Origin: an uncultured bacterium
Lineage (GTDB): Bacteria; Zixibacteria; MSB-5A5; CAIYYT01
NCBI GenBank assembly: GCA_963726455.1
Contig: CAVSCK010000004.1
Coordinates: 896,001 to 960,000 of the forward strand
Direction of reading: 5' to 3'
DNA length: 64,000 nt
Shown: in pieces, positions 1-64,000 of the stretch
Layout: each line of letters begins with the position of its first letter
Numbering within the stretch: the first letter of the stretch is position 1
The notes under the pieces: model-generated
The model's input: only the letters and a program-made list of their open reading frames with translations
What the model was told of the DNA's origin: nothing
Databases searched by the model: none
Translations under genes and position numbers: made by a program

Positions 1-967
1 AATAGTACCTGGACACATCCATCCCCCAGGCCAGTCCCAGCTCTTCCAGGATCGCGGTCAATTCGGTCAGTGACTTGCGGCCGAAATTCCGATACTTGAG
101 CATATCGGATTCGGAGCGCGAGACCAAATCTCTGAGGGTCTGAATATTGGCCGCTCGCAGGCAATTCGAGGAGCGGACAGACAATTCTAGTTCATCGACG
201 CGAGTGTTGAGAAGATTGCGGACACGAATAGTCTCCTCATCTTCCTTCTTCTCCTCGATCGGTATGATTTCTTCATCCATGTGGATAAAAAAGCGCAGAT
301 GATCTGCCAGCAACTTGGCGCTGTAACCCAGGGCTTCCTCAGGATTCATCGAACCGTCCGTCCAGACCTCAATGACCATGCGGTCGTAGTCGGTGCGCTG
401 GCCCACACGCGTGTTGTCCACGGTGTAGTTGACCTTGGTCACAGGACTGAACAATGAATCGACCCAGATGGTGCCGACCGGACGGTCGGCGCGCTTGTTC
501 TGGTCGGCCAATACGTAGCCTCTGCCGGTATCCACATCTATTTCAATAGTGAATTTCTTGTTCTCAGTGAGTTCGAGAATATGCAGATCGGAATTCAGGA
601 GGATGATATCGCTGCCCGCATTAATCTGCCCGGCGGCGTACTTGCCCTTGCCGTCGACCGTCAAGGTCATCGTGCGGGGCTCATCGACGTGCATCTTGAT
701 GCGCAGTTTCTTGAGATTCAGTACGATCTGCGTGACATCTTCAAACACACCTGGAATGGTCGAAAACTCATGCTGCACTCCCTCGATGCGCAACGATGTG
801 ACCGCCGCACCTTGAATGGCAGAAAGGAGCACGCGACGCAGGGCATTGCCAATTGTGGTGCCAAAACCGCGTTCCAACGGCTCCAGAACGAACCGCGTAT
901 AGCGTTCGCTGGCGGTGGACTCGTCCTTCACCACCTCTTTCGGGAGTACGAGATTCTTCCACTTCAT
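1..967 (-). CDS. rpoA: RNA polymerase alpha subunit (3' end runs off window)
   Basis: Manual translation from ATG at 967: MKWKNLVLPKEV...FVLEPLERGFGTTIGNALRRVLLSAIQG; C-terminal domain ELELSVRSSNCL...YRNFGRKSL; follows rpsD. Confidence 0.97.
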   Translation of the reverse strand, partial: MKWKNLVLPKEVVKDESTASERYTRFVLEPLERGFGTTIGNALRRVLLSAIQGAAVTSLRIEGVQHEFSTIPGVFEDVTQIVLNLKKLRIKMHVDEPRTMTLTVDGKGKYAAGQINAGSDIILLNSDLHILELTENKKFTIEIDVDTGRGYVLADQNKRADRPVGTIWVDSLFSPVTKVNYTVDNTRVGQRTDYDRMVIEVWTDGSMNPEEALGYSAKLLADHLRFFIHMDEEIIPIEEKKEDEETIRVRNLLNTRVDELELSVRSSNCLRAANIQTLRDLVSRSESDMLKYRNFGRKSLTELTAILEELGLAWGMDVSRYY

Positions 968-991
968 ATTATTCTTGCTCCTCCTTGCAGA

Positions 992-1621
992 TTACTTGCT
1001 GTACAATTCCACGATCAACTGCTCAGCGACGTTGACGGGAATGTCGGCGCGCTTCGGATACTCGAGCAACTCGCCTTCCAGCGCGGCTTTGTTCAAACGC
1101 AGCCACGGTAAATCAGCTGAGCGCTCTGCATCCTTGAGAGCCATATGAATAATGTCCAGCTTGCGCGATTTGTCCTTCACTCTTACCACATCGTGCGGCT
1201 TCAACTGGAATGACGGTATATCCGTTATCTTTCCGTTTACCAGAAAATGCCGGTGCCGCACCAACTGCCTCGCAGACTTGCGCGACGGCGCAAATCCCAG
1301 GCGGTAAACAAAATTGTCCAGCCGCATCTCCAGCAGGCGAAGCAGATTCTCGCCGGTAATCCCCTTCTCCTGTTCGGCTTTCTCGAAATAGTTATGGAAC
1401 TGCTTTTCCAGGACGCCATAAATGCGGCGCACCTTCTGCTTCTCGCGAAGCTGCAGTCCATAGCCGGAAATTTTACGGCGCATACTCGCGCCATGCTGAC
1501 CCGGGGCAAAGGATCGACGCTCGAACGCGCACTTATCGGAAAAACAGCGGCTTCCTTTCAGAAACAGCTTCTCGCCTTCGCGCCGGCATAACTTGCAGTT
1601 TGGATCTCTATATCGTGCCAT
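992..1621 (-). CDS. rpsD: 30S ribosomal protein S4
   Basis: [23 protein letters not shown]...LIVELYSK. Confidence 0.98.
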
Positions 1622-1638
1622 TACTTCTCCCGTCCATC

Positions 1639-2034
1639 CTATACTCTACGGCGTTTCGGCGGCCGACAGCCGTTGTGCGGAATCGGGGTCACGTCTTTGA
1701 TCGCCGTGATTTCGAGTCCCGCCGCCTGCAACGAACGAATCGCTGCTTCGCGTCCGGAACCCGGGCCCTTAACCCAGACTTCGACTCTGCGCAATCCCTG
1801 ATCGATCGCTTCTTTCGCGGAAGCGGTTGCCGCCAACTGTGCGGCGAACGGTGTCGACTTCTTCGAGCCCTTGAATCCCGACTTCCCCGCCGTCGACCAA
1901 CTGATCACTCCGCCCGTCGAATCAGTAATTGAAACGATCGTATTGTTAAAGGTCGCCTTGATATGCACCACGCCGGTGGAATCAATGCGTCTTACTTTCT
2001 TTTTGCCTTTCTTCTTCTTATTCGGCTCAGCCAA
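1639..2034 (-). CDS. rpsK: 30S ribosomal protein S11
   Basis: [15 protein letters not shown]...[18 protein letters not shown]; TTG start. Confidence 0.98.
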
Positions 2035-2072
2035 TGCAAACTCCTGTATATGCTAAAAACATTATTTCGAAA

Positions 2073-2456
2073 CTATTTCGGCGACGGCGCTTTCTTCTTG
2101 CCGATCACGGTCTTCTTCGGACCCTTGCGGGTGCGTGAATTGGTCTTCGTACGTTGGCCGCGAACCGGCAGGCCACGACGGTGGCGCAGGCCGCGGTAGC
2201 AACCGATATCAATCAGCCGCTTGATGTTCATCGAGATTTCACTGCGCAGAACACCTTCCACACGGTATTCGTTTTCGATCACTGCACGCAATTTGGCAAT
2301 GACGTCTTCAGTCATTTTATGAACACGCAAGCTCGGTTCAACGCCGGTCTTGCGGAGAATCTCACGTGACGAGGCGGGGCCAATGCCATAGATATACCTG
2401 AGGGCCACATCAATGCGTTTATCACGCGGTAAATCAACGCCAGCTATACGAGCCAA
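2073..2456 (-). CDS. rpsM: 30S ribosomal protein S13
   Basis: [10 protein letters not shown]...[19 protein letters not shown]; TTG start. Confidence 0.98.
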
Positions 2457-2472
2457 ATCAACCTCCTAAGGC

Positions 2473-2586
2473 CTATCCCTGCCGCTGCTTGTGGCGCGGG
2501 TTTTTGCAGATCACCCGTACGACACCGTGGCGGCGAATTATCTTGCAGTGCTCACAGCGCACCTTGATGGAAGAGCGCACTTTCAT
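2473..2586 (-). CDS. rpmJ: 50S ribosomal protein L36 (zinc-binding type)
   Basis: Not in ORF track; manual translation [37 protein letters not shown] (37 aa). Confidence 0.97.
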
Positions 2587-2611
2587 ATTGTCTCCAATCC
2601 ACAATCAATCG

Positions 2612-2830
2612 CTATTTGTAGCGATAGATAATTCTTCCTTTCGTCAGATCGTATGGTGACAACTCCAACGTGACCTTGTCGCCCGGAAGAATCTTGATAA
2701 AGTGCATGCGCATCTTGCCGGAGATGTGCGCCAGGACCTTGTGGCCGTTGTCAAGTTCGACCCGGAACATAGCATTTGGCAATGGCTCAATCACTTTACC
2801 TTCTACTTTGATCGTCGCTTCTTTGGTCAT
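2612..2830 (-). CDS. infA: Translation initiation factor IF-1
   Basis: [35 protein letters not shown]. Confidence 0.98.
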
Positions 2831-2835
2831 TTCTA

Positions 2836-3591
2836 TCAGTTAACCGTCAAAACCACCACACCTTTTTCGGTGATGGCGATTGTGTTCTCCCAGTGAGCCG
2901 AGAGTTTGCGGTCGGCGGTCACTATCGTCCAGCCGTCCTCGAGTGTCTCGGTTTCGAAGGTTCCCGAATTTATCATCGGTTCGATGGCCAACACCATACC
3001 CGGCTGCAACACCGGGCCGTTACCGGCCACGCCGTAATTCGGAACCTGTGGTTCCTCGTGCATATTGCGTCCAATACCGTGTCCGACCAGGTCACGCACG
3101 ACCGAGAAACCGTTCTTTTCGGCGTGTTTCTGGATCGCAGCGGAAATATCGGACAACCTGCCATTCGGTTTGGCCGCGGCAATTCCGCGTTCGAGAGATT
3201 CTCTCACGACTTTGGTAATCTTCTTCTTCTCCTCGCTGACGTTGCCGACCAAAAAGGTCCGCGCCGCGTCGCCATGAAAACCGTTCTTGTAAACGCCGAT
3301 ATCGACGGATACCAAATCGCCGTCAGCGACCTTGCGCTTGCCGGGGATGCCATGCACGATCACTTCGTTGATCGAGATGCACGTCGATGCCGGGTAACCA
3401 CGATATCCGAGAAATGACGGCTCACCGCCCTCGCCCTTGATGAGATCGAACACTTGCCGGTCAATTTCGCGGGTTTCGATACCCGGTTCAATCATCTTTT
3501 CCACCATCTGCAACGCTCTGGCGACTATCCGACACGATTCGCCAATCTTCTCGAGCTCTGCCTTAGACTTTAGCTCGATCATTAGTTTCAA
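2836..3591 (-). CDS. map: Methionine aminopeptidase type I
   Basis: [45 protein letters not shown]; start may be ATG at 3582. Confidence 0.96.
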
Positions 3592-4237
3592 AAGAACCGA
3601 GGGATTCTAAAATCCTCGTCAAGACCTGATCGGCGGCGCCGTCGCCGTCAATCTGCAACAACAAACCCATACGGCTGTAATACTCTTCCAACGGCCGGGT
3701 CTGTTGGTGATACACGGTCAGTCTATTTCTCACGACCGCCTCCGAATCGTCGCTACGTCGGATCAGCGGCGAATCGTCGCGGTCACAAAAACCCGCACGT
3801 TTCGGCGGATTTGAAATGTCGTTATAGATCGTTCCACACACTCCGCAACTTGATCTGGCCGTCAGACGACGTATGATTGCTTCATTGTCCACGGCGAGAT
3901 TAACGACACGATCTATCGGGAATCCGACTGCTGCCATCAACTGATTCAGGCCTTCGGCCTGCGGCAGCGTACGCGGGAAACCATCAAAGATGAAACCCGC
4001 TCTCATGCCGTCGGTACCCAGCTTCTCTTTGATCGTGTCCAGAATCAGACTGTCTGGAACGAGCTTACCGGCATCCATGAACTCTTTGGCTTTGGTGCCC
4101 AGCGCCGTTCCCCGACGGACTTCGTCACGCAAAATGTCGCCCGTCGAGAGGTGCACCAGCCCGAGGCGTTCAGCAAGCAGCTTTGCTTGCGTACCTTTGC
4201 CGGAGCCGGGGGCACCGAGCAGAATAAGCCGTTTCAC
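3563..4237 (-). CDS. adk: Adenylate kinase
   Basis: P-loop GAPGSGKGTQ, HLSTGDILR, FDGFPRT, Cys-containing lid. Confidence 0.97.
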   Translation of the reverse strand: MKRLILLGAPGSGKGTQAKLLAERLGLVHLSTGDILRDEVRRGTALGTKAKEFMDAGKLVPDSLILDTIKEKLGTDGMRAGFIFDGFPRTLPQAEGLNQLMAAVGFPIDRVVNLAVDNEAIIRRLTARSSCGVCGTIYNDISNPPKRAGFCDRDDSPLIRRSDDSEAVVRNRLTVYHQQTRPLEEYYSRMGLLLQIDGDGAADQVLTRILESLGSFETNDRAKV

Positions 4238-5550
4238 AGAGCCGATCTTCCCTTAATCCTCCCTCGCTTCATGAAGCCCTCGTAGTGCCTCATGAGCAGA
4301 TGCGATTCAACTTGTTGAAGCGTATCGAGCGCCACACCGACGACAATCAGAATTCCTGTGCCGCCGAAGTAATAGTTCACCCCGGCCTGTTTGATCAGGA
4401 AATAGGGTAGTACGGCGATTGCCGCAAAAAAGATTGCGCCCGGAAGGGTTATGCGCGTGAGTACTCTATCAATGTATTCGGCCGTCTTTTGTCCCGGACG
4501 TATTCCGGGAATAAACGCGCCTTGCTTTTTCATGTTGTCCGCCATGTCCATTGGATTCACGACAATGGCGGTATAGAAGAACGCGAAGAAGATGATAATG
4601 ATCGCGTAGACTACACTATATGTGATTGCACCCGGTGTCAGATAACTGACGAAATTCTGGACGAAGTCCGATTGCGGGAAGAGCGTCAACAGAGTGGAGG
4701 GCGCAAACATGATCGACTGCGCAAAGATAATCGGAATAACACCGGCGGTGTTCACCGACAAAGGCAGGTGCGTAGTCACACCACCCATCACTCGCCGCCC
4801 GACAATACGTTTGGCATGCTGAACCGGAATCTTCCGCTGGGCTCTGGTGACAACGATAACTGCCGCAATCACCCCAACCATGATAGCGATCAGAAACAAC
4901 TCGGTGAAGACCGAACGGGTGCCGGCGCTCAAAGCCGTGTACTCGTCGATCACGGCAGCCGGGAAGTAGGCAATAATTCCTATGAAGATGATCAGCGAAA
5001 TACCGTTGCCGATACCTCGCTCGGTGATCTGCTCGCCCAGCCACATAATGAAAATCGTGCCGGCCGTAAAAGTGATCATGCACAGCAGTTCAAAACCGAA
5101 ACCCGGATTGATTACCACCGACAGGCCCGGTTCCGGCTGCAGCGACTGCAACCACACAGCCACACCAAACGATTGCATCAGCGAAATCAGTACGGTGCCG
5201 TAACGGGTATATTGGGTGATCTTGCGACGTCCCTCTTCGCCTTCTTTGGCCAGCTTTTGGAAATATGGAAAAATCGGCGTCAACAACTGAATGATAATCG
5301 AAGCCGAGATATAGGGCATGATGCCCAAAGAGAAGACGGTGGCTTTCTTGAAGGCGCCACCGACGAACATGTCGAACATACCAAAGAGTGTTCCGCCCTG
5401 GTTGGCAAAGAATCTTCCCAGCAGCGTAGCGTCAATACCGGGTGCGGGAATATGACCGCCAATCCGGTAGACAACGAGCAAGGCCAGAGTAAAGAGAATC
5501 CTCTGCCTCAGCTCTTTGACTCTGAAGATGTTTTGGATTTTCTCTATCAC
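4234..5550 (-). CDS. secY: Preprotein translocase SecY
   Basis: LGIMPYISASII, WLGEQITERGIGNGISLIIF, FIPGIRPG. Confidence 0.98.
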   Translation of the reverse strand: MIEKIQNIFRVKELRQRILFTLALLVVYRIGGHIPAPGIDATLLGRFFANQGGTLFGMFDMFVGGAFKKATVFSLGIMPYISASIIIQLLTPIFPYFQKLAKEGEEGRRKITQYTRYGTVLISLMQSFGVAVWLQSLQPEPGLSVVINPGFGFELLCMITFTAGTIFIMWLGEQITERGIGNGISLIIFIGIIAYFPAAVIDEYTALSAGTRSVFTELFLIAIMVGVIAAVIVVTRAQRKIPVQHAKRIVGRRVMGGVTTHLPLSVNTAGVIPIIFAQSIMFAPSTLLTLFPQSDFVQNFVSYLTPGAITYSVVYAIIIIFFAFFYTAIVVNPMDMADNMKKQGAFIPGIRPGQKTAEYIDRVLTRITLPGAIFFAAIAVLPYFLIKQAGVNYYFGGTGILIVVGVALDTLQQVESHLLMRHYEGFMKRGRIKGRSAL

Positions 5551-5993
5551 GACAGGATCTCCACCTTGCCGCCGGCGGCGGTGATTTTTTCCAAGGCAGT
5601 TTTAGATGCGGCATGCACCTTGAGGGTCAAACCAACTTTCAACTCGCCGGTACCCAATACTTTGACCGGCAGATTAATTGACTTGATAAGTTTCTGCTGT
5701 CTCAAGTCGCCCGGAGTCACTTCGGCAGGCGACGTGAACTTGCGAGCCAGGTCTTCGAGATTCACGACCTGGTACTCAATCCGGTCGATCGGACGGAAAC
5801 CGCGCTTCGGAACCCGCCGAACCAAAGGCATCTGTCCGCCTTCATGCCAGGCTTTGTACTTGAAACCCGCACGGGCTCTCGCGCCCTTGCCGCCGCGCGT
5901 CGAATATCTACCATGACCCGATCCGGGGCCGCGACCGATACGCTTACGATTCTTGGTCGAGCCGGCCGGCTTTTGGAGATTGTCCAATTTCAT
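5547..5993 (-). CDS. rplO: 50S ribosomal protein L15
   Basis: [11 protein letters not shown]...[16 protein letters not shown]. Confidence 0.97.
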
Positions 5994-6178
5994 GCTTTTA
6001 CTTCCTCCACCACAACCATGAATCTCACGGCTTTGATCATGCCGCGAATCTGCGGAGTATCATTGTGGACGACGGTATGTCTGATCCGTTTCAGACCGAG
6101 CGCCCGAATAGTATCACGGTGCGCTTCAATCCGACCGGACAGTCCCTTGACCTGCGTTATCTTCAGCTTCTTAGCCAT
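5990..6178 (-). CDS. rpmD: 50S ribosomal protein L30
   Basis: LKITQVKG...[22 protein letters not shown]; position in spc operon. Confidence 0.95.
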
Positions 6179-6674
6179 TGCTTGATCCCGTCTCGATTTC
6201 GCGATAGGTCAATTGCTCGTTCTTGGTCCGCAAACGGTTGAGGCCGTCCATCGTGGCTTTAACCACGTTGTGTGGACTGGTCGAGCCGAGCGACTTGGTC
6301 AGCACATCCTGAATGCCTGCGGCTTCTAGGACCGCACGCACAGCGCCACCGGCGATCACACCGGTACCGGCGGAGGCCGGCTTCAGCAGAACTCTGGCCG
6401 CGCCAAAACGGCCCAGCACTTCGTGAGGAATCGTTCCGCCATGAAGTGAAATCTTGACCATCTCTTTGCGAGCCGATTCGGTGCCCTTGCGGATTGCGTC
6501 GACGACTTCCGAGGCCTTGCCGAGTCCAATCCCGACCGAACCCTGCTTGTCACCAACGCTGACGATGGCGGTAAAGGAGAATCTCCGTCCGCCCTTGATC
6601 ACCTTGGCCACCCTGCTGATATGTATTACCCGTTCCTCGAATTCGAGGTTATCCATCACTTCATAGCGTGCCAA
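6171..6674 (-). CDS. rpsE: 30S ribosomal protein S5
   Basis: [26 protein letters not shown]; TTG start. Confidence 0.98.
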
Positions 6675-6696
6675 AACTTATTCCTCAACGGTTAAC

Positions 6697-7071
6697 TTAG
6701 AATTTCAAACCTGCTTTACGGGCGCCCTCAGCCACCAGTTTTACGCGACCGTGATATTGATAACGGTTGCGATCAAAAACTACCGCCTGAATTCCCTTAG
6801 CCAGCGCCTTCTTTGCCACACCGGTGCCGACCAATAACGAGAGATCGGACTTCTTCTTGGCGGTCTTGGCCTGCTCAACCATATCCTTATCAATGGAAGA
6901 ACAAGATACCAGAGTCTGCCCGGATACGTCGTCGACAATCTGCGCATACATGTTGCGCAACGATCTGAACACACAGAGGCGCGGCTTCGTAGGCGTGCCG
7001 GTGACTTTCTTGCGCACGCGACGCTTGCGACGTTCCTGCTTGAATAATTTTATCAGTTGACGATCAGCCAT
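6697..7071 (-). CDS. rplR: 50S ribosomal protein L18
   Basis: PRLCVFRS...VVFDRNRYQYHGRVK...AGLKF. Confidence 0.97.
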   Translation of the reverse strand: MADRQLIKLFKQERRKRRVRKKVTGTPTKPRLCVFRSLRNMYAQIVDDVSGQTLVSCSSIDKDMVEQAKTAKKKSDLSLLVGTGVAKKALAKGIQAVVFDRNRYQYHGRVKLVAEGARKAGLKF

Positions 7072-7083
7072 TTCTATGCTCCA

Positions 7084-7623
7084 TTACGCCGCGGTCTTGC
7101 CGGCTTTCTTGCGAACGACCTCGCCTTTATAACGAATGCCTTTGCCCTTGTATGGCTCCGGCGGACGGAATGACCTGATCTTGGCAGCCATCATTCCCAC
7201 GATTTCCTTGTCAATGCCCACCACACGCAAATGCGTCTGGTCGTCCAGGACAATCTGAATGCCCGGAGTCTGCCGCACCAATATCGAGTGCGAATAACCC
7301 ACGAGCAGCTTCAGATGCTTGCCGGCGATCAGTTCCGCGCGATAGCCCACGCCCTGAATTTCGAGCGCCTTCTCAAAGCCATCACTGACGCCCTTTACCA
7401 TGTTGAAAATCAACTGGCGCGTCAGTCCATGCAGCGACTTATGAAAACGGCTGTCGCCCGGACGCGTAACGGTGAGCGTCTTGTTATCAAGATTCAGAGT
7501 CATCGACGGATGGAACGTCTTCGCCAGAGTCCCCTTGGGGCCGGTGACTGTAACGTCGTGTCCCTTGATGTCAATCTTGACCTTGTCCGGGATCACTACG
7601 GGCGCTTTACCTATTCTCGACAT
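7084..7623 (-). CDS. rplF: 50S ribosomal protein L6
   Basis: MSRIGKAP...RPPEPYKGKGIRY. Confidence 0.98.
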   Translation of the reverse strand: MSRIGKAPVVIPDKVKIDIKGHDVTVTGPKGTLAKTFHPSMTLNLDNKTLTVTRPGDSRFHKSLHGLTRQLIFNMVKGVSDGFEKALEIQGVGYRAELIAGKHLKLLVGYSHSILVRQTPGIQIVLDDQTHLRVVGIDKEIVGMMAAKIRSFRPPEPYKGKGIRYKGEVVRKKAGKTAA

Positions 7624-7640
7624 ATTCTACCTCGACCGCC

Positions 7641-8039
7641 TTACCAAACGTAGCAGAGTGCTTCGCCGCCGACACCTTCCTGTCGGGCTTCCTCGTCGGT
7701 CATCAGGCCGCGCGAGGTGGTAAGGACTGTCATACCCATTTGATATTTCATCTTCTGCAACTTGTCTTTGTCCGCATACTGTCTCAAACCGGGACGCGAT
7801 ACGCGACGCAGGCCGCGCATGACCGGTTCGTCATGTTTGGTGTAACGCAGGTAAACCCGCAGAATACCCTGCTTGTCGTCCTTTACTTCCACGGTCTTCT
7901 TGATGAAATGATGTTCTTCAAGAATGCGCGCCAATTCCCGTTTAATATTCGAGGCCGGCACGTCGACTTTCTTCATCTTGGCTTTGTAGCCATTTCTTAT
8001 GCGAGTCAGCATATCCGCAACTGGATCAGTCATCGTCAT
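7641..8039 (-). CDS. rpsH: 30S ribosomal protein S8
   Basis: [13 protein letters not shown]...SRPGLRQY...GGEALCYVW. Confidence 0.98.
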
Positions 8040-8054
8040 ATTGTTCCCAACCTC

Positions 8055-8240
8055 CTACCAGCTCGCCTTGGTTACGCCAGGCAGATCACCCGCCAGAGCC
8101 ATTTCGCGGAAGCAGATACGGCACAGACCAAAGCGACGCATGTAAGCCCGCGGTCTGCCGCAGCGACGGCAGCGATTGTAGCCGCGGACGTGAAACTTCG
8201 GTTTGCGCCTCTGTTTTTCGATCAAACAGGTCTTTGCCAA
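8055..8240 (-). CDS. rpsN: 30S ribosomal protein S14 (short zinc-binding type Z)
   Basis: [24 protein letters not shown]; 61 aa. Confidence 0.97.
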
Positions 8241-8251
8241 ACGAATCTCCT

Positions 8252-8794
8252 TTAATTCTTTCTGAACGGCAGCTTCATCAGAGTCAGCAAATTAAGCGCT
8301 TCCTCATCCGTCTTCGCTGTTGTCACTATGGTTATATTCATACCCCGGACTTTGTCGATTTTATCATAATCGATTTCCGGGAAGATAATCTGTTCCTTCA
8401 GGCCGATGGTATAGTTGCCGCGGCCGTCAAACGACTTCGGCGAAATGCCGCGGAAGTCACGGACGCGCGGGAAAGCCAGATTCGACAGGCGATCCAAAAA
8501 TTCGTACATCCGTTCGCCGCGCAATGTCACGGCACAGCCGACCGGCATACCCTGGCGGAGCTTGAAATTCGAGATCGACTTCGTCGCCCGGCGCACGTAT
8601 GCCTTTTGTCCCGCGATCGTGGTGATATCACCCATCGCGGCATCCATGGCTTTGGCGTTGCTGATCGCTTCACCGAGACCGACGTTGATAACGATCTTCT
8701 CGATCTTCGGCACCTGCATGACGTTCTTGTAACCGCCTTCTTTGATCAGGCGCGGAATAACTTCCTGACGATAAAAATCCTTAAGTCGTGCCAT
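8252..8794 (-). CDS. rplE: 50S ribosomal protein L5
   Basis: [16 protein letters not shown]...EQIIFPEI. Confidence 0.98.
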
Positions 8795-8798
8795 ATGC

Positions 8799-9122
8799 CT
8801 AAATCATTTCTCCCGACTTCTTGCTGATACGAACTTTGCCCGTTATCTGACCCTGATCGTTCTGCAACGTCCGGTAGCCGATTCGTGTCGGCGTGTTATT
8901 CTTCGTATCCATCAACTGCACCTTGGAAACGTGCAGCGGGCTTTCCTTCTCGACGATACCGCCTTTGGGATGCTTCTGCGTCGGACGGGTGTGTCTCTTT
9001 ATCAGATTGACGCCTTCCACCAGCACGTGCTCTTTGTCCGAATCAACTTTGAGCACCCGGCCGGTCTTGCCGCGATTCTTGCCGCTCAGTACCTTTACAA
9101 TGTCACCCTTGCGTATCCGCAT
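8799..9122 (-). CDS. rplX: 50S ribosomal protein L24
   Basis: [29 protein letters not shown]. Confidence 0.97.
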
Positions 9123-9490
9123 TACACCACCTCCGGAGCCAGCGAGATAATTTTCATGAACTGTTTGTCGCGTAATTCGCGCGCCACCGGCCCAAAAATG
9201 CGGGTGCCGCGCGGCTCTTTCTGGTCGTTGATAATCACCGCGGCGTTCTCCGAAAAACGCACGCAGGAACCGTCCTTACGGCGCGTGACTTCACGGGTGC
9301 GAACCACGACCGCTTTGCAGACTTCCGATTTCTTGACCGTGCCGCCCGGAATGGCGTCTTTCACCGTCACCACAATGATGTCACCGATACGCGCATAACG
9401 CCGCCGCGTGCCGCCGAGAATACGGAAACACATGACTTTCTTGGCGCCGGAATTATCGGCCACGTTTAATCTCGAATACTCCTGAATCAT
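9122..9490 (-). CDS. rplN: 50S ribosomal protein L14
   Basis: VADNSGAK...[13 protein letters not shown]. Confidence 0.98.
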
Positions 9491-9492
9491 CC

Positions 9493-9744
9493 TTACACCG
9501 CTTTTTGAATCACTTTAACGAGGCGCCACCTCTTGAGCTTCGACAGCGGCCTGGTCTCCATCACCAACACTTTATCGCCAATGCCGCACTCGTTCTTTTC
9601 GTCGTGGGCATAAAGCTTCGCTCTCTTCTTAATGACCCGCTGGTATACCGGGTGCTTCATCGTCCGTTCCATTTCGACCGCGATGGTCTTTTGCATCCGG
9701 TTGGACACGACGACGCCGATTCTCGTCTTGCGCGAATTCCTCAC
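9493..9744 (-). CDS. rpsQ: 30S ribosomal protein S17
   Basis: [12 protein letters not shown]...[11 protein letters not shown]. Confidence 0.97.
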
Positions 9745-9747
9745 CCG

Positions 9748-9990
9748 CTACTCCTTCTTCTTATCCAGCACCAGGCGGCCACCTTCGGCGAGCCTGCGGA
9801 CCGCCAGCTCGTCCTCGCGAAGGACCGTGAGTATCCGGGCACGATCACGGCGCAGGATGCGCACGCGCACCGGATTTTGCGCCTGTTTGGTTTTTCTCTT
9901 GAGACGAAGATTGAACAGCTCTTCCTCGATCTCGGACTTCTTCTGCAAAACCTCTTCTCTCGAGAGGTCCCGATAAACATCAACCTTCAT
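9748..9990 (-). CDS. rpmC: 50S ribosomal protein L29
   Basis: [13 protein letters not shown]...ELFNLR...[10 protein letters not shown]; position between rplP and rpsQ. Confidence 0.92.
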
Positions 9991-10414
9991 TGGCGCCTCC
10001 CGACATGTAGGCACGGGCTACAAACTTGGTCTTGATCGGCAGCTTGGTGGCTGCGAGCTTCAAACCCTCTTCGGCCAGCTTGGCGTTGACGCCTTCGACC
10101 TCAAACAGCACTCTCCCCGGCTTGACTACGGCCACCCAGAATTCCGGTGCGCCTTTGCCTTTGCCCATGCGGGTTTCAGCCGGCTTCTTCGTGACCGGTT
10201 TGTCCGGGAAGATCCGAATCCAGATCTTGCCGCCTCGCTTGATATGACGGGTGAGCGCAACGCGAGCAGCCTCGATTTGCCGATTGGTAATCCATGCCGG
10301 CTCCATCGCTTTCAGTCCATATTCGCCAAAATCAATCTTGCCGCCTCGATACGCCAGTCCCCGGCGGTCGCCGCGGTGATGTTTGCGGTACTTAACTCGT
10401 TTTGGCATCAACAT
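9980..10414 (-). CDS. rplP: 50S ribosomal protein L16
   Basis: [11 protein letters not shown]...[10 protein letters not shown]. Confidence 0.98.
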
Positions 10415-10494
10415 ATATAGCTACTCCACGTTTCCAAAAATCAAAGATTTGTATTTTAAGCAAAACCCGCGTTCGCCGCAAGTCCTTTTTTCCC

Positions 10495-11352
10495 TTATTT
10501 TTGCTCACCCTGGTTTGGAGGGCGACGATCACCCTGCGGACCGCCTCCACCTGGCCGATTGTCACCATCACGGTGCGGCTTGCGTATGCGACCACGCGCC
10601 TGTGGGCCGCCTCTGTCACCGCCACGATCGCCACCACGACGCGGACCACGATCACGACGGTCACGGTCAAAGCGCGGCTTCTGCTGCTCCTGAGCTTCTT
10701 CCTTGCGTTCGGTGGCAGCACCCATGCGATCCAGAATTTCGCCGCGGCAGATCCACACCTTCACGCCGATACAGCCGTAGGCAGTGTGCGCCGTGCACGC
10801 GGCGTAATCGATATCAGCGCGCAAAGTGTGCAACGGGATTCTGCCTTCTTTGTATTTCTCCGTACGAGCGATTTCTGCGCCCGCCAAACGACCGCCACAG
10901 GACATCTTGATGCCCTCGGCGCCCATCTTCATCGTAGCGGCAATGGATTTCTTCATCGCGCGCCGGAAGCTGATTCGGCCTTCCAACTGGCGGGCGATTG
11001 ATTCGCCAACCAGACGCGCCGAAAGCTCCGGCTTCTTGACTTCGATAATATTCAGGGTAATATCGCTCTTGGCAACCAGGCGCAACTCTTCGCGCAACTT
11101 GTCGACTTCGATGCCCTTGCGACCAATGACGATTCCCGGTCGAGAGGTATGGATGTCCACGGTAACCTTCTTCGGATCGCGAAGAATTTCTACCGTGGCA
11201 ACCCCTGCGTTTTCCAGACGCTGATTGATATAACGCTTTATCTTGAGATCTTCTTCCACCAGATCGGCGAAATGCCTCTGGGTGAACCATTTGGAATTCC
11301 AGCTACGTATGATTCCCAATCTCAAGCCGATGGGGTTTGTCTTCTGTCCCAA
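10495..11352 (-). CDS. rpsC: 30S ribosomal protein S3 with Arg/Gly-rich C-terminal tail
   Basis: MGQKTNPIGLRLG...GRIPLHTLRADIDY. Confidence 0.98.
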   Translation of the reverse strand: MGQKTNPIGLRLGIIRSWNSKWFTQRHFADLVEEDLKIKRYINQRLENAGVATVEILRDPKKVTVDIHTSRPGIVIGRKGIEVDKLREELRLVAKSDITLNIIEVKKPELSARLVGESIARQLEGRISFRRAMKKSIAATMKMGAEGIKMSCGGRLAGAEIARTEKYKEGRIPLHTLRADIDYAACTAHTAYGCIGVKVWICRGEILDRMGAATERKEEAQEQQKPRFDRDRRDRGPRRGGDRGGDRGGPQARGRIRKPHRDGDNRPGGGGPQGDRRPPNQGEQK

Positions 11353-11367
11353 TACTCTCTCCTTAAG

Positions 11368-11778
11368 CTATTCTTCTGCTTTCGCTTCTTTAGTGGCCGT
11401 CTTTGCCCGGCGACGCTGCCGCTCTTCGCGGGCTTCACCGGCAACTATGACGGTTATATGACACAGGCGATGTTTCAAAGTCATGGCGCGCCCCATTGAT
11501 GCGGCACGAAACCGCTTATACGCCGGACCGTTATCCACGAATATGGTCTTGATCGTGAGGTCTTCAGCCTTCAACCGACCGGTGCCGACTTCGCTGATGG
11601 CATTTGCCGCTGCCGACTTGACGACCTTCTTGATCGGATCGGCTGCCCGCTTGGGGACAAAAGTGAGGATGGCAATGGCCTCATCAACTTTCTTGCCGCG
11701 AACCAGGTCGGCAACGATACGCGCCTTGCGACCGGACATGCGCAAATATCGTGCTCTGGCTGTTGCTTCCAAATGCAT
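11368..11778 (-). CDS. rplV: 50S ribosomal protein L22
   Basis: KARIVADLVRGK...SAAANA...HITVIV. Confidence 0.96.
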   Translation of the reverse strand: MHLEATARARYLRMSGRKARIVADLVRGKKVDEAIAILTFVPKRAADPIKKVVKSAAANAISEVGTGRLKAEDLTIKTIFVDNGPAYKRFRAASMGRAMTLKHRLCHITVIVAGEAREERQRRRAKTATKEAKAEE

Positions 11779-11791
11779 AGACGCGTTTCTC

Positions 11792-12082
11792 CTACTTAAC
11801 TTTCGTGGTCTTCTCGGTCAACTTCTGTCCGGAGTGTCCCCGGAACGTGCGTGTCGGCGCAAACTCACCCAATTTGTGACCCACCATGTTCTCCGTAATG
11901 TAGACCGGGATGAACTTGTTGCCGTTATGAATCGCCAACGTGTGACCCACAAACTCAGGAGATATCGTAGAGCGCCGCGACCAAGTCTTTACAACTTTCT
12001 TATCACTGGTGGCATTAAGCCCCTCGATCTTCTTGAACAGACTCGGCTCGATGTATGGTCCTTTTTTCAGCGAACGGCTCAT
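11792..12082 (-). CDS. rpsS: 30S ribosomal protein S19
   Basis: [10 protein letters not shown]...[15 protein letters not shown]; start reassigned to ATG after GGAGG. Confidence 0.97.
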
Positions 12083-12101
12083 TGTTCCTCCAACGACTCT
12101 C

Positions 12102-12923
12102 CTACTTGCGCCTCTTGACAATCATCTTGTCAGAGGATTTTGTCTTGCGGGTCTTCAGACCCTTCGATTTCAAACCCCACGGCGAACAAGGGTGACGTCC
12201 GCCGGATGAACGGCCTTCGCCGCCACCCATCGGATGGTCAACCGGGTTCATGGCAACACCACGTACTGAGGGACGACGTCCCAACCAGCGCGAACGGCCG
12301 GCCTTGCCGAGGGAAATAGTGTCATGTTCGATATTGCCGACCTGGCCGATGGTGGCGAAACAGGTCAATTTGACGAGCCGGACTTCGTTCGACGGCATAC
12401 GCAGGTGGGCAAAATCACCCTCCTTTACCATCAACTGAATCATCGTGCCGGCGGAACGTCCCAGTTGGGCGCCTCTCCCCGGCTGCAATTCAACATTATG
12501 AATAAAGGTGCCGGGCGGAATCTTGCCGATCGGCATCGCGTTGCCGACCTTGATTTCGATATCTTCGCCGGACATGATCTTGTCACCGACCTTGAGGCCT
12601 TCCGGCGCGACGATATAACGCTTCTCGCCATCCGCGTAATGCAGCAGGGCGATGCGCGCCGAACGGTTGGGGTCATATTCAATCGAAGCAACGGTTGCCT
12701 CGATATTATGCTTGTTGCGCTTGAAATCTATGATACGATAAGCGCGCTTATGTCCACCGCCCCGGCAGAAGGCCGTAACCCGGCCGCGATTGTTGCGGCC
12801 GCCCGACTTGCGCATTGGCTCAAGCAGAGACTTCAACGGCTTATCGGCGGTGACCTCTTCGAACGTCGATACCGTCATGTGGCGGAGTCCGGGAGTGTGC
12901 GGTTTAAATGACTTAATTCCCAT
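12102..12923 (-). CDS. rplB: 50S ribosomal protein L2
   Basis: [31 protein letters not shown]. Confidence 0.98.
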
Positions 12924-12961
12924 AGTATTCTATCCTAACTGTAACTCTTCTACACTTCCGA

Positions 12962-13255
12962 TCAGATGTTCTCGAACTCGTTGATCTTCTGATCCTTCGC
13001 CAATTTGACGATTGCTTTCTTCCACTCGGGCGTAAATCCGGGATGATAGCGTCCCATCCGTCTTTCCTTGCCCGGGTTATTCAGGGTCATGACCTTCACG
13101 ACCTTCACGTTGTATAGCTTTTCCACCGCCAACTTGACATCGATCTTGTTGGCATCGCGGGCTACTTCAAAGACGTAGTCATTGAATTTCGCGCGCACTG
13201 CCAGCGACTTCTCGCTGATCAATAGCGTCTTCAGTACTTGCCGCGGGTCCTTCAT
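12962..13255 (-). CDS. rplW: 50S ribosomal protein L23
   Basis: ISEKS...YVFEVARDANKIDVK...WKKAIVKL. Confidence 0.95.
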   Translation of the reverse strand: MKDPRQVLKTLLISEKSLAVRAKFNDYVFEVARDANKIDVKLAVEKLYNVKVVKVMTLNNPGKERRMGRYHPGFTPEWKKAIVKLAKDQKINEFENI

Positions 13256-13881
13256 TTGCCAAATACCTCCTCGCACTCCTGTAGTCCGTTCGGAGTCAGG
13301 AGCAGATAATCGGCGCCAATGATGTCATAGGCGTTGACCAACGAGGCGCGTTTGTAAGTAAGCTTGGGGATGTTACGGCAGGACAGTTCCAGGTTATGAT
13401 CGATGCCCGTGTTCAGGAACAGAACCTTGCCGTCATTAACCTTGAGATCCGCCAGCATCTTCACGATAGTCTTCGTCTGCGGCTTTTCGAACGTCGGCGC
13501 GTCGACAACTTTCAGCTTGTCTCCCTGCACCTTCAAAGTCATTGCTGCCTGGATTGCCTGACGTTTCATCTTGCGCGGAATCTTGGTCTCATAGTCGCGC
13601 GGCTTGGGACCGAACGCCTGGCCGCCACCCGGCCATAACGGCGAGGTGTTACTGCCGGCGCGGGCACGACCGGTGCCTTTTTGCTTGAACGGCTTGACGC
13701 CGCCGCCGGATACTTCGGCACGTGTCAAAGTCGAATGCGTTCCCTGGCGCTGATTATTGAGATAGCGTTTGACCGACTGATGTATCGAAGTGAGCTTGGG
13801 GTCAACGCCAAACACTTTGTCAGACAGATTCCTTTCGCCTGTCTGCTGGCCCGTCGGAGAATATACTTTAGCGGTTGCCAT
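13252..13881 (-). CDS. rplD: 50S ribosomal protein L4
   Basis: RQGTHSTLTRAEVSGGG.KPFKQKGTGRARAG. Confidence 0.97.
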   Translation of the reverse strand: MATAKVYSPTGQQTGERNLSDKVFGVDPKLTSIHQSVKRYLNNQRQGTHSTLTRAEVSGGGVKPFKQKGTGRARAGSNTSPLWPGGGQAFGPKPRDYETKIPRKMKRQAIQAAMTLKVQGDKLKVVDAPTFEKPQTKTIVKMLADLKVNDGKVLFLNTGIDHNLELSCRNIPKLTYKRASLVNAYDIIGADYLLLTPNGLQECEEVFGK

Positions 13882-13884
13882 GGC

Positions 13885-14508
13885 TTATTTCTTTCTAATT
13901 CTGACGAATGTGTTCTTCTTGCCCGGAACAGCGCCTCTGACGGCGATTATGTTCGTTTCCGGATCTACCAGAACCACCTGAAGGTTCTTTACCGTGGTGG
14001 TGTTACCGCCCATCCTGCCAGCCATGCGCGTGCCTTTGAAGGTACGCGATGGATAGGAAGACGCACCCACTGAACCCGGTGCGCGCAAGCGGTCAGATTG
14101 ACCGTGTGTCTGGGGACCGCCGCGGAAATGGTGCAAGCGCACGACGCCCTGAAATCCAAGTCCCTTGCTCACCGAAATGACGTCGACTTTCTCGCCGACC
14201 CGGAACACATCAACACCGAACACCTGGCCGAGTTGGATTCCTTCAACGGAATCAAGCCGGACTTCACCAAGGCGCGCAAACGGCTTTACACCGGCACGCT
14301 TGAAATGTCCCAACAGCGGCTTGGTCGTAGTTTTTTCTTTCTTGTTGCCGAACCCAAGTTGAACGGCTTCGTAGCCTTCACTGTCCTTCTTCTTGATCTG
14401 GACAACCACATTCGGAGCGGCTTCCAAGAGCGTCACAGTCACGGCGATGCCTTTTTCATTGAACAGGCGCGACATACCCAGTTTACGTCCTAACAGCGCA
14501 TTCATCAT
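13885..14508 (-). CDS. rplC: 50S ribosomal protein L3
   Basis: LGRKLGM...SKGLGFQGVV...MAGRMG. Confidence 0.97.
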   Translation of the reverse strand: MMNALLGRKLGMSRLFNEKGIAVTVTLLEAAPNVVVQIKKKDSEGYEAVQLGFGNKKEKTTTKPLLGHFKRAGVKPFARLGEVRLDSVEGIQLGQVFGVDVFRVGEKVDVISVSKGLGFQGVVRLHHFRGGPQTHGQSDRLRAPGSVGASSYPSRTFKGTRMAGRMGGNTTTVKNLQVVLVDPETNIIAVRGAVPGKKNTFVRIRKK

Positions 14509-14517
14509 CGACCTCCC

Positions 14518-14832
14518 TTACACCTTTATCTCTACATCAACGCCGGCCGGCAGGTCGAGCTTGGAAAGAGCATCGAGTGTCTGCGGGGTCGAATCGTAAA
14601 TGTCGATCAGACGTTTATGCACACGGGTTTCGAACTGCTCGCGCGACTTCTTGTCGACATGCGGCGAACGCAATACCGTGTAAATCGTTTTCTTGGTCGG
14701 CAAGGGAATCGGGCCGGCAATTCGCGCGCCGGTACGCAGCGCGGTGCGGGCAATTTCCTTGGTCGATTTATCGAGTGAATAGTGATCGTACGCTTTGAGA
14801 CGTATCCGAATTTTCTGTGTAGTTGTCGTCAT
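14518..14832 (-). CDS. rpsJ: 30S ribosomal protein S10
   Basis: [10 protein letters not shown]...[15 protein letters not shown]. Confidence 0.97.
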
Positions 14833-14836
14833 GCTA

Positions 14837-16045
<1,209 letters not shown>

Positions 16046-16090
16046 TCTATCTGCTATCCTCCAGATATGTAAAAATCACAAACTTCTAAG

Positions 16091-18148
16091 TTACACCAAT
16101 TCCATCTTTTTCGCAAGTAGTTCTGGAACCGGGGCGTATTCGGCAAATTCCATCGTGTAGATCGCCCGTCCTTGAGAAAGCGACCGTAGACGCGTCGCAT
16201 ATCCGAACATCTCGCCCAATGGCACCAAAGCAGAGAGTATTTGGCCATCCGGCCGGCTATTGATACCCTTGATGGTGGCTCGGCGCGACCGGAGGTCGTT
16301 CATTACATCTCCCAGATATTCTTCCGGCAGAACGACTTCCACGTCCATAACCGGCTCCAGCAGAACCGGCTTGGCCTTGCGGCAACCCTCCTGAAACGCC
16401 ATCGACCCGGCAATCTTGAACGCCAGGTCGGAGGAGTCAACTTCATGGTACGAGCCGTCAAGCAGTCGTGCCAGAATGCCCGTAACCGGGTATCCGGCAA
16501 CAACACCATTAGTCATTGCCTCCTTGACGCCACGTTCCACCGATGGGATATATTCGTGCGGAATGGATCCGCCAACGATCTTGTTTTCGAACTTGAATTC
16601 CGTGCCGTTTCGCAGCGGCTCGAATTCCATTACGACATGGCCATACTGTCCTCGGCCACCGCTCTGGCGAACAAAACGACCTTCGGCCTCGACAGTAGTA
16701 GTGATAGTTTCCTTGTAAGCGACACGCGGGCTGCCGACATTGGCCTTTACCCCGAATTCCCGCAGCAGGCGGTCAATAATTATTTCCAGATGTAATTCGC
16801 CCATACCGGAGATGATTGTCTGACCTGTTTCCTCGTTAGACGTGACCCGGAATGTTGGGTCCTCATCCGACAACTTGCGCAGTGATTGATCGAGCTTCTC
16901 AAGATCGGCTTTTGTCTTCGGCTCAATGGCCACCGACACTACCGGCTCGGGAAACTTCATCATTTCCAGCAGGATAGGATGTTGCGTTTCGCAAAGCGTA
17001 TTGCCGGTCGTCGTAGCTTTCAGTCCGATCGCGGCGACAATATCGCCGGTTCTGGCCTCCGGCAAATCAGTACGCCGGTTGGCATGCATCAGTAACAACC
17101 TGGAGATGCGTTCCTTCTTATCGGTGTTGGCATTAAGAACCTGCCCGCCCGACTTGACAACTCCGGAGTATACTCTGAAATAGGTCAACTTTCCTACGTG
17201 CGGGTCGGTGGCAACCTTAAATGCCAGCGCCGCAAACGGCTCGTCATCTGACGGCTTTCTAACGACAATCTTTTCAGTACGAGGATGGTGTCCCTCCACC
17301 GGAGGAAGATCTACCGGTGACGGCAGGAAATCGACGATGGCGTCGAGTAATTTCTGCACGCCCTTATTCTTGAATGACGACCCTACCAGTACCGGGGTGA
17401 CTTTGCAGTCAATTGTCGCCTGCCTTAGCGCCTTTTTAATGCGATCCACCGGCGGCTCTTCATTGTTCAGAAACATTTCCAACAGATGGTCGTCATAATC
17501 CGAAATCGATTCGAGCATTTTTTCACGCCACTTGCGCGCCCGCTCCATCAAAGACTTGGGGATCTCGAGATCGTCATAGGTCATGCCCTGAGTCTCATCG
17601 TGATAAATTCTCATCTTCATTTCGATGAGTTCGATAACACCCGTAAACATGTCCCCTTCGCCCGTCGGTATCTGAATCGGAATAAATCTCGAACTGAGCC
17701 GTTTCCGCATCATTTCCAAACTCCCCTCAAACGAAGCGCCGATGCGGTCCATCTTGTTAATATAGGAGATGCGGGGCACGCCGTATTTGTCGGCCTGGCG
17801 CCAGACAGTCTCGGACTGCGGTTCGACACCGCCGACAGCACAGAAGATGGCGACGGCGCCGTCGAGAATGCGCAAGCTGCGCTCAACCTCGGCGGTAAAG
17901 TCGACATGTCCCGGGGTGTCAATGATGTTGATCTGGTAGTCATCCCAGTAACAGGTGGTGGCGGCCGACGTAATCGTAATTCCGCGTTCCTTCTCCTGCT
18001 CCATCCAGTCCATGGTCGCCGCGCCTTCATGCACCTCACCCATTCGATGCACCTTACCTGTGTAATACAGGATGCGCTCCGTGGTTGTGGTCTTGCCGGC
18101 GTCTATGTGAGCCATGATACCGATGTTTCTAAGTTTCTTAACGTCCAT
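16091..18148 (-). CDS. fusA: Elongation factor G
   Basis: [36 protein letters not shown]; start uncertain (18148 or 18172). Confidence 0.97.
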
Positions 18149-18223
18149 ATATCCAGATAAAAAAGTCTCCACTGAAATTTTTTCAACGTAACAAGCTTCA
18201 GCGGAGACTAACCGAGTTAGCTA

Positions 18224-18694
18224 TTACCAGCGGAAATGGGCAAAGGCCTTGTTGGCCTCCGCCATCCGGTGTGTATCCTCCCGTTTCTTGATGGCGGCTC
18301 CTTCGTTCTTGGATGCAGCCAGAAACTCCGTCGCCAACCTCTCCGCCATAGTCTTTTCGGAGCGATCCCGGGAGTAACCGATGATCCAGCGAAACGCAAG
18401 AGCCGTCCGACGGTCGGACGGGACTTCGACAGGCACCTGATAGGTGGCGCCGCCGACGCGGCGCGACTTGACTTCCAAAAGCGGCTTGACGTTGTTCAGG
18501 GCTTTGTAGAACACGTCCAGACCCTTCTGGTTGTGTTTCTTCTCGATGATTTCGAGCGCGTCGTAGAAGATATTCTCCGCTACGGATTTCTTGCCGCGCT
18601 CCATCAGGCAGTTGATAAACTGCGAAACTACCGTATCGCCATACAGCGGATCGGGCTTCCGGGGCCGTTTCTCGACGGCTTTCTTCCTTGGCAT
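18224..18694 (-). CDS. rpsG: 30S ribosomal protein S7
   Basis: [11 protein letters not shown]...[13 protein letters not shown]. Confidence 0.98.
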
Positions 18695-18715
18695 TTTATG
18701 ATATCTCCGCTTTCA

Positions 18716-19090
18716 CTATTTCTTCGCTCGCTTGGCGCCATATTTTGACCGACTGCGCATTCTGTTTTCCACTCCGGAAGCATCCATGGTGCCACGAATG
18801 ATGTGGTACCGAACGCCCGGCAAGTCCTTGACACGACCACCGCGGATCAGCACGATCGAGTGCTCTTGCAGATTATGACCGATACCGGGAATGTACGCAG
18901 TCACTTCCATCTGGTTGGTCAGCCGGACACGGGCAACTTTACGCAGCGCCGAGTTCGGCTTCTTCGGGGTCGATGTATATACGCGCGTACAGACACCGCG
19001 CTTCTGAGGGCTACCTTTAAGAGCGGGCGTACTCGTCTTGTGGAGCACTTGCTGTCTTCCCTTGCGAATAAGCTGATTAATTGTCGGCAA
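18716..19090 (-). CDS. rpsL: 30S ribosomal protein S12
   Basis: PTINQL...[16 protein letters not shown]...[10 protein letters not shown]. Confidence 0.99.
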
Positions 19091-19184
19091 ACTAATCCTT
19101 TCCTCTATTTATCTCGCCTGCGCGCCGAAAAAAGGCGCAAAAATCCGAAACAAGACTTTTAATATAGAGTCGAGCCCTGGAGTG

Positions 19185-22100
19185 TCAAGCGTTTTCTTGT
19201 ATAATTTCCGCTTCCTCAGGCGTACTCTTGGCTCCCGGCTTCTCCACATCCAACTCGATCGAACGGTAGTGCTTCATCCCGGTTCCGGCCGGAATCAAAT
19301 GTCCGATAATGACATTCTCCTTCAGACCCTGCAACTTGTCCTCTTTCCCAGCTACTGCCGCTTCGGTCAGGACCTTGGTGGTTTCCTGGAAAGAAGCCGC
19401 TGAGAAGAAGCTTTCCGTCGACAACGATGCGCGCGTAATACCCAGCAACAAGTCGCGGGAAGTCGCCGGCTCACCGCCTTCAGCCATGACACGCTCGTTA
19501 TCCTCACGGAAGCGGTTCTTGTCAACCTTCTCTCCCTCAAGGAAGTTCGTGTCACCAACTTCTTCGACCTGAACCTTCTGCAACATCTGGCGGACGATCA
19601 CTTCAAAATGCTTGTCGTTGATCTTCACGCCCTGCAGACGATAGACTTCCTGGACTTCGTTCACCAGGTATTCCTGCACCTTGTTCGTACCCAGAATACG
19701 CAACATGTCGTGCGGGTCGATTGCACCCTCGCAAAGACGATCACCGGCGCTGACACGGTCACCCGTATGTACGCGCATGTGCTTGCCGTGCGGGACGAGA
19801 TACTCGGTCACGTCACCCTCGGCCGTCTTCACGAATATTTGCGTGTTACCGCGAATGATCTTGCCGTATTCGACAGCGCCGTCGATATCGGATATCACGG
19901 CGGGATCGCGTGGCTTGCGAACTTCGAACAGCTCCGCCACTCGTGGCAGACCTCCCGTGATGTCGCGCGTTTTGGAGATATCGCGCGGAATCTTGGCGAC
20001 AGCCGCACCCGCGGCAACTTCGTCACCATTGCGAACCTCAAGATACGCGCCGGTGGGAATCGAATACGAGGCGCGCTTCTTGCCGGTCTTGTCGATCACA
20101 TTGATCTGCGGCAACAACGTCTTTTCGCGCTGTTCGATAATCCAAACCTGCATCAGGCCTGTAATTTCGTCCAGCTCTTCGCGCATCGACACGCCTTCAA
20201 CAATATCCTGATACTGCACTGTACCGGAGACTTCCGTGAGAATCTCGTTGGTGTACGGTTCCCACTCAAAGATCACTGTGCCCTTTTCGGCATCATCCGG
20301 TGAAGACTGCGGGTCGACCTTATATACTTGGTCACCATCGCTAACTCTCACTACGGCGGCATACGGAATCTTATAAGTGGCTCGCGTGCGGTTCAACGCA
20401 TCGAACACCTTCACTTCACCATCGCGGCTGACCGCGACTACGTTCCCGTCGCCACGAACGATCGTTCGTATGTTGTGGAATTCCACGTGGCCGTCGGCCC
20501 GTGCGCGCACCTGCGACGATTCGGTAATACGCGCCGCCGTACCACCGATGTGGAAGGTTCGCAGTGTAAGCTGCGTGCCCGGCTCGCCAATTGACTGTGC
20601 CGCCACAACGCCCACTGCTTCGCCCAGTTGCACCATTCTGTTGGTGGCAAGATTTCTTCCGTAGCAAGCGGCGCAAACGCCGCGTCTGGATTCGCAGGTC
20701 AACACCGAACGGATGTATACCGTTTCGATGCCGGCCTCCTCCACGGCTCTGGCCGAATCTTCATCTATTTCCCGACCCGCTTCGACCAGAATCTTGTCCG
20801 GTTGAATTGGATCAAACACATCTTCGAGCGTGACACGACCGACAATACGATCTTGCAGCGACTCAATGACTTCTTCGCCGTCTTTCAATGCGGAAATGCG
20901 CAGGCCCAACACCGTGCCGCAATCGGGCTCGGTGATAATGACATCTTGCGCCACGTCGACGAGTCGGCGCGTCAGGTAACCGGCGTCTGCCGTTTTCAGT
21001 GCCGTGTCCGCCAGACCTTTGCGCGCGCCGTGCGTACTGATGAAGTACTCCAGCACGTTCAGTCCTTCGCGGAAATTAGCGATAATCGGAGACTCGATAA
21101 TTTCACCGACCTGACCGGTGATACGCTTTTGCGGTTTGGCCATCAGTCCGCGCATGCCGGCCAACTGGCGAATCTGATCTTTCGAGGATCGCGCGCCCGA
21201 GTCGGCCATCATGAACACCGGATTGAAACCATCTTTTTCCTTGGCCATGCCCTTGAACATTTCCTCGGCGACTTCCGAAGTCGTGCGCGTCCAGGTGTCG
21301 ATTACCTTGTTGTAACGTTCACCGTTGGTGATAACACCCTGCTCGTACGCCTTCTGAATGTCCGCAACTTCCTTGGTTGCCTGCGTAATGAGACCTTTTT
21401 TGCTGGCGGGAATCGACAGGTCGTCGATACTCACCGTCACGCCGGCCAAAGTTGCATATTCAAAACCGATGTTTTTCAGTTTGTCGAGGAAATCGGCCGT
21501 GCGCACATTGCCCAATTGGCCATGGGCCTGCAGAATCAGTTCCTCAAGATTCTTTCGCGTAGCTGCCTTGTTGAAGAACTCCAATTCATCGGGGAAGATT
21601 TCATGAAAGAGAATTCGTCCCAACGTGGTCTCCAACAGAGAAGCTTTGTATTCAACTTTGACCAGGGCATGCAGTCCGACTTGCCCGGACGCATAGGCAA
21701 ACAACGCCTCATCCAACGACGAAAAGATCATCCCGTGGCCTTTGTCATTCGGTTTGGCTTTCGTCAGATAGTGACAGCCGATAACGATATCCTGTGACGG
21801 AGTCGCTACGGGTCGGCCGCTTGACGGAAGCAATATGTTGTTTACCGACAGCATCAGAATACGTGCTTCGAGCTGTGCTTCAAACGACAGCGGCACATGC
21901 ACCGCCATCTGGTCACCGTCAAAGTCAGCGTTGAACGCCGCGCAGACCAGCGGATGCAGACGGATGGCTTTGCCTTCCACGAGCACCGGATAGAATGCCT
22001 GAATACCCAGACGATGCAAAGTCGGTGCGCGGTTCAACAGCACCGGATGGTCGGCGATAATCTCTTCGAGAATATCCCATACTTCCGGACGTTCGCGCTC

Positions 22101-23294
22101 GACCAACTTCTTGGCGCTTTTTACGGTCTGCACATAGCCCTTTTCTTCGAGCTTCATAATGATGAAGGGCTTGAACAGTTCCAGCGCCATGGTCTTGGGC
22201 AGGCCGCACTGGTGCAAATGCAATTCCGGTCCAACGACGATTACCGAACGACCAGAGTAGTCGACGCGCTTACCAAGCAGGTTCTGGCGGAAACGACCCT
22301 GTTTGCCCTTGAGCAAATCCGAAAGCGACTTCAGCGGCCGCTTGGAATCACCGCGCACTGAGTTGGTGCGACGGCCGTTATCAAAGAGCGCATCCACCGC
22401 TTCCTGCAACATGCGCTTTTCGTTGCGCAGAATGACTTCAGGGGCGCGAATGTCGATCAGCTTTTTCAGCCGGTTGTTGCGATTGATTACGCGCCGATAA
22501 AGGTCGTTCAAGTCGGAAGTCGCAAACCGACCGCCTTCCAACGGCACCAACGGCCGCAGGTCGGGCGGAATAACCGGTATGCGCGACATGATCATCCATT
22601 CCGGATGATTATTGGACTGGCGGAACGCCTCGATCACACGCAGGCGTTTCAATGTGTCTTTCTTTCTCTGAGCCGAAGTCTCAACCTTGACCTGGGCGCG
22701 TAGCGAGATCGACAGCTCTTCGATGTCAACCCTCTTCAAAAGCATCTGAATGGCTTCGGCGCCCATCTTGGCTTCGAACTGCTTGCCGGACGAATCGAGC
22801 TCGGCAAACTCCTCTTCGGTAATGATGTCCTTCTCTTTGTATGATGTATTGCCCGGATCAACCATGATGTAGTTTTCATAGTAGAGGATGCGTTCGAGAT
22901 CGCGGACGGACAAATCGAGAAGGTAGCCGATGCGGGACGGCAATGACTTGAAATACCAAATATGTGAAACCGGTACGGCCAGATCGATGTGACCCATGCG
23001 TTCACGGCGAACCTTGGCTTGCGTAACTTCCACACCGCAACGATCGCAGACGATGCCACGGAAGCGGATGCGCTTGTACTTGCCGCACGAGCACTCCCAA
23101 TCCTTCACGGGACCAAATATGCGTTCGCAGAACAGGCCGTCACGTTCCGGCTTGAATGATCTGTAATTTATCGTCTCCGGCTTGGTAACCTCACCATATG
23201 ACCAGGAGAGGATGACCTCCGGCGAAGCCAGCTGTATTTTTATTGCGCTGAAGTCCGAGGGTCGCTTCTGAATCTTCGCGGAAAAATCGACCAC
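19185..23294 (-). CDS. rpoC: RNA polymerase beta' subunit
   Basis: [12 protein letters not shown] catalytic motif, N-terminal Zn ribbon, GEPGTQLT. Confidence 0.99.
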
Positions 23295-23330
23295 TGGGAT
23301 ACCTCCTTCACCTCTGCTTGGGTTTCCCGA

Positions 23331-27132
<3,802 letters not shown>

Positions 27133-27225
27133 GAGATCACTCTCCTTTAAGAATAGACTTTGTCACTTTGACAGCTTTCTTCCCGGAAAGGTACTATGCC
27201 CCCACCGATCGATGAAAACCTTCCA

Positions 27226-27309
27226 CAAAAAAGAAAAAACATCCTAAATTCGATAACGTTCCCGTAAATTTAGGACAAAGAAGACCCGATCCCTTGTGAG
27301 ACCGGGTCT
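27226..27309 (-). terminator. Tandem hairpins/attenuator between rplL and rpoB
   Basis: AGACCCG..CGGGTCT hairpin, then TCCTAAATT..AATTTAGGA hairpin followed by a long T-run on the minus strand. Confidence 0.6.
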
Positions 27310-27322
27310 GTAAACACAAAAA

Positions 27323-27706
27323 CTACTTAATGTCAATCTGAGCGCCGACTTCTTCCAACTTCGCCTTCATCGACAGGGCCTCATCCTTCGAGACACCTTC
27401 TTTGACTGGATTCGGGCACTTATCCACTAAGTCTTTGGCTTCCTTCAGGCCGAGCCCGGTCAGCTCGCGGACTACTTTGATGACCTGAATCTTCTTGTCG
27501 CCGGCAGAGTTCAACATTACGTTGAATTCCGTCTGCTCGACAGCCGCTTCCGCGCCACCCGCGGCAACGCCCTGCATTGGGCCTGCCATCATCGGCATGG
27601 CGGCGCTGACTCCGAACTTCTCCTGCAGGGCAGAAGACAGATCGGCCAACTCCATCACGGTCAATCCCGCTATCTCGTCAACGAGCTTCACTACTTTGTC
27701 TGACAC
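27323..27706 (-). CDS. rplL: 50S ribosomal protein L7/L12
   Basis: EQTEFNV...[23 protein letters not shown]; GTG start after AAGGAG. Confidence 0.96.
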
Positions 27707-27813
27707 GTCGAAATCTCCTTGCTTCAATTCTGCTTGCCTCTGGTCTCAAAACCTGCCGCGAGTGCGTATGAACGGCCGGCCACCTTCACGGTGCTGATCA
27801 AACCGATGGGCAA

Positions 27814-28338
27814 TTATTGTGACTTACTTTGCTTCTCTTTCAGCGCTTCGACCGTTCCAATGAAATCGCGTGTCACGGCGTTCAGCGTAGCCACGAAATT
27901 CTGTAGCGGCGCCGTAATGTTGCCGACTACCATGGCGATTAATTGCTCCCGGCCCGGCAGCTTCGCAATACGCTCGGCTTCCACGCCTGAATAGTGACGG
28001 CCTTCGACAAAGATTGCCTTTATCTTCGGCTTCTCATTGGTCTTGCCAAAATCGAAAAGGACCTTGGCCATCGGCCCCGGATCTTCCGTGCCAAATGCGA
28101 TGGCCGTCGGACCGGTCAGATAGCTGTCGATCTCATTGTAACCCGCCTCGTGAGCGGCGATCTTCAGCAATGTGTTCTTGGCGACTAGATATCCGACGCT
28201 TTTCTGTCGAAGCTCCTTACGCAGAAGCGTTGCCTTCTCGACGGTCAGACCGGAATAGTCTGTCACAGCGATTGAGGCAGCGTGTCGAAACTTCTCGGTA
28301 AGCGCGGCTACCTGGTCTACTTTCTGTTGATTTGCCAT
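27814..28338 (-). CDS. rplJ: 50S ribosomal protein L10
   Basis: DYSGLTV...LRKELR...[10 protein letters not shown]...LTGPTAIAF. Confidence 0.96.
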
Positions 28339-28360
28339 TTATTATTAACTCCCGTTTTCT

Positions 28361-29065
28361 TTACGCCTTCAGCCGCGCCAGCAGATCGTTCGGCGCGAGT
28401 TTGATACCCACTCCCATCGTCGAACTGATCCCTACGTTCTTCAAATATGTACCTTTGGCCGAGGACGGTCTGGCCTTCACGATGGCGTCCATAAACGTCA
28501 TCGCGTTCTGTACCAGTGCCTCCGCCGTGAATGAGACCTTGCCAATCGGCACGCCGATGTTGCCGGTCTTGTCAACGCGATATTCAATCTTGCCCGCCTT
28601 GATTTCGCGCACTGCTTTGCTGACATCGTTCGTCACAGTGCCTGCTTTCGGATTCGGCATCAGGCCGCGCGGACCCAGAAGCTTGCCCAACGGACCCAGC
28701 TTGCTCATCATGTCGGGGGTGGCCACGATCACGTCGATATCGGCCCAACCGGCCTTCAATTTCTCAAGATACTCTTCATTGCCGACATGGTCGGCGCCGG
28801 CGTCACGAGCTTCCTGTTCCTTCTCGCCCTTGGTAATAACGAGAATCCGAACTTTCTTGCCCGTTCCGTTCGGCAGCGCCACCGTGCCGCGCACCATCTG
28901 ATCGGCCTGCTTGGGATCCACGCCGAGACGAACAGACATCTCAACCGTCTCGTCAAACTTGGCAAAGGCGGTTTCCTTCACCTTGGCCACCGCTTCCTCT
29001 ATATTAAAGGAAGTGGCGGTGCCGATCTTCTCTTTAGCCGCTTTATATTTCTTGCCGACTGCCAT
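28361..29065 (-). CDS. rplA: 50S ribosomal protein L1
   Basis: KFDETVE...[15 protein letters not shown]. Confidence 0.98.
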
Positions 29066-29067
29066 AA

Positions 29068-29493
29068 TTAACCTTCTACCTCCAACCCCATGCTGCGTGC
29101 CGTGCCGGCTACCATGCTCATTGCCGTCTCCAGAGATGCGGCATTGAGATCCGCCATCTTCAGTTGGGCAATTTCGCGTACCTGCGCCGAGGTTACCTTG
29201 CCAACCTTGTTGCGATTCGGTTCGCCGGAACCCTTCGGCAGTTTGGATGCCCTGAGCAAAAGCACGGCTGCGGGCGGAGTCTTGGTTATGAATGTGAACG
29301 TCTTGTCCGCGAATACGGTGATTACTACGGGGATGACCAAACCTGACTGATCCTGAGTTCGAGCGTTGAACGCCTTGCAGAACTCCATAATATTGACACC
29401 CTTCTGGCCCAGAGCCGGGCCAACGGGCGGAGCAGGGGTGGCGCTTCCCGCGGGAATCTGCAGCTTGATATATCCTGTGATCTTCTTTGCCAC
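29068..29493 (-). CDS. rplK: 50S ribosomal protein L11
   Basis: [27 protein letters not shown]. Confidence 0.98.
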
Positions 29494-29507
29494 TTTGCGA
29501 ATTCCTC

Positions 29508-30038
29508 CTAAACCGACTCTATCTGCAGAAAATCAAGCTCCACGGGTGTCGGACGCCCGAATATGGAAACCATCACTTTGACTTTCTTACGCTCGATATT
29601 TATTTCCGATACAAATCCCGTGAAATCGGCAAACGGTCCGTCAATCACTTTGACCTGATCACCGGCACGCCACGGTACTTCGTCGACTTCCACTTCCCGC
29701 TTGCTGTCCATCTTGCCGACCATCCGGTTGACCTCGTCTTCTTTGAGGGCGGTCGGCTTGCCGCTGGAACCGACGAAGTTGGTTATGCCGGGAGTGTTGA
29801 TGATCACTTGCTGGAGAACCTTGTCAAGTTCGACCTCGATCAAGAGATATGACGGCAGGAACTTCTTGGTAGTCGTCGCCCGCTTTCCCATCTTCATCTC
29901 GGTCACTTCCTCGGTCGGAATCAGAATCTGTCCGAACTTCTCGGTCAGACCCTCGGTGGCAATCGTCTTCTCCAGATGGCGTTTGGCCTTCTGTTCTTGC
30001 CCCGAATAAGTATGAACTGCGTACCACATTTTCGTCAT
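29508..30038 (-). CDS. nusG: Transcription termination/antitermination factor NusG
   Basis: [15 protein letters not shown]; KOW motif [14 protein letters not shown]; [11 protein letters not shown]. Confidence 0.97.
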
Positions 30039-30040
30039 GC

Positions 30041-30232
30041 TCAACCCAACAGCGCGTTTACTGCAAATGCCAGCAACCTGTCGACCCCGAAAACAAAGGC
30101 AGACAGAACTATTGAGGTAATGATGACCACAATCGTGGAACCACGCACCTCGTCTTTCGACGGCCAAGTCACTTTCTTCAATTCGACTACCGTCTCATCG
30201 AAGTAGGTAACGACTTTCTGTTTAACGCTCAT
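30041..30232 (-). CDS. secE: Preprotein translocase SecE
   Basis: ELKKVTWP plus one TM helix; lies between tRNA-Trp and nusG. Confidence 0.95.
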   Translation of the reverse strand: MSVKQKVVTYFDETVVELKKVTWPSKDEVRGSTIVVIITSIVLSAFVFGVDRLLAFAVNALLG

Positions 30233-30253
30233 ATTCCATCTTCACTTCGTCTA

Positions 30254-30329
30254 TGGCAGGCCAGGAGGGACTCGAACCCCCAACATCCGGTTTTGGAGAC
30301 CGGCGCTCTACCATTAGAGCTACTGGCCT
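30254..30329 (-). tRNA. tRNA-Trp (CCA)
   Basis: Cloverleaf AGGCCAG...CCGGT-CTCCAAA-ACCGG...GGTTCGAGTCC...CTGGCCT-G-CCA. Confidence 0.97.
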
Positions 30330-30442
30330 GTCCGGTTTCTTGCTGTCTTGGCAATGCCTCCAAATATTTTCATCAACTCGCTGCCGGGTAATTGTCGCGA
30401 CGGTCTATCGCCGTCCGACAATTGGCCGTGCAACTCCTTATA

Positions 30443-31651
<1,209 letters not shown>

Positions 31652-31709
31652 GGCAGTCTACCTACCTCCAAAACAGTGAATGCTCATTAAATTCTAATCA
31701 CCTATAAAC

Positions 31710-31782
31710 AGCCCACGACCAGGATCGAACTGGTGACCTCATCCTTACCAAGGATGTGCTCTACCAACTGAGCTACGTGGGC
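31710..31782 (-). tRNA. tRNA-Thr (GGT), CCA not encoded
   Basis: GCCCACG acceptor stem, anticodon loop TTGGTAA, T-loop GTTCGAT. Confidence 0.95.
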
Positions 31783-31987
31783 AAAGGTCGCCGTGTCACT
31801 CCAAATTATTGTTGGATACAGTGTAACGGGAAAAACATAACCCGACACCCCTCCAAAATATAGAAAGCCAAAATAATTAACGTGATTCTGCTGTCAAGGA
31901 ATATTTTTTGCTAACTGACCGATTCGCCCCCGAATTATCCTGCCACCCTACCGGGCAACTGCCTCTCCCCGGATCCTCCCAAACCAA

Positions 31988-32061
31988 AGCGGGAGACGGG
32001 ACTCGAACCCGCGACCAACAGCTTGGAAGGCTGTGACTCTAGCCACCTGAGTTACTCCCGC
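31988..32061 (-). tRNA. tRNA-Gly (TCC), CCA not encoded
   Basis: GCGGGAG acceptor stem, ACAGC-CTTCCAA-GCTGT anticodon arm. Confidence 0.95.
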
Positions 32062-32269
32062 GTCATTTGGCAGCTAAATTGTTTACAATATTTTTGACCG
32101 CAAATCAAGTCCTTTCTTTCCTGGGAGCGACCGTTTTCCCCAATTTACGCTTCCCCACTTAGACATTTGACCAAAATCGCTGACTGCCAACGACATTTCC
32201 CTTGACTACGTTGCCGACCAACTCCCTTATTATCTATGAATTGCAGACGGATTGTATCAGAATACCAGA

Positions 32270-32830
32270 ATGACGGACGAAATCGTTCTCACAGAACAGG
32301 ATGGCCTTCAGCTTCTGGCCATCGCCCGGGATACCGTGCGCCACAAACTGCTGGGCGGCCCGGCGCCGACGGCCGACCCCGACAACGACCGTTTGAATTG
32401 CCGTCGAGGCGCTTTTGTGACGATCACGTGCCACGGTGAACTCCGTGGTTGTATCGGCTACATCGAGGGCTTCAAACCCCTGATCGACATCGTCCGCGAC
32501 TGTGCCATGCAGGCCAGCTTCCACGACTACCGATTTGAGCCGCTGACCGCAGAGGAATTCCCCTTTGTCGCATTTGAAATCTCCGTTCTGACTCCCTTGG
32601 AGCCGGTGGCCGATGTCTCCGAAATCGTTGTGGGCAAACATGGTCTATTGATTTGCGCACGTGGTCGTAGTGGACTCCTGCTGCCGCAAGTCGCGACAGA
32701 CCAGGGCTGGGACCGCGATACGTTTCTTGCCCACACTTGCCTTAAGGCCGGCCTGCCACCCGACGAGTGGCGCAAACCGCGAGTCGACATCCTCCGTTTC
32801 GAGGCCCAGATCTTCAGCGAAGCCGACTAG
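32270..32830 (+). CDS. amrA: AMMECR1-domain protein (AmmeMemoRadiSam system protein A)
   Basis: GAFVTI...LRGCIG, D.RF.P, EISVLTP, GLLLPQVA, CLKAGL motifs. Confidence 0.9.
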   Translation: MTDEIVLTEQDGLQLLAIARDTVRHKLLGGPAPTADPDNDRLNCRRGAFVTITCHGELRGCIGYIEGFKPLIDIVRDCAMQASFHDYRFEPLTAEEFPFVAFEISVLTPLEPVADVSEIVVGKHGLLICARGRSGLLLPQVATDQGWDRDTFLAHTCLKAGLPPDEWRKPRVDILRFEAQIFSEAD

Positions 32831-32845
32831 ATAGCAACCATTCAG

Positions 32846-33487
32846 CTACCTCTTCTGGTTAACCCCTCTCTTAGGACAAACGTCCGCCATAAAGCACTGG
32901 TCGCAAAGCGGCTTCCGCGCAAAGCACACTATTCGACCATGTTGAATCAACATGTGCGAAATCAGGACCCGGTCACTCTGGCCAATCCACTTCATTAGAT
33001 CCTGTTCGATCTTTTTCGGATCTTCGCTTCGTGTAAGTCCAAGCCGGTAAGACAATCGCGCCACGTGAGTATCAACCGCGATGCCGTCTCCCCGTCCGAT
33101 CAACACACCCTGAATCACATTGGCGGTCTTGCGTCCGACTCCGGGAAGTGTCTGAAGTTCATCCAACGCTGTCGGTATCTTCCCCTTGTGATCTTTCTCG
33201 ATCACCTTCGCGAAAGCGATAATGTTTTTCGCTTTGTTGCGATATAGCCCGACCGGCTTGATGGCCGCTTCCAATTCACTCTGCTTCGCGCGCGCAAAGT
33301 CGCCAACCGATTTGTATTTCTTGAATAGCGCAGGTGTTGTCAGATTGACGCGCTCGTCCGTCGACTGCGCCGACAAAATTGTTGCGATTGCTAACTGCAA
33401 TGGTGTTTTGAAGTCAAGCGAGCACTTGGCGTCGGGGTACGCGCGTTTGAGGAGGTCGACGATCTTCTTGGATGATACTTTGTTCAT
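32846..33487 (-). CDS. nth: Endonuclease III
   Basis: LSAQSTD..VN, HhH LPGVGRKTANV, VDTHV, FeS motif C-x6-C-x2-C-x5-C. Confidence 0.96.
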   Translation of the reverse strand: MNKVSSKKIVDLLKRAYPDAKCSLDFKTPLQLAIATILSAQSTDERVNLTTPALFKKYKSVGDFARAKQSELEAAIKPVGLYRNKAKNIIAFAKVIEKDHKGKIPTALDELQTLPGVGRKTANVIQGVLIGRGDGIAVDTHVARLSYRLGLTRSEDPKKIEQDLMKWIGQSDRVLISHMLIQHGRIVCFARKPLCDQCFMADVCPKRGVNQKR

Positions 33488-33490
33488 TCA

Positions 33491-33524
33491 CAAAAAGGAA
33501 TGGGCAACCTTAAGTGGTTGCCCA
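33491..33524 (-). terminator. Putative intrinsic terminator after the Gld-like operon
   Basis: TGGGCAACC..GGTTGCCCA hairpin followed by TTCCTTTTT on the minus strand. Confidence 0.6.
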
Positions 33525-33543
33525 ATCAATCGGTGCTATTGTT

Positions 33544-34470
33544 CTATTTCAACTCTTCCGGCTTCTTCGCCAGATTGTTGACGACGTAGTCATATACTAT
33601 GAAAGTCTCATCACCGGCAGGCGATTGGATATAGTAAGTCTTGTTGTCCGTACCCTGTCCGGCAAAACGTAATGACTTCGCGCTGCCGTCCATCATGCTC
33701 ACATCAACCTCAACCGTCGGTTGCGCAAAATTCGGCCGCACTGTATCACCTTCTGCAACCGAGTTGTTCCACCGGACCACCGCCAACTGCCGCAGCATGT
33801 TTGACATCTTTCCGGGATTTGGTTTGAACGGATCACCCTTGGCTGGAATGATGCTCCACAGCGAATCCTGTCTGCCGATGCGATAGTCGAAATCCTTGCT
33901 CTTGAAAGCAATGGTCGCGATCTGGGCAGTGTCAATAGTCAGCAGCGTCTTGTCGCGGTAACCTGATGCCGGTCGATTGAGCAACCGCGCAAAACTACCC
34001 AGCGCTTCGTACACGTCCGGCGAATCCGGTTTGCGAACATAGGTCTTCTGGTAGTCGGCGCCCATCTTGCCGATGATCACCGACGCCAGCGGAGTTTGGT
34101 CGCGATAATACGTCACAGTGTTCCCCGAAATCGTGTCAACCTGAAACAGCATTTGCTTATCAGGATTCGAGCTGATCACCTCACCGACCGACATCGTGTG
34201 CGCCAGACTTGCCAGTTGTTGTACCGTGCCCGGCTCCGTCGAGAATGACTTTCCGCGATCCAGAACGTTCCACGCCTCGCCAACTTTCTCGAATTCCACC
34301 GAACTGCCCATCCGGTGCACCGAAATCTTGTTCACCATTCCCGAATCGACACCGAGAAAATTATTCTGTGCATTTTCCGAGAGCGCTTTCTTCTGGCTTT
34401 GTGACATCAACAGGTATAGCAGAACCAGCACCGCCAGAATGATAAGCGGGATCAATCGTGATCGATTCAT
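33544..34470 (-). CDS. DUF4340-like membrane-anchored protein
   Basis: N-terminal TM helix; two repeats with 'IGK...TYVRK...VY'; typical last gene of GldAFG-like ABC operons. Confidence 0.7.
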   Translation of the reverse strand: MNRSRLIPLIILAVLVLLYLLMSQSQKKALSENAQNNFLGVDSGMVNKISVHRMGSSVEFEKVGEAWNVLDRGKSFSTEPGTVQQLASLAHTMSVGEVISSNPDKQMLFQVDTISGNTVTYYRDQTPLASVIIGKMGADYQKTYVRKPDSPDVYEALGSFARLLNRPASGYRDKTLLTIDTAQIATIAFKSKDFDYRIGRQDSLWSIIPAKGDPFKPNPGKMSNMLRQLAVVRWNNSVAEGDTVRPNFAQPTVEVDVSMMDGSAKSLRFAGQGTDNKTYYIQSPAGDETFIVYDYVVNNLAKKPEELK

Positions 34471-36053
34471 ATCAACTGTCTCCTGCGATTTTGCTTGCGA
34501 ATCTGCCAGCGTGCGACACCGAACAATACCACCAGGAGGGGCATCAGGATGATGTTCATGAACTTCACGACGCCTCGCGTCGAGTCTTCGACAACTTTCA
34601 GCGGGCGGACACTGACGTCCTTCGATCTGATGGAAATCAGTCCCTCATCCTCAGAGAGCCAGTCGGTCATGTTCTGGAACATGATCAGATTCGATTGATC
34701 GCGCAGTACCTGATCCGAGACGAAATCTGCGTCACCCCAAACCACCACTCTCCCCTTGTCGCCCTGGTCCAGACGCGTGTCGAGTCCGGCGGTTCCCTGC
34801 GTAATGACCGTGTCCGGTTGCGGTTTCGGCTTGCCAGCAAAGAAGCTCTTGAAATTGCCGGTAATCGCGACTCCGAGCGGCAATCCCTGCTGATTGAAAT
34901 CGATCTTCGTCCATTGCCGGAACGGATCGATATTATAAGGAGGCACTTGGATTCCCGACTGCTTCGACGTACGCGCCAGAACTTCATAGTTCAGGCCGCT
35001 CGAACCGAAATGCGTCGTATCAATCGATGACGCATAAATCATATTCATCGACTGCAGGTCCTTGACGATCAGATTCTTCTTCGAGAAATCGGTGATCTTC
35101 GGGAAGAACGGATACTCGCGCAAACTCTGGAATCGGAATTGCCCCTGCTGCTGCTGGATTGCGATCTGCGAATTCTGAACATCGATCAGCATATTGTTGT
35201 TAACACCGACGCCGAGATTCGCAAGAAACGGATCCATTTGCGGATCGGCCGGAATCGCAGTGCCCTGCTGCACCTGCGCGTTGACCTTGTCGATCAGCAG
35301 CCCCAGTTTGCCGCCGCGCATCAGGAATTGGTCGAGCAGGTACAATTCATATTCGGAGAGCTTGGTCTTCGGACCGACGAGATACACCGTCTGGATGTCC
35401 GTCGGAATCTCATATAGCGTCCGCAGTTCCAGCGGCTCAACCTGGTACTCTTGCGACAAGACCTTGTTGATGTAGGTCAGATCCTTGTCGAGCGTCAACT
35501 CCCCGTCGCCGGTAACAAAACCGACCTTGGGAATCGAATGATGAACCAGCTTCTTGATGGCGCGCGTAATTTCGTATTCGAGGGTGGCGGTGTTTTGAAC
35601 AACGGGGATAACTTCCTTCTTATCCGCGAATAACACCGCCAGGCCCATATACACGTTCTTGATTTCCATCTTGTCGTGTGCCAGAGTCTGAATCGGCACC
35701 GCCGGTATACCATACCCGCGCGCCTCCTGCTCCTTGTTCTCTTTGACTGGATCGATGAACACGAAGTTCAGGTTCTTGCCGCCGTACGCCTCGTATTCAC
35801 CCAACTGATCCTTGAGGTAGCGCGCATTGGCGTTGTACGGCTGCGGTATGTCATCCGAGAAATAACACTTGATCGTTACGCGGTCATCCAGACTGCGCAT
35901 CAAATCCTTGGAGGATTGACTGAGCGAATAAATCTTTCCGGAGGTCATGTCGAGGCGACCGAACACATTTACGGAAAGCAGATTGAGAACCAGCAGGATC
36001 ACCAGGATGACAACTATCGAACTGATTCCGCCGATCGTGAGTTTCTTCTTCAT
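34467..36053 (-). CDS. GldG-like ABC transporter auxiliary component
   Basis: RLDMTSGKIYSLS, LEYEITRAI, GFVTGDGE, DQFLMRGG, LISIRSK, C-terminal TM helix. Confidence 0.85.
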   Translation of the reverse strand: MKKKLTIGGISSIVVILVILLVLNLLSVNVFGRLDMTSGKIYSLSQSSKDLMRSLDDRVTIKCYFSDDIPQPYNANARYLKDQLGEYEAYGGKNLNFVFIDPVKENKEQEARGYGIPAVPIQTLAHDKMEIKNVYMGLAVLFADKKEVIPVVQNTATLEYEITRAIKKLVHHSIPKVGFVTGDGELTLDKDLTYINKVLSQEYQVEPLELRTLYEIPTDIQTVYLVGPKTKLSEYELYLLDQFLMRGGKLGLLIDKVNAQVQQGTAIPADPQMDPFLANLGVGVNNNMLIDVQNSQIAIQQQQGQFRFQSLREYPFFPKITDFSKKNLIVKDLQSMNMIYASSIDTTHFGSSGLNYEVLARTSKQSGIQVPPYNIDPFRQWTKIDFNQQGLPLGVAITGNFKSFFAGKPKPQPDTVITQGTAGLDTRLDQGDKGRVVVWGDADFVSDQVLRDQSNLIMFQNMTDWLSEDEGLISIRSKDVSVRPLKVVEDSTRGVVKFMNIILMPLLVVLFGVARWQIRKQNRRRQLI

Positions 36054-36058
36054 CTCGC

Positions 36059-36769
36059 TTACCTCCACTTCCGTGATTCGGTCATCTTGATGGCCAGGTA
36101 CAAAAAGAAAAAGATCATCGAGAAGTAGTAGATCAGATCACGCGAATCAATCACCCCGCGCGAGATGTTGCTATAATGATAATCGATCGACAGATACTCG
36201 AAGAACGAAGCCAGCGTATCGGGCAGGAACGGCAGTATCTTATCGAGCATGAAGAATGCGAATATGATCACGAACCCCACGATGAATGCGATGATCTGAT
36301 TCGCCGACAAGCTCGACGTAAATAATCCGATCGACACATAAACGGCGCCCATCAATATCAAACCGAGGTAGCCGCCAAACGCCGCGCCGAAATCGGCGTT
36401 GCCCAGCGATGCAATCGTGAGATAGGCGACGAATGTCAGAATCACCGATATCGCCGTCAGCGCAAAGCCCGCGAGGAATTTTCCCACCACAATTTCACTG
36501 TCTTTCACTGGCAGTGTCACCAGTATCTCGATCGTACCGGCGCGTCTCTCTTCTGCCAGCAGGCGCATCGTGATTGCCGGAGCAAAAAGCATTAAAATAA
36601 AGGAAGAGATTCCGAACAAGCTCCGCAGATCAGCCGTGTTATTCACGAACAAAGTGCTGGCGAAGAAATAACCCGACACCAGCAGGAATAGTGTGATTAC
36701 GATATAGGCAACCGGCGAGTTGAAATAGGAGCGAATTTCGCGACGGAAGATCGTTAGCACGTTATTCAT
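36059..36769 (-). CDS. GldF-like ABC-2 permease
   Basis: REIRSYFNSPVAY, PAITMRLLAEERRAGTIE.L.T.P. Confidence 0.88.
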   Translation of the reverse strand: MNNVLTIFRREIRSYFNSPVAYIVITLFLLVSGYFFASTLFVNNTADLRSLFGISSFILMLFAPAITMRLLAEERRAGTIEILVTLPVKDSEIVVGKFLAGFALTAISVILTFVAYLTIASLGNADFGAAFGGYLGLILMGAVYVSIGLFTSSLSANQIIAFIVGFVIIFAFFMLDKILPFLPDTLASFFEYLSIDYHYSNISRGVIDSRDLIYYFSMIFFFLYLAIKMTESRKWR

Positions 36770-37700
36770 CGTGTCCTCCCTTGGTCAATTCGCGGAAGAC
36801 ATCTTCGAGACTCGACACTTCCTGTTTCATCTCCAGGAGCACCCAGCGATTTTCCACCACCTTATGGAAGATCGCCTCGCGCGGATCAACACCCTGGCGA
36901 CAGATCAACTCACATTTCGTGGTACCATGGTTCGGGTAGGCCTTGAGTTCCTCAACGCCGTCAATCGACATCAGCGCCCCGCGAATTGTGTCGGGATTCT
37001 GGTTGATCTCGATATTGACCACTGTCTTGCCGGTCAACGAATGCTGCAATGTTTCGGGAGTGCCGTTGGCCACGATCTTGCCGCGGTCAATAATCATCAC
37101 CTGATCGCAGGTGGCCTCAACTTCCGGCAGTATATGCGTGCAGAGGATAACCGTCTTCTGCCGCCCAAGCGTCTTGATCAAGTTTCTGATCTCGACTATC
37201 TGGTTTGGATCAAGGCCGACTGTCGGTTCATCCAGCACCAGAATTTCCGGGTTGTGAATCATCGCCTGCGCCAGGCCGACGCGTTGCCGGTAACCTTTGG
37301 ACAGTTCGCCGATACTTCTTGCGATGACATCTTCCAAACCGCACATTTCCACGACCTGTTTGATGCGCCGCCGGCGTTCCGATTTCAGGCCCCCGCGCAA
37401 CGACAGGATGTATTCGAGGTACTCGATCACGTCCATGTCGGGATAGAGAGGCGCCGACTCGGGCAGATAACCGATTTTCTTGCGCACTTCCATCGACTGC
37501 TCGACGACATCCAAACCGTCGATTGTCACCGCGCCCGAGGTCGGCGGCATGTAACAAGTGATGATGCGCACGCTAGTCGTCTTGCCCGCGCCATTCGGTC
37601 CCAGAAATCCCAATACCTGGCCGGTGGGAACTGAGAACGAGATGTCGTCGACAGCGACCGTTTCGCCGTACTTCTTGGTGAGATTTGTGACTTCAATCAC
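36762..37700 (-). CDS. GldA-like ABC ATP-binding protein
   Basis: Walker A GPNGAGKTT, LSKGYRQRVGLAQA, LDEPTVGLDPNQI. Confidence 0.92.
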   Translation of the reverse strand: MIEVTNLTKKYGETVAVDDISFSVPTGQVLGFLGPNGAGKTTSVRIITCYMPPTSGAVTIDGLDVVEQSMEVRKKIGYLPESAPLYPDMDVIEYLEYILSLRGGLKSERRRRIKQVVEMCGLEDVIARSIGELSKGYRQRVGLAQAMIHNPEILVLDEPTVGLDPNQIVEIRNLIKTLGRQKTVILCTHILPEVEATCDQVMIIDRGKIVANGTPETLQHSLTGKTVVNIEINQNPDTIRGALMSIDGVEELKAYPNHGTTKCELICRQGVDPREAIFHKVVENRWVLLEMKQEVSSLEDVFRELTKGGHDE

Positions 37701-37910
37701 CTTTGACCCGTCTCCACTTTCTGATTCATATTTTGATCGTGAGTATTACTATATTCGTTTGAGAAAATCAAATCGTTTGTCTAGTCCACTATCAATCCTA
37801 ATAATACAGACAAGTTCATTCCGGGTTCCCTGCAAGTTACGGCTGCATCGGCTGTTGTCCCGTTTTTCGGCCTTCCCCGGTCGGTATTAAATCCTATGTA
37901 GCATTAAAGG

Positions 37911-39671
37911 TCAGAGTCGCAACTGTTTTTCCGCCAACTCGCGATAGAGGCACGACTTTTCCATGAGTTCCTGATGGCTCCCCTGGTCGATAATCGCCCC
38001 ATCCTTCAGAGTTAAAATTCGGTTGGCGCGTTGGACTGTTGCCAGGCGGTGCGCAATAATAATCGCCGTCTTGTCCACCAGTATCTTGTCCAGCGATTCC
38101 TGAATCAGTTGCTCGGATATCGAGTCGAGCGCGCTGGTCGCCTCGTCCAGAATCAAAATCGGAGGGTCTTTCAGCAGCGCCCGCGCCAGGCAAATACGCT
38201 GTTTTTCGCCGCCCGACAGAGTCACGCCCCGTTCGCCCACCGTACTTTCGTACCCATCCGGCAGTCCAGCGATAAAGTCGTGAATATTGGCGTTCCGGGC
38301 CGCGCGAATGACTTCCTCACGCGCCGCGTCTGGATTCGAGTAAGCGATATTCTCGGCGATCGTCGCCCTGAACAGCAGCGGATCCTGGTCTACCAGCGCA
38401 ATGTTGTCGCGCAGCGACTGCAGTGCAAGCTTGCGCAGGTCGACGTTGTCAATGCTGACGGTGCCCTGCTCGGGATCATAAAAACGCATGATCAGATTGA
38501 TTAACGTCGTCTTGCCGGAACCCGACGGCCCGACGATAGCGATTGTCTCGCCGGCATCAATATGCAAATTGAAGTGGTCGAACTTGAAGGCGCTGTCTGG
38601 GTACGTGAAGGTCACGTCCCGCATGTCGATTTCACCGTGCACCTTCGGAATTACAACCGGCTGCGGATCTTCTTCCACCGACGGCGGCATATCCAGGTAT
38701 TCGAAGACACGATCGACCGAGGCCATGGCCGCAGATATTTCCACTTTCGCAGACCCCAGAGATTGAACCGGACCGTATAGAAATGCCAGGTACATATAGA
38801 AAGCAAACAATTGACCGAGAAGCATTGATTTTCCGGCGACGAGATAGGAACCGAAACAGAGCACGATGATCGGCCCCAGATTCGTGACAATCATTACACC
38901 GTTGTATGCGATGGATCGAATCACACTGTACTTGACATAATATCCGGTCAATCCCGTCATAATCTGGTCGACTTTCTTGCGCTCTTCCTCTTCCTTGCCA
39001 AAGGCCTTGATAACCTTAAGCCCCACCAGCGACTCCTGAATACGCGCTGAAAGTTTCGCCACCGTTTCCTGCAGGCCACGTGCGGTGCGGTGAATCTTTC
39101 CGCCGAACAAGCTTGTCACCAATAGCGTAAGCGGCACGGGAATGATGGCAAACAGCGTCATCTGCCAGTTCAGGTACAGTATGTAGGCGAGCACTCCCAC
39201 CAGGAGGAGGATATTATTGATGATCGACAGCAACGTCGCCGCCAGCAAATCCTGAATGCGGGTCACGTCAGCCATGAACCGAGACATGACCTCACCGGTT
39301 TGCCGCTTCTGGTAAAAGCGCAATGACACGGTCTCCAGGTGCTTGAACAATTTCGAGCGAACGCCCGCGATAATGTTGGCGCCGATGTACCCGGCCAGAT
39401 AATCCCGCAGCCAGGAAAACAGGAATTGCGTCACGTAGATGCTGATCAGTATCAACGCAAAGCCGAGGATCGGCATGATATCAGGCTTCTGCCCTGCAGG
39501 AACTCGCCCGATAGCGGGAATGAGATCGTCGATTAGATATTCAAACGCGCGCGGGATCGCCAACACCAGAATATTGATGACAATCATCACGGCCAGCGTG
39601 ATCAATTCCAATGTCCAGTATGGTTTGAGGAACGGCCAGAGGCGTTTAGCTTTGCCGATATCGAGGATCAT
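37911..39671 (-). CDS. ABC exporter (fused TMD + NBD, no C39 peptidase domain), probable RiPP exporter
   Basis: Multi-TM domain, GPSGSGKTT, LSGGEKQR, ILDEATSALD; overlaps the end of the B12 radical SAM gene. Confidence 0.9.
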   Translation of the reverse strand: MILDIGKAKRLWPFLKPYWTLELITLAVMIVINILVLAIPRAFEYLIDDLIPAIGRVPAGQKPDIMPILGFALILISIYVTQFLFSWLRDYLAGYIGANIIAGVRSKLFKHLETVSLRFYQKRQTGEVMSRFMADVTRIQDLLAATLLSIINNILLLVGVLAYILYLNWQMTLFAIIPVPLTLLVTSLFGGKIHRTARGLQETVAKLSARIQESLVGLKVIKAFGKEEEERKKVDQIMTGLTGYYVKYSVIRSIAYNGVMIVTNLGPIIVLCFGSYLVAGKSMLLGQLFAFYMYLAFLYGPVQSLGSAKVEISAAMASVDRVFEYLDMPPSVEEDPQPVVIPKVHGEIDMRDVTFTYPDSAFKFDHFNLHIDAGETIAIVGPSGSGKTTLINLIMRFYDPEQGTVSIDNVDLRKLALQSLRDNIALVDQDPLLFRATIAENIAYSNPDAAREEVIRAARNANIHDFIAGLPDGYESTVGERGVTLSGGEKQRICLARALLKDPPILILDEATSALDSISEQLIQESLDKILVDKTAIIIAHRLATVQRANRILTLKDGAIIDQGSHQELMEKSCLYRELAEKQLRL

Positions 39672-41076
39672 TCTGCCAGTCCGGAAAATACTTATTGGCG
39701 GCAAATCGGAGCGCGCCTGGGGATAGCGTGTTTCTCATCGCTTGATCCCGCTGGGTCAACATCTCAAACCAAAGATCGGGATCGTTGGCAAGATCGTGCG
39801 ACGGAATATTGCGCCGGCAGTTTGTGTATTGATCTTCCTCCAGTTTCCACCAGTCGGGGCAGAGAATCTTGCTGCCGAATTGTTGCTCGAACCAGGCACT
39901 GTTGTAGTCCATCTCGCAGCCGGGGTAGTGCATATAGCCGAGACCGGCCCACATGAAAGTCGTTTCTTTGCGCTGCAATTCGGCGTCCATGAAGGCAAAT
40001 GTCTCATCAAGCGTTCGATGTGTCTCGCCGGGGTAATTAAAGATCATGTTTGCGCGGTGCAACACTCCGGCATCGGACAGCCGATGGCTGACCGTCTTGA
40101 CAATTTCGAGGTACTTTTCCGGCTGCTTAGTCTTCTTCATATAGCGTAGAATGTCGGGAGATCCGCTTTCAACACCCAATTCGATTTCCACCTTGAGTTT
40201 TGAGAACAGTGCAATATCCTCGGGATCAATATACTCCGGGCGAGTCTCGACAACAATCCAAAACTCCGGCTGCAGGTCGACGAGTCGGCGCAGGAATTCC
40301 TTGCGCCAGGCCGGACGCATCCCGAAACAGGCGTCACTTATTGCCACCGAGTAGAAATTGAATCGTTTGTAGGCGTCCAGAATATGCTTAATGGAATCCT
40401 CGGGACTATAGGCGCGCCATCGCCGATCTTTCAATCCCTCCATGCAGAATGCACAGTTAAACGGGCAGCCGCGCGACAGATACATATAGAAACTCTGCAC
40501 ACCTTCGGGTTTGTGTTCTGCCAGATGCTGTTCGAGCAGGTCGAGATTGAGCGGTACGAAGTGTTCGACGCCAAACATCGGCGCGTGCACAATCTTCGTT
40601 TCACTAGGACGGCCGTCGCGTTTGAGGTTGCCGGCAATTTCGCGGAGAATCAATTCGCCTTCGCCGCAAATCACGTAATCGAACAGCCGTTCTTCAGTCA
40701 GGAATTCATTGGGACGTGCCGAGGGATGATAGCCGCCGACTACAATCAGCTTATTGGGATACATTTCCCGGAAGATACGGGCGGTCTTCATGGTCGCCAG
40801 ATAAGATAAGCTGGTCCAGCAGGAAATGGCGAGAATGTCGCAGTCTTGTTTGGCGAAGAAGTCGCGGACTTTGCGTTCGTAGCGCTTGATCAAAGTCGGA
40901 CTGTTGGGCCGGCCGATCGAGTGCTCGAAATCGGCATAAGTAACAGGAAAGTATTGAGCCAGGTATGACGACAGCGTCAACTGTGACGCGCGAACATCGG
41001 GCTTGGCGATCCAATCAGGGTAATAGAAGCAGGATGGGTAAAGCACCAAAACCGACGGTGAAGTTGCAGCGGCCAA
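39646..41076 (-). CDS. Cobalamin-dependent radical SAM enzyme (class B, probable methyltransferase)
   Basis: B12-binding-domain motifs LIVVGGYHPS and DYVICGEGE; SRGCPFNCAFC; ELGVESGS. Confidence 0.88.
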   Translation of the reverse strand: MAAATSPSVLVLYPSCFYYPDWIAKPDVRASQLTLSSYLAQYFPVTYADFEHSIGRPNSPTLIKRYERKVRDFFAKQDCDILAISCWTSLSYLATMKTARIFREMYPNKLIVVGGYHPSARPNEFLTEERLFDYVICGEGELILREIAGNLKRDGRPSETKIVHAPMFGVEHFVPLNLDLLEQHLAEHKPEGVQSFYMYLSRGCPFNCAFCMEGLKDRRWRAYSPEDSIKHILDAYKRFNFYSVAISDACFGMRPAWRKEFLRRLVDLQPEFWIVVETRPEYIDPEDIALFSKLKVEIELGVESGSPDILRYMKKTKQPEKYLEIVKTVSHRLSDAGVLHRANMIFNYPGETHRTLDETFAFMDAELQRKETTFMWAGLGYMHYPGCEMDYNSAWFEQQFGSKILCPDWWKLEEDQYTNCRRNIPSHDLANDPDLWFEMLTQRDQAMRNTLSPGALRFAANKYFPDWQNDPRYRQS

Positions 41077-41081
41077 TCTAA

Positions 41082-42194
41082 CTAATGGCCTTCCGTTTGT
41101 GGCGGTTGGAACCTGGCCAGAAGTTGCGTGACAATCTCACTGTCCGGTGGCGCCGCGATGCCTTGTGCCTGCTCAATGCGGTACGTACAATACGGATTGT
41201 CCGCGCGGCAACCCGAGGCAGACACCGATGTTGTCGTGCAACCACCCCGGCACAGCGGCAGGTACTTGCAGTCGTGGCATGCGCCCGATGCAGTCTCGCG
41301 CGTAAACTTGCGGTTATATGCAAAGGCGTCCGGGTTATTCCAGATCTCCTTCAATGATTTCTCGCGAATGTTGCCTTCGACGAACTCCTCCTGCATGGAC
41401 AAGCATCCCTTGACGTTGCCGTTGGACTCAATCCCCACAACTCGCGTGCCGGCATAGCAACCCATATACACACCACCCTCCCAGAGTTTGGTCCCGAGTT
41501 GTCCGAAGTAGCCGATGTTTTCGCCGACGTCGAGATGCAGGCCGTTCTTACGTTCCTTGATTTCGATCAGCTTACTGATCATTTTCGGATAATCGGCAAG
41601 ACGCAGCACGAGTTCGTTGCTGTCTTTCATACGTCCGGTTGACGTGCAAAGCTGCACCCGCCATTCGGGACAACCGATGTCCACCAGAATATTATAGATG
41701 TCGTCAAGTTCTCCAAGGTTGATGTTAGACACTTGCGTCACGGCACAGAAATTGTGCCCCTTGCGCTTCGACAATTGCTTCAATGCACTCACGGCGCCCT
41801 TGAAACTGTCCTCGCGCTGTCGAATGTAATTGTGCGTCTTCTCGGTACCGTCGAAGCTGACTCCCACATTGGTCATCGGGACACTTGCCATATCGTTGGC
41901 TACCGCTTCTGTCAACAACAACCCGTTCGTTACCAATAGCGGCTTCATCTTACGCTCTTTGATCCGCTTGGCGAAAACCAGCCAATCCTCTCGCATCAGT
42001 GGTTCACCACCGGAGAGAGCGATATTGTCGGTGCCCATCTCTGCGAGTTCATCGATCAATTTTAGCCCCTCGTCGGTGGTCAGTTCGTCCGCTCTTCTCT
42101 TGCCGGCAGCCGTGCCGCAGTGAAGGCAGCGCATGTTGCAGGCGAAAGTTATTTCCCAGACGACTGCGTGGGGATAGAATTTGAACTCGGTCAT
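41082..42194 (-). CDS. Radical SAM/SPASM enzyme, PlpX/PcpX-like (putative tyramine-excising splicease)
   Basis: VVWEITFACNMRCLHCG..AG.RR.DELTT.E; GC.AG...GIE.NG.VKGC.S; C..C....LCRGGC; NPYC.YR. Confidence 0.8.
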   Translation of the reverse strand: MTEFKFYPHAVVWEITFACNMRCLHCGTAAGKRRADELTTDEGLKLIDELAEMGTDNIALSGGEPLMREDWLVFAKRIKERKMKPLLVTNGLLLTEAVANDMASVPMTNVGVSFDGTEKTHNYIRQREDSFKGAVSALKQLSKRKGHNFCAVTQVSNINLGELDDIYNILVDIGCPEWRVQLCTSTGRMKDSNELVLRLADYPKMISKLIEIKERKNGLHLDVGENIGYFGQLGTKLWEGGVYMGCYAGTRVVGIESNGNVKGCLSMQEEFVEGNIREKSLKEIWNNPDAFAYNRKFTRETASGACHDCKYLPLCRGGCTTTSVSASGCRADNPYCTYRIEQAQGIAAPPDSEIVTQLLARFQPPQTEGH

Positions 42195-43541
42195 GTCTTC
42201 TCCTTGGCTTTAGAAGTGGCTTGCTGCTGACGAGATCGCGCAATGATGTCAAGCATGGGTGTGAGATTATGCTTCCAACTCTGGCAGATTTCAGTGCCCT
42301 GCAATCCCCGGTCGACGCGCTGAGCCGGACAGCCACCCATGCAGAGCGGCAAGATGTCGCAACTCCTGCACTCGCTCGTCCTCGAACGGATCGAAACTGA
42401 ATAATCTGGTGAAATTGGGATGCTGAAAATCAATGTAGTTACGAATATTGCCCATCGATCTTTCCGGATCTCCGACATAATTCCAACAGCGGCAGATATT
42501 CCCCTCCGGATCGACGATAAAGCCGTTAATATGCTGGGCCATGCAATATATCGCGCTCGGACTCGGCAATTTCTGGACCGCAAATCCTTCGTCCAGCAAC
42601 TGGCGATAGAAACCGATTTCCACCTCGGAGAATTGCACGGTATCAAAGCATGTGTCAGCTATCGCGGCGCACGTCATTGATGACGGTTCAAGCTGGCCGA
42701 AGTAGACCGCTATTCGCTGCTGCAGTCCGGCCGCCTTAAGTTGCCCCAGCAATTCGGACATGGCCGCGAGGTCAACCGTCTTGTCAACGTTGACGCGGAC
42801 CGATATCATCATCTTGCTCGAAGCATATTTGACATTATCCAAAATCGTCTGGAACGAATCTTTGCCGTTCTTCAACGGCCGCCGCTGATTGTGCAGGCGC
42901 TCGGGACCATCGAGCGTGACCTGGCAAATCGAGACGTGCAGTTCCGCCAGTTTGTCCACCACATCCTTGGTCATTAGATATCCGTTGGTGACAATCGAAG
43001 ACGTGTAGGCGAACTGCTTCTCGCGCCCGAGATCGATCAGACTCTCCGCCAGATCCTCTATGATGTCCATCGCCAGTAGCGGTTCACCACCGTACCAATC
43101 CACATCAACCTTGTCGAGTGACTTTGCCTGCTTGTCGACGAAGCCGATGATGCCTTCCACGATCTCCGGGCTCATCTTGCCCTTCTTGTTGCCTTCGAAG
43201 CAATACGGGCAGGCCATATTGCAGGCCATTGTCGGGGCAATCACCAGTCCCAGCGTCCGTCGGTCGTAGCGCGTGCTTTGATGCAGAAATTTCAGCCATT
43301 GGACTTCATTCTCCGAATCAGGAAGCATGAACTTCCCAAATTCAAGCTGCTTCTGCAGTTCGGTCTCCGCGGCATTGAGTGTCGAAGTATCACCACCATT
43401 AGTGCTGCTGCTCGCCAGCCGCAGATACGTCTGGTAGTTTGCCTCTGTCATGAGAGCTAACGCGCCCGTGCGCGCATTAAACGCGATGTAGTACCCCTGT
43501 TGCCAGGGTCGAAAGAGGTTATAGAGGGAGACTTTACTCAT
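42191..43541 (-). CDS. Radical SAM/SPASM peptide maturase with an apparent frameshift near 42375
   Basis: IAPTMACNMACPYCFE, WYGGEPLL, QVTLDG; the SPASM tail ECRSCDILPLCMGGC lies in the shifted frame (ORF 42191-42646), whose stop overlaps the next ATG. Confidence 0.85.
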
Positions 43542-43834
43542 ACGGCGACACGCTTCTTCATTACATGTGATGCGTTACGAATCGTGACCGACTAATCAGT
43601 AGAACCTCATGCTAGTTCGAAGCGCCGAATTCTGATCGATTGCCTGATAGCCCAGTGAAAGCATCAAATAAATACTCGTTAGAGCGACTTTTGTCAAGTC
43701 GTATTTGAGCTCTGAGCGATGACCGAGTTTCGTTTTGCTCGGATGCATAATACTTTGAACAACAATCTTTGTGCGGCAACCGGCAGGCGTCAGAAGAGGC
43801 GTGTCCACGAGTGAAAGTGATCGTCTTGGCGGGT

Positions 43835-43864
43835 AAGAAAGAGGGAGGGGACTAAGCCCCTCCC
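43835..43864 (-). terminator. Intrinsic terminator after precursor A1
   Basis: GGGAGGGG/CCCCTCCC 8-bp stem followed by TCTTTCTT, 3 nt after the stop codon. Confidence 0.75.
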
Positions 43865-43867
43865 GAT

Positions 43868-43987
43868 TCATGTCCGACTCAGATAGGACTCGGGCTTAAT
43901 TCCGTAGCACGGATATACGACACCCTTGCACTTGAAGAACGTGCAAGCGTCGATGCCCGGGTTTTGTGGATCAATCAAATAGATCAT
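43868..43987 (-). CDS. RiPP precursor peptide A1, 39 aa: MIYLIDPQNPGIDACTFFKCKGVVYPCYGIKPESYLSRT
   Basis: Manual translation; AGGAGG RBS 5 nt upstream; paralog at 44439-44543; Cys residues and XYG motif; upstream of three radical SAM genes. Confidence 0.88.
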   Translation of the reverse strand: MIYLIDPQNPGIDACTFFKCKGVVYPCYGIKPESYLSRT

Positions 43988-44019
43988 TAAAACCTCCTGG
44001 GGTTAAGTGAAGGGTCACT

Positions 44020-44066
44020 GAAGGGCCGAAGCCCTTCCGTATCAATGAAACTACCTTTTGATACGT
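44020..44066 (-). promoter_or_regulatory. Conserved double-hairpin 5' leader element (copy 1)
   Basis: CGTATCA..TGATACG stem followed by GAAGGGC-TTCG-GCCCTTC; homologous to 44582-44623. Confidence 0.55.
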
Positions 44067-44389
44067 CTATAACACTTACGCTCTGCCCGTTTCACGGGCA
44101 GGTACAGGATAGTTCCTCCGAGTGGCAGGCGGGTCAAACACCTGCTTTGGTTCACTAAACGTCTGGGAAGCGCGTCGATTTCATGCCGAAGACGACTCAG
44201 TACCGCTTACAAAGTATGATAAATTAAGGACTTCAACAATTGCTCGCCGCTATGATAGCATCTTTTGAATGTCAAAGTCAAGAGTTTTTGGAATGAAACA
44301 TTACCAAAAGTAACCGGATAATCGTTAAGACACACCAAACTTGCAGTCTGAACATTTGTCCGGCTTGATGGGAACGGCGAACAAGCAGT

Positions 44390-44421
44390 CGCGGCGCGGA
44401 GAACGTATCCTTCGCGCCGCG
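44390..44421 (-). terminator. GC-rich hairpin after precursor A2 (terminator or mRNA stabiliser)
   Basis: CGCGGCGCG/CGCGCCGCG 9-bp stem 17 nt downstream of the stop; weak U-tract. Confidence 0.55.
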
Positions 44422-44438
44422 CAGAACACTTTGGAAAT

Positions 44439-44543
44439 CTAGGCCGGGTCCACTCCGTACATCGGATAGAACCTGGGACTGCACAGTTTCTTGAGCGTGC
44501 AACCGCTGATCGATGTGTCCTGGGGATCGATCAAATAAATCAT
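44439..44543 (-). CDS. RiPP precursor peptide A2, 34 aa: MIYLIDPQDTSISGCTLKKLCSPRFYPMYGVDPA
   Basis: Manual translation; AGGAGG RBS; first 8 residues identical to A1; shared CT..K and YPxYG motifs. Confidence 0.88.
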   Translation of the reverse strand: MIYLIDPQDTSISGCTLKKLCSPRFYPMYGVDPA

Positions 44544-44581
44544 CGGGATTCCTCCTATGATGAATTTGGAGTTTTGCTGAC

Positions 44582-44623
44582 GTGGGCCTGCGGCCCACCC
44601 CGTATCATGAACCTCTGATACGT
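44582..44623 (-). promoter_or_regulatory. Conserved double-hairpin 5' leader element (copy 2)
   Basis: CGTATCA..TGATACG stem followed by GTGGGCC-GCA-GGCCCAC. Confidence 0.55.
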
Positions 44624-44807
44624 TTCTTGCTTATGCGACCTCGTTCGTTTGCCACCTGTCGAAAACTAGGACATCCAGTCTTTCGATGCAATAGCCAATT
44701 CTCGACAATCCATCCTGGCTAGTGAGACGGCCTACTACACCTGCTGAAACAAGCAATGTCCGCTCCGGTGCGAAACTATAGAGGTAACAATTCGATCAGT
44801 TGAAAGA

Positions 44808-44836
44808 ATATTACGATTTGCCCGCCCATTTGTCAA
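44808..44836 (-). promoter_or_regulatory. Sigma70-type promoter upstream of precursor A2
   Basis: TTGACA-N17-TAATAT on the minus strand. Confidence 0.6.
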
Positions 44837-44903
44837 TGAAAATGAATCTTGGTAAGACGATGAACTGAACGTCGACCGCTAGCGTGTCGGGCATGTTGCG
44901 CAG

Positions 44904-47549
44904 CTAAAGCACTGGATGCTCTTGATCTGCCCGTTGGCCCGCATTCCTGAGCAACTCAGTATTGATTGCCTCCGCTAATTCGCGGCGGGAATATGGCTTT
45001 CTGACAAACGCCGTGACTCCCAGAGTCTGCAATTTACTGACTCTGTCGGTCGTCGCATATCCACTGACGAGAATTGCCCTTTGCTGTGGATGTATCTTGA
45101 GGATTGCCTCGTAAGTGTCTAGTCCGTCAAAATCCTTTTCCAGAATCATGTCCAGTAAGACAAGGTCCACCGACCGGCCAGAGAGATAAACAACGGCCTC
45201 GTGGCCGTTAGTAACCAGTTCCACCTCGTAACCAAGACTTCCGAGGATTTGTCTTGCTATCTCCCTCTGTTCCGAGTCATCCTCCACCACCAGAATCTTC
45301 ACCGGTGTTGGCCCCGGCTCATAGTTCTTCTGTTCAGCAGGGCACGATGTCATAATCGGTGCCGATGTCGCCGGGAAGAACAGTAAGAACTCTGCGCCCC
45401 TACCCGGCTCCGAAAGGACGTCATAGTACCCTTTGTGATCCTTCACTATGCCATGAACAACTGCCAGACCCAGTCCGCTGCCGCTGGCGCCCATCGGCTT
45501 GCTTGAATAATAGGGATGAAAGATCTTATACACGTCCTCTGGATTTATCCCGACGCCCGAATCCTTCACGCTCACGACTACATATTCACCCGGTTCGATT
45601 CCGTTGAATCCACTGGGAAGTTGGGTATACTGGCCGGAGTACGTTCTTATCGTCAATTCGCCCCGGTCGCCGATAGCTTCGAATGCATTCACCACCAGAT
45701 TCATGATGGCTTTCATCAGATGCGATGCCGAACCACTGATATTCGGCAAGGTGTCCGGTAGCGCAACATTCACGGAAATGTTAGGGTGATTTTCCCTCAG
45801 CGAGAGGAAATTCGGTGACTCCAGATATTGTCTAAGCACTTCGTTGACATCAGTCGGCTTGGTTTCGTATCGACCCCGTCGCGCCAGCGCCAGCAGATCC
45901 TGAATAACATCAGCGGCGTCTCTCGCCGCCTTCGACATGATTTCCAGTTGGCGCCGATGCGGACTATCCGACGGCAGTTTCATCATTATCAACTCAGGGT
46001 AAGCCACCAGTGGCCCCAGAATATTGTTCAGGTCGTGCGCTACCCCGCCGGCCAGCAACGCCAATGATTCTGCACGCTCCGCTTTCTCCAACCGGCGCTG
46101 CAAGATTTCCTGCTGCTCGGCTTCGTGCAGCCGCAATGTGATATCGCGCGCGACACCGACGATGCCGGCAACCTTCCCGCGCTCGTAGTACGGCTGTTCG
46201 TTGACTTCCAGTACCAGCCGATGCTTCTGCTTGTGGTATATCTCCACCTGATACGGCGGGAATGTGATTCCCTCTTCCATCGCCCGTTCCGTAAAGTCGA
46301 TCACCTTGGCATTGGCAGGACTGTCGGTCAGGTAGCTGGTATAGTGCCGCATCCACTCCTGCGGCGTATATCCGGTCACGGCCTCCACCGAATGCGAGAC
46401 GTAGTGGAAGATTCCCTGAGTATCGTGGCGATATATGAAGTCGCTCGTATTCTCCAGCAGCACCCGTTGCTCGGCAGCCAGTTCTGACACCTTTGTCGCC
46501 GCATCTTTCAATGCTTCTTCCGTGTGCTTGCGCTCGACTATCTCATCTACCAGACTGCTGTTCTGATGGAAGAATTGGTCAATGAGATAGGCAATCAGCC
46601 CGAACTCTCCCCCCTCCATTTTTAGATTCTGAATATACTTTGCGTCGTCTTCCGACAGTGCGCGCGATATAGAAGCAAGCGGCCGCGATACCCAGAATCG
46701 CAGCGTATACCAGCCCACCAGGATCAGCAAACTGCAAAAGACGATAATCACCGCCGTGCGGGTATTAACTGCGCGATTGTATTCAGCCAGGAATCCCGAT
46801 CGACTTTCACTTCTGACGACCGTCACGGGAAAACTATTCCAACCGTACAGCGTATCCGCCGTGCGCACTTGTGCTTCATGCAGGTCAGACATCCATTGCG
46901 TAAGAGGCGAGTTCCCGATCTCCACCAGCGTGATGTTGGCCTCCGACAGCCGTTCCAATTCCCTCACATAATCTGATGACCACAAGCGCCCAACCAGCAA
47001 ATAGCCCACTGGCGGGGTGCTCCGTCCCTCATCCGCACTCGGTTGAATCGGTGCGCCACACATTTCCATGGGTCCGAGCGGCGTCGACACGAAGAAATGA
47101 GGAAACATGCCGTTGGCGAACAGGTGTTCACTGTTAGCGGTGAGAAATGGCTCCATTGCCACAACTTCGCCCGCGACCTTGCACACTGCGTAGACCTGCG
47201 CCATATCGGTTCGGAATACCCAGGCAGCAGTGGCATCATACGTTTCAATGCCCACATCTATGTTTTCGTGCGCCCAGCCGCTATCCGACGTCTTCACGAA
47301 AGTAACCATGTCGTCCCAGAAACTATAGTCGTAGGCAAGTGTCACAAGCGATGTGCCGTTTAGTTCGATGATCTTGTGTAGTAGCTTCTGTTCGCTGGTT
47401 TCCTGGTCAACCAGAATTGATTTTGCGCGGTCTGTTTCAGAATGATGCAGTACGATCATACCGCAAAGCAGTATCCCGACCAGTACGATCAGCAGGAATA
47501 ACAGACGTGTCTGCACTGTGGCCACGATAGTCCCCTGTTGCCTTCGCAT
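44904..47549 (-). CDS. Hybrid sensor histidine kinase (CHASE4-like sensor, PAS, HisKA, HATPase, receiver)
   Basis: Two TM helices around DYSFWDD; H-box AGGVAHDLNNIL; N-box NLVVNAFEA; DSGVGI; GSGLGL; receiver motifs ILVVEDD, LLDM, KPY. Confidence 0.92.
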   Translation of the reverse strand: MRRQQGTIVATVQTRLLFLLIVLVGILLCGMIVLHHSETDRAKSILVDQETSEQKLLHKIIELNGTSLVTLAYDYSFWDDMVTFVKTSDSGWAHENIDVGIETYDATAAWVFRTDMAQVYAVCKVAGEVVAMEPFLTANSEHLFANGMFPHFFVSTPLGPMEMCGAPIQPSADEGRSTPPVGYLLVGRLWSSDYVRELERLSEANITLVEIGNSPLTQWMSDLHEAQVRTADTLYGWNSFPVTVVRSESRSGFLAEYNRAVNTRTAVIIVFCSLLILVGWYTLRFWVSRPLASISRALSEDDAKYIQNLKMEGGEFGLIAYLIDQFFHQNSSLVDEIVERKHTEEALKDAATKVSELAAEQRVLLENTSDFIYRHDTQGIFHYVSHSVEAVTGYTPQEWMRHYTSYLTDSPANAKVIDFTERAMEEGITFPPYQVEIYHKQKHRLVLEVNEQPYYERGKVAGIVGVARDITLRLHEAEQQEILQRRLEKAERAESLALLAGGVAHDLNNILGPLVAYPELIMMKLPSDSPHRRQLEIMSKAARDAADVIQDLLALARRGRYETKPTDVNEVLRQYLESPNFLSLRENHPNISVNVALPDTLPNISGSASHLMKAIMNLVVNAFEAIGDRGELTIRTYSGQYTQLPSGFNGIEPGEYVVVSVKDSGVGINPEDVYKIFHPYYSSKPMGASGSGLGLAVVHGIVKDHKGYYDVLSEPGRGAEFLLFFPATSAPIMTSCPAEQKNYEPGPTPVKILVVEDDSEQREIARQILGSLGYEVELVTNGHEAVVYLSGRSVDLVLLDMILEKDFDGLDTYEAILKIHPQQRAILVSGYATTDRVSKLQTLGVTAFVRKPYSRRELAEAINTELLRNAGQRADQEHPVL

Positions 47550-47723
47550 CTTTCTGCCTCCCCTGTGGATCCGGCATTACCGTTTAGCGGGGAGAATACT
47601 CTGATTTTATCGTCAGAGGCGTGCTTCTCCTGAAGACACCACCGGGCAGCCAAAAACTCGAAAATCTCAGCCATAACACTGCAAATCCTCTCGCTTGCAC
47701 CTGCTTAGGCGACAAAAAAGTAT

Positions 47724-47752
47724 TTGACAATTCCACACAAATTGGGTAATTT
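47724..47752 (+). promoter_or_regulatory. Sigma70-type promoter for the TrmB-family gene
   Basis: TTGACA-N17-TAATTT. Confidence 0.55.
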
Positions 47753-47874
47753 GGGGTGGCTTTTTGTAATCACTGCTAGTGGTTACAATCGCCTCAAGAA
47801 GTCTCGCAGGATATTCGCCTTGAATACTTGCGGCCTGCCTGAACTTCATAGCGTTTAGGAGCCGGAGCCGACTA

Positions 47875-48717
47875 ATGTCCGACAAAGCCATCAAGGGTTA
47901 CCTGATGCAACTGGGCCTGACTGATTACGAGTCCAAGGTCTACCTCTCTCTGCTCAAAAAGAACGCGTTTTCGGCCACCGCGCTCTCGCAGGCCTCCGAA
48001 GTGCCTCGCACTCGCATCTATGAAGTGCTCGAAAACCTCAGTCAGAAAGGTCTCTGCACGGAAATCCTCGGCAGCGTGAAAGAATACCGGGCTGTGAGTC
48101 CCGATCGCGCGATTGAACGGCTGCTGGAAAAACAGAAATCGGATCTGCGGCAGAAAGAGGATTTGGCCGATTCGGTCGCTTCATCGCTCTTGAAATTGCA
48201 TGCTCAGGGTCTTGTCAATCGTGATCCCGCAGACTACGTGGAACTCTACCGCGAGCCCCGGCAGGTTGGTGAGAAATTCGTCCAGCTCCTGTGTGAAGCC
48301 AACCGCGAAATTCTCGTTTGCGTCAAGCCGCCTTTCGTCAACGCAGACCAGGTCTTGCGCCGGCAGAATCAGGAAGAACTCAAATCGATGAAACGCGGGG
48401 TCACATATCAGGCGTTGTACGAAGCCCGCACACTGCAAAACGATGGCACTTGGCAGCCGGCCCATATGAAAAAGACAACGGACGCAGGCGGCAGCGTTCG
48501 CATCATCGAGGAGTTGCCTCTCAAGATGGCGATCTTCGACGAAAGCGAGGTCATCTTCGCCATGGAGGACTTCAATCCTTTCACGAAGACTCAGACTTCG
48601 CTGGTCATCAAGCATCATGCTCTGGCGACAACTCTGAAACTGCTGTTCAACTGCTTGTGGGCCACCGGCGCGGATTATCGCAAGTGGTGGGATCACCAGC
48701 GATCGAATGGGAAATAG
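47875..48717 (+). CDS. TrmB-family transcriptional regulator
   Basis: LGLTDYESKVYLSLL...SEVPRTRIYEVLENL..KG HTH; C-terminal LPLKMAIFD. Confidence 0.9.
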   Translation: MSDKAIKGYLMQLGLTDYESKVYLSLLKKNAFSATALSQASEVPRTRIYEVLENLSQKGLCTEILGSVKEYRAVSPDRAIERLLEKQKSDLRQKEDLADSVASSLLKLHAQGLVNRDPADYVELYREPRQVGEKFVQLLCEANREILVCVKPPFVNADQVLRRQNQEELKSMKRGVTYQALYEARTLQNDGTWQPAHMKKTTDAGGSVRIIEELPLKMAIFDESEVIFAMEDFNPFTKTQTSLVIKHHALATTLKLLFNCLWATGADYRKWWDHQRSNGK

Positions 48718-49074
48718 TAGTAGTGGGCAATCTGCCTCCGGAAACTTGCCTTTGATACGATGGAATATGTCCCGACGGTGGTAACACCCCGGAAGGATTT
48801 TCAATAGTCACAATCGAAACCACGACCGTGTCGCATTGTCGCAGTGCGCCGCCGCCGGAATCGAGAGTATGCAGATATTCCTAAACGCCATTAGGGTCAC
48901 CTACCGGAGAATTAGATGCTATTCACATAGCGATAGTCAGACTTTATCAATCCCAACATCTAGACCGCTGATCGCGGAGGAGTTGCCTATGTCCCATCGT
49001 CCGTATTAGTCCTCTCTGCGGATATTAACCATCATCGGTCGCATCTCGAAGGATGCGACAAGGAAAGTTTAACT

Positions 49075-52000
49075 ATGAACCAATGTAGAATTCAGCGTTG
49101 CCTCGTGATTCTGATTCTCGCCGTGCTCGCGATCTTTGTGTCGTTTGCGTACGCGGAGAAGAAGATTCCCAGCCCGATTGTAACTAACGGATCGGCTCCC
49201 GCCAATCCCAATTGGGACCTGAAAGCCCAGCAACAAGGCGATCAGTCGCATGATCCTGCCATCCAGAAAGACGAATGGGACGTTCCCAATCCGAACGATG
49301 CCGCAATTGCCCAGTCACCGGAAGGCGGTCTCGCTGTCGGCGATGATTGCTCCAATCCCATTTCGATTTCACTGCCGGCCCAACTGCCATACAGCGATCT
49401 GAGCCAGACAACTTGTGGCCGGCTGAACAACTATGACGCCACCTGTCTCGGAAACTATGACGGCGGCGAGGACATCATTTACAAAGTCGATGTCACTACC
49501 TCCACTATGATCAACATTACGCTCAACCCCAAGGGAACTACCTATACCGGTTTCCTGGTGGATGATGCCTGTCCGCCTGATCCTTCGACGTGTATCGCCA
49601 AGAGCACCAACTCCTCTTCGACGGCACACACCATAAAGAATCTCACGCTGGCCCCAGGCACCTATTACATCATGGTCGACACCTGGCCATCACCCGCCTG
49701 TATCCCCAGCTTCGATCTTTCAATAATTGCGTCTCCGCCACCGCCGGTTAATGACAACTGCGCCAGTGCCACGCCGATCGGCGACGTTTCCGGCCTGGCA
49801 TTTTCTACGCTGTACGCCAGTATCGATGGCCCCGGCGGCTTCATCTATTCGCCTAACATCTGGTATTGCTACACCGCTTCTTTGACCGGCGTGGCCACCG
49901 CCACCCTTTGCGGCTCGATGTTTGATACCAAGATTCGCGTGTGGAACGGTTGCACTTGCCCGCCCACTTCCCTACTGGCTCAAAACGACGACGGCTGTTC
50001 CGGTTATCCCACCGGCAACACTTATGCCTCAAAGTTGTCGTTCGACGTAATTGCCGGCCAAACATACCTCATCGAGGTAGGCGGCTACAGTCCCTCGCAA
50101 ATGGGCGACGGCACGATGACCATTACTTCCATCGTCCCCCCAATCGGTGATGCCTGCGCCGTGCCAATCGTTGTTGGTATGTCGCCATCCGCTTTGCCGT
50201 TTACCATCGCTAACCAGTACACTTGCGGCAGAAGCGACAACTACAACTCTACCTGTCTGGGCAGCTACGACGGCGGTGAGGATATCATCTACCGCATAGA
50301 CGTCACTCAGCCCACCTATGTCGATGTCACACTGAATCCGAAAGGAACAAGCTATACCGGATTTCTTATCGATGACGCCTGTCCGCCTGATCCAACGACC
50401 TGCTTATATGTCAAGACCAACAGCGGCAGTGCCGCCTATGGCCTGACGAATGTCTTTCTCGCCGTCGGATCGTACTACCTTATGGTCGATACCTATCCGA
50501 GCCCGGCTTGCGTTCCGGACTTCGACCTCACTTTCTCAGTACCGGTTGGCGCTCCGATGAACGATAACTGCGCTACCGCTACCGCAATCGGTAATGTCAC
50601 GGACCTGGCCTTCTCGACCGCGTCCGCCACATTCGACGGCCCCGGCGGCTATATCGTATCGCCGAACGTCTGGTACTTGTACACAGCTCCCTGCACCGGC
50701 TCGGTCGACATAAGTCTCTGTAATTCCAATTTCGATACCAAAATGCGTGTGTGGAATGGAAGTACTTGCCCGCCCACGACGGTCGCGGCTCAGGACGATG
50801 ACGGCTGCAATACTCCCAACGGCCTTGCATCGATGGTGAGTTTCGCCACGGTTGCAGGCAGCCAGTACCTGATCGAAATCGGCGGTTACGGCCAAGCCAC
50901 CGGCAATGGCTTCCTGACTACCAATTGCACGCCGGCGCCGCCAAACGATAATTGCCAGGACGTCGTTCCGGTTGACCTGTTTGCGGGTTCGCCGCTTACC
51001 TTCACCGGCGACAATCGTGGCTCCACGAATGACTGTTCGTTGCTTCTGCGCGCACAGGCCTGGCATGCCTTTACGATTACCGAGTGCATGAACGTCACCA
51101 TTGACTTCTGTTCGACAACTCCTGCCTTCGGTAGCGTGTACGTCGTCGTTATGCAGGGTTGCCCGTGCGGCAGCTACACATACGGTTCCTACGACTGGGC
51201 TGCCTGCGGCGATGGCAACGTCACCATGACGTATAGCGCCCTGATGCCGGGAACTTATTACATTCCTGTCCTGCTCGATCCGGCTTTAAACGCCGCAGGG
51301 CCGTACACGATTCACGTCAATGCTTCATCCGTGGCGTCCATGTGTTCTGCCGGCGCCACCACTTGCGATGAATACATCAGCAACGTCCAGGTCGGCACAA
51401 TCGACAACAGTTCATCCTGCGGCACGGGCGGATACACCGATTACACTTCCATCTCTACCGAGATGATCAAGGGTGTCGGCTATCCGATAACCGTAACCAA
51501 CGGCCTGCCGTACTCTCAGGATGCTTGTGGCATCTGGGTCGATTGGAATGGTGATTTCTGCATCGACGCCGGTGAGCAAGTAGCGGTCTCCGGCAACCCG
51601 GGTGGCGGCCCCTATACAGCAGTGATCAATCCTCCCTGCAATATTGCGACCGGCCCGAAATTGCTGCGCATTCGTATTCTCTACTACTCTGTACCGACCC
51701 CTTGCGGCCTGAGCGAGTATGGAGAAGTCGAAGACTACACTATTAATCTTGTTGATCCGCCAGCCGTTCCTCCGACTGCGGTCGCCATCCCTGATCCGCA
51801 GTTTGTGTATTACGAATATGCGGTCGATCCGGTCACGGACTCCTTCTACATCGGTAATTTTGCCGGTGGACACACTTTCGCGGATATCAATCTCGAGAGC
51901 GTTAAAGTCAACGGCCTGACTCCGGCCAACGTAACCGTACTTCCGAGTTATCCCGGATTCTACTGCCCCGTTGTTTGCGCCACGATGCCCTGTGCTGCCT

Positions 52001-52371
52001 TCCTGGCGCCGCTGGGCGTCCTGTACGATACGACGTCTCACACCTACCACGTATCCTGGGCATACAACGATGCAACTCGGGATTCAATTGCCGGAACTGT
52101 GACCCTGATTGGCCATACTTCCGCCTCGCCAGGTCAGTTTATTGCGCCTGCCGGAATCGTAGTCGTCCCTGGTGACTTCGATTTGTCGGGCCAGATTGAT
52201 ATCAGTGACCCAGTCGCGATGATCGGATACATTTTCAACAGCCAACCGGGACCGCAGAATCTCAGCATTGGTGATGTCAACTGCTCAGGTGGTTTCGACA
52301 TTTCCGACGTTGTCTACATGATTCAGTATATTTTCTCGGGTGGTTCCACCCTTTGTAACGCCGGGAAGTAG
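49075..52371 (+). CDS. Large secreted Cys-rich repeat protein with GEVED and C-terminal dockerin-like domains
   Basis: Signal peptide; duplicated ~270-aa unit; GEVEDY motif; twin GD.D/N.SG..DISD.V.MI.YIF repeats. Confidence 0.85.
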   Translation: MNQCRIQRCLVILILAVLAIFVSFAYAEKKIPSPIVTNGSAPANPNWDLKAQQQGDQSHDPAIQKDEWDVPNPNDAAIAQSPEGGLAVGDDCSNPISISLPAQLPYSDLSQTTCGRLNNYDATCLGNYDGGEDIIYKVDVTTSTMINITLNPKGTTYTGFLVDDACPPDPSTCIAKSTNSSSTAHTIKNLTLAPGTYYIMVDTWPSPACIPSFDLSIIASPPPPVNDNCASATPIGDVSGLAFSTLYASIDGPGGFIYSPNIWYCYTASLTGVATATLCGSMFDTKIRVWNGCTCPPTSLLAQNDDGCSGYPTGNTYASKLSFDVIAGQTYLIEVGGYSPSQMGDGTMTITSIVPPIGDACAVPIVVGMSPSALPFTIANQYTCGRSDNYNSTCLGSYDGGEDIIYRIDVTQPTYVDVTLNPKGTSYTGFLIDDACPPDPTTCLYVKTNSGSAAYGLTNVFLAVGSYYLMVDTYPSPACVPDFDLTFSVPVGAPMNDNCATATAIGNVTDLAFSTASATFDGPGGYIVSPNVWYLYTAPCTGSVDISLCNSNFDTKMRVWNGSTCPPTTVAAQDDDGCNTPNGLASMVSFATVAGSQYLIEIGGYGQATGNGFLTTNCTPAPPNDNCQDVVPVDLFAGSPLTFTGDNRGSTNDCSLLLRAQAWHAFTITECMNVTIDFCSTTPAFGSVYVVVMQGCPCGSYTYGSYDWAACGDGNVTMTYSALMPGTYYIPVLLDPALNAAGPYTIHVNASSVASMCSAGATTCDEYISNVQVGTIDNSSSCGTGGYTDYTSISTEMIKGVGYPITVTNGLPYSQDACGIWVDWNGDFCIDAGEQVAVSGNPGGGPYTAVINPPCNIATGPKLLRIRILYYSVPTPCGLSEYGEVEDYTINLVDPPAVPPTAVAIPDPQFVYYEYAVDPVTDSFYIGNFAGGHTFADINLESVKVNGLTPANVTVLPSYPGFYCPVVCATMPCAAFLAPLGVLYDTTSHTYHVSWAYNDATRDSIAGTVTLIGHTSASPGQFIAPAGIVVVPGDFDLSGQIDISDPVAMIGYIFNSQPGPQNLSIGDVNCSGGFDISDVVYMIQYIFSGGSTLCNAGK

Positions 52372-52420
52372 ATGCAGTAAGCTCTCACGGTAAGATCTAT
52401 GACCTTAGCGTCATTCTACA

Positions 52421-52462
52421 AGGCGAGTGTCCGGCAACGACCGGACTCTCGCTTTATTTTTT
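52421..52462 (+). terminator. Intrinsic terminator
   Basis: GCGAGTGTCCGG..CCGGACTCTCGC hairpin followed by TTTATTTTTT. Confidence 0.75.
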
Positions 52463-52571
52463 GATCCACTGGAACGTCACTGCGTGTCCACCGAAGTGAT
52501 AGACTCACGTCATTACGAGGAGTGCGTTTTGAAATGGAATAGTGTAGGGAGCGACGAAGCGATCTATCTGA

Positions 52572-53831
52572 CTACGAATTCTTCTTCTCGACGGCGCGGA
52601 TTTTGACGTACAACAGCAACGCCAGAAGCGCGATTATCAAGAGCGAAATCACGAGCCCCTCACGCCGGAAATAATATTCCTTCACAAGTCCCGTCGATTT
52701 GCTGCTCACCGCCTTCGCCTGGACGACTCCATCCGCAGCCAACGTCCGTACCGAATCCAGCGTGAACGCATGCACCAGCGAGCGCGACTTGACCCCTATC
52801 TGCTCGACTTCATGCAGCGCAAATTCCTCATCCGTCGTCATCATCTCGCGCTCTTTGGCCTGATTCAATTCCTGCCGCGCCGAATCGGTCGCCATTCGCA
52901 GGTTTCCCAAGAGCAACGACAGACTGTCGATCTCATACGACGCAGCATTCTTGTCGCTTTCGCTGTGGCAATTTCCGCAAATCTGGTCGGAGCCAAAGCC
53001 AATGAACGCATCCGATGGCTTCTTAATGCCGTGATTGCTATGACAGGTCTCGCACATTGGCAAACCCTGCTCGGCGAATGCCGCCTTATGCGGAGACGAC
53101 TCGTATAATCGCCCCTCAATGGCATGGCAAGTTCCGCACACCGCCGACAGGGAAGCTACTTCAGGTGGCGCCGCGCCATGGTTGCCATGGCAATCATTAC
53201 ACGCTGGCGCGCTTTGATCCTGTTTTTCGATCAGCGCTACGCCGTGAACTGACGTCCGATACAGCTCTTCCTGGTCGGTTGGAATGCCATACTCCTTCAT
53301 GTATTCTTTATCGCTGTGGCAGGTGCCGCAGGTTTTTGGCACGTTCATCGCGTACGTCGAAGCATAGGGCGACTTTGCATCGCCGATCGAGTGCGCCCGA
53401 TGGCATGACACGCACGTGGCAACCTTTCTGTCCTTGTCCGCGAACAGGCGTTTCCCATGAATTGAAGTCTTGTACTTCTCCAACTGGTCGACAGGCAGAC
53501 TCGGATTATGCTGATGCATGTACACTGGATCGGAATGACACCGCGCACAGAAGTTCGGGATATCGAGCCGGTCAGGAACACCGCGATAACCTTTGCTGGC
53601 TTTAACCGCATCCATATCCTCAAGCGTCGGATCGCCGCCGTGACAATCCGCGCACATCAGTCCGTTCTGCGAGTGAACGTCGCGTGCAAACTGATGCGCC
53701 GGCCCGTCGGCATCTTCTGTCTCCATATGACAACTCACGCATTGATTGGCCGGTGCTGCCTGTCCGGCCAAATACGCCGGTGTCAGAGTCAGGAACGCCA
53801 AAAGTGCGAAAGCAGTAGCCGCGTATCTCAT
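52572..53831 (-). CDS. Membrane-anchored multiheme cytochrome c (9 CxxCH motifs)
   Basis: Signal peptide MRYAATAFALL; CVSCH, CADCH, CARCH, CVSCH, CGTCH, CNDCH, CGTCH, CETCH, CGNCH; C-terminal TM helix. Confidence 0.92.
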   Translation of the reverse strand: MRYAATAFALLAFLTLTPAYLAGQAAPANQCVSCHMETEDADGPAHQFARDVHSQNGLMCADCHGGDPTLEDMDAVKASKGYRGVPDRLDIPNFCARCHSDPVYMHQHNPSLPVDQLEKYKTSIHGKRLFADKDRKVATCVSCHRAHSIGDAKSPYASTYAMNVPKTCGTCHSDKEYMKEYGIPTDQEELYRTSVHGVALIEKQDQSAPACNDCHGNHGAAPPEVASLSAVCGTCHAIEGRLYESSPHKAAFAEQGLPMCETCHSNHGIKKPSDAFIGFGSDQICGNCHSESDKNAASYEIDSLSLLLGNLRMATDSARQELNQAKEREMMTTDEEFALHEVEQIGVKSRSLVHAFTLDSVRTLAADGVVQAKAVSSKSTGLVKEYYFRREGLVISLLIIALLALLLYVKIRAVEKKNS

Positions 53832-54955
53832 TTGATTATGTACCCCAAAATCGTCATCACAATTATGAACAGAACTACCAGAACGCCAAACCCGGTCCAC
53901 CGTTTCGAACGCTGATTGCGCACGGACTTCTTATCCAGGAACGGAACCAGTGCCCAGAGAATTCCGCCGATCGCGAAAAAGAGCATTCCGAACTGCTCAC
54001 CCTCAATGAACAAGATCTTGGCCGGCAGAAGTTTTAGCGATTGAAACGCGAACATGAAATACCATTCCGGCCTGATCACATTCGGCGGCGGCGCCGTTGG
54101 GTCGGCCTTGTCTCCGAGCGGCCAGTGCACCATCCCGATACCGTCTGGGAATATCACCGCCAGCACCATCAGCACTTCCAGCGCAACCAGCCAAACCAGC
54201 AAATCGCGATACAGAAAATTCGGGAAGAACTTCTGATATTTCTTCTTATTGGCGTCCAGATGCTGCCATTCCAGCGGCTCACTCATTCCCTGCCGCTGCA
54301 CGAATATCAGATGCAGCGTCAAAACAATCGAAAACAGCGCCGGCAATATCGCTACATGCAATCCAAAAAATCGGCCGATTGTTGCGCCGGTGACATCCTC
54401 ACCGCCTCGCACAATGACCAACAAGTAATGTCCGATTACCGGCATCGATCCGATCATTCCCGTTCCAACGCGCGTGGCAAAGAACGAAAGCTGATTCCAT
54501 GGCAGCAGATATCCTGAGAACCCGAATGTCAACGCCAATCCAAGTAGCGCAATTCCCGTCAGCCAGGTCAACTCTCTCGGCTTGCGATACGCCTGCGTGA
54601 AGAAGGTCGTAAACATGTGCAGAAACGCGCTCAGGATCATCAGATTCGCCGACCATGAGTGCACCGATCTCATCAGCCAGCCGAACGTCACATCTGACAG
54701 AATAAACCTTACCGACTCGTACGCCGAATCGGATCCCGGTCGATAGTACATGAGTAGCAGAATTCCCGTGGCAATTTGCACGAGAAAGAAAAACAGCGTG
54801 ATGCCACCTAGATAGTACAGCGCCGAATGCCCGTGCTGCGGCACGACCTTGTGCGCCATGTACGTGCGCAGATCGTCGATCTTGAGGCGGCTATCCAGCC
54901 AATGATAAATCCGCGTTCCCCATTTGGTCTTGTCAACCGAAGCCGATGAGTTCAT
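53828..54955 (-). CDS. Cytochrome b of a Rieske/cytochrome b complex
   Basis: GWLMRSVHSWSA, HMF, FSGYLLPW, RFFGLHV...LH, PEWY motif. Confidence 0.93.
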   Translation of the reverse strand: MNSSASVDKTKWGTRIYHWLDSRLKIDDLRTYMAHKVVPQHGHSALYYLGGITLFFFLVQIATGILLLMYYRPGSDSAYESVRFILSDVTFGWLMRSVHSWSANLMILSAFLHMFTTFFTQAYRKPRELTWLTGIALLGLALTFGFSGYLLPWNQLSFFATRVGTGMIGSMPVIGHYLLVIVRGGEDVTGATIGRFFGLHVAILPALFSIVLTLHLIFVQRQGMSEPLEWQHLDANKKKYQKFFPNFLYRDLLVWLVALEVLMVLAVIFPDGIGMVHWPLGDKADPTAPPPNVIRPEWYFMFAFQSLKLLPAKILFIEGEQFGMLFFAIGGILWALVPFLDKKSVRNQRSKRWTGFGVLVVLFIIVMTILGYIIK

Positions 54956-55407
54956 GCGGCGGAACCCTTCGAAACAAAGATCGTAGTGCCTTGTTCGGTT
55001 ACCACGAAATTTTCCAGTGGACGTGGCGGCGGTCCGGAGATGTTCTTTCCATTGAGATCGTATTTGCCGTTATGGCAGGCGCACCACAGCAATCCCATAT
55101 CCGTTCGATACTGCACGGTGCATTCCAGATGCGTACATGTGGCTGACAGTGCGTGGAGCTTGCCCTGAGGATCAATGAGCACGATTCCCAACAACCTGCC
55201 AAACCGGAAGGTCTTGAACTTCTGGGGCTCGGCCTGAATCTCTGCCCGCCCGAACGGAAGTTTTACCTGGGATACATTGGCCTCGCCCGATTTGGGCGGC
55301 ACGAGGAATTTGACTACGGGATAGATCGCGGAGGCCACGAATGCGACTCCCGCTACGCCGATAAGCTTATTGAGAAATCCCCGCCGGGAAACGTTGTCGT
55401 CGTTCAT
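54952..55407 (-). CDS. Rieske 2Fe-2S subunit (Tat-exported)
   Basis: SRRGFL Tat motif; CTHLEC and CACH boxes; GPPPRPL. Confidence 0.93.
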   Translation of the reverse strand: MNDDNVSRRGFLNKLIGVAGVAFVASAIYPVVKFLVPPKSGEANVSQVKLPFGRAEIQAEPQKFKTFRFGRLLGIVLIDPQGKLHALSATCTHLECTVQYRTDMGLLWCACHNGKYDLNGKNISGPPPRPLENFVVTEQGTTIFVSKGSAA

Positions 55408-55518
55408 CGTCAGCAAATAACTAGTGTCAAAATCACAGATGCAAATAAAAAATGCTTAACGGGAGCCAGGTTTCCCAGTTTCACCGGCAGGGTTTAGAAA
55501 TACTCCGCCAGCGATTGA

Positions 55519-55650
55519 TTATCGATTATCGTTATTTCCCAGCTTGTCTGACCCTGCCTTGGAAAACAGTCCTCGGCCAACCACAAAACAAACAATGATG
55601 CCGAATACGGCAATCGCGATTGGAAACAGACCTGATAAGATCGAATCCAT
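55519..55650 (-). CDS. Small single-TM membrane protein, 43 aa
   Basis: AGGAGG RBS before ATG; MDSILSGLFPIAIAVFGIIVCFVVGRGLFSK... Confidence 0.55.
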   Translation of the reverse strand: MDSILSGLFPIAIAVFGIIVCFVVGRGLFSKAGSDKLGNNDNR

Positions 55651-56089
55651 GGCATCCTCCTGTGGAACGACTGTGCAATTATCTTTCGCTGTACTCGCGC
55701 AACTCACGCGAATCAGCGCCGACTTTCGACAATTTCAGGACCGATTCTGAGTACTCAGATCCCAGGTCTGTTGAATCACTTTCCGACTGTGAAAATGTTG
55801 GTTCTTCACAACTCGGTCGATCGACTGACTCAGGCGAGCACTTCTATTCGATAATCAAAACTTGTCTCACTTCAAACACACAGTTGTCGAGGTCAGGACA
55901 TCATGACCCAATCGAGCGCAGATCTCGCTCGCACTTCCATCTATCTTCTCTTGTCTGACCCACAGAAAGTTTATTAACCGACCCATATTACCAATCAATA
56001 CAAGATTTGTCAAGATTTTTCTTCGAACGTGCCTCACCCCCATCGTATTTCCCCGCTCACTTGCTTGTCTCTACCGTTTAAGTTAATTC

Positions 56090-56175
56090 TGCCGGAGGGG
56101 GGAATCGAACCCCCACGGGGTGTAAGCCCCGCCGGATTTTGAGTCCGGTGCGTCTACCAATTTCACCACTCCGGC
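56090..56175 (-). tRNA. tRNA-Leu (CAA), CCA not encoded
   Basis: GCCGGAG acceptor stem, CCGGA-CTCAAAA-TCCGG anticodon arm, long variable arm. Confidence 0.95.
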
Positions 56176-56329
56176 ATGCGGTCAGTTTTATAATCGTTTC
56201 TCGCCACGATGTCAAGAATTTATAGCGTGGCAATGAGGTGCGAGATCACTCCGCTTCAAAAAACTGGTTGCCTCGCTGCCTCCAATTTCATTTAATGACT
56301 GCCGCTCTTATTTGCCGGAGATTACCCTT

Positions 56330-56830
56330 ATGCCGACCAAAAAACGAACCGATTACCTGAACTGGGACGACTACTTCATGGCTGTGGCTTTGCTTTCGGC
56401 CCAGCGCAGCAAAGACCCCAGCACCCAGGTTGGCGCGTGCATCGTCAGCGCCCAAAACAAAATCGTCGGCATCGGCTATAACGGTTTTCCTATCGGCTGC
56501 TCGGATGATGAACTCCCCTGGGACCGCGAGGGTGAACCGCTGCAAACCAAATACCCTTATGTCTGCCACGCCGAGATGAACGCCATCGTCAACAGCACCA
56601 TGGCTGACCTCTCCGGCTGCCGCATGTATGTCAGTCTGTTCCCCTGCAACGAATGCGCGAAGTTGATAATTCAGATCGGTATTAAGAAAGTCGTTTACCT
56701 CAGCGACAAGTACGCCGACAACCATCTCTTCGCTGCGGCCCGCAAGATGTTCAACATGGCCGGCATTGCCACCGAGAAACTCACTCCCAAATGCGACAGC
56801 ATTCTCCTCGACTTCAAGTCGTTTCTCTAG
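56330..56830 (+). CDS. dCMP deaminase family protein
   Basis: WDDYFM..A.L...[31 protein letters not shown]. Confidence 0.93.
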
Positions 56831-56833
56831 ATC

Positions 56834-56997
56834 TCTGTGCGACAAGTGTTCCTTCCCTCTCCCTTTGGGAGAGGGACAGAGGGTGAGGGCGCACATCTCA
56901 TCACTAGCGAAAATCGTTCTGGTTTTGCGGTGACTATATATCTGTGCGATAAGTGTTCCTTCCCTCTCCCTTTGGGAGAGGGACAGATGGTGAGGGC
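56834..56997. repeat. Two 57-bp direct copies of a REP-like palindromic element
   Basis: 56834-56890 and 56941-56997 differ at 2 positions; core palindrome CCCTCTCCC-TTT-GGGAGAGGG followed by GGTGAGGG. Confidence 0.85.
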
Positions 56998-57042
56998 ATG
57001 TGCGTCTACTGATTCTGATCTGATTTTGCGGTGATTATATAA

Positions 57043-57124
57043 TGGAGGGGGGAGGATTCGAACCTCCGAAGGCATCGCCGACAGATTTACAGTCTGTTCC
57101 CTTTGACCGCTCGGGAACCCCTCC
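57043..57124 (-). tRNA. tRNA-Tyr (GTA)
   Basis: GGAGGGG acceptor stem, ACAGA-CTGTAAA-TCTGT anticodon arm, long variable arm. Confidence 0.95.
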
Positions 57125-57323
57125 AAATCGACGGGCAGTGAATATAAGCGTTCTGCCACTCGGCGCAACAGTTTTTTCGCCTTCACAATCGATTCATGCA
57201 CTGCCATCGCGGATTGCGTGACCTGAAACATTAACTTGAAGATTGCGGTCTTAGATAAGACAACTGTTATTTCGCCATGCATCGAAAATGACAATATCAT
57301 TTCACAAATATCCCGGAGGAATC

Positions 57324-59438
57324 ATGAAACTCTCGCGAATGTTCACGCCTATTGCAGCACTCTTGCTTATGTTTGCCGCGACCGCGCCGGCGCAGACTGC
57401 CGACATTTCCGGCATCTGGGATGGCACAATTGAACTGCCCGGAATGCCGTTGACGATCAGTATCGAATTCACGAAGAACGCCGACGGCTCGTACGCAGGA
57501 CAGATCGACATCCCCCAACAGGGCGCTAAAGGACTTTCGCTGACTAATGTCAAAGTCGCCGGTTCCGATGTCACCTGCGATCTTGCTGGCGTTCCCGGTG
57601 AGCCCAAGTTCGCCGGCAAGTTATCCGACAGCCAGATCATCTCAGGTGATTTCACACAGGGCGGACAGAAGTTCCCGTTCACGGTCAAACGTCAGGACGC
57701 CGCCAAGGCCGCATCTGCCGCTCAGAAGGACAAGGCCGCTTTAGACAAAATCAGCGCCCTTACGGATTCCTTGCGCAAGGTCTGGAAAGTTCCGGGCATC
57801 GGTCTCGGAATCGTCAAAGACGACAAAGTGATTTTCGCCGAGGGGTTCGGTCAGCGTAGCGTCAAAGATAATCTTCCCGTAACAGCGCAGACGATCTTCG
57901 CGATCGGTTCTTGCACCAAGGCCTTTACCACGGCGGCGATGGGTCTCCTCGTCGATGATGGCAAACTCGAATGGGACAAGCCGGTCAAACAATACATGCC
58001 GACCTTCAAGATGTTCGACGATTTTGCCACCGAGCGCATGACCGCCACCGATCTGATCACCCATCGTTCCGGCCTGCCGCGTCACGATTTCATGTGGTAC
58101 AATTCGTCTTTCACGCGCAAGGATATCTTCGACCGCCTGCAGTATCTCGAACCGAACAAAGATTTCCGCACCGAATGGCAGTACCAGAACATCATGTTTA
58201 TGACCGCCGGCTACCTGTTGGAACAAATCAGCGCCACCACCTGGGAGAACTTCGTACGCACGCGCATCTTCGAACCGGTCGGGATGAAATCGAGCAACTT
58301 CTCAGTCGATGAGTCGCAGAAAGCGGCTGACTTTGCGTTCCCGTATCGCGAGAAAAAAGACACCGTCAAAGTCATTCCCTTCCGCAATATCACGACGGCC
58401 GGACCGGCCGGCTCCGTCAATTCCAATATTACCGACATGCTCGGATGGGTGCGGCTGCAACTAAATGATGGCAAGGTCGGCGACAAGCAAATCATCAAGC
58501 CGTCAACCATGGAAAACATTCACGCGCCTCACATGGCAATGCCGCAATCCCCCTTGAACAAAGAAATCCTGAACGCCGCTTACGCTCTCGGCTGGATGAC
58601 GGAGGCCTACCGCGGCCATCAATTAATCGAGCACGGCGGTAACATCGACGGTTTCTCGGCCGAGGTTGCCATGCTGCCTGATGACCACATCGGCATCGTC
58701 GTCCTCACGAATCTCGATGCTACACCATGTCCGGGAATTATCAGCCGTTCCGTCGCCGATGCCATGTTGGGTCTCGACCCCATCGACTGGAGTGGTCGCA
58801 TCAAAACACAGATGGATGCTGCCAAAGCAAATCTGGAGAAAGCGCCGAAGAACGACACCGGCCGCAAACCCAACACCAAACCGTCACATCCGCTCGCAGA
58901 TTACGTCGGCGAATTTGAAAATCCCGGTTACGGCATCGTCACCGTGAAACTCAACGGCAAGACTCTTGAAGCAACTTACAACCAGATCACGGCGCAGCTC
59001 GAACATTGGCACTACGATGTCTTTCGCGCCAACAACGAGGAATTCGCCGACCTGAAACTCTTCGTCAATTTCGAGGGCAACACGACAGGTGACATCGACC
59101 GTCTCACCATGCCGCTGGAAATGACCGTGAAGGAAATCGTCTTCACACGAACGGCATCGTCAGCCCTGCGCGACCCGAAATACCTGAAGCAATTCATCGG
59201 TGACTACATGATGGAGGAAGCCAAAGTGACCTGCACCTTCGCGATGAAGGGTGACTCAACGCTGACTCTCTATGTTCCCGGCCAGCCCGTTTATGATCTG
59301 ATTCCTTACAAGCAAGCTCAGTTCACTATCAAAGACCTGACCGGCTTCAGCGTCTCATTCAACTTCGACAAATCCGGCGCCGTCACCGAAACCGTCTTCC
59401 ACCAACCGAACGGAGTCTTCACCGCCAAGAAGAAGTAG
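57324..59438 (+). CDS. Secreted serine hydrolase, beta-lactamase/AmpC-like family with DUF3471-like C-terminal domains
   Basis: Signal peptide; SxxK motif (GSCTK), YQN, HGGNIDGF; HPLADYVGEFENPGYG. Confidence 0.88.
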   Translation: MKLSRMFTPIAALLLMFAATAPAQTADISGIWDGTIELPGMPLTISIEFTKNADGSYAGQIDIPQQGAKGLSLTNVKVAGSDVTCDLAGVPGEPKFAGKLSDSQIISGDFTQGGQKFPFTVKRQDAAKAASAAQKDKAALDKISALTDSLRKVWKVPGIGLGIVKDDKVIFAEGFGQRSVKDNLPVTAQTIFAIGSCTKAFTTAAMGLLVDDGKLEWDKPVKQYMPTFKMFDDFATERMTATDLITHRSGLPRHDFMWYNSSFTRKDIFDRLQYLEPNKDFRTEWQYQNIMFMTAGYLLEQISATTWENFVRTRIFEPVGMKSSNFSVDESQKAADFAFPYREKKDTVKVIPFRNITTAGPAGSVNSNITDMLGWVRLQLNDGKVGDKQIIKPSTMENIHAPHMAMPQSPLNKEILNAAYALGWMTEAYRGHQLIEHGGNIDGFSAEVAMLPDDHIGIVVLTNLDATPCPGIISRSVADAMLGLDPIDWSGRIKTQMDAAKANLEKAPKNDTGRKPNTKPSHPLADYVGEFENPGYGIVTVKLNGKTLEATYNQITAQLEHWHYDVFRANNEEFADLKLFVNFEGNTTGDIDRLTMPLEMTVKEIVFTRTASSALRDPKYLKQFIGDYMMEEAKVTCTFAMKGDSTLTLYVPGQPVYDLIPYKQAQFTIKDLTGFSVSFNFDKSGAVTETVFHQPNGVFTAKKK

Positions 59439-59456
59439 TCTGGCATAAGCAATCTT

Positions 59457-59487
59457 GGCCCCGTGGGTCAATCCCACGGGGTCTGGG
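59457..59487. terminator. Hairpin downstream of the serine hydrolase
   Basis: CCCCGTGGG..CCCACGGGG inverted repeat. Confidence 0.5.
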
Positions 59488-59867
59488 TTTCGCGCGCGGG
59501 CACGAACCCTTTCCTGCCCGCTCTTGCACCATCTTGACAACTCTCTCCCCGAATACACTGCTGTCGCTGTCGCAAAACCTTAGGGGAGTACACCGCATAC
59601 CAACGAAAACGCTACAGTCGAAGCGCTTTGACCTGCGGGACTGAGAAGGTTTGTTCACAGTTTTATTCCCAAATCTTCATCAAGTGATTGACAAACGTGA
59701 TCATTATCCCATATTGAAACTAGACGACTCACGGATTCCGTGACAAAGTGGGGGCTAGGTGGCGCTTGGTTGGGGAATCGTTGCATCCCGCAATTGTCGA
59801 TTGACGGTAACCGTCGGGATCGGCGCCCTCAGTGAACAGGGAATACTCAAGGGCATAGGAGATTAAC

Positions 59868-62800
59868 ATGAATCGGTCGATAACGTTCTTGATCTTATTC
59901 ATTTTCGTCTTTCGAATTGGCTATGCAATTGCCACACCACCTGATTTTGCTGTGCCACAGTCACAGGACATGCCCGACAAGGGTGGATTGGTAGATCGCT
60001 TAGTTTACGCCGCGGCACAGACCTACGGGCAGCACGCCTTGGGCAAGATCGACTCTTGGGTTCAGAAGAGAACTGTGATGATCGGAGATTCGTTGGAGAT
60101 CAGAGTTCTTTTGAAGGCCACAGCCGATCAATATGCTGCCAACCTGCTTGAAGAATCTGGTGGCAGAATCGAAGGAATGTACGCCAATTCTGTCTACATG
60201 CTTGTCCCTGTAAACAAGATTGGATGGTTCGAGGGCAGAGATGAAATCGCTGCCGTGTACCTGCCGAGTTACGCGATCCCCCAGGAATTTATTTCTGAGG
60301 GTTTAGATACGATGGGAGTATCGGCTTTTCACCGGAGGGGTTACACTGGCCGCGGAGTGAAGGTCGCTGTACTTGACGGAGGTTTCCAAGACTACATGTT
60401 CTTTCTTGGAACTGAATTACCGAGCAACACGCAACTCCGATATTACGGAAACAATCCGTTCACGAGCACGCACGGAACTGAATGTGCACAGATCATACAT
60501 GACGTCGCTCCAGATGCTGAACTCTGGTTGATTCAAGTGAGCACTGGGTTAGACTTCCTTACCGCGTGCGACTGGATCAAGAACAATGGCTTCGATGTCG
60601 TCTCTGTAAGTCTCGCTTACCTTAATGTCGGTTGGCTCGATGGCTCCAGCGACCTTTCTAAAAAAGTTGATGAACTACGCAATCAAGGAATTCTATGGGT
60701 CAACTCGGCTGCAAATTACGGTAAAGATCACTGGTCGGGTTATTTTGCAGACACGGATGGCGATGGGGCTCACAACTTCACTTCGACGGACGAAGGTAAC
60801 TCCATTCTTCTTGTCGAGGGACAGTCTGTGTCAATACTCTTGTCTTGGAATGACTGGCCTTACGCCACCGATGACTACGATTTGAGGCTCTACGACTTGG
60901 CAACTTCCGCGCTGGTCGCTTCTTCTTTGAGACCGCAGACAGGAACTCAAGAGCCAACGGAAGAGTTTACCTACACAGCGACCGCGACGGGGATTTATGA
61001 GATTGTGATTTCTAAGTACTCCGCTACCGGAAATGCCAAGTTGCAGCTCTTGGTTCCAGGTATCGGTTCATTGCAATATAGCAACGCATCGTACTCGGTT
61101 CAGATTCCCGGTGATGCGCGGGGCGCGCTAACTGTGGGTGCTGTTCCGTGGCAGAACCCGAGCAAGATTGAGGGTTTTAGCTCCTGCGGCCCGACAGAAG
61201 ACTCTCGCATCAAGCCTGAGATGGTCGCACCTGACAGTGTGACTGTAGCTGATTATTGGACAACATCTACCGTGGCAGTCGGAACCTCATTCTCCTGCCC
61301 TCACGTCGCTGGAGCAGCGGCAGTCTATCTGTCTGCCAAACCGACAGTCTATCCCCCAGCGGTAATAGACAGCTTCAAGACGTTGTGCATTGACTTAGGC
61401 GTTACCGGGACGGACAATACTTACGGGTGGGGACTTCTTCACATGCGCATTCTTAATCGAACTCCTTCGGCATTTTCTCTGCAGTACCCCGCAAATGGAG
61501 CGACATTGAGTGCCGATACTACCAGCCTTATCTGGAATCCTGCATCAGACCCAGACGTGGGTGATGTTATACGATATAATCTGTATTACTCGAAGTCTGA
61601 ATTCTCCCCGTTGGCCAACGCAATGCGGCCGACCGGATTGGGCGGACGCTACGCTCCGTTCGAGTCGTCGTCTCGTGACCAGCCAAAGGGCTTGCCCAAT
61701 ATATCGATCACAAATTCTCGGGACATAGTGGGCGATACCGTATTCTTCAATTTTGACACTTCGTTAGAAGGGTGGACTTTCGATATTCCAGCAGATAGCG
61801 TTTATGTCTCCTACATTTGCCCTGGCACTCCATGTGACCTTTGTCTGAGAACCCAGGCAACCGGGACGCCATTTGTGCTTTCATGGAGCAACTCCAGTCT
61901 TGGCAAGACTGTGAAGTGTGTTTGCCATCACCACGGATTCCGTTACTCAGACTGCGACGTTGAATTCTGGAAGAAAGTGATTTGGAAAATGCTGCCACCT
62001 GAGTGGGACGGGATTAAGAGGGTCGAAGCACGAGTCTACAACGAATCAACATCGCAGGTCTGGGCGCGCTTCGCTTATTGGAATGCCCAAGACTTTGTGT
62101 GGAAGTATGTCGGCGATGGTGCGGGTTGGGTCAGTCTTGCAGCCAGTGCATGGACTATTGTTGCTTTAGATGAGCCAGCTCAAGGGGAGTTTAGCGATCT
62201 AATGGGAATCCTGATCAACATTGGCGCGTATCAAAACGACGGTAACGTTTATATCGACTGGGTCCGGGGATATCACAGTGGCACCTCTGCTTCATGGGAT
62301 GACAGTGTCATGAACATTTCTGATCCGGAATACGAACTCACTTCACTTCAGAGAGGGGCATCCTATCGCTGGTCGGTAGTCGCAGAAGACTTGGAGGGAG
62401 CGACCTCACAATGCACGATTCCGTTTTCTTTCCACGTAACGGTTGCTAATAGACCTCCAACTTTGACGAATCCGGGGGACAAGACAGTCTCGGAGAATAG
62501 CATGTTGGCTTTCGCTTTATCCGCCACCGATCTCGATGGAGACGCACTTACCTATTCTGCAAATCCTCTACCAGCCGGGGCAGTCTTCAGTAACGCCAGC
62601 GGCAATTTCGTCTGGACACCGACGTACGATCAATCGGGAGTTTACGGCGTGACGTTTTCTGTCTCCGATGGTCAGGCAAGCGACCAACAATCGATTCAGA
62701 TCGTAGTGAATAATACCAATCGCCCTCCGTCCGTATTTGCCCTACTCAGTCCCGCCGATGACGACACGGTCAAATCCGTAGGCGCGCTACTGCGTTGGAG

Positions 62801-64000
62801 CCGTTCAATTGATCCTGACATCGGAAATACCGTGACTTACAATCTCTTCTACTCTGCGGGTGACACCGCATCATGGCAGCATTCTGTTCCGTCAATTGCT
62901 GATTCGCAGTATACAATTGCGTCTCTTGAGGAGATGAAGAGGTACTATTGGAAAATAGCAGCGCAGGATAATGAAGGCGCGACTGCACAATGCAGTAGAG
63001 CGTTCTCGTTTGTTGCGGGAGATGCCACCCCTCCTTCCTTCACTATTGACGTTCTTGCGAATCCGATTCTACCCTTTGAACTCGATCTATTCTTCTACCC
63101 GTCCGAGTCGTTGAGTGGGTTGCCAGAAGTCACAGTTGCTGGCCCGTCGGGAAGTGGTGGGCAGACTGTTACGCAACTAAGTAATCGCGATGCAGCCTGC
63201 TATCTGACAGATTATCGGATAGACCAATCAGGGTCTTACACAATTACCGTGTGTGGAACCGATCTCTCGACCAACCGAGGTTGTAAAGATGCATCTGTCT
63301 CAGCCTCTCGATTGTTCGTCAATTTTGGAGCCGAGGTGACAAGCCCGTTGGGAACATTTCGGCTCAGAGTTGCCGCCGGTTCATCTCGTAGCGATGGTCT
63401 TGTTCTCTGCGGGGAGCGCCCCGCCGATATCTCTGATCTGGTCAATACGAACATCCCCTCAGGAATCACTCCGGTTCTGATTGTTGATCTGAAATCGACG
63501 GTCGCAGTCGCGAACAAATCTGCATTGCTAACCATAGACCCGGATGTCGCGGGTGTCTCAATGAATGCAGACCAAGCAATAGTACTCGTCCCTCTTTCGA
63601 GCACTAATCAGCAACCAATTCCTGCACGACTCAACATAACTACCGGGCACTACACGGCGGAGATCACCGAGCTTTGCTCCTATCTAATAGGCGCAACTGA
63701 ACAGTGGAGATTGGAAGAGTTGCCAGTAGTGTATGAGCTTGATCAGAATACTCCTAATCCCTTCAACGGGACGACAGTGATTCCGTTCAGCACAAGCGAA
63801 CAGGTTCACGTGTCGCTGGAAGTGTTCAATGTACTCGGACAGCGAGTGGCTACTCTCCTTGATCGGGACATAATGCCGGGAAATTATGCTTCGTCATGGG
63901 ACGGGAAATCCGAGAACGGTAGCGAATGCAGTTCGGGAACATATTTTTATCGGCTGACCGCCGGTTCCAACATGGAAACCAAGAAGATGCTGTATCTAAA
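59868..64000 (+). CDS. Large secreted S8 (subtilisin-like) peptidase with Ig/cadherin-like domains and a FlgD/T9SS-like C-terminal domain; stop lies just beyond the window
   Basis: Not in ORF track because there is no stop in the window. ATG after AGGAG; triad motifs VAVLDGG, HGTEC, GTSFSCPHVAG; ends in frame with QNTPNPFN...WDGKSENG...SGTYFYRL...KKMLYL. Confidence 0.88.
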   Translation, partial: MNRSITFLILFIFVFRIGYAIATPPDFAVPQSQDMPDKGGLVDRLVYAAAQTYGQHALGKIDSWVQKRTVMIGDSLEIRVLLKATADQYAANLLEESGGRIEGMYANSVYMLVPVNKIGWFEGRDEIAAVYLPSYAIPQEFISEGLDTMGVSAFHRRGYTGRGVKVAVLDGGFQDYMFFLGTELPSNTQLRYYGNNPFTSTHGTECAQIIHDVAPDAELWLIQVSTGLDFLTACDWIKNNGFDVVSVSLAYLNVGWLDGSSDLSKKVDELRNQGILWVNSAANYGKDHWSGYFADTDGDGAHNFTSTDEGNSILLVEGQSVSILLSWNDWPYATDDYDLRLYDLATSALVASSLRPQTGTQEPTEEFTYTATATGIYEIVISKYSATGNAKLQLLVPGIGSLQYSNASYSVQIPGDARGALTVGAVPWQNPSKIEGFSSCGPTEDSRIKPEMVAPDSVTVADYWTTSTVAVGTSFSCPHVAGAAAVYLSAKPTVYPPAVIDSFKTLCIDLGVTGTDNTYGWGLLHMRILNRTPSAFSLQYPANGATLSADTTSLIWNPASDPDVGDVIRYNLYYSKSEFSPLANAMRPTGLGGRYAPFESSSRDQPKGLPNISITNSRDIVGDTVFFNFDTSLEGWTFDIPADSVYVSYICPGTPCDLCLRTQATGTPFVLSWSNSSLGKTVKCVCHHHGFRYSDCDVEFWKKVIWKMLPPEWDGIKRVEARVYNESTSQVWARFAYWNAQDFVWKYVGDGAGWVSLAASAWTIVALDEPAQGEFSDLMGILINIGAYQNDGNVYIDWVRGYHSGTSASWDDSVMNISDPEYELTSLQRGASYRWSVVAEDLEGATSQCTIPFSFHVTVANRPPTLTNPGDKTVSENSMLAFALSATDLDGDALTYSANPLPAGAVFSNASGNFVWTPTYDQSGVYGVTFSVSDGQASDQQSIQIVVNNTNRPPSVFALLSPADDDTVKSVGALLRWSRSIDPDIGNTVTYNLFYSAGDTASWQHSVPSIADSQYTIASLEEMKRYYWKIAAQDNEGATAQCSRAFSFVAGDATPPSFTIDVLANPILPFELDLFFYPSESLSGLPEVTVAGPSGSGGQTVTQLSNRDAACYLTDYRIDQSGSYTITVCGTDLSTNRGCKDASVSASRLFVNFGAEVTSPLGTFRLRVAAGSSRSDGLVLCGERPADISDLVNTNIPSGITPVLIVDLKSTVAVANKSALLTIDPDVAGVSMNADQAIVLVPLSSTNQQPIPARLNITTGHYTAEITELCSYLIGATEQWRLEELPVVYELDQNTPNPFNGTTVIPFSTSEQVHVSLEVFNVLGQRVATLLDRDIMPGNYASSWDGKSENGSECSSGTYFYRLTAGSNMETKKMLYL

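Follow-up and report, generated by a model that had tools for sequence, protein, structure and literature searches.

The window, by which we mean the whole 64,000-nucleotide stretch of DNA that was analysed, carries an operon that on balance probably yields a thioether-stapled, spliceotide-like, optionally methylated peptide, as judged from sequence comparison and structural modelling; one of its three radical SAM enzymes is frameshifted here. The cluster is most likely a RiPP operon conserved across a lineage mostly labelled Zixibacteria in public records.

Operon layout, precursor peptides and distribution

The genes described in the first-pass annotation (two paralogous precursors, SPASM enzymes, a B12-binding radical SAM enzyme, and an ABC exporter) are all present on the minus strand, based on ORFs and Pfam matches. 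They occur in the order pepA1 (44439..44543), pepA2 (43868..43987), rSAM1 (42191..43541), rSAM2 (41082..42194), the B12-binding radical SAM enzyme (39646..41076), and the ABC exporter (37911..39704). The tight coupling that had been claimed is likewise evident: rSAM1 and rSAM2 share an ATGA overlap (42191-42194), a gap of 5 nt (41077-41081) separates rSAM2 from the B12 enzyme gene, and the latter overlaps the ABC gene. A candidate promoter-like site lies upstream of each precursor gene, also on the minus strand, one at 44808..44836 (TTGACA, 17 nt, TAATAT) before pepA1 and the other at 44252..44281 (TTGACT, 18 nt, TATCAT, with a TG) before pepA2; each matches the consensus at 10/12 positions. 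A GC-rich hairpin directly 3' of pepA1 (44390..44421, minus strand; RNA fold -23.3 kcal/mol, z-score -2.34) was not flagged by the terminator scan, which identified a terminator-like hairpin followed by a T-rich tail 3' of pepA2 (43843..43864, minus strand; fold -17.6 kcal/mol, z-score -2.34).

The pepA1 ORF encodes 34 residues (MIYLIDPQDTSISGCTLKKLCSPRFYPMYGVDPA) and is preceded by an AGGAGG ribosome-binding site 7 nt upstream, while pepA2 encodes 39 residues (MIYLIDPQNPGIDACTFFKCKGVVYPCYGIKPESYLSRT), also behind an AGGAGG site; the two peptides are 52% identical in alignment, and pepA1 matches no Pfam or NCBIfam family. Precursors of this type range from 29 to 47 residues and consist of the invariant N-terminal tag MIYLIDP, then a hypervariable Cys core, and finally an invariant P-x-Y-G-[V/I] site a few residues before the C-terminus. 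The invariant alignment columns are I2, L4, D6, P7, the first Cys, and the P, Y, and G of the site, with P-x-Y-G present in 19/19 aligned peptides. A set of 5.8 billion proteins contains 60 precursor clusters with 2–5 Cys each, of which 59 keep P-[LMC]-Y-G-[VIT]. The X of XYG is Cys in 3/59 peptide clusters and in pepA2; we know of no report of Cys at this position of a splice site.

Small ORFs were mined near homologues of the enzymes, as the first-pass annotation had proposed, and one or two MIYLIDP...PxYG ORFs with AGGAGG sites were found upstream of the enzymes in all 17 of the first relatives' loci; among eight further loci, no precursor was found in two (L033 and L035). A degenerate form of the N-terminal pattern has two matches in the 3.64-Mb genome, both at the locus, and a control pattern has none. 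Over the N-terminal 21 nt of 18 peptide genes, six variable sites fall at third codon positions as compared to 1 and 1 at the other two. Because the N-terminal pattern is locus-specific, because the ORFs recur upstream of the same enzymes, and because they vary at third positions, the small ORFs are beyond chance. The conserved loci, the upstream precursors, and the 60 database clusters thus support the earlier proposal of a RiPP operon with these peptides as its likely substrates.

Among 285 genomes of the phylum, 83 carry an rSAM2 orthologue (39/130 genera). Both rSAM1 and rSAM2 occur in 17/17 of the first relatives' loci and the ABC gene in 16, the remaining locus ending at a contig end, while the B12 enzyme is encoded in six. 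The B12 gene adjoins rSAM2 in 44 of the 83 genomes, and the two relatives from the same genus that carry the cluster lack it. A sister cluster in the same genomes encodes an rSAM2-like paralogue, here rSAM2', with MxFIEQP...YYPISP peptides that contain no YG.

The rSAM1 maturase and its frameshift

The first gene after the precursors encodes an RRE + radical SAM + SPASM maturase of the CteB/Clo7bot type. In NCBIfam it comes closest to the families Clo7bot (TIGR04334), TIGR04463, CefB, and PapB, which are maturases of Cys-rich peptides; however, it scores above the curated cut-off of no named NCBIfam family (TIGR04334, 299 bits in frame A against 600; TIGR04463, 261 against 525; CefB, 208 against 600; PapB, 116 against 340), and an intact paralogue reaches 342 bits against a cut-off of 600. 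In a structural model of an rSAM1 orthologue, the N-terminal domain is predicted to adopt an RRE-like beta-beta-beta-alpha-alpha-alpha fold, and the best PDB fold is CteB (5WHY/5WGG), with a TM-score of 0.66–0.70 over 462–474 columns. The orthologue therefore has the complete RRE + radical SAM + SPASM architecture with two auxiliary clusters; in the window copy the last Cys block lies in another frame.

This results from one extra base near 42371 relative to the orthologues, which are intact in 16/17 loci and 446–454 residues long. Frame A (ORF 42291-43541, 416 residues) loses the correct frame some 27 residues ahead of its stop, and the C-terminal SPASM Cys block is encoded in frame B (ORF 42191-42646), which matches TIGR04334 profile positions 389–432 and alone gives the ATGA overlap with rSAM2. 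The SPASM maturase of the first-pass annotation thus stands as to its thioether-maturase type, based on nearest families and fold, but it is not a single open frame in this genome.

It is possible, although not what we expect, that the cluster is decaying here, that is, that the frameshift is real and the operon gives no mature product or only an unstapled one. The extra base separates the last SPASM Cys block from the rest of rSAM1 and does not lie in a homopolymer run, and the other genes at 34–48 kb are uninterrupted, so indel errors appear to be infrequent in this region. Decay also occurs within the family, since one relative (L020) has a truncated peptide together with a truncated rSAM1. 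On the other hand, the precursors, rSAM2, the B12 enzyme, and the ABC exporter are intact with their ribosome-binding sites kept, and the frameshift may instead stem from a single-base assembly error. If it is real, thioether formation would be lost in this genome.

The rSAM2 enzyme and the P-x-Y-G site

The second SPASM enzyme (370 residues; Pfam Radical_SAM and SPASM) lacks an RRE and is splicease-like. Its best NCBIfam matches are to TIGR03913 (248 bits against a cut-off of 592) and TIGR04103 (242 against 725), followed by a family at 188 bits; we take TIGR04103 to be equivalent to IPR026482. The window protein and the three orthologues tested each reach about 240 bits on TIGR04103/TIGR03913, 55–60 bits above the next family, so rSAM2 is nearest to these two equivalogs while being, at scores below their cut-offs, a member of neither. 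Among the window protein and its 110 best representatives, 89/111 match TIGR04103 at 1e-60 or better. In contrast, the highest-scoring families for rSAM2' are AhbD/NirJ/MftC (184 bits), with TIGR04103 and TIGR03913 at just 109 and 91 bits. Residues W178, Q181, N226, and Y229 are conserved in rSAM2 and in the groups of its relatives, but not in rSAM2'. An rSAM2-like and an rSAM1-like domain also occur naturally fused in one protein (P0253), a functional linkage of the two.

A conserved X-Tyr-Gly precursor encoded next to the enzyme, as is characteristic of spliceotide loci, is present in 17/17 of the first loci. Beside 61 non-Zixibacterial rSAM2 relatives, the small ORFs that are conserved comprise Nif11/NHLP-leader precursors whose cores contain xYG, PlpY-like ORFs at 12 loci, and xYG-GGGGG precursors at seven. 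At 39 YG sites beside these relatives, P occurs at -2 in 19, M/L/I at -1 in 27, L/V/I at +1 in 28, and P at +2 in 14, a consensus that equals the Zixibacterial motif. Nif11/NHLP precursors with xYG cores together with PlpY-like genes are a splicease signature. A gene for a PlpY-like (Y) protein was found only beside distant relatives, and neither in the operon nor in the first relatives' loci. In a tree whose rows were picked by likeness to rSAM2 and which was rooted, at some risk, on one long-branch paralogue, the Zixibacterial rSAM2 proteins lie at the base of, and next to, a 66-row clade (support 99) that holds the Nif11/NHLP + Y, xYG-GGGGG, and YG-repeat systems; because of how the rows were chosen, no other SPASM family could intervene. 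The claim that the second SPASM enzyme belongs to a different family from the first holds at the level of sequence, with rSAM2 nearest to the splicease-containing family and its relatives beside xYG precursors.

It is conceivable, if somewhat unlikely, that these loci are already catalogued as a spliceotide type by Scott et al. 2022. According to a review (PMC10849128), that study mined YG-rich precursors beside PlpX-like SPASM enzymes from 189 genera and confirmed 27 pairs, and hundreds of splicease pathways are sorted into types in PMC11414181. However, a full-text literature search, with Scott et al. 2022 outside its scope, returned no match on MIYLIDP or on Zixibacterial radical SAM RiPPs or ranthipeptides, the database names for the peptides and enzymes are all generic, and NCBIfam release 20 contains no model for either. 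The first-pass impression that the enzyme combination is unfamiliar is thus qualified: it holds against the searchable literature only, and Scott et al. 2022 may already list the group.

The same operon and substrates could also be served by an rSAM2 that performs another Tyr- or Gly-directed radical reaction at PxYG in place of tyramine excision, such as cross-linking of Tyr to a Cys or to the Val/Ile next to it (cyclophane or thioether), epimerisation, or C-terminal cleavage, which we think improbable. Consistent with such a reaction are the scores under the TIGR04103 and TIGR03913 cut-offs and the branch outside the clade with recognisable Nif11/NHLP + Y systems, and the invariant Y-G-[V/I] is readable as an aromatic-x-x motif, presumably that of cyclophanes. 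Moreover, in the paralogous cluster an rSAM2-like enzyme goes with YYPISP peptides, and because these lack YG, enzymes in the rSAM2 position are not all of one chemistry. Nevertheless, the 25 top NCBIfam matches of rSAM2 include no family that forms cyclophanes (YhhB, AmcB, GrrM), the P-[ML]-Y-G-[VIL]-P context is the same as in the precursors beside the relatives, and rSAM2 and those relatives have barrel residues in common.

A splicease-like rSAM2 acting on the peptides is also consistent with the predicted complex of rSAM2 and pepA2, which scored 0.77 as compared to 0.02 for the best of three controls; the 0.77 mark is reached by 58/80 solved complexes and 2/110 mismatched pairs, a calibration that is rough here owing to custom alignments and riding ligands. 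Contacts agreed between runs by at least 75%, and the partner pLDDT was at least 58. In the model, peptide residues 1–7 contact rSAM2 residues 294–299 and 312–316, while residues 23–36, including PCYG, contact barrel strands, which would place the PxYG stretch inside the rSAM2 barrel. That the radical SAM genes instead serve NirJ/AhbD-like cofactor metabolism beside chance ORFs, as the matches of rSAM2 to NirJ2, AhbD, and MftC at 160–180 bits might suggest, is scarcely credible and is contradicted by small ORFs whose sequence, position, and ribosome-binding site are conserved in many genomes, by their variation mostly at third codon positions, and by a modelled peptide binding far above controls.

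Accessory genes, proposed pathway and comparison with known systems

The third radical SAM enzyme (476 residues) has class B architecture, with Pfam matches to both PF02310 B12-binding (45 bits) and PF04055 Radical_SAM (71 bits). Its best NCBIfam match is the hypothetical TIGR04013 (86 bits, cut-off 251), methyl-transfer families match below their cut-offs (TIGR03975, 61 against 282; PhpK, 66 against 600; ApyD, 39 against 750), and the best PDB sequence match is TokK (58 bits). Its best matches also include non-methylases such as BchE, and those to BchE and to P-methylases are as good as those to ApyD, TIGR03975, and TokK. The B12-binding radical SAM enzyme that had been annotated is therefore present in its domains, but it is optional (44/83) and falls in no family with shown methyl transfer. 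The exporter is a fused permease and ATPase of the MsbA type (Pfam ABC_membrane and ABC_tran only, with no N-terminal C39 peptidase domain), and matches bacteriocin_ABC TIGR01193 over profile positions 160–707 only (344 bits, cut-off 524).

HMM classification of the three enzymes, which the first-pass annotation had recommended, assigned nearest families, although none reaches its curated NCBIfam cut-off; since no enzyme reaches a named-family cut-off, we infer each reaction of the following pathway. rSAM1 would staple Cys through thioethers to backbone or side-chain carbons. rSAM2 would hold the N-terminal tag on its SPASM domain and act like a splicease at PxYG, excising tyramine to leave a ketoamide-bearing product. 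Where present, the B12-dependent radical SAM enzyme may add a C-methyl group, and the ABC transporter would export the product, plausibly a protease inhibitor.

Tentatively, these loci could constitute a new RiPP subclass with up to three radical SAM enzymes, in which very small thioether-stapled peptides carry an alpha-ketoamide warhead near the C-terminus and in which the deepest-branching spliceases, without a long leader or Y protein, read MIYLIDP via the SPASM domain and PxYG as a minimal "splice tag". If this is correct, the sister MxFIEQP...YYPISP cluster would be a second chemistry on the same two-enzyme plan. No curated model names this family; found in 83/285 genomes and as 60 peptide clusters, it is big enough and sufficiently conserved to support comparative studies. 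Spliceases are used to put beta-amino acids into proteins (PMC11414181), and PMC11626197 describes ketoamide-bearing spliceotides as antiviral compounds that potently inhibit serine and cysteine proteases. A splicease that needs a 7-residue tag and a 30–40-residue substrate and tolerates a hypervariable Cys core would, if confirmed, be a compact engineering tool, and the family would supply scaffolds for stapled inhibitors from an uncultured phylum.

The B12 enzyme resembles ApyD, TIGR03975, and TokK in joining an N-terminal B12-binding domain to a radical SAM core, and its gene follows rSAM2 immediately within a RiPP operon; that class B radical SAM enzymes methylate RiPP residues is exemplified by ApyD and beta-methyltyrosine (PMC11117315). 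It differs from them in its weak matches and in being dispensable in about half of the clusters. With the maturases CteB (SCIFF), PapB, and Clo7bot, rSAM1 shares the RRE-like + radical SAM + SPASM architecture, CteB being the best fold. The substrates are like those of ranthipeptides and sactipeptides, in that the best-matching rSAM1 families mature Cys-rich peptides and the precursors carry 2–5 Cys, the one indirect support for the putative thioether cross-links, but they are unrelated to SCIFF or Clo7bot peptides and match no family. Also unlike in the CteB, PapB, and Clo7bot systems, a second SPASM enzyme would act on the same peptide, and rSAM1 is below every cut-off and frameshifted in the window.

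The nearest known systems are spliceotides, in which tyramine is excised at XYG (PMC11414181, PMC11626197, and PMC9811515). As in PlpX/PlpY, PcpXY (type I, cyanobacteria), and the binary type II enzymes RhaX, RasX, and RcsX, rSAM2 is a radical SAM/SPASM protein, nearest to TIGR04103/TIGR03913, and the Zixibacterial X-Y-G site shares its P-[ML]-Y-G-[VIL]-P context with the Nif11/NHLP precursors beside rSAM2 relatives. PlpX itself is assigned to IPR026482 in PMC11002830. Binary splicease systems without a Y protein are described in PMC11414181, and the Zixibacterial operon likewise has none; the predicted placement of the site in the rSAM2 barrel parallels the splicease AlphaFold models shown there. 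Cys residues flank the site, as they do in RcsA and RasA (PMC11626197). Unlike spliceotide precursors, the peptides lack a long leader, whether Nif11, NHLP, or another kind; their N-terminal tag has just 7 residues, and they are 29–47 residues long in total. Tyramine excision by rSAM2 is putative. Unlike known spliceases, the enzyme branches outside the recognisable splicease clade and scores far below the family cut-offs; a CteB-like maturase accompanies it in every case, and a B12 radical SAM enzyme in many.

Organization and spread of the precursor gene cluster

The minus-strand cluster opens with two small precursor ORFs from the ORF listing, pepA1 (34 aa; 44439-44543) and pepA2 (39 aa; 43868-43987), each of which starts with MIYLIDPQ and carries a Y-P-x-Y-G motif. 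They are followed on the same strand by rSAM1 (42291-43541), an ORF of 416 aa with a Radical_SAM Pfam domain, rSAM2 (41082-42194; 370 aa, Radical_SAM and SPASM), a B12 radical SAM enzyme (39646-41076; 476 aa, B12-binding and Radical_SAM), and an ABC exporter (37911-39704; 597 aa, ABC_membrane and ABC_tran). The first-pass annotation described a tightly coupled operon, with an ATGA overlap, a 5-nt gap and a further overlap, and the ORF coordinates bear out these junctions. A consensus scan places sigma-70-like sites at 44836-44808 and 44281-44252 on the minus strand, and an AGGAGG site lies a few bases 5' of both small ORFs. Each small ORF also has a hairpin on its 3' side (-23.3 kcal/mol after pepA1 and -17.6 kcal/mol after pepA2 by RNA folding, with z -2.34 for both), the second of which is additionally terminator-like in a terminator scan. 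Between window positions 43400 and 45000, Rfam gave no matches at E<=1, and a single 16-nt pair is the only repeat.

On either side (34467-37700 and 44904-48717) lie genes for a TrmB regulator, for a hybrid kinase of CHASE4-PAS-HisKA-HATPase-receiver architecture, and for an ABC-2 transporter set that includes an auxiliary protein (PF09822); we see no reason to count these genes as members of the cluster. The hybrid kinase and the ABC-2 ATPase border the cluster in one same-genus genome too.

The only two occurrences of a degenerate MIYLIDP pattern in the 3.64-Mb genome are at the cluster, and a control pattern does not occur at all. Orthologues of rSAM2 (59-72% identity) are present in 16 of 20 same-family genomes and in a single genome from a different family, and one further genome contains an orthologue fragment at a contig end. 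All 17 fetched loci encode rSAM1 followed by rSAM2, and upstream of these lie one or two similar small ORFs, each behind a strong ribosome-binding site; a single ORF among them is truncated. The ABC gene is found in 16, the remaining locus stopping at a contig end, and the B12 gene in 6. The invariant columns of a 19-peptide alignment are I2, L4, D6, P7, the first Cys, and the P, Y and G of the C-terminal site. Among 18 peptide genes, variable sites at codon positions 1, 2 and 3 number 1, 1 and 6 in the first 21 nt and 1, 1 and 4 in the P-x-Y-G codons. A flag for one internal TAG in the rSAM2 genes of two genomes (G002 and G003) turned out to lie where a 368-aa orthologue naturally ends.

Searched with a profile, a set of 5.8 billion proteins yielded 60 precursor clusters of 29-47 aa with 2-5 Cys, all unnamed or annotated as "hypothetical" and one from a Zixiibacteriota-labelled record; P-[LMC]-Y-G-[VIT] is kept in 59 of them. 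A scan for MIYL[IV]DP[QM] across 185,579 species, each represented by a single genome, matched 59 stretches, and the 15 that were confirmed come from records titled Zixibacteria, uncultured Ignavibacteria(les) or Calditrichaeota. At phylum scale, an rSAM2 orthologue (E<=1e-80) is present in 83 of 285 genomes (67 of the 198 that are of good quality), spanning 39 of 130 genera. The observed cluster is real, and its family is large.

Precursor number varies, with five tandem genes in locus L053 (5550-7750) and two each in L038, L040 and L052. Eight further loci include five with precursors, two in which precursors were not found (L033 and L035), and L039 (G111:C3; 3668-4867), a distant rSAM2 paralogue (40% identity) from a different genome of the phylum, with a degenerate last SPASM block, no rSAM1 neighbour, and no small precursor recognised at the locus. 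Loci L035, L036, L067 and L069 form a divergent sub-clade (support 100) in which rSAM1 is 40-45% and rSAM2 54-59% identical to the window proteins and the B12 gene, where present, is ~42% identical; one peptide of this sub-clade begins MEYLIDP.

rSAM1 and its frameshift

The top NCBIfam families of rSAM1 are maturases of Cys-rich peptides (Clo7bot, 299 bits; TIGR04463, 261; CefB, 208; PapB, 116), with all scores under the curated cut-off, and its top sequence match in the PDB is CteB. An AlphaFold2 model of a same-genus orthologue, built from a 16-sequence alignment (mean pLDDT 78.3, pTM 0.76), has three strands and three helices ahead of the radical SAM core, and Foldseek ranks CteB first against this model (462-474 columns, TM 0.66-0.70), followed by TigE, anSME and SuiB. 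CteB carries an RRE. Based on the modelled fold, we read rSAM1 as a probable thioether-forming maturase with an RRE. A literature search on OhkG, FlmE and Clo7bot returned unrelated papers only.

In the window, the family match of the 416-aa ORF ends ~27 residues before the ORF does, and the C-terminal remainder is found in a different frame, in the overlapping ORF 42191-42646, which covers positions 389-432 of the TIGR04334 profile and the SPASM model TIGR04085. Read against orthologues, the change of frame falls between an Arg codon (42372-42374) and a Cys codon (42368-42370), where one base is surplus; this base lies within 42360-42385 and precedes the last SPASM cysteine block. Without it, rSAM1 would be 449 aa long, and 16 of 17 orthologues are 446-454 aa. 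There is no homopolymer at the site, and the surplus base may be a genuine mutation or may stem from an error of assembly; if genuine, one enzyme of the cluster would be broken in this genome. In the 17th (L020; G019:C14), rSAM1 is cut to 203 aa (locus position 3706 onward) beside a 20-aa truncated precursor (3510-3572), a pattern pointing to a decaying cluster or to errors in that assembly, which is 89% complete.

rSAM2, its relatives and its peptide

As rSAM2 opens directly at its CxxxCxxC motif, it is without an RRE. TIGR03913 and TIGR04103, the latter of which we take to correspond to IPR026482, give 222-248 bits for the window protein and for three orthologues, against 177-188 bits for the next family. 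A review assigns the PlpX enzyme to IPR026482 (PMC11002830). Among 1.84 billion representatives, the Zixibacterial rSAM2 clade is reduced to a single sequence (60% identity), followed by hundreds at 33-44%. Scanning 111 proteins at <=1e-60 matched TIGR04103 in 89 and TIGR03913 in 79, and at <=1e-100 only one protein for each; by these counts, the relatives constitute a large clade without a curated model.

The genomic context of the relatives was taken from 80 metagenome loci, fetched with an alignment of 30 non-Zixibacterial relatives; the Zixibacterial type accounts for 19 of the loci, leaving 61. Beside these 61 are precursors with Nif11 or NHLP leaders and xYG in their cores; 12 of the 61 also have a small downstream ORF that is PlpY-like in size and position, and in 7 non-Zixibacterial loci the precursors end in xYG and then a glycine run. 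The 39 YG sites of the relatives have P at -2 (19 sites), M/L/I at -1 (27), L/V/I at +1 (28) and P at +2 (14), a consensus that is the Zixibacterial motif. In L064, L068, L070, L071, L072, L074 and L082, precursors of ~33-87 aa ending in [AV]YG[DT]GGGG lie directly 5' of rSAM2 relatives (38-43% identity) that form one clade with support 99; these precursors are possible counterparts of the "GDL motif peptide" named in TIGR03913.

A quick maximum-likelihood tree of 113 rows, picked by rSAM2 likeness such that intervening other families would not show, was rooted on the paralogue rSAM2', whose long branch is flagged. Under this long-branch root, the Zixibacterial rSAM2 rows lie at the base of the tree, 41 of them in one part. 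Four Zixibacterial rows (support 100) join, with support 82, a 66-row clade (support 99) that contains every Nif11/NHLP, glycine-run and YG-repeat system. At 40 rows no precursor was recognised, which does not amount to absence, most of the 80 metagenome contigs being short.

Residues W178, Q181, N226 and Y229 are kept in all rSAM2 groups and differ in rSAM2'. Among explanations in which rSAM2 performs a different chemistry, we keep the possibility that Y-G-[V/I] is a cyclophane (triceptide) motif; for rSAM2, a function in haem or cofactor metabolism is rejected.

A complex of rSAM2 (30-sequence alignment), pepA2 (19 sequences), SAM and three 4Fe-4S clusters was modelled with a score of 0.77, the best of three controls reaching 0.02. 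Of 80 solved complexes, 58 attain this mark, as do 2 of 110 mismatched pairs, a calibration that is rough here (own alignments, riding ligands). Contact agreement between runs is at least 75%, and the partner pLDDT is at least 58. In the model, pepA2 residues 1-7 contact rSAM2 residues 294-299 and 312-316 in the SPASM domain, and residues 23-36, including P-C-Y-G, contact barrel strands 56-61, 84-88, 106-111, 146-152, 177-184 and 222-226. The model supports a putative binding of pepA2 by rSAM2, and on these predicted contacts the two invariant parts of the peptide would be the two parts placed on the enzyme. The Piel group reported a like position for XYG in AlphaFold splicease models (PMC11414181).

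Partner enzymes and comparison with known systems

A second related RiPP-like cluster in the same genome (L032; G000:C1:30000-45000, locus 5445-8702) encodes an intact rSAM1-like protein of 453 aa and an rSAM2-like protein of 344 aa (rSAM2'), interleaved with three small ORFs. These ORFs start with M[RK]FIEQP or similar, contain two Cys, and have YYPISP or a similar aromatic-proline motif at the C-terminus; the YG motif is absent from all three. The top score of rSAM2' is 184 bits (AhbD/NirJ/MftC), with 109 on TIGR03913 and 91 on TIGR04103, and rSAM2'-like matches at 27-32% identity to rSAM2 occur in many relatives. L032 indicates two uses of one plan: a CteB-like maturase and a second SPASM enzyme with a tiny tagged peptide. 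The splicease-like enzyme pairs with YG peptides and rSAM2' with YG-less peptides; this supports a division of labour in which the cysteines would be the target of rSAM1 and the C-terminal motif that of rSAM2.

In a 938-aa database protein (P0253), an rSAM2-like domain (4-338) is naturally fused to an rSAM1-like domain (554-934), which links the two enzyme types. Three other candidate fusions were ruled out: P0182 (731 aa) is a tandem of two rSAM2-like halves, P0263 is not fused with rSAM1, and at an 853-aa open frame in G183 rSAM2 stops after 367 aa.

The B12 enzyme has a class B architecture and weak matches to TIGR04013 (86 bits), BchE (80), P-methylases (66-70), TIGR03975 (61) and TokK (58). 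About half of the clusters have it: an orthologue is present in 48 of the 285 phylum genomes and lies <=600 nt from rSAM2 in 44 of the 83 rSAM2-bearing genomes, and both same-genus relatives bearing the cluster lack it. Loci that have the gene and loci that lack it carry near-identical peptides, and no link between its presence and peptide features was visible by eye (7 loci with, 11 without). C-methylation is the commonest reaction of B12 radical SAM enzymes in RiPP pathways and, by analogy, a candidate activity here. ApyD is an example of such a C-methylating enzyme (PMC11117315). The exporter is MsbA-like and has no peptidase domain by NCBIfam and Pfam, and the operon encodes no protease.

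Searches covering MIYLIDP peptides, Zixibacteria ranthipeptides and TIGR04103/TIGR03913 found no published account of the cluster; a survey typing hundreds of splicease pathways (Scott et al. 2022, Chem) and its supplements lay outside the search and may already include this group. The proposed chemistry, a thioether-stapled, spliceotide-like product, seems plausible and useful. At NCBIfam cut-offs, curated membership tests failed for every named family. In its predicted function, the cluster most resembles a spliceotide pathway joined to a maturase of the ranthipeptide type. Compared with described spliceotides, its precursor is minimal and without a long leader, and its rSAM2 is deep-branching in the tree and constantly paired with a second SPASM maturase.

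Follow-up and report, generated by a model that had tools for sequence, protein, structure and literature searches.

Spliceases place β-amino acids and reactive ketoamides in ribosomal peptides and proteins. They are under engineering for protein labelling and inhibitor discovery, where their chief limit is the need for a long leader or a helper protein. The locus described here raises the question of whether a radical SAM enzyme from the phylum Zixibacteria, encoded near two very short Cys-rich peptides, is a splicease that works with neither. It lies in a window of 64,000 nucleotides (the whole stretch of DNA that was analysed), in which a PlpX-like splicease and two precursors, A1 and A2, had been predicted.

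A splicease-like radical SAM/SPASM enzyme

We characterized the splicease-like enzyme (370 amino acids; 41082..42194, minus strand) by ORF translation, Pfam and NCBIfam models, a tree and a complex prediction. The ORF and all motifs quoted in the original prediction are present in the translation: the radical SAM CxxxCxxC motif (..VVWEITFACNMRCLHCGTAAG.., with C19, C23 and C26), GCYAGTRVVGIESNGNVKGCLS, PLCRGGC and NPYCTYR. The enzyme also has a seven-Cys SPASM pattern (C246, C264, C306-x2-C309-x5-C315-x3-C319 and C336), and across 72 relatives each cysteine of the cluster motif and of this pattern is either invariant or conserved to at least 90%. Both Pfam domains scored above their cut-offs (PF04055 Radical_SAM, 81 bits versus 29.5; PF13186 SPASM, 46.3 bits versus 21.5), and the protein is a member of the radical SAM/SPASM superfamily.

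The top NCBIfam score came from TIGR03913 (248.3 bits; cut-off 591.75), a family for which we saw no proof of splicease function. Second was TIGR04103 (rSAM_nif11_3; 242.3 bits, cut-off 725), which we take, in line with PGAP naming and gene context in Nostoc, to be the PlpX splicease family. TIGR04133 (rSAM with lipoprotein) reached 188.4 bits (cut-off 425), and the cofactor families NirJ2 (180 bits, cut-off 500), AhbD (168, 500), MftC (163, 265) and PqqE (83, 381) were likewise below threshold. Scoring against the three TIGR models had been proposed as a check on splicease identity, and its outcome was mixed: TIGR03913 and TIGR04103 outranked NirJ2, AhbD and MftC by 60–85 bits, and PqqE by far more, but all three stayed under their cut-offs. 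The claimed likeness to PlpX and PcpX survives in this ranking; however, at 242 bits against 725, and in a deep clade of its own, the enzyme does not belong to the family proper. NCBIfam labelling at E ≤ 1e-95 yielded matches for only 2 of 89 representatives, and exact look-up of 10 representatives returned generic names only. The closest relative in the PDB was SkfB (1e-14), and no solved splicease structure was found among the PDB relatives.

With NirJ2 and AhbD as detectable relatives, the gene could conceivably encode a housekeeping cofactor enzyme (of the NirJ/AhbC/AhbD heme pathway, or PqqE) with small ORFs as chance neighbours. We consider this extremely improbable and rejected it on scores and gene context: NirJ2 and AhbD fall far short of their cut-offs; heme d1, PQQ and mycofactocin genes are absent from the operon; orthologues are patchily distributed, with 64 of 201 Zixibacteria genomes encoding one; and their constant neighbours are the same peptide, radical SAM and exporter genes.

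Phylogenetic position

In the tree, the enzyme falls inside an 80-row ingroup (support 100) with PGAP-named TIGR04103 and TIGR03913 genes, set against MftC and an AhbD-like paralogue; the ingroup rows were picked by likeness to the query, PlpX, PcpX and RhaX are absent, and the outgroup is thin, consisting of one MftC and one paralogue whose long branches were flagged as meeting. The Zixibacteria sequences form a separate deep branch (12 rows, support 99) outside the clade of the TIGR04103 and TIGR03913 references and, because they are not nested in that clade, function is not transferable by orthology.

The PGAP-named references came from tblastn of plasmids. The Nostoc TIGR04103 gene, which carries the PGAP name 'nif11-class peptide radical SAM maturase 3', adjoins a Nif11 precursor ending in ..ALYGLPPELF and a 71-aa downstream ORF. 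No TIGR04103 member above the cut-off was found in the control genomes searched, and a locus search seeded with P0190 returned only 2 loci (deltaproteobacterial; Myxococcaceae MAG) and no cyanobacterial PlpX. Peptides with an XYG site also lie beside enzymes from other lineages of the same radiation, namely in Myxococcaceae (locus L107; LYG and SYG), in Azospirillum (DUF1843 peptides; PYG and AYG) and in Agathobacter (an unannotated ORF; MYG). Beside the Zixibacteria paralogues at L108 and L109, we saw no convincing short XYG peptide.

A separate deep branch and family scores that are all under cut-off would also fit an enzyme that acts at the P-x-Y-G site of the precursors by other radical chemistry and leaves the backbone intact. 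Such chemistry could be a Cys–Tyr or Cys–X thioether, a cyclophane-type C–C or C–O cross-link to the Tyr ring or an MftC-like Tyr transformation, and MftC, which also acts on Tyr, is detectable here. We judge this reading rather unlikely in view of the peptides themselves.

Precursor peptides and their conserved site

A2 (34 amino acids; 44439..44543, minus strand) begins with MIYLIDP, holds two Cys and ends in ..YPMYGVDPA. A1 (39 amino acids; 43868..43987, minus strand) has the same N-terminus, three Cys, a sequence that includes ..YPCYGIKPESYLSRT, the stretch P-C-Y-G-I-K-P, and an unusually long tail of 10 residues after YG. Both ORFs lie outside 41082..42194, both follow a ribosome-binding site (AGGAGG for A2, AGGAGG-type for A1), and both are represented in an 82-sequence alignment. 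As predicted, each carries XYG followed by a hydrophobic residue (PMYGV in A2, PCYGI in A1).

Upstream of the orthologous operon, 59 of 61 loci encode intact short peptides made up of MIYLIDP, a Cys-rich core and P-[L/M/C]-Y-G-[V/I]-[P/D]; given this recurrence of heptapeptide and site, A1 and A2 are more than chance ORFs. Precursor length ranges from 28 to 48 residues across loci, with a near-invariant heptapeptide and a variable core of 2–5 Cys, and a precursor may end a few bases before the next gene (for example, at L042). In 82 unique peptides, the Tyr and Gly of the site are invariant, and X is Leu in 63, Met in 10 and Cys in 9. Pro occupies position −2 in 80 of the peptides and Val or Ile position +1 in 77, while position +2 is Pro in 54 and Asp in 16. 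Exactly one YG is present in 81 of the 82; it is followed by 3–19 residues, in 80 cases as a short variable tail of 3–10, and Cys occurs C-terminal to it in 12.

Peptides this rich in Cys, some with Cys beyond the YG, would suit a cross-linking enzyme. Against such other chemistry at the site, the residues match known splice sites in detail (Leu or Met at X, Pro at both −2 and +2, and a hydrophobic +1 residue, as in PlpA tags and the Nostoc Nif11 precursor), and an invariant Gly after Tyr is a splice-site hallmark. A Cys-directed radical SAM enzyme is, moreover, already encoded next door in all 61 loci. MftC-like chemistry in particular was rejected on the position of the Tyr: MftC requires a C-terminal one (MftA ends in ..GVY), whereas here residues always extend beyond the YG.

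A1 and A2 gave zero model matches in Pfam and NCBIfam and are thus without a Nif11 or NHLP leader. Nor did we find a conserved separate Y/RRE-like gene, or any conserved small gene, in the 61 loci, in line with the prediction that both a Nif11 leader and a stand-alone PlpY/RRE gene would be absent. The string IYLIDP had no match in the literature searched, and a literature search returned nothing linking Zixibacteria with radical SAM RiPPs.

Operon layout and partner genes

Promoter-like sites lie upstream of A2 (TTGACA-17-TAATAT; 44808..44836, minus strand) and of A1 (TTGACT-18-TATCAT with TG; 44252..44281, minus strand), both from a consensus scan only, which found 4 sites against 1.9 expected in shuffles. 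Directly 3' of A2 is a G+C-rich hairpin (44390..44421, minus strand; −22.6 kcal/mol, z −2.04 versus shuffles) that the terminator scan did not call; directly 3' of A1, the scan found a terminator-like hairpin with a T-rich run (43843..43864, minus strand; −17.6 kcal/mol, z −2.48).

The operon has parts beyond those in the original prediction, namely an obligate Clo7bot/ranthipeptide-like radical SAM enzyme, a B12-binding radical SAM enzyme and an ABC exporter. The first, a partner radical SAM/SPASM maturase of the Clo7bot/Cys-rich-peptide type (42191..43541, minus strand), was assigned from NCBIfam, an orthologue alignment and ORF lengths; its scores are below cut-off for both TIGR04334 (299 bits versus 600) and TIGR04463 (261 bits versus 525). 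In this genome its gene is frameshifted near 42373. A 416-aa ORF covers 42291–43541, the final Cys motif of the SPASM domain runs on in another frame to a stop at 42191 that overlaps the ATG of the 370-aa enzyme gene, and partner orthologues of 446–503 amino acids align across the frame change; the full pathway may therefore be defective here. The two radical SAM genes are side by side in 61 of 61 loci examined, and in P0193 (938 amino acids) the two types are naturally fused. The partner probably uses the precursor cysteines. It could also take the Cys of the CYG site, which makes keto-β-Cys from A1 only a possibility.

The B12-binding radical SAM enzyme (476 amino acids; 39646..41076, minus strand), a probable C-methyltransferase by Pfam and NCBIfam, is encoded in 31 of the 61 loci, and we saw no link between its presence and the splice-site residues. 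The ABC exporter (597 amino acids; 37911..39704, minus strand; Pfam and NCBIfam) combines permease and ATPase without a peptidase domain and occurs in 53 of the 61.

A paralogous pair, in which the same Clo7bot-like enzyme accompanies an AhbD/NirJ-like second radical SAM enzyme, is present in 38 of the 201 genomes. Its peptides, recognised in 15 of 21 loci, end in ..LFLILPPW, and none in these 15 loci contains P-x-YG-[VILT]. Because this system keeps the Cys-directed enzyme and differs in both the second enzyme and the C-terminal motif, the YG site is tied to the 370-aa enzyme type. The same comparison speaks against a reading in which both radical SAM enzymes cross-link the Cys-rich core (by thioether or otherwise) and P-x-Y-G-V-P only marks the peptide for recognition or cleavage, as in follower removal or export. 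The position of the motif near the C-terminus, before a short variable tail, would agree with that role, and since the operon lacks a protease, host enzymes might conceivably read a processing signal; we nevertheless find it improbable, also in light of the contacts predicted for this part of the peptide.

Complex prediction for the enzyme and A2

The complex prediction for the 370-aa enzyme with A2 gave a median score of 0.66 against 0.01 for the best control. Of 157 solved complexes, 116 attain the score mark, as do 2 of 215 mismatched pairs; these counts are a rough guide here because our own alignments were used. Across runs, contact agreement was at least 36% and partner pLDDT at least 46, with the fold of A2 itself uncertain (below 50 in one run). 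Confident A2 contacts involve residues 1–7, 12 and 25–33, and so cover the two conserved motifs (1–7 and 27–33) and little besides; both motifs touch the enzyme in the predicted complex. Contacts on the enzyme side include the barrel strand ends (10, 12, 59, 86–88, 109–111, 150, 152, 179 and 181). Confident contact of A2 residues 25–33 with the enzyme, alongside contacts at these strand ends, argues against a site that serves only as a signal for other enzymes.

Proposed pathway and significance

Taken together, the family ranking, the conserved P-x-YG sites, the paralogue contrast and the controlled complex prediction lead us to conclude that the 370-aa protein is probably a stand-alone, Y-protein-independent tyramine splicease of a RiPP pathway widespread in Zixibacteria. 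Counting against it are family scores far under their cut-offs, the separate deep clade, the frameshifted partner gene in this genome and the predicted nature of the complex, a model that does not speak to catalysis. On this splicease reading, the enzyme would dock the heptapeptide MIYLIDP on its SPASM domain and C-terminal helix, and the P-x-Y-G stretch would be threaded into the radical SAM barrel. The adjacent Clo7bot-like enzyme would probably close thioether rings on the cysteines, the B12-binding enzyme, where encoded, may add methyl groups, and the product would leave via the ABC transporter. This product would be a small constrained ketoamide peptide, likely an inhibitor of Ser or Cys proteases; keto-β-Met, keto-β-Cys and protease inhibition are the outcomes that we infer.

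A bolder version, which we put forward tentatively and expect may not hold in full, is that of a minimal self-contained splicease in tandem, and in some cases fused, with a thioether-forming radical SAM enzyme. The pair would make thioether-bridged ketoamide mini-inhibitors shorter than 50 residues, an undescribed keto-β-cysteine variant among them, with MIYLIDP read by the SPASM domain and a built-in C-terminal helix (residues ~352–363), and such systems would be widespread in an uncultured phylum. Richter et al. reportedly had to fuse an activating helix onto RhaX and PlpX, and the C-terminal helix proposed here would be its natural counterpart.

If true, the system would be attractive as a minimal one: the splicease would accept a substrate of about 30–40 residues that bears a tag of seven, and at least 82 natural substrate variants are on offer. 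Zixibacteria would then have a conserved, secreted and probably protease-inhibiting peptide family, in which tyramine splicing, Cys cross-linking and sometimes B12-dependent methylation are combined on one tiny scaffold as a new mix of known chemistries.

Comparison with known systems

We take PlpX/PlpY with PlpA (Pleurocapsa) to be the type I spliceotide pathway, and RhaX/RasX/RcsX (Rheinheimera) to be the binary, type II pathway. The Zixibacteria system resembles type I in its radical SAM/SPASM enzyme, in its X-Tyr-Gly site, where X is Leu or Met, Pro directly precedes X and the Gly is followed by a hydrophobic residue and Pro, and in the ketoamide product expected. Reports on the prototype splicease likewise give Leu and Met as native X residues (PMC10533398, PMC9811515), and the consensus ..IKPLYGVP.. 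is close to the PlpA-derived splice tag ..PIRPLYGLPI in Table 1 of PMC10533398. In contrast to PlpX/PlpY, the precursors are 28–48 residues long and Cys-rich, with a 7-residue N-terminal motif in place of a Nif11 or NHLP leader, and the system has no Y protein gene and always a Clo7bot-like radical SAM enzyme. The Nostoc TIGR04103 locus, with its Nif11 leader and small Y-type gene, differs from the Zixibacteria loci in the same two respects.

Binary spliceotide pathways without a Y protein have already been described (PMC11414181), so its absence here is not new in itself, and AlphaFold models place XYG in the splicease active site (PMC11414181). The Rheinheimera enzymes are reported to act on short substrates that contain two Cys and an MYG or LYG site, and their products inhibit Ser and Cys proteases (PMC11626197, PMC11414181). 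The Zixibacteria system shares with them the lack of a Y protein, the MYG/LYG sites and Cys in short peptides, a likeness drawn from descriptions rather than sequences. However, the Rheinheimera leaders contain an activating α-helix and a core of ~25 residues is needed, whereas the whole Zixibacteria precursor has 28–48 residues and a 7-residue, strand-like leader; the Rheinheimera Cys, moreover, are reported to form a disulfide and are not targets of a second radical SAM enzyme.

TIGR03913, the top-scoring model for the 370-aa enzyme, describes a 'GDL motif peptide-associated radical SAM/SPASM maturase' found with DUF1843 peptides in Azospirillum and Aureibacter. These peptides also have X-Y-G near the N-terminus (2 of 2 in Azospirillum, 1 of 3 in Aureibacter), but they are helical domains without a Cys-rich core and unrelated to A1 and A2, and their enzymes are longer at the C-terminus (474–516 amino acids versus 370). 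The partner enzyme resembles Clo7bot/Cys-rich-peptide maturases (TIGR04334 and TIGR04463; the CefB and PapB ranthipeptide type) in adjoining Cys-rich peptides. Unlike them, it is frameshifted in this genome and coupled to a splicease-like enzyme, to the point of fusion in P0193.

The enzyme and its operon

The gene at window positions 41082–42194 on the minus strand is an intact ORF encoding a 370-aa protein, and every motif that the original prediction had quoted for the enzyme was found in this frame. Its radical SAM motif (C19-x3-C23-x2-C26) sits at the extreme N-terminus, so the protein has no N-terminal RRE domain. The seven-Cys SPASM pattern is complete, and both Pfam matches, Radical_SAM (81 bits) and SPASM (46.3 bits), exceed their thresholds.

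The enzyme belongs to an operon that runs, entirely on the minus strand, in the order A2, A1, second radical SAM, 370-aa enzyme, B12-binding radical SAM, ABC exporter. The two very short precursors of the original prediction proved to be real ORFs, upstream of the enzyme and on its strand: A2 (44439–44543, 34 aa) ends in ..YPMYGVDPA, and A1 (43868–43987, 39 aa) contains ..YPCYGIKPESYLSRT. Each is preceded by a promoter-like site and an AGGAGG-type ribosome-binding site and followed by a stable hairpin; promoters and terminators were called by consensus match only. The B12-binding radical SAM gene (39646–41076) and an ABC exporter that lacks a peptidase domain (37911–39704) follow the enzyme; there is no protease gene among the operon genes. 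The genes just downstream of the exporter, at 34467–37700 on the same strand, encode a 312-aa ABC ATPase, a 236-aa ABC-2 permease and a membrane protein of 533 aa; one same-genus locus (L038) also has a similar ATPase after its operon, and more distant loci do not.

The second radical SAM/SPASM gene (42191–43541) was best matched by TIGR04334, ‘Clo7bot peptide maturase’ (299 bits, cut-off 600), followed by TIGR04463 ‘rSAM_vs_C_rich’ (261 bits), CefB ‘Cys-every-fifth’ (208 bits) and the PapB ranthipeptide maturase (116 bits). Enzymes of these types are of the cysteine cross-linking kind. The protein carries an N-terminal extension of ~100 residues ahead of its cluster motif. In this genome the gene is frameshifted near 42373, through mutation or assembly error, at a site that is not a homopolymer run. 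Its orthologues are single ORFs of 446–503 aa, which align in one frame up to ..DPFEDE; beyond the break, the last SPASM motif (C-x2-C-x5-C-x3-C) and the C-terminus align in a different frame, whose stop codon overlaps the ATG of the 370-aa gene. Given the frameshift, this cell may make a spliced, un-cross-linked peptide or nothing useful.

Relationship to curated maturase families

The original prediction had named TIGR04103 (nif11-class maturase 3), TIGR03913 and TIGR04133 as families to score the enzyme against. These were indeed its top-ranked NCBIfam families (TIGR03913, 248 bits against a cut-off of 592; TIGR04103, 242 against 725; TIGR04133, 188 against 425), ahead of NirJ2 (180 against 500), AhbD (168 against 500), MftC (163 against 265) and PqqE (83 against 381), but with all scores below cut-off it is a member of none. 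A representative library clustered at 50% identity held 645 relatives at E ≤ 1e-30. The nearest full-length representatives are 40–44% identical to the enzyme, apart from one at 60% from its own family. Among ten representatives scanned, TIGR04103 or TIGR03913 was the best model for eight, never above cut-off; the exceptions were P0264, which is TIGR04133-like, and P0193, whose best model matched a fused Clo7bot part. P0193 (938 aa) is a natural fusion of both enzyme types, with a splicease-like N-terminal part (~4–340) and a Clo7bot-like C-terminal part (~500–930). Further two-domain proteins with a splicease-like part are P0122, P0203, P0264 and P0265.

We built a quick maximum-likelihood tree of 82 rows, comprising the window protein, 11 members of its family, 60 representatives (the first 60 of 320–480 aa, with longer and shorter ones and the remaining family members excluded) and 10 labelled sequences; the reference enzymes were PGAP-named homologues from tblastn of plasmids, not experimentally characterised spliceases. 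The outgroup side (support 100) consisted of MftC and an AhbD-like paralogue encoded in the same genome as the window protein. The other 80 rows formed an ingroup with three lineages at its unresolved base: the 12-row Zixibacteria clade to which the 370-aa enzyme belongs (support 99), a small group resembling TIGR04133, and a clade of 65 rows (support 92) that includes, as a nested group of six (support 100), the TIGR04103 and TIGR03913 references. The enzyme is a separate deep branch within the radiation common to these references, in a tree whose ingroup was picked for likeness to the query and whose thin outgroup has flagged long branches.

Other loci of this radiation also carry XYG-containing peptides. 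The ‘nif11-class peptide radical SAM maturase 3’ of Nostoc sp. C057 is flanked by a Nif11 precursor with the C-terminus ..IALYGLPPELF and by a 71-aa ORF that occupies the position of a Y protein, the PlpY-type helper. The ‘GDL motif peptide-associated’ maturase of Azospirillum adjoins two DUF1843 peptides holding PYG and AYG. On an Agathobacter rectalis plasmid (NZ_CP143948.1), a splicease-like homologue named ‘radical SAM protein’ (2980–4134) adjoins an MFS transporter and has, about 400 bases upstream, an unannotated 35-aa ORF ending ..GPVMYGTGVRM; this human gut Firmicute may have a spliceotide locus. On a Myxococcaceae MAG contig (L107), a 107-aa Cys-rich ORF with ALYGAP and SYGAD (1374–1697) lies directly upstream of a TIGR04103-like radical SAM gene (434 bits, under the cut-off).

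Conservation of the locus and its precursors

All named homologues of the enzyme come from Zixibacteria MAGs. Orthologues (E ≤ 1e-60) were found in 64 of 201 genomes of the phylum and in 14 of 16 of the window's own family; the gene is common but patchy, as expected for a secondary-metabolite gene. We compared 61 loci (60 fetched and the window). The Clo7bot-like gene was directly upstream of the 370-aa gene in every one, often with overlapping stop and start codons. An ABC exporter was present in at least 53 and a B12-binding radical SAM gene in at least 31, both lower bounds because contig ends cut some loci. One locus (L056, G155:C27, 6971–12716) has the whole module in tandem, with precursor, Clo7bot-like and splicease-like genes twice and a peptide for each copy. 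Another (L044, G190:C14, 5456–7004) is a decaying operon copy, with the partner in two ORFs and a sole precursor truncated after 20 residues, before any YG.

A strict N-terminal heptapeptide pattern recovered peptides in 51 of the 61 loci, in L044 the truncated one only, and yielded 88 YG peptides across 50 loci, 82 of them unique. A looser search of short frames on the operon strand for P/A-x-YG-[VILT] found peptides in nine of the ten remaining loci, with N-terminal variants including MIYLIEP and MLFLIEP; at L043 neither search recovered a precursor. At least one intact precursor was thus present in 59 of 61 loci. The 82 unique peptides are 28–48 aa long. No variation occurs at M1, L4, P7, Tyr or Gly, and conservation is at least 90% at Y3, at D6, at the first Cys and at the Pro in position -2 from Tyr. 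Tyr is preceded by Leu (63), Met (10) or Cys (9); Gly is followed by Val (42), Ile (35), Leu (3) or Thr (2), and then commonly by Pro (54), Asp (16) or Ile (6). Exactly one YG occurs in 81 of 82. The peptides hold one to five Cys, with at least two in 81, and 12 have a Cys after YG. Between the two conserved ends they are highly variable (mean column identity 24%), as is usual for a RiPP core between recognition and modification sites. In two loci (L068, G141:C11, 1600–2250; L072, G087:C1, 7619–8384), P-L-Y-G is in the middle of the peptide, ahead of another Cys-rich tail (as in ..VPLYGIPPEPCYTVCAVLCILRP); these variants may have core on both sides of the splice site.

The window's own genome encodes a second radical SAM pair outside the window (contig 1, locus L110, 5445–8702): a Clo7bot-like enzyme (453 aa, 342 bits to TIGR04334) and a 344-aa radical SAM/SPASM protein for which AhbD, NirJ and MftC score best and TIGR03913 gives only 109 bits. 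Of the 201 genomes of the phylum, 38 have a pair of this type, with the genes adjacent in 21 of 21 loci. The three small ORFs at L110 itself follow the pattern M-K/R-F-I-E-Q-P, two Cys, then Y-Y-P-I-S-P or F-P-I-L-P-P-W, and by inspection we recognised peptides of the form M-K/R-F-I-E-Q-P .. C-P-C-Y-K .. L-F-L-I-L-P-P-W at 15 of the 21 loci. P-x-YG-[VILT] was absent from all peptides recognised at these 15 loci; one peptide has a YG dipeptide, in the context C-Y-G-K. The YG site therefore goes with the splicease-like enzyme and not with the Cys-directed one, a contrast that is qualitative rather than statistical because related genomes are not independent. The L110-type system looks like an undescribed RiPP family.

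Predicted complex of the enzyme and A2

The enzyme (72-row alignment) was folded with A2 (82-row alignment) in three runs with three controls. The complex scored 0.58, 0.66 and 0.68 (median 0.66; best control 0.01). Among solved complexes 116 of 157 attain the score mark, against 2 of 215 mismatched pairs; these counts are only rough here because own alignments were used. At least 36% of contacts agreed across runs, and the pLDDT of the peptide chain was at least 46, falling below 50 in one run. The score is unlikely to reflect a solved complex already known to the model, as there is no splicease structure in the PDB (best sequence match SkfB, 1e-14).

Confident contacts involve A2 residues 1–7 (MIYLIDP), 12 and 25–33 (F-Y-P-M-Y-G-V-D-P), which are both conserved motifs and little else. 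The lowest-error pairs join A2 2–7 to enzyme residues 294–299 and 312–316 in the SPASM domain, 244, 250 and 354–362; the i, i+3/4 spacing of the last group points to a single face of a C-terminal helix. The remaining enzyme contacts (10, 12, 59, 86–88, 109–111, 150, 152, 179, 181 and 225) would, by the canonical radical SAM fold, be the C-terminal ends of barrel strands around the SAM cluster, and by elimination the Y-G stretch would be the part inside the barrel. The result is one of model confidence, not a measurement. It agrees with AlphaFold models of known spliceases, which, according to Richter et al., put XYG in the active centre (PMC11414181).

Proposed pathway and comparison with known spliceotides

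We infer that the precursor is translated as a 28–48-aa peptide whose MIYLIDP would dock on the 370-aa enzyme, with P-x-Y-G entering the barrel. A radical reaction would cut out a tyramine equivalent and rejoin the backbone, leaving an alpha-keto-beta-Leu, -Met or possibly -Cys residue. The Clo7bot-like partner would cross-link Cys, the optional B12-binding radical SAM enzyme would add methyl groups, and the ABC transporter would export the product. Rheinheimera peptides are reported to inhibit elastase, chymotrypsin and cathepsin B when spliced and to be inactive when unspliced (PMC11626197). Protease inhibition would suit a Pro-Leu/Met-ketoamide constrained in a loop by Cys. We consider it reasonably probable that the enzyme is a splicease. 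The original prediction was largely right on function; its strict family membership was wrong and its account of the operon incomplete. The enzyme is of interest mainly as a candidate for a minimal splicease.

Spliceotides are already established as a RiPP class. According to papers citing it, a 2022 survey covered 27 characterised and 939 predicted splicease systems and reported that diverse bacteria have binary pathways lacking a Y protein; the missing PlpY or Nif11 leader is therefore not new, and the Zixibacteria type may already be among the survey's predictions. Our literature search found no paper on Zixibacteria with radical SAM and RiPP, and none with the precursor peptide motif. MYG and LYG are the sites on which the prototype PlpXY acts (PMC10533398, PMC9811515), and the PlpA-derived splice tags in Table 1 of PMC10533398 read ..PIRPLYGLPI; the Zixibacteria consensus ..IKPLYGVP.. 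shares with this tag the Pro(-2), Leu, Tyr, Gly, hydrophobic residue and Pro. The Zixibacteria systems differ from the spliceotide systems in the literature consulted in their extremely short precursor with a 7-residue N-terminal tag, in an obligate and sometimes fused Cys-directed radical SAM partner and the frequent B12-binding radical SAM enzyme, in an enzyme clade of its own that no curated model fits, and in their spread in Zixibacteria.

What the first reader, a model, noticed from the sequence alone, without database searches (positions are those of the whole stretch)
43868..44543. Two paralogous precursor peptides below the ORF-calling threshold
Seen: A1 (39 aa) and A2 (34 aa) share MIYLIDPQxxxIxxCTxxK(x)CxxxxYPxYG[IV]xP. 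The identical first 8 residues are encoded with synonymous differences (ATC/ATT, ATT/ATC, CCA/CCC, CAA/CAG), indicating selection on the protein. Both have an AGGAGG RBS and a downstream hairpin. A conserved leader with a variable core is the RiPP signature.
Basis: seen in the sequence. Interest (0 to 1): 0.85.

Follow-up and report, generated by a model that had tools for sequence, protein, structure and literature searches.

The report
New radical-SAM peptide precursor family
Two tiny genes next to three radical SAM enzyme genes are real, conserved precursor peptides of a previously uncatalogued family found in about a third of the species of one uncultured bacterial phylum, probably Zixibacteria.

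Summary
A1 (43868-43987, minus strand, 39 aa) and A2 (44439-44543, minus strand, 34 aa) are paralogues. Each has an AGGAGG ribosome-binding site and a downstream hairpin.

They are not chance ORFs. A profile of the family matches 86 of 285 genomes of the window's phylum and 195 cluster representatives in a library of 1.84 billion proteins. Across 77 distinct copies the variation sits at third codon positions.

In 18 of 20 and 24 of 25 related loci, one to seven copies lie directly upstream of the same operon. That operon is an RRE-radical SAM-SPASM enzyme, a second SPASM enzyme, an optional B12-radical SAM enzyme and an ABC exporter.

The peptides match no Pfam or NCBIfam model. Their short N-terminal motif and first cysteines are distantly homologous to the Clo7bot Cys-rich peptides (hhalign probability 93%). 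The invariant C-terminal PxYG motif and the second SPASM enzyme are specific to this group.

The most likely reading is a RiPP with thioether cross-links plus a second modification at PxYG. The chemistry is inferred, and no expression data were available. In this genome the first maturase carries a frameshift.

The parts
44439..44543 (-). A2, 34-aa precursor peptide gene (first in the direction of transcription)
   Evidence: ORF. It scores 3.8e-24 and 5.1e-16 against the family profiles. It has 65 tblastn hits in other loci.
43868..43987 (-). A1, 39-aa precursor peptide gene
   Evidence: ORF. It is present as a called protein, P0001. It matches the family profiles and has 60 tblastn hits in other loci.
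44551..44556 (-). AGGAGG Shine-Dalgarno sequence of A2, 7 nt before the ATG
   Evidence: Read. An SD-like motif is present before 77 of 77 family ORFs.
43993..43998 (-). AGGAGG Shine-Dalgarno sequence of A1, 5 nt before the ATG
   Evidence: Read. Family-wide SD count.
44390..44421 (-). Hairpin after A2 (9+4 bp, weak T tail); a possible attenuating terminator
   Evidence: Fold. It was not listed by the terminator scan.
43843..43864 (-). Terminator-like hairpin after A1 (8 bp, 7 G-C pairs, T-rich tail)
44582..44622 (-). Two adjacent 5'-UTR hairpins before A2: a CGTATC...GATACG stem, then a G+C stem
44020..44065 (-). The same two 5'-UTR hairpins before A1
44808..44836 (-). Promoter-like site (TTGACA-17-TAATAT) about 265 nt upstream of A2
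   Evidence: The TTGACA box aligns with those of A1 and of both copies in L050.
44252..44281 (-). Promoter-like site (TTGACT-18-TATCAT) about 265 nt upstream of A1, downstream of the A2 hairpin
42191..43541 (-). rSAM1, an RRE + radical SAM + SPASM maturase. Here it is split by a frame change at about 42372-42375. The last SPASM cysteine motif and the C-terminus continue in another frame down to 42191.
   Evidence: two pieces, query 1-415 and 391-448. Intact homologues are 446-485 aa. Fold of an intact homologue.
41082..42194 (-). rSAM2, a second radical SAM/SPASM enzyme without an N-terminal RRE. Its start overlaps the (frame-restored) stop of rSAM1.
   Evidence: It follows rSAM1 in 28/28 close loci and 0/51 distant loci.
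39646..41076 (-). B12-binding radical SAM enzyme (probable methyltransferase), an optional member of the operon
   Evidence: Present in 8 of 18 and 15 of 28 related loci.
37911..39704 (-). ABC exporter (permease + ATPase, no peptidase domain)
   Evidence: Conserved downstream in related loci.

Best explanation
A1 and A2 are translated precursor peptides of a ribosomally synthesised, post-translationally modified peptide (RiPP).

Proposed mechanism, all steps inferred:
1. The N-terminal motif (M-I-Y-L-I-D-P, consensus M-x-[YF]-L-[IV]-[DE]-P) acts as a very short leader. It docks as a strand on the RRE domain at the N-terminus of rSAM1.
2. rSAM1, a CteB-like RRE-radical SAM-SPASM enzyme, then installs thioether cross-links from the core cysteines. 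These are mostly spaced CxxxC.
3. rSAM2, a SPASM enzyme without an RRE, occurs only with this peptide family. It modifies the invariant C-terminal P-x-Y-G-[VI] block, most plausibly through a cross-link involving the tyrosine.
4. The B12-radical SAM enzyme, present in about half of the clusters, adds methyl groups.
5. The ABC transporter exports the product.

Each precursor gene has its own promoter-like site, a long structured 5' UTR, a strong SD and a hairpin behind it. That arrangement would give more precursor mRNA than enzyme mRNA.

Shown here: the genes are real and under protein-level selection, the synteny holds, the domain architectures are as stated, and the peptides are distantly homologous to Clo7bot. 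Inferred: every chemical step, leader binding, export and the biological role.

In this particular genome rSAM1 is frameshifted. The pathway may therefore be inactive here unless the shift is an assembly error.
For: Family and selection:
- A profile of A1+A2 finds matches in 146 of 285 genomes of the phylum at E<=1.
- A 41-sequence profile finds 86 of 285 genomes at E<=1e-4, which is 68 of 198 high-quality genomes and 40 of 130 genera.
- The same profile finds 195 representatives at E<=0.001 among 1.84 billion proteins. The 150 listed are 29-50 aa, and 144 of the 150 align from their residue 1.
- Among 77 distinct ORFs, Pro7 has entropy 0.10/0.10/1.83 bits at codon positions 1/2/3. In the PxYG block, found in 76 of the 77, the Pro and Tyr vary only at position 3, and the Gly does so in 75 of 76. 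All 77 have an SD-like motif.
- In 222 unique peptides the N-terminal motif is present in 222 and Px-Y-[GS] in 220. They carry 2-6 Cys, and 339 of 513 Cys-Cys spacings are CxxxC.

Synteny:
- Peptides lie directly upstream of, and on the same strand as, rSAM1-rSAM2-(B12)-ABC in 18 of 20 20-kb loci.
- The same holds in 24 of 25 close loci that have upstream sequence.
- No other conserved neighbour was found.

Enzymes:
- The best NCBIfam match of rSAM1 is the Clo7bot peptide maturase TIGR04334 over its full length. It scores 299 bits for the window copy and 349 and 334 bits for intact homologues.
- The next match is TIGR04463. A member of that family, CrpC, was shown to install thioethers (PMC13692751, passages read).
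- The best solved relative by sequence is CteB, E 2e-25, aligned from residue 14.
- An AlphaFold model of an intact homologue (pLDDT 84.7) matches CteB over the whole length, TM 0.64-0.68.

Peptide homology:
- hhalign of the family against Clo7bot-type peptides gives probability 93% and E 3e-7 over the leader and first cysteines.

rSAM2 specificity:
- rSAM2 follows rSAM1 in 28 of 28 close loci and in 0 of 51 distant (Clo7bot-like) loci, whose peptides also lack PxYG.
Against: There is no evidence of transcription, translation or a modified product from any source I could reach.

The cross-link chemistry and the acceptor residues are unknown.

The peptides do not reach any curated precursor model: 0 hits in Pfam and NCBIfam, even at E<=10.

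No protease is conserved in the cluster and the ABC transporter has no peptidase domain. Leader removal is therefore unexplained.

rSAM1 of this window is frameshifted before its last SPASM cysteine motif, and the genome has no second close copy. The other paralogues are 36% and 31% identical.

The link between rSAM2 and PxYG rests on one phylogenetically confounded co-occurrence.

Three loci break the synteny. L035 and L037 carry peptides without enzymes nearby. L062 carries enzymes without an adjacent peptide.
Confidence: 0.8

Rival explanations
1. The peptides are precursors of a peptide-derived redox cofactor, as PqqA is for PQQ or MftA for mycofactocin. The product would be built around the invariant Tyr-Gly, not a secreted cross-linked peptide.
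For: Tyr and Gly of PxYG are invariant or nearly so. The NCBIfam hits of rSAM2 include the mycofactocin maturase TIGR03962 (162.6 bits) and PqqE (82.8 bits). PqqE is among its solved relatives.
Against: Both of those hits are far below their cut-offs of 265 and 381. The Tyr is never C-terminal: 3-21 residues follow the Px-Y-[GS] match. The middle of the peptide is hypervariable and genomes carry up to nine matches to the profile, with one to seven copies per locus, which is unlike a cofactor precursor. An ABC exporter is a conserved member, and no partner dehydrogenase or other cofactor gene is conserved.
Confidence: 0.05
2. The small ORFs are regulatory leader peptides. Their translation, together with the hairpins around them, would control read-through into the radical SAM operon, and the peptides themselves would have no function.
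For: Each ORF is followed by a hairpin and preceded by conserved hairpins. The ORFs lie upstream of the operon.
Against: Attenuation leaders are not conserved along their whole length at the protein level across a phylum. They do not occur in 2-7 tandem copies with their own promoter-like sites. They do not share a Cys-rich CxxxC pattern and an invariant C-terminal block. The family is also homologous to curated precursor peptides.
Confidence: 0.03
3. The family is real, but the copies in this genome are relics. The rSAM1 frameshift is genuine, so A1 and A2 are no longer matured in this organism.
For: The frame change at about 42372-42375 is not in a homopolymer. The other genes of the region read as intact ORFs, so a generally error-prone assembly is not indicated. 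The whole-genome search finds rSAM1 in two pieces and no close second copy.
Against: A1, A2, rSAM2, the B12 enzyme and the ABC gene are all intact. A single-base assembly error cannot be excluded because no reads could be obtained. The same-genus relative has an intact gene (L050).
Confidence: 0.35
4. The peptides are small unmodified Cys-rich proteins, for example metal-binding, that merely share an operon with the radical SAM enzymes.
For: No modification has been demonstrated. The peptides carry 2-6 cysteines.
Against: The maturase has a substrate-recognition (RRE) domain like CteB. Its closest curated families are all peptide maturases paired with small Cys-rich peptides. The synteny is near-universal.
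Confidence: 0.05

Closest known systems
Clo7bot system: Cys-rich peptide TIGR04333 with radical SAM/SPASM maturase TIGR04334 (NCBIfam)
   Same: Both have peptides of roughly 29-50 aa (31-43 in the loci checked) whose very first residues form a hydrophobic M-x-[YF]-[IL]-[IV]-x-P motif, followed about 7 residues later by CxxxC-spaced cysteines. Both often occur in tandem copies next to an RRE-rSAM-SPASM enzyme. Profile-profile probability is 93% over the first 24 columns. The maturase is the best NCBIfam match over its full length.
   Different: The window's peptides score nothing against TIGR04333, while 5 of 6 peptides from distant loci pass its cut-off. The maturase reaches 299-349 bits against a cut-off of 600 and is only 31-36% identical. 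The Clo7bot-like loci lack rSAM2 (0/51) and their peptides lack the PxYG block. I found no paper on Clo7bot, so its chemistry is also unknown to me.
TIGR04463 family, characterised member CrpC (PMC13692751)
   Same: It is the second-best family for rSAM1 (261-293 bits). CrpC has RRE, radical SAM and SPASM domains and installs thioether cross-links on Cys-rich substrates (passages read).
   Different: The score is below the cut-off of 525. The CrpC substrates are large Cys-rich proteins with a 47-residue conserved N-terminus, not 34-39-aa peptides.
CteB / thermocellin-type thioether (sacti/ranthi)peptide synthases, PDB 5WGG/5WHY
   Same: It is the best solved relative by sequence (E 2e-25, aligned from residue 14). 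It is also the best by fold over the whole length including the N-terminal domain (TM 0.64-0.68).
   Different: Only 17-18% identity in the structural alignment. The precursor is unrelated. There is one maturase in that system, not two plus a B12 enzyme (recalled, not from a call).
PapB-type ranthipeptide maturases (NF047865)
   Same: Radical SAM/SPASM core match (116-147 bits). Substrates with repeated Cys-x3 motifs (recalled, not from a call).
   Different: Below the cut-off of 340. The match starts after the N-terminal domain.
WgkB / tryglysin and other aromatic cross-linking SPASM enzymes (NF050035), as a lead for rSAM2
   Same: rSAM2 matches NF050035 at 130.6 bits. WgkB acts on an aromatic-Gly-X motif (W-G-K), which resembles the Y-G-[VI] here. 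The chemistry is recalled; I saw only the search listing and abstracts.
   Different: Far below the cut-off of 650. The best rSAM2 matches are uncharacterised families: TIGR03913 (248 bits) and TIGR04103 (242 bits).

Membership tests
RiPP precursor peptide (general definition) | A small ribosomally encoded peptide gene adjacent to its modifying enzymes and a transporter | tested here: met
   Directly upstream of rSAM1-rSAM2-(B12)-ABC on the same strand in the window, in 18/20 loci and in 24/25 loci.
RiPP precursor peptide (general definition) | A conserved recognition (leader) part and a variable modified core | tested here: met
   The N-terminal 7 residues are conserved in 222/222 peptides and the Cys-rich middle is variable. 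Unusually, a second conserved block (PxYG) follows the core.
RiPP precursor peptide (general definition) | The peptide is actually modified by the neighbouring enzymes | not testable with these tools
   This needs co-expression and mass spectrometry.
Clo7bot Cys-rich peptide, TIGR04333 | Score at or above the curated cut-off (31 bits) of the family model | tested here: not met
   0 of 4 peptides of this family give any hit at E<=10, while 5 of 6 peptides from distant loci score 42.6-54.6 bits.
Clo7bot Cys-rich peptide, TIGR04333 | Homology of the N-terminal motif and first cysteine block | tested here: met
   hhalign probability 93%, E 3.2e-7, 24 columns.
Clo7bot maturase, TIGR04334 | Score at or above the curated cut-off (600 bits) | tested here: not met
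   299 bits for the window copy. 349 and 334 bits for intact homologues, full-length alignment.
Sactipeptide / ranthipeptide | A maturase with RRE + radical SAM + SPASM architecture | tested here: met
   The model of an intact homologue matches CteB over the whole length. CxxxCxxC and SPASM cysteines are invariant in 18-19 homologues. TIGR04085 SPASM domain hit. In the window itself the last SPASM motif is out of frame.
Sactipeptide / ranthipeptide | Cys sulfur to alpha-carbon (sacti) or to beta/gamma-carbon (ranthi) thioether bonds in the product | not testable with these tools
   No product data are available.
Mycofactocin / PQQ-type cofactor precursor | The maturase reaches the family cut-off, and the target Tyr is at the C-terminus (MftA) or in the E-x3-Y motif (PqqA); the motif details are recalled | tested here: not met
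   rSAM2 scores 162.6 bits against a cut-off of 265 for TIGR03962, and 82.8 against 381 for PqqE. 3-21 residues follow the Px-Y-[GS] match.
SCIFF (six-Cys-in-forty-five) peptide | A match to the curated SCIFF peptide model, and a maturase matching TIGR03974 | tested here: not met
   No NCBIfam hit for the peptides. rSAM1 scores 79-97 bits against a cut-off of 425 for TIGR03974.

The most novel reading that the evidence does not exclude
This is a phylum-wide new RiPP class with three unusual features. A leader of only about seven N-terminal residues suffices for RRE recognition. Two different SPASM enzymes build a hybrid scaffold: CxxxC-derived thioethers made by rSAM1, plus a tyrosine cross-link across Gly in the invariant P-x-Y-G-[VI] block made by the lineage-specific rSAM2, with optional B12-dependent methylation. 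The full-length peptide is exported without a dedicated protease, possibly as a signal; a CHASE4 hybrid histidine kinase lies next to the cluster in this genus.
Probability: 0.2. Interest if true: 0.75.

Novelty: new variant of a known kind. Interest (0 to 1): 0.6.

Why it matters
The work adds a large uncatalogued precursor family. It has at least 195 clusters at 50% identity and occurs in about 30% of the species of an uncultured phylum. The family belongs to the radical SAM RiPP world and has a defined, compact four-to-five-gene cassette that can be expressed heterologously.

It links that family to the uncharacterised Clo7bot group. Solving one chemistry would therefore inform both.

It also offers a natural test of how short an RRE-recognised leader can be, and of what a second RRE-less SPASM enzyme does at an invariant PxYG site.

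For annotation, a profile of this family would let pipelines call these 29-50-aa genes consistently.

Tried and rejected
Searches that gave nothing or only the query itself:
I resent it as the 44-aa stop-to-stop frame and it returned only the window's own A1. The later exhaustive profile search showed that this was a limit of the word index, not absence.
- Rfam on 43400-45000 gave one sub-threshold match (blv_FSE, 17.4 bits against 34), taken as chance.
- The protein-atlas search with A1 gave no usable hit.

Jobs without a usable result:
- Complex prediction of rSAM1 residues 1-388 with A1, both as alignments, gave no verdict (score 0.19, mark 0.32). I do not use it either way.
- The look-up of sequencing runs on 42100-44900: none was listed and no RNA holder was listed. 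Read laying was therefore not used, and neither the frameshift nor expression could be checked.

Literature searches, full text:
- 'Clo7bot': 0 papers.
- Zixibacteria + radical SAM + RiPP: 0 papers.
- OhkG / FlmE / radical SAM: 0 papers.
- Zixibacteria + ranthipeptide: 0 papers.
- TIGR04334 / TIGR04333 / TIGR04463: 1 paper, which mentions TIGR04463 only.
- In PMC10288494 the accession numbers, 'Zixibacteria' and 'botulinum' do not occur in the main text. Its supplementary compendium of about 15,000 radical SAM proteins could list these enzymes, and I could not see it because supplements are closed.

Alternatives examined and set aside:
- The alternative ORFs 44278..44598 (106 aa) and 43596..43871 (91 aa) have 0 tblastn hits in 130 loci.
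- A search for further conserved neighbour genes, including a protease, by all-against-all clustering of ORFs in 20 loci found only shadow ORFs of the core genes.
- Histidine-kinase-like hits (any identity) lie near the cluster in 4 of 20 loci (L042, L047, L049, L050) and in 3 of 28 close loci (L052, L057, L078). Only L050 and L052 (59% and 57% identical) and L049 (45%) look orthologous. I do not count the kinase as part of the system.
- I saw no clean correlation between the presence of the B12 enzyme and peptide subtype. This was by eye, not a formal test.

Rows dropped:
- For alignment A3 I used 39 of the 46 peptide rows, plus A1 and A2. The seven dropped were two exact duplicates (L033, L034:3669) and five weak or divergent rows (L034:5359, L037:10270, L043:12671, L043:12945, L049:9377).
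- The 20 loci were my pick, one per genome, among the best-scoring matches of the 146 genomes with a match.
Full report
THE OBSERVATION

On the minus strand, ORF 43868..43987 (A1, 39 aa) and ORF 44439..44543 (A2, 34 aa) exist as described. They share 18 of 33 aligned residues (BLASTP E 6e-11 for the pair).

The first eight residues are identical and are encoded with four synonymous and no non-synonymous differences. By my own arithmetic, only about 4 of the 24 sites are synonymous, so four out of four differences falling there by chance has a probability of the order of 1e-3.

Each ORF has AGGAGG 5 or 7 nt before its ATG and a hairpin behind its stop. The hairpin after A1 qualifies as terminator-like.

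The genes downstream on the same strand are as follows:
- a radical SAM/SPASM gene, rSAM1 (42291..43541, continuing in another frame to 42191);
- a second radical SAM/SPASM gene, rSAM2 (41082..42194);
- a B12-binding radical SAM gene (39646..41076);
- an ABC exporter (37911..39704).

ARE THEY REAL GENES?

The peptides hit nothing in Pfam or NCBIfam. A word-indexed protein search returned only A1 itself.

Six-frame searches of whole genomes changed the picture.
- A profile of A1+A2 found matches in 146 of 285 genomes of the window's phylum at E<=1, many between 1e-5 and 1e-14 and often several in tandem.
- From 20 loci that I enlarged to up to 20 kb I extracted the small ORFs and aligned 41 of them (A3).
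- The consensus is M-I-Y-L-I-D-P, about seven variable residues, then a Cys-rich stretch, then P-L-Y-G-V-P. M1, P7, two Cys, P26 and Y28 are invariant.
- With A3 as profile, 86 of 285 genomes match at E<=1e-4. That is 68 of 198 high-quality genomes and 40 of 130 genera. Matches fall in 8 of 20 families and none in the other 12.
- The exhaustive search of 1.84 billion cluster representatives gave 195 proteins at E<=0.001 and 13 at E<=1e-10. The 150 listed are 29-50 aa, and 144 of them align from their first residue.

Protein-level selection is plain in 77 distinct ORFs.
- Codon 7 (Pro) uses all four codons, with entropy 0.10, 0.10 and 1.83 bits at positions 1, 2 and 3.
- Leu4 uses six codons.
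- In the PxYG block, found in 76 of the 77, the Pro and Tyr vary only at position 3, and the Gly does so in 75 of 76.
- 63 ORFs start with ATG, 13 with GTG and 1 with TTG.
- 77 of 77 have an SD-like motif, and in 51 it is AGGAGG.

As a control, the two longer ORFs that overlap or adjoin A2 and A1 have no tblastn hit in 130 other loci, against 65 and 60 hits for A2 and A1.

CONTEXT

In 18 of the 20 enlarged loci, one to seven peptide genes lie directly upstream of, and co-oriented with, rSAM1 and rSAM2. The B12 enzyme follows in 8 of these 18. In 6 of the 18, rSAM2 is followed directly by the ABC gene.

The two exceptions (L035, L037) are satellite copies in genomes that have further copies on other contigs.

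An independent route used an alignment of rSAM1 homologues (A5) to scan one genome per species.
- It returned 28 loci at 47-64% identity, then a sharp drop to 36% or less.
- Of the 28, 25 have sequence upstream of rSAM1, and 24 of those 25 carry family peptides there. The exception, L062, has none.
- All 28 have rSAM2 immediately after rSAM1. 15 have the B12 enzyme, 8 demonstrably lack it and 5 are cut off.

All-against-all clustering of ORFs in the 20 loci found no further conserved neighbour and in particular no protease. The ABC protein has no peptidase domain.

Of the 28 close records, 13 are titled Zixibacteria by their submitters and 9 Ignavibacteria-type. The other 6 carry other labels or none. 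The phylum name is therefore an inference from titles.

RELATION TO KNOWN FAMILIES

The 51 distant loci (Clostridia, Collinsella and others; 31-36% identity) carry small ORFs beginning M-K-[YF]-I-[VI]-x-P followed by cysteines.
- Five of six that I tested pass the curated cut-off of TIGR04333, 'Clo7bot family Cys-rich peptide'. None of four peptides of the window's family gives any hit.
- Profile against profile, the two groups align over the N-terminal motif and first cysteines with probability 93% and E 3.2e-7.
- The best NCBIfam match of rSAM1 is the Clo7bot maturase TIGR04334 over its full length. It scores 299 bits for the window copy and 349 and 334 bits for intact homologues, against a cut-off of 600.
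- The next matches are TIGR04463, CefB, geopeptide, FlmE/OhkG and PapB maturases, all below their cut-offs.

So the system is a distant sister of Clo7bot and not a member.

It differs in two linked ways. The peptides carry the invariant PxYG block: Px-Y-[GS] is present in 220 of 222 unique peptides and absent from the Clo7bot-type alignment. The operon also carries rSAM2 (28 of 28 close loci against 0 of 51 distant loci).

I found no paper on Clo7bot, and none linking Zixibacteria with radical SAM RiPPs.

HOW IT PROBABLY WORKS

rSAM1 has the architecture of the thioether synthase CteB.
- The profile of rSAM1 homologues finds CteB as the best solved relative (E 2e-25), aligned from residue 14 of CteB, and so including the N-terminal domain.
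- An AlphaFold model of an intact homologue has mean pLDDT 84.7 and pTM 0.83. Strands at residues 2-32 are followed by helices up to residue 91, ahead of the radical SAM barrel.
- That model matches CteB over its whole length with TM 0.64-0.68, ahead of the RRE-less anSME.
- A member of the second-closest family, CrpC of TIGR04463, was shown experimentally to install thioether cross-links on a Cys-rich substrate and to use an RRE (PMC13692751, passages read).

The peptides carry 2-6 Cys, and 339 of 513 Cys-Cys spacings are CxxxC.

From this I infer that the N-terminal M-x-[YF]-L-[IV]-x-P strand is a minimal leader bound by the RRE, and that rSAM1 makes thioethers from the core cysteines.

rSAM2 has no N-terminal domain; its CxxxCxxC motif starts at residue 19. 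It belongs to the SPASM clade of TIGR03913 and TIGR04103, and more distantly to the NirJ/AhbD, MftC, WgkB, PqqE and SkfB families. Because it co-occurs only with the PxYG block, I assign it to that block. A cross-link involving the invariant Tyr is the most plausible reaction. This is inference from one, phylogenetically confounded, co-occurrence.

The B12 enzyme (best solved relative TokK) is probably a methyltransferase. It is dispensable for the family.

The ABC protein would export the product. Whether the short leader is removed is unknown.

REGULATION (seen, not tested)

A1 and A2 each have the following features:
- a promoter-like site about 265 nt upstream, whose TTGACA box aligns with those of both copies in the same-genus locus L050;
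- two adjacent hairpins 35-75 nt before the start.

In 13 upstream regions from the window's family of genomes, the first stem (CGTATC ... GATACG, loop of 8-24 nt) is invariant in sequence. The second stem shows two covarying pairs, one with G-C changed to A-U in 6 of 13. No Rfam family matches.

The hairpins behind each precursor gene would favour precursor over enzyme transcripts, as in many RiPP clusters (general knowledge).

A CAVEAT FOR THIS GENOME

rSAM1 changes frame at about 42372-42375, just before the last SPASM CxxCx5Cx3C motif.
- The remaining 59 codons, which end in a stop overlapping the rSAM2 start, are in another frame.
- The whole-genome search finds the gene as two pieces, and the only other paralogues are 36% and 31% identical.
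- The site is not a homopolymer and neighbouring genes are intact. The change may therefore be real, in which case the pathway is probably inactive here.
- No reads could be obtained to decide.

VERDICT

The thing is a new, large, uncatalogued precursor family with its own cassette, a new variant within the known kind of radical SAM/SPASM-modified Cys-rich peptides. Its chemistry, maturation and role remain to be shown.

Noticed in passing
window 42360-42390 (minus strand): rSAM1 changes reading frame at about 42372-42375, before its last SPASM cysteine motif. The C-terminal 59 codons continue in another frame to 42191, where the stop overlaps the rSAM2 start. Homologues are intact at 446-485 aa.
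   Followed up: partly
window 44020-44065 and 44582-44622 (minus strand); also L019, L025, L026, L050, L052-L056, L061: There is a conserved two-hairpin element in the 5' UTR of the precursor genes in the window's family of genomes. The first is an invariant CGTATC...GATACG stem with a loop of 8-24 nt. The second stem has two covarying pairs. There is no Rfam match and the function is unknown.
   Followed up: partly
window 44252-44281 and 44808-44836 (minus strand): Each precursor gene has its own promoter-like site about 265 nt upstream. The TTGACA box is conserved in position in the same-genus locus L050. This implies long 5' UTRs and separate transcription units for A2 and A1.
   Followed up: partly
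G000:C1:35471-36757 (L131) and G000:C3:649146-650402 (L132): There are two further RRE-type radical SAM/SPASM paralogues in the same genome, 36% and 31% identical to an intact rSAM1 homologue. The first is followed by another radical SAM gene. My quick scan found no MIYLIDP-type peptide next to either. A 37-40-aa ORF with a GGGAGG site lies just after the second.
   Followed up: partly
L043:11108-13058: A second rSAM1 paralogue has its own two small ORFs that keep the N-terminal motif (M-D-Y-L-[IV]-D-P) but lack PxYG. It has no rSAM2 of its own and lies next to a complete cluster. This is a possible natural dissection of the two modifications.
   Followed up: no
L062:1-9871: A complete rSAM1-rSAM2-B12-ABC cluster has no adjacent precursor gene. 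The upstream gene contains a masked stretch. The same genome carries three family peptides elsewhere.
   Followed up: partly
L035:7435-7542 and L037:9965-10377: These are satellite precursor genes with no radical SAM gene within about 3 kb downstream. The second copy in L037 has lost the PxYG block.
   Followed up: partly
window 44904-47549 (minus strand): A hybrid histidine kinase (CHASE4, PAS, HisKA, HATPase, receiver) lies directly upstream of A2. Clear orthologues lie next to the cluster only in L050 and L052 (59% and 57% identical) and L049 (45%).
   Followed up: partly
window 49075-52371 (+) and 52572-53900 (-): There is a 1098-aa secreted-looking protein with internally repeated domains. 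Next to it is a 442-aa protein with many CxxCH motifs, a multihaem cytochrome c by eye, beside a cytochrome b-like gene. I saw these only in the translations.
   Followed up: no
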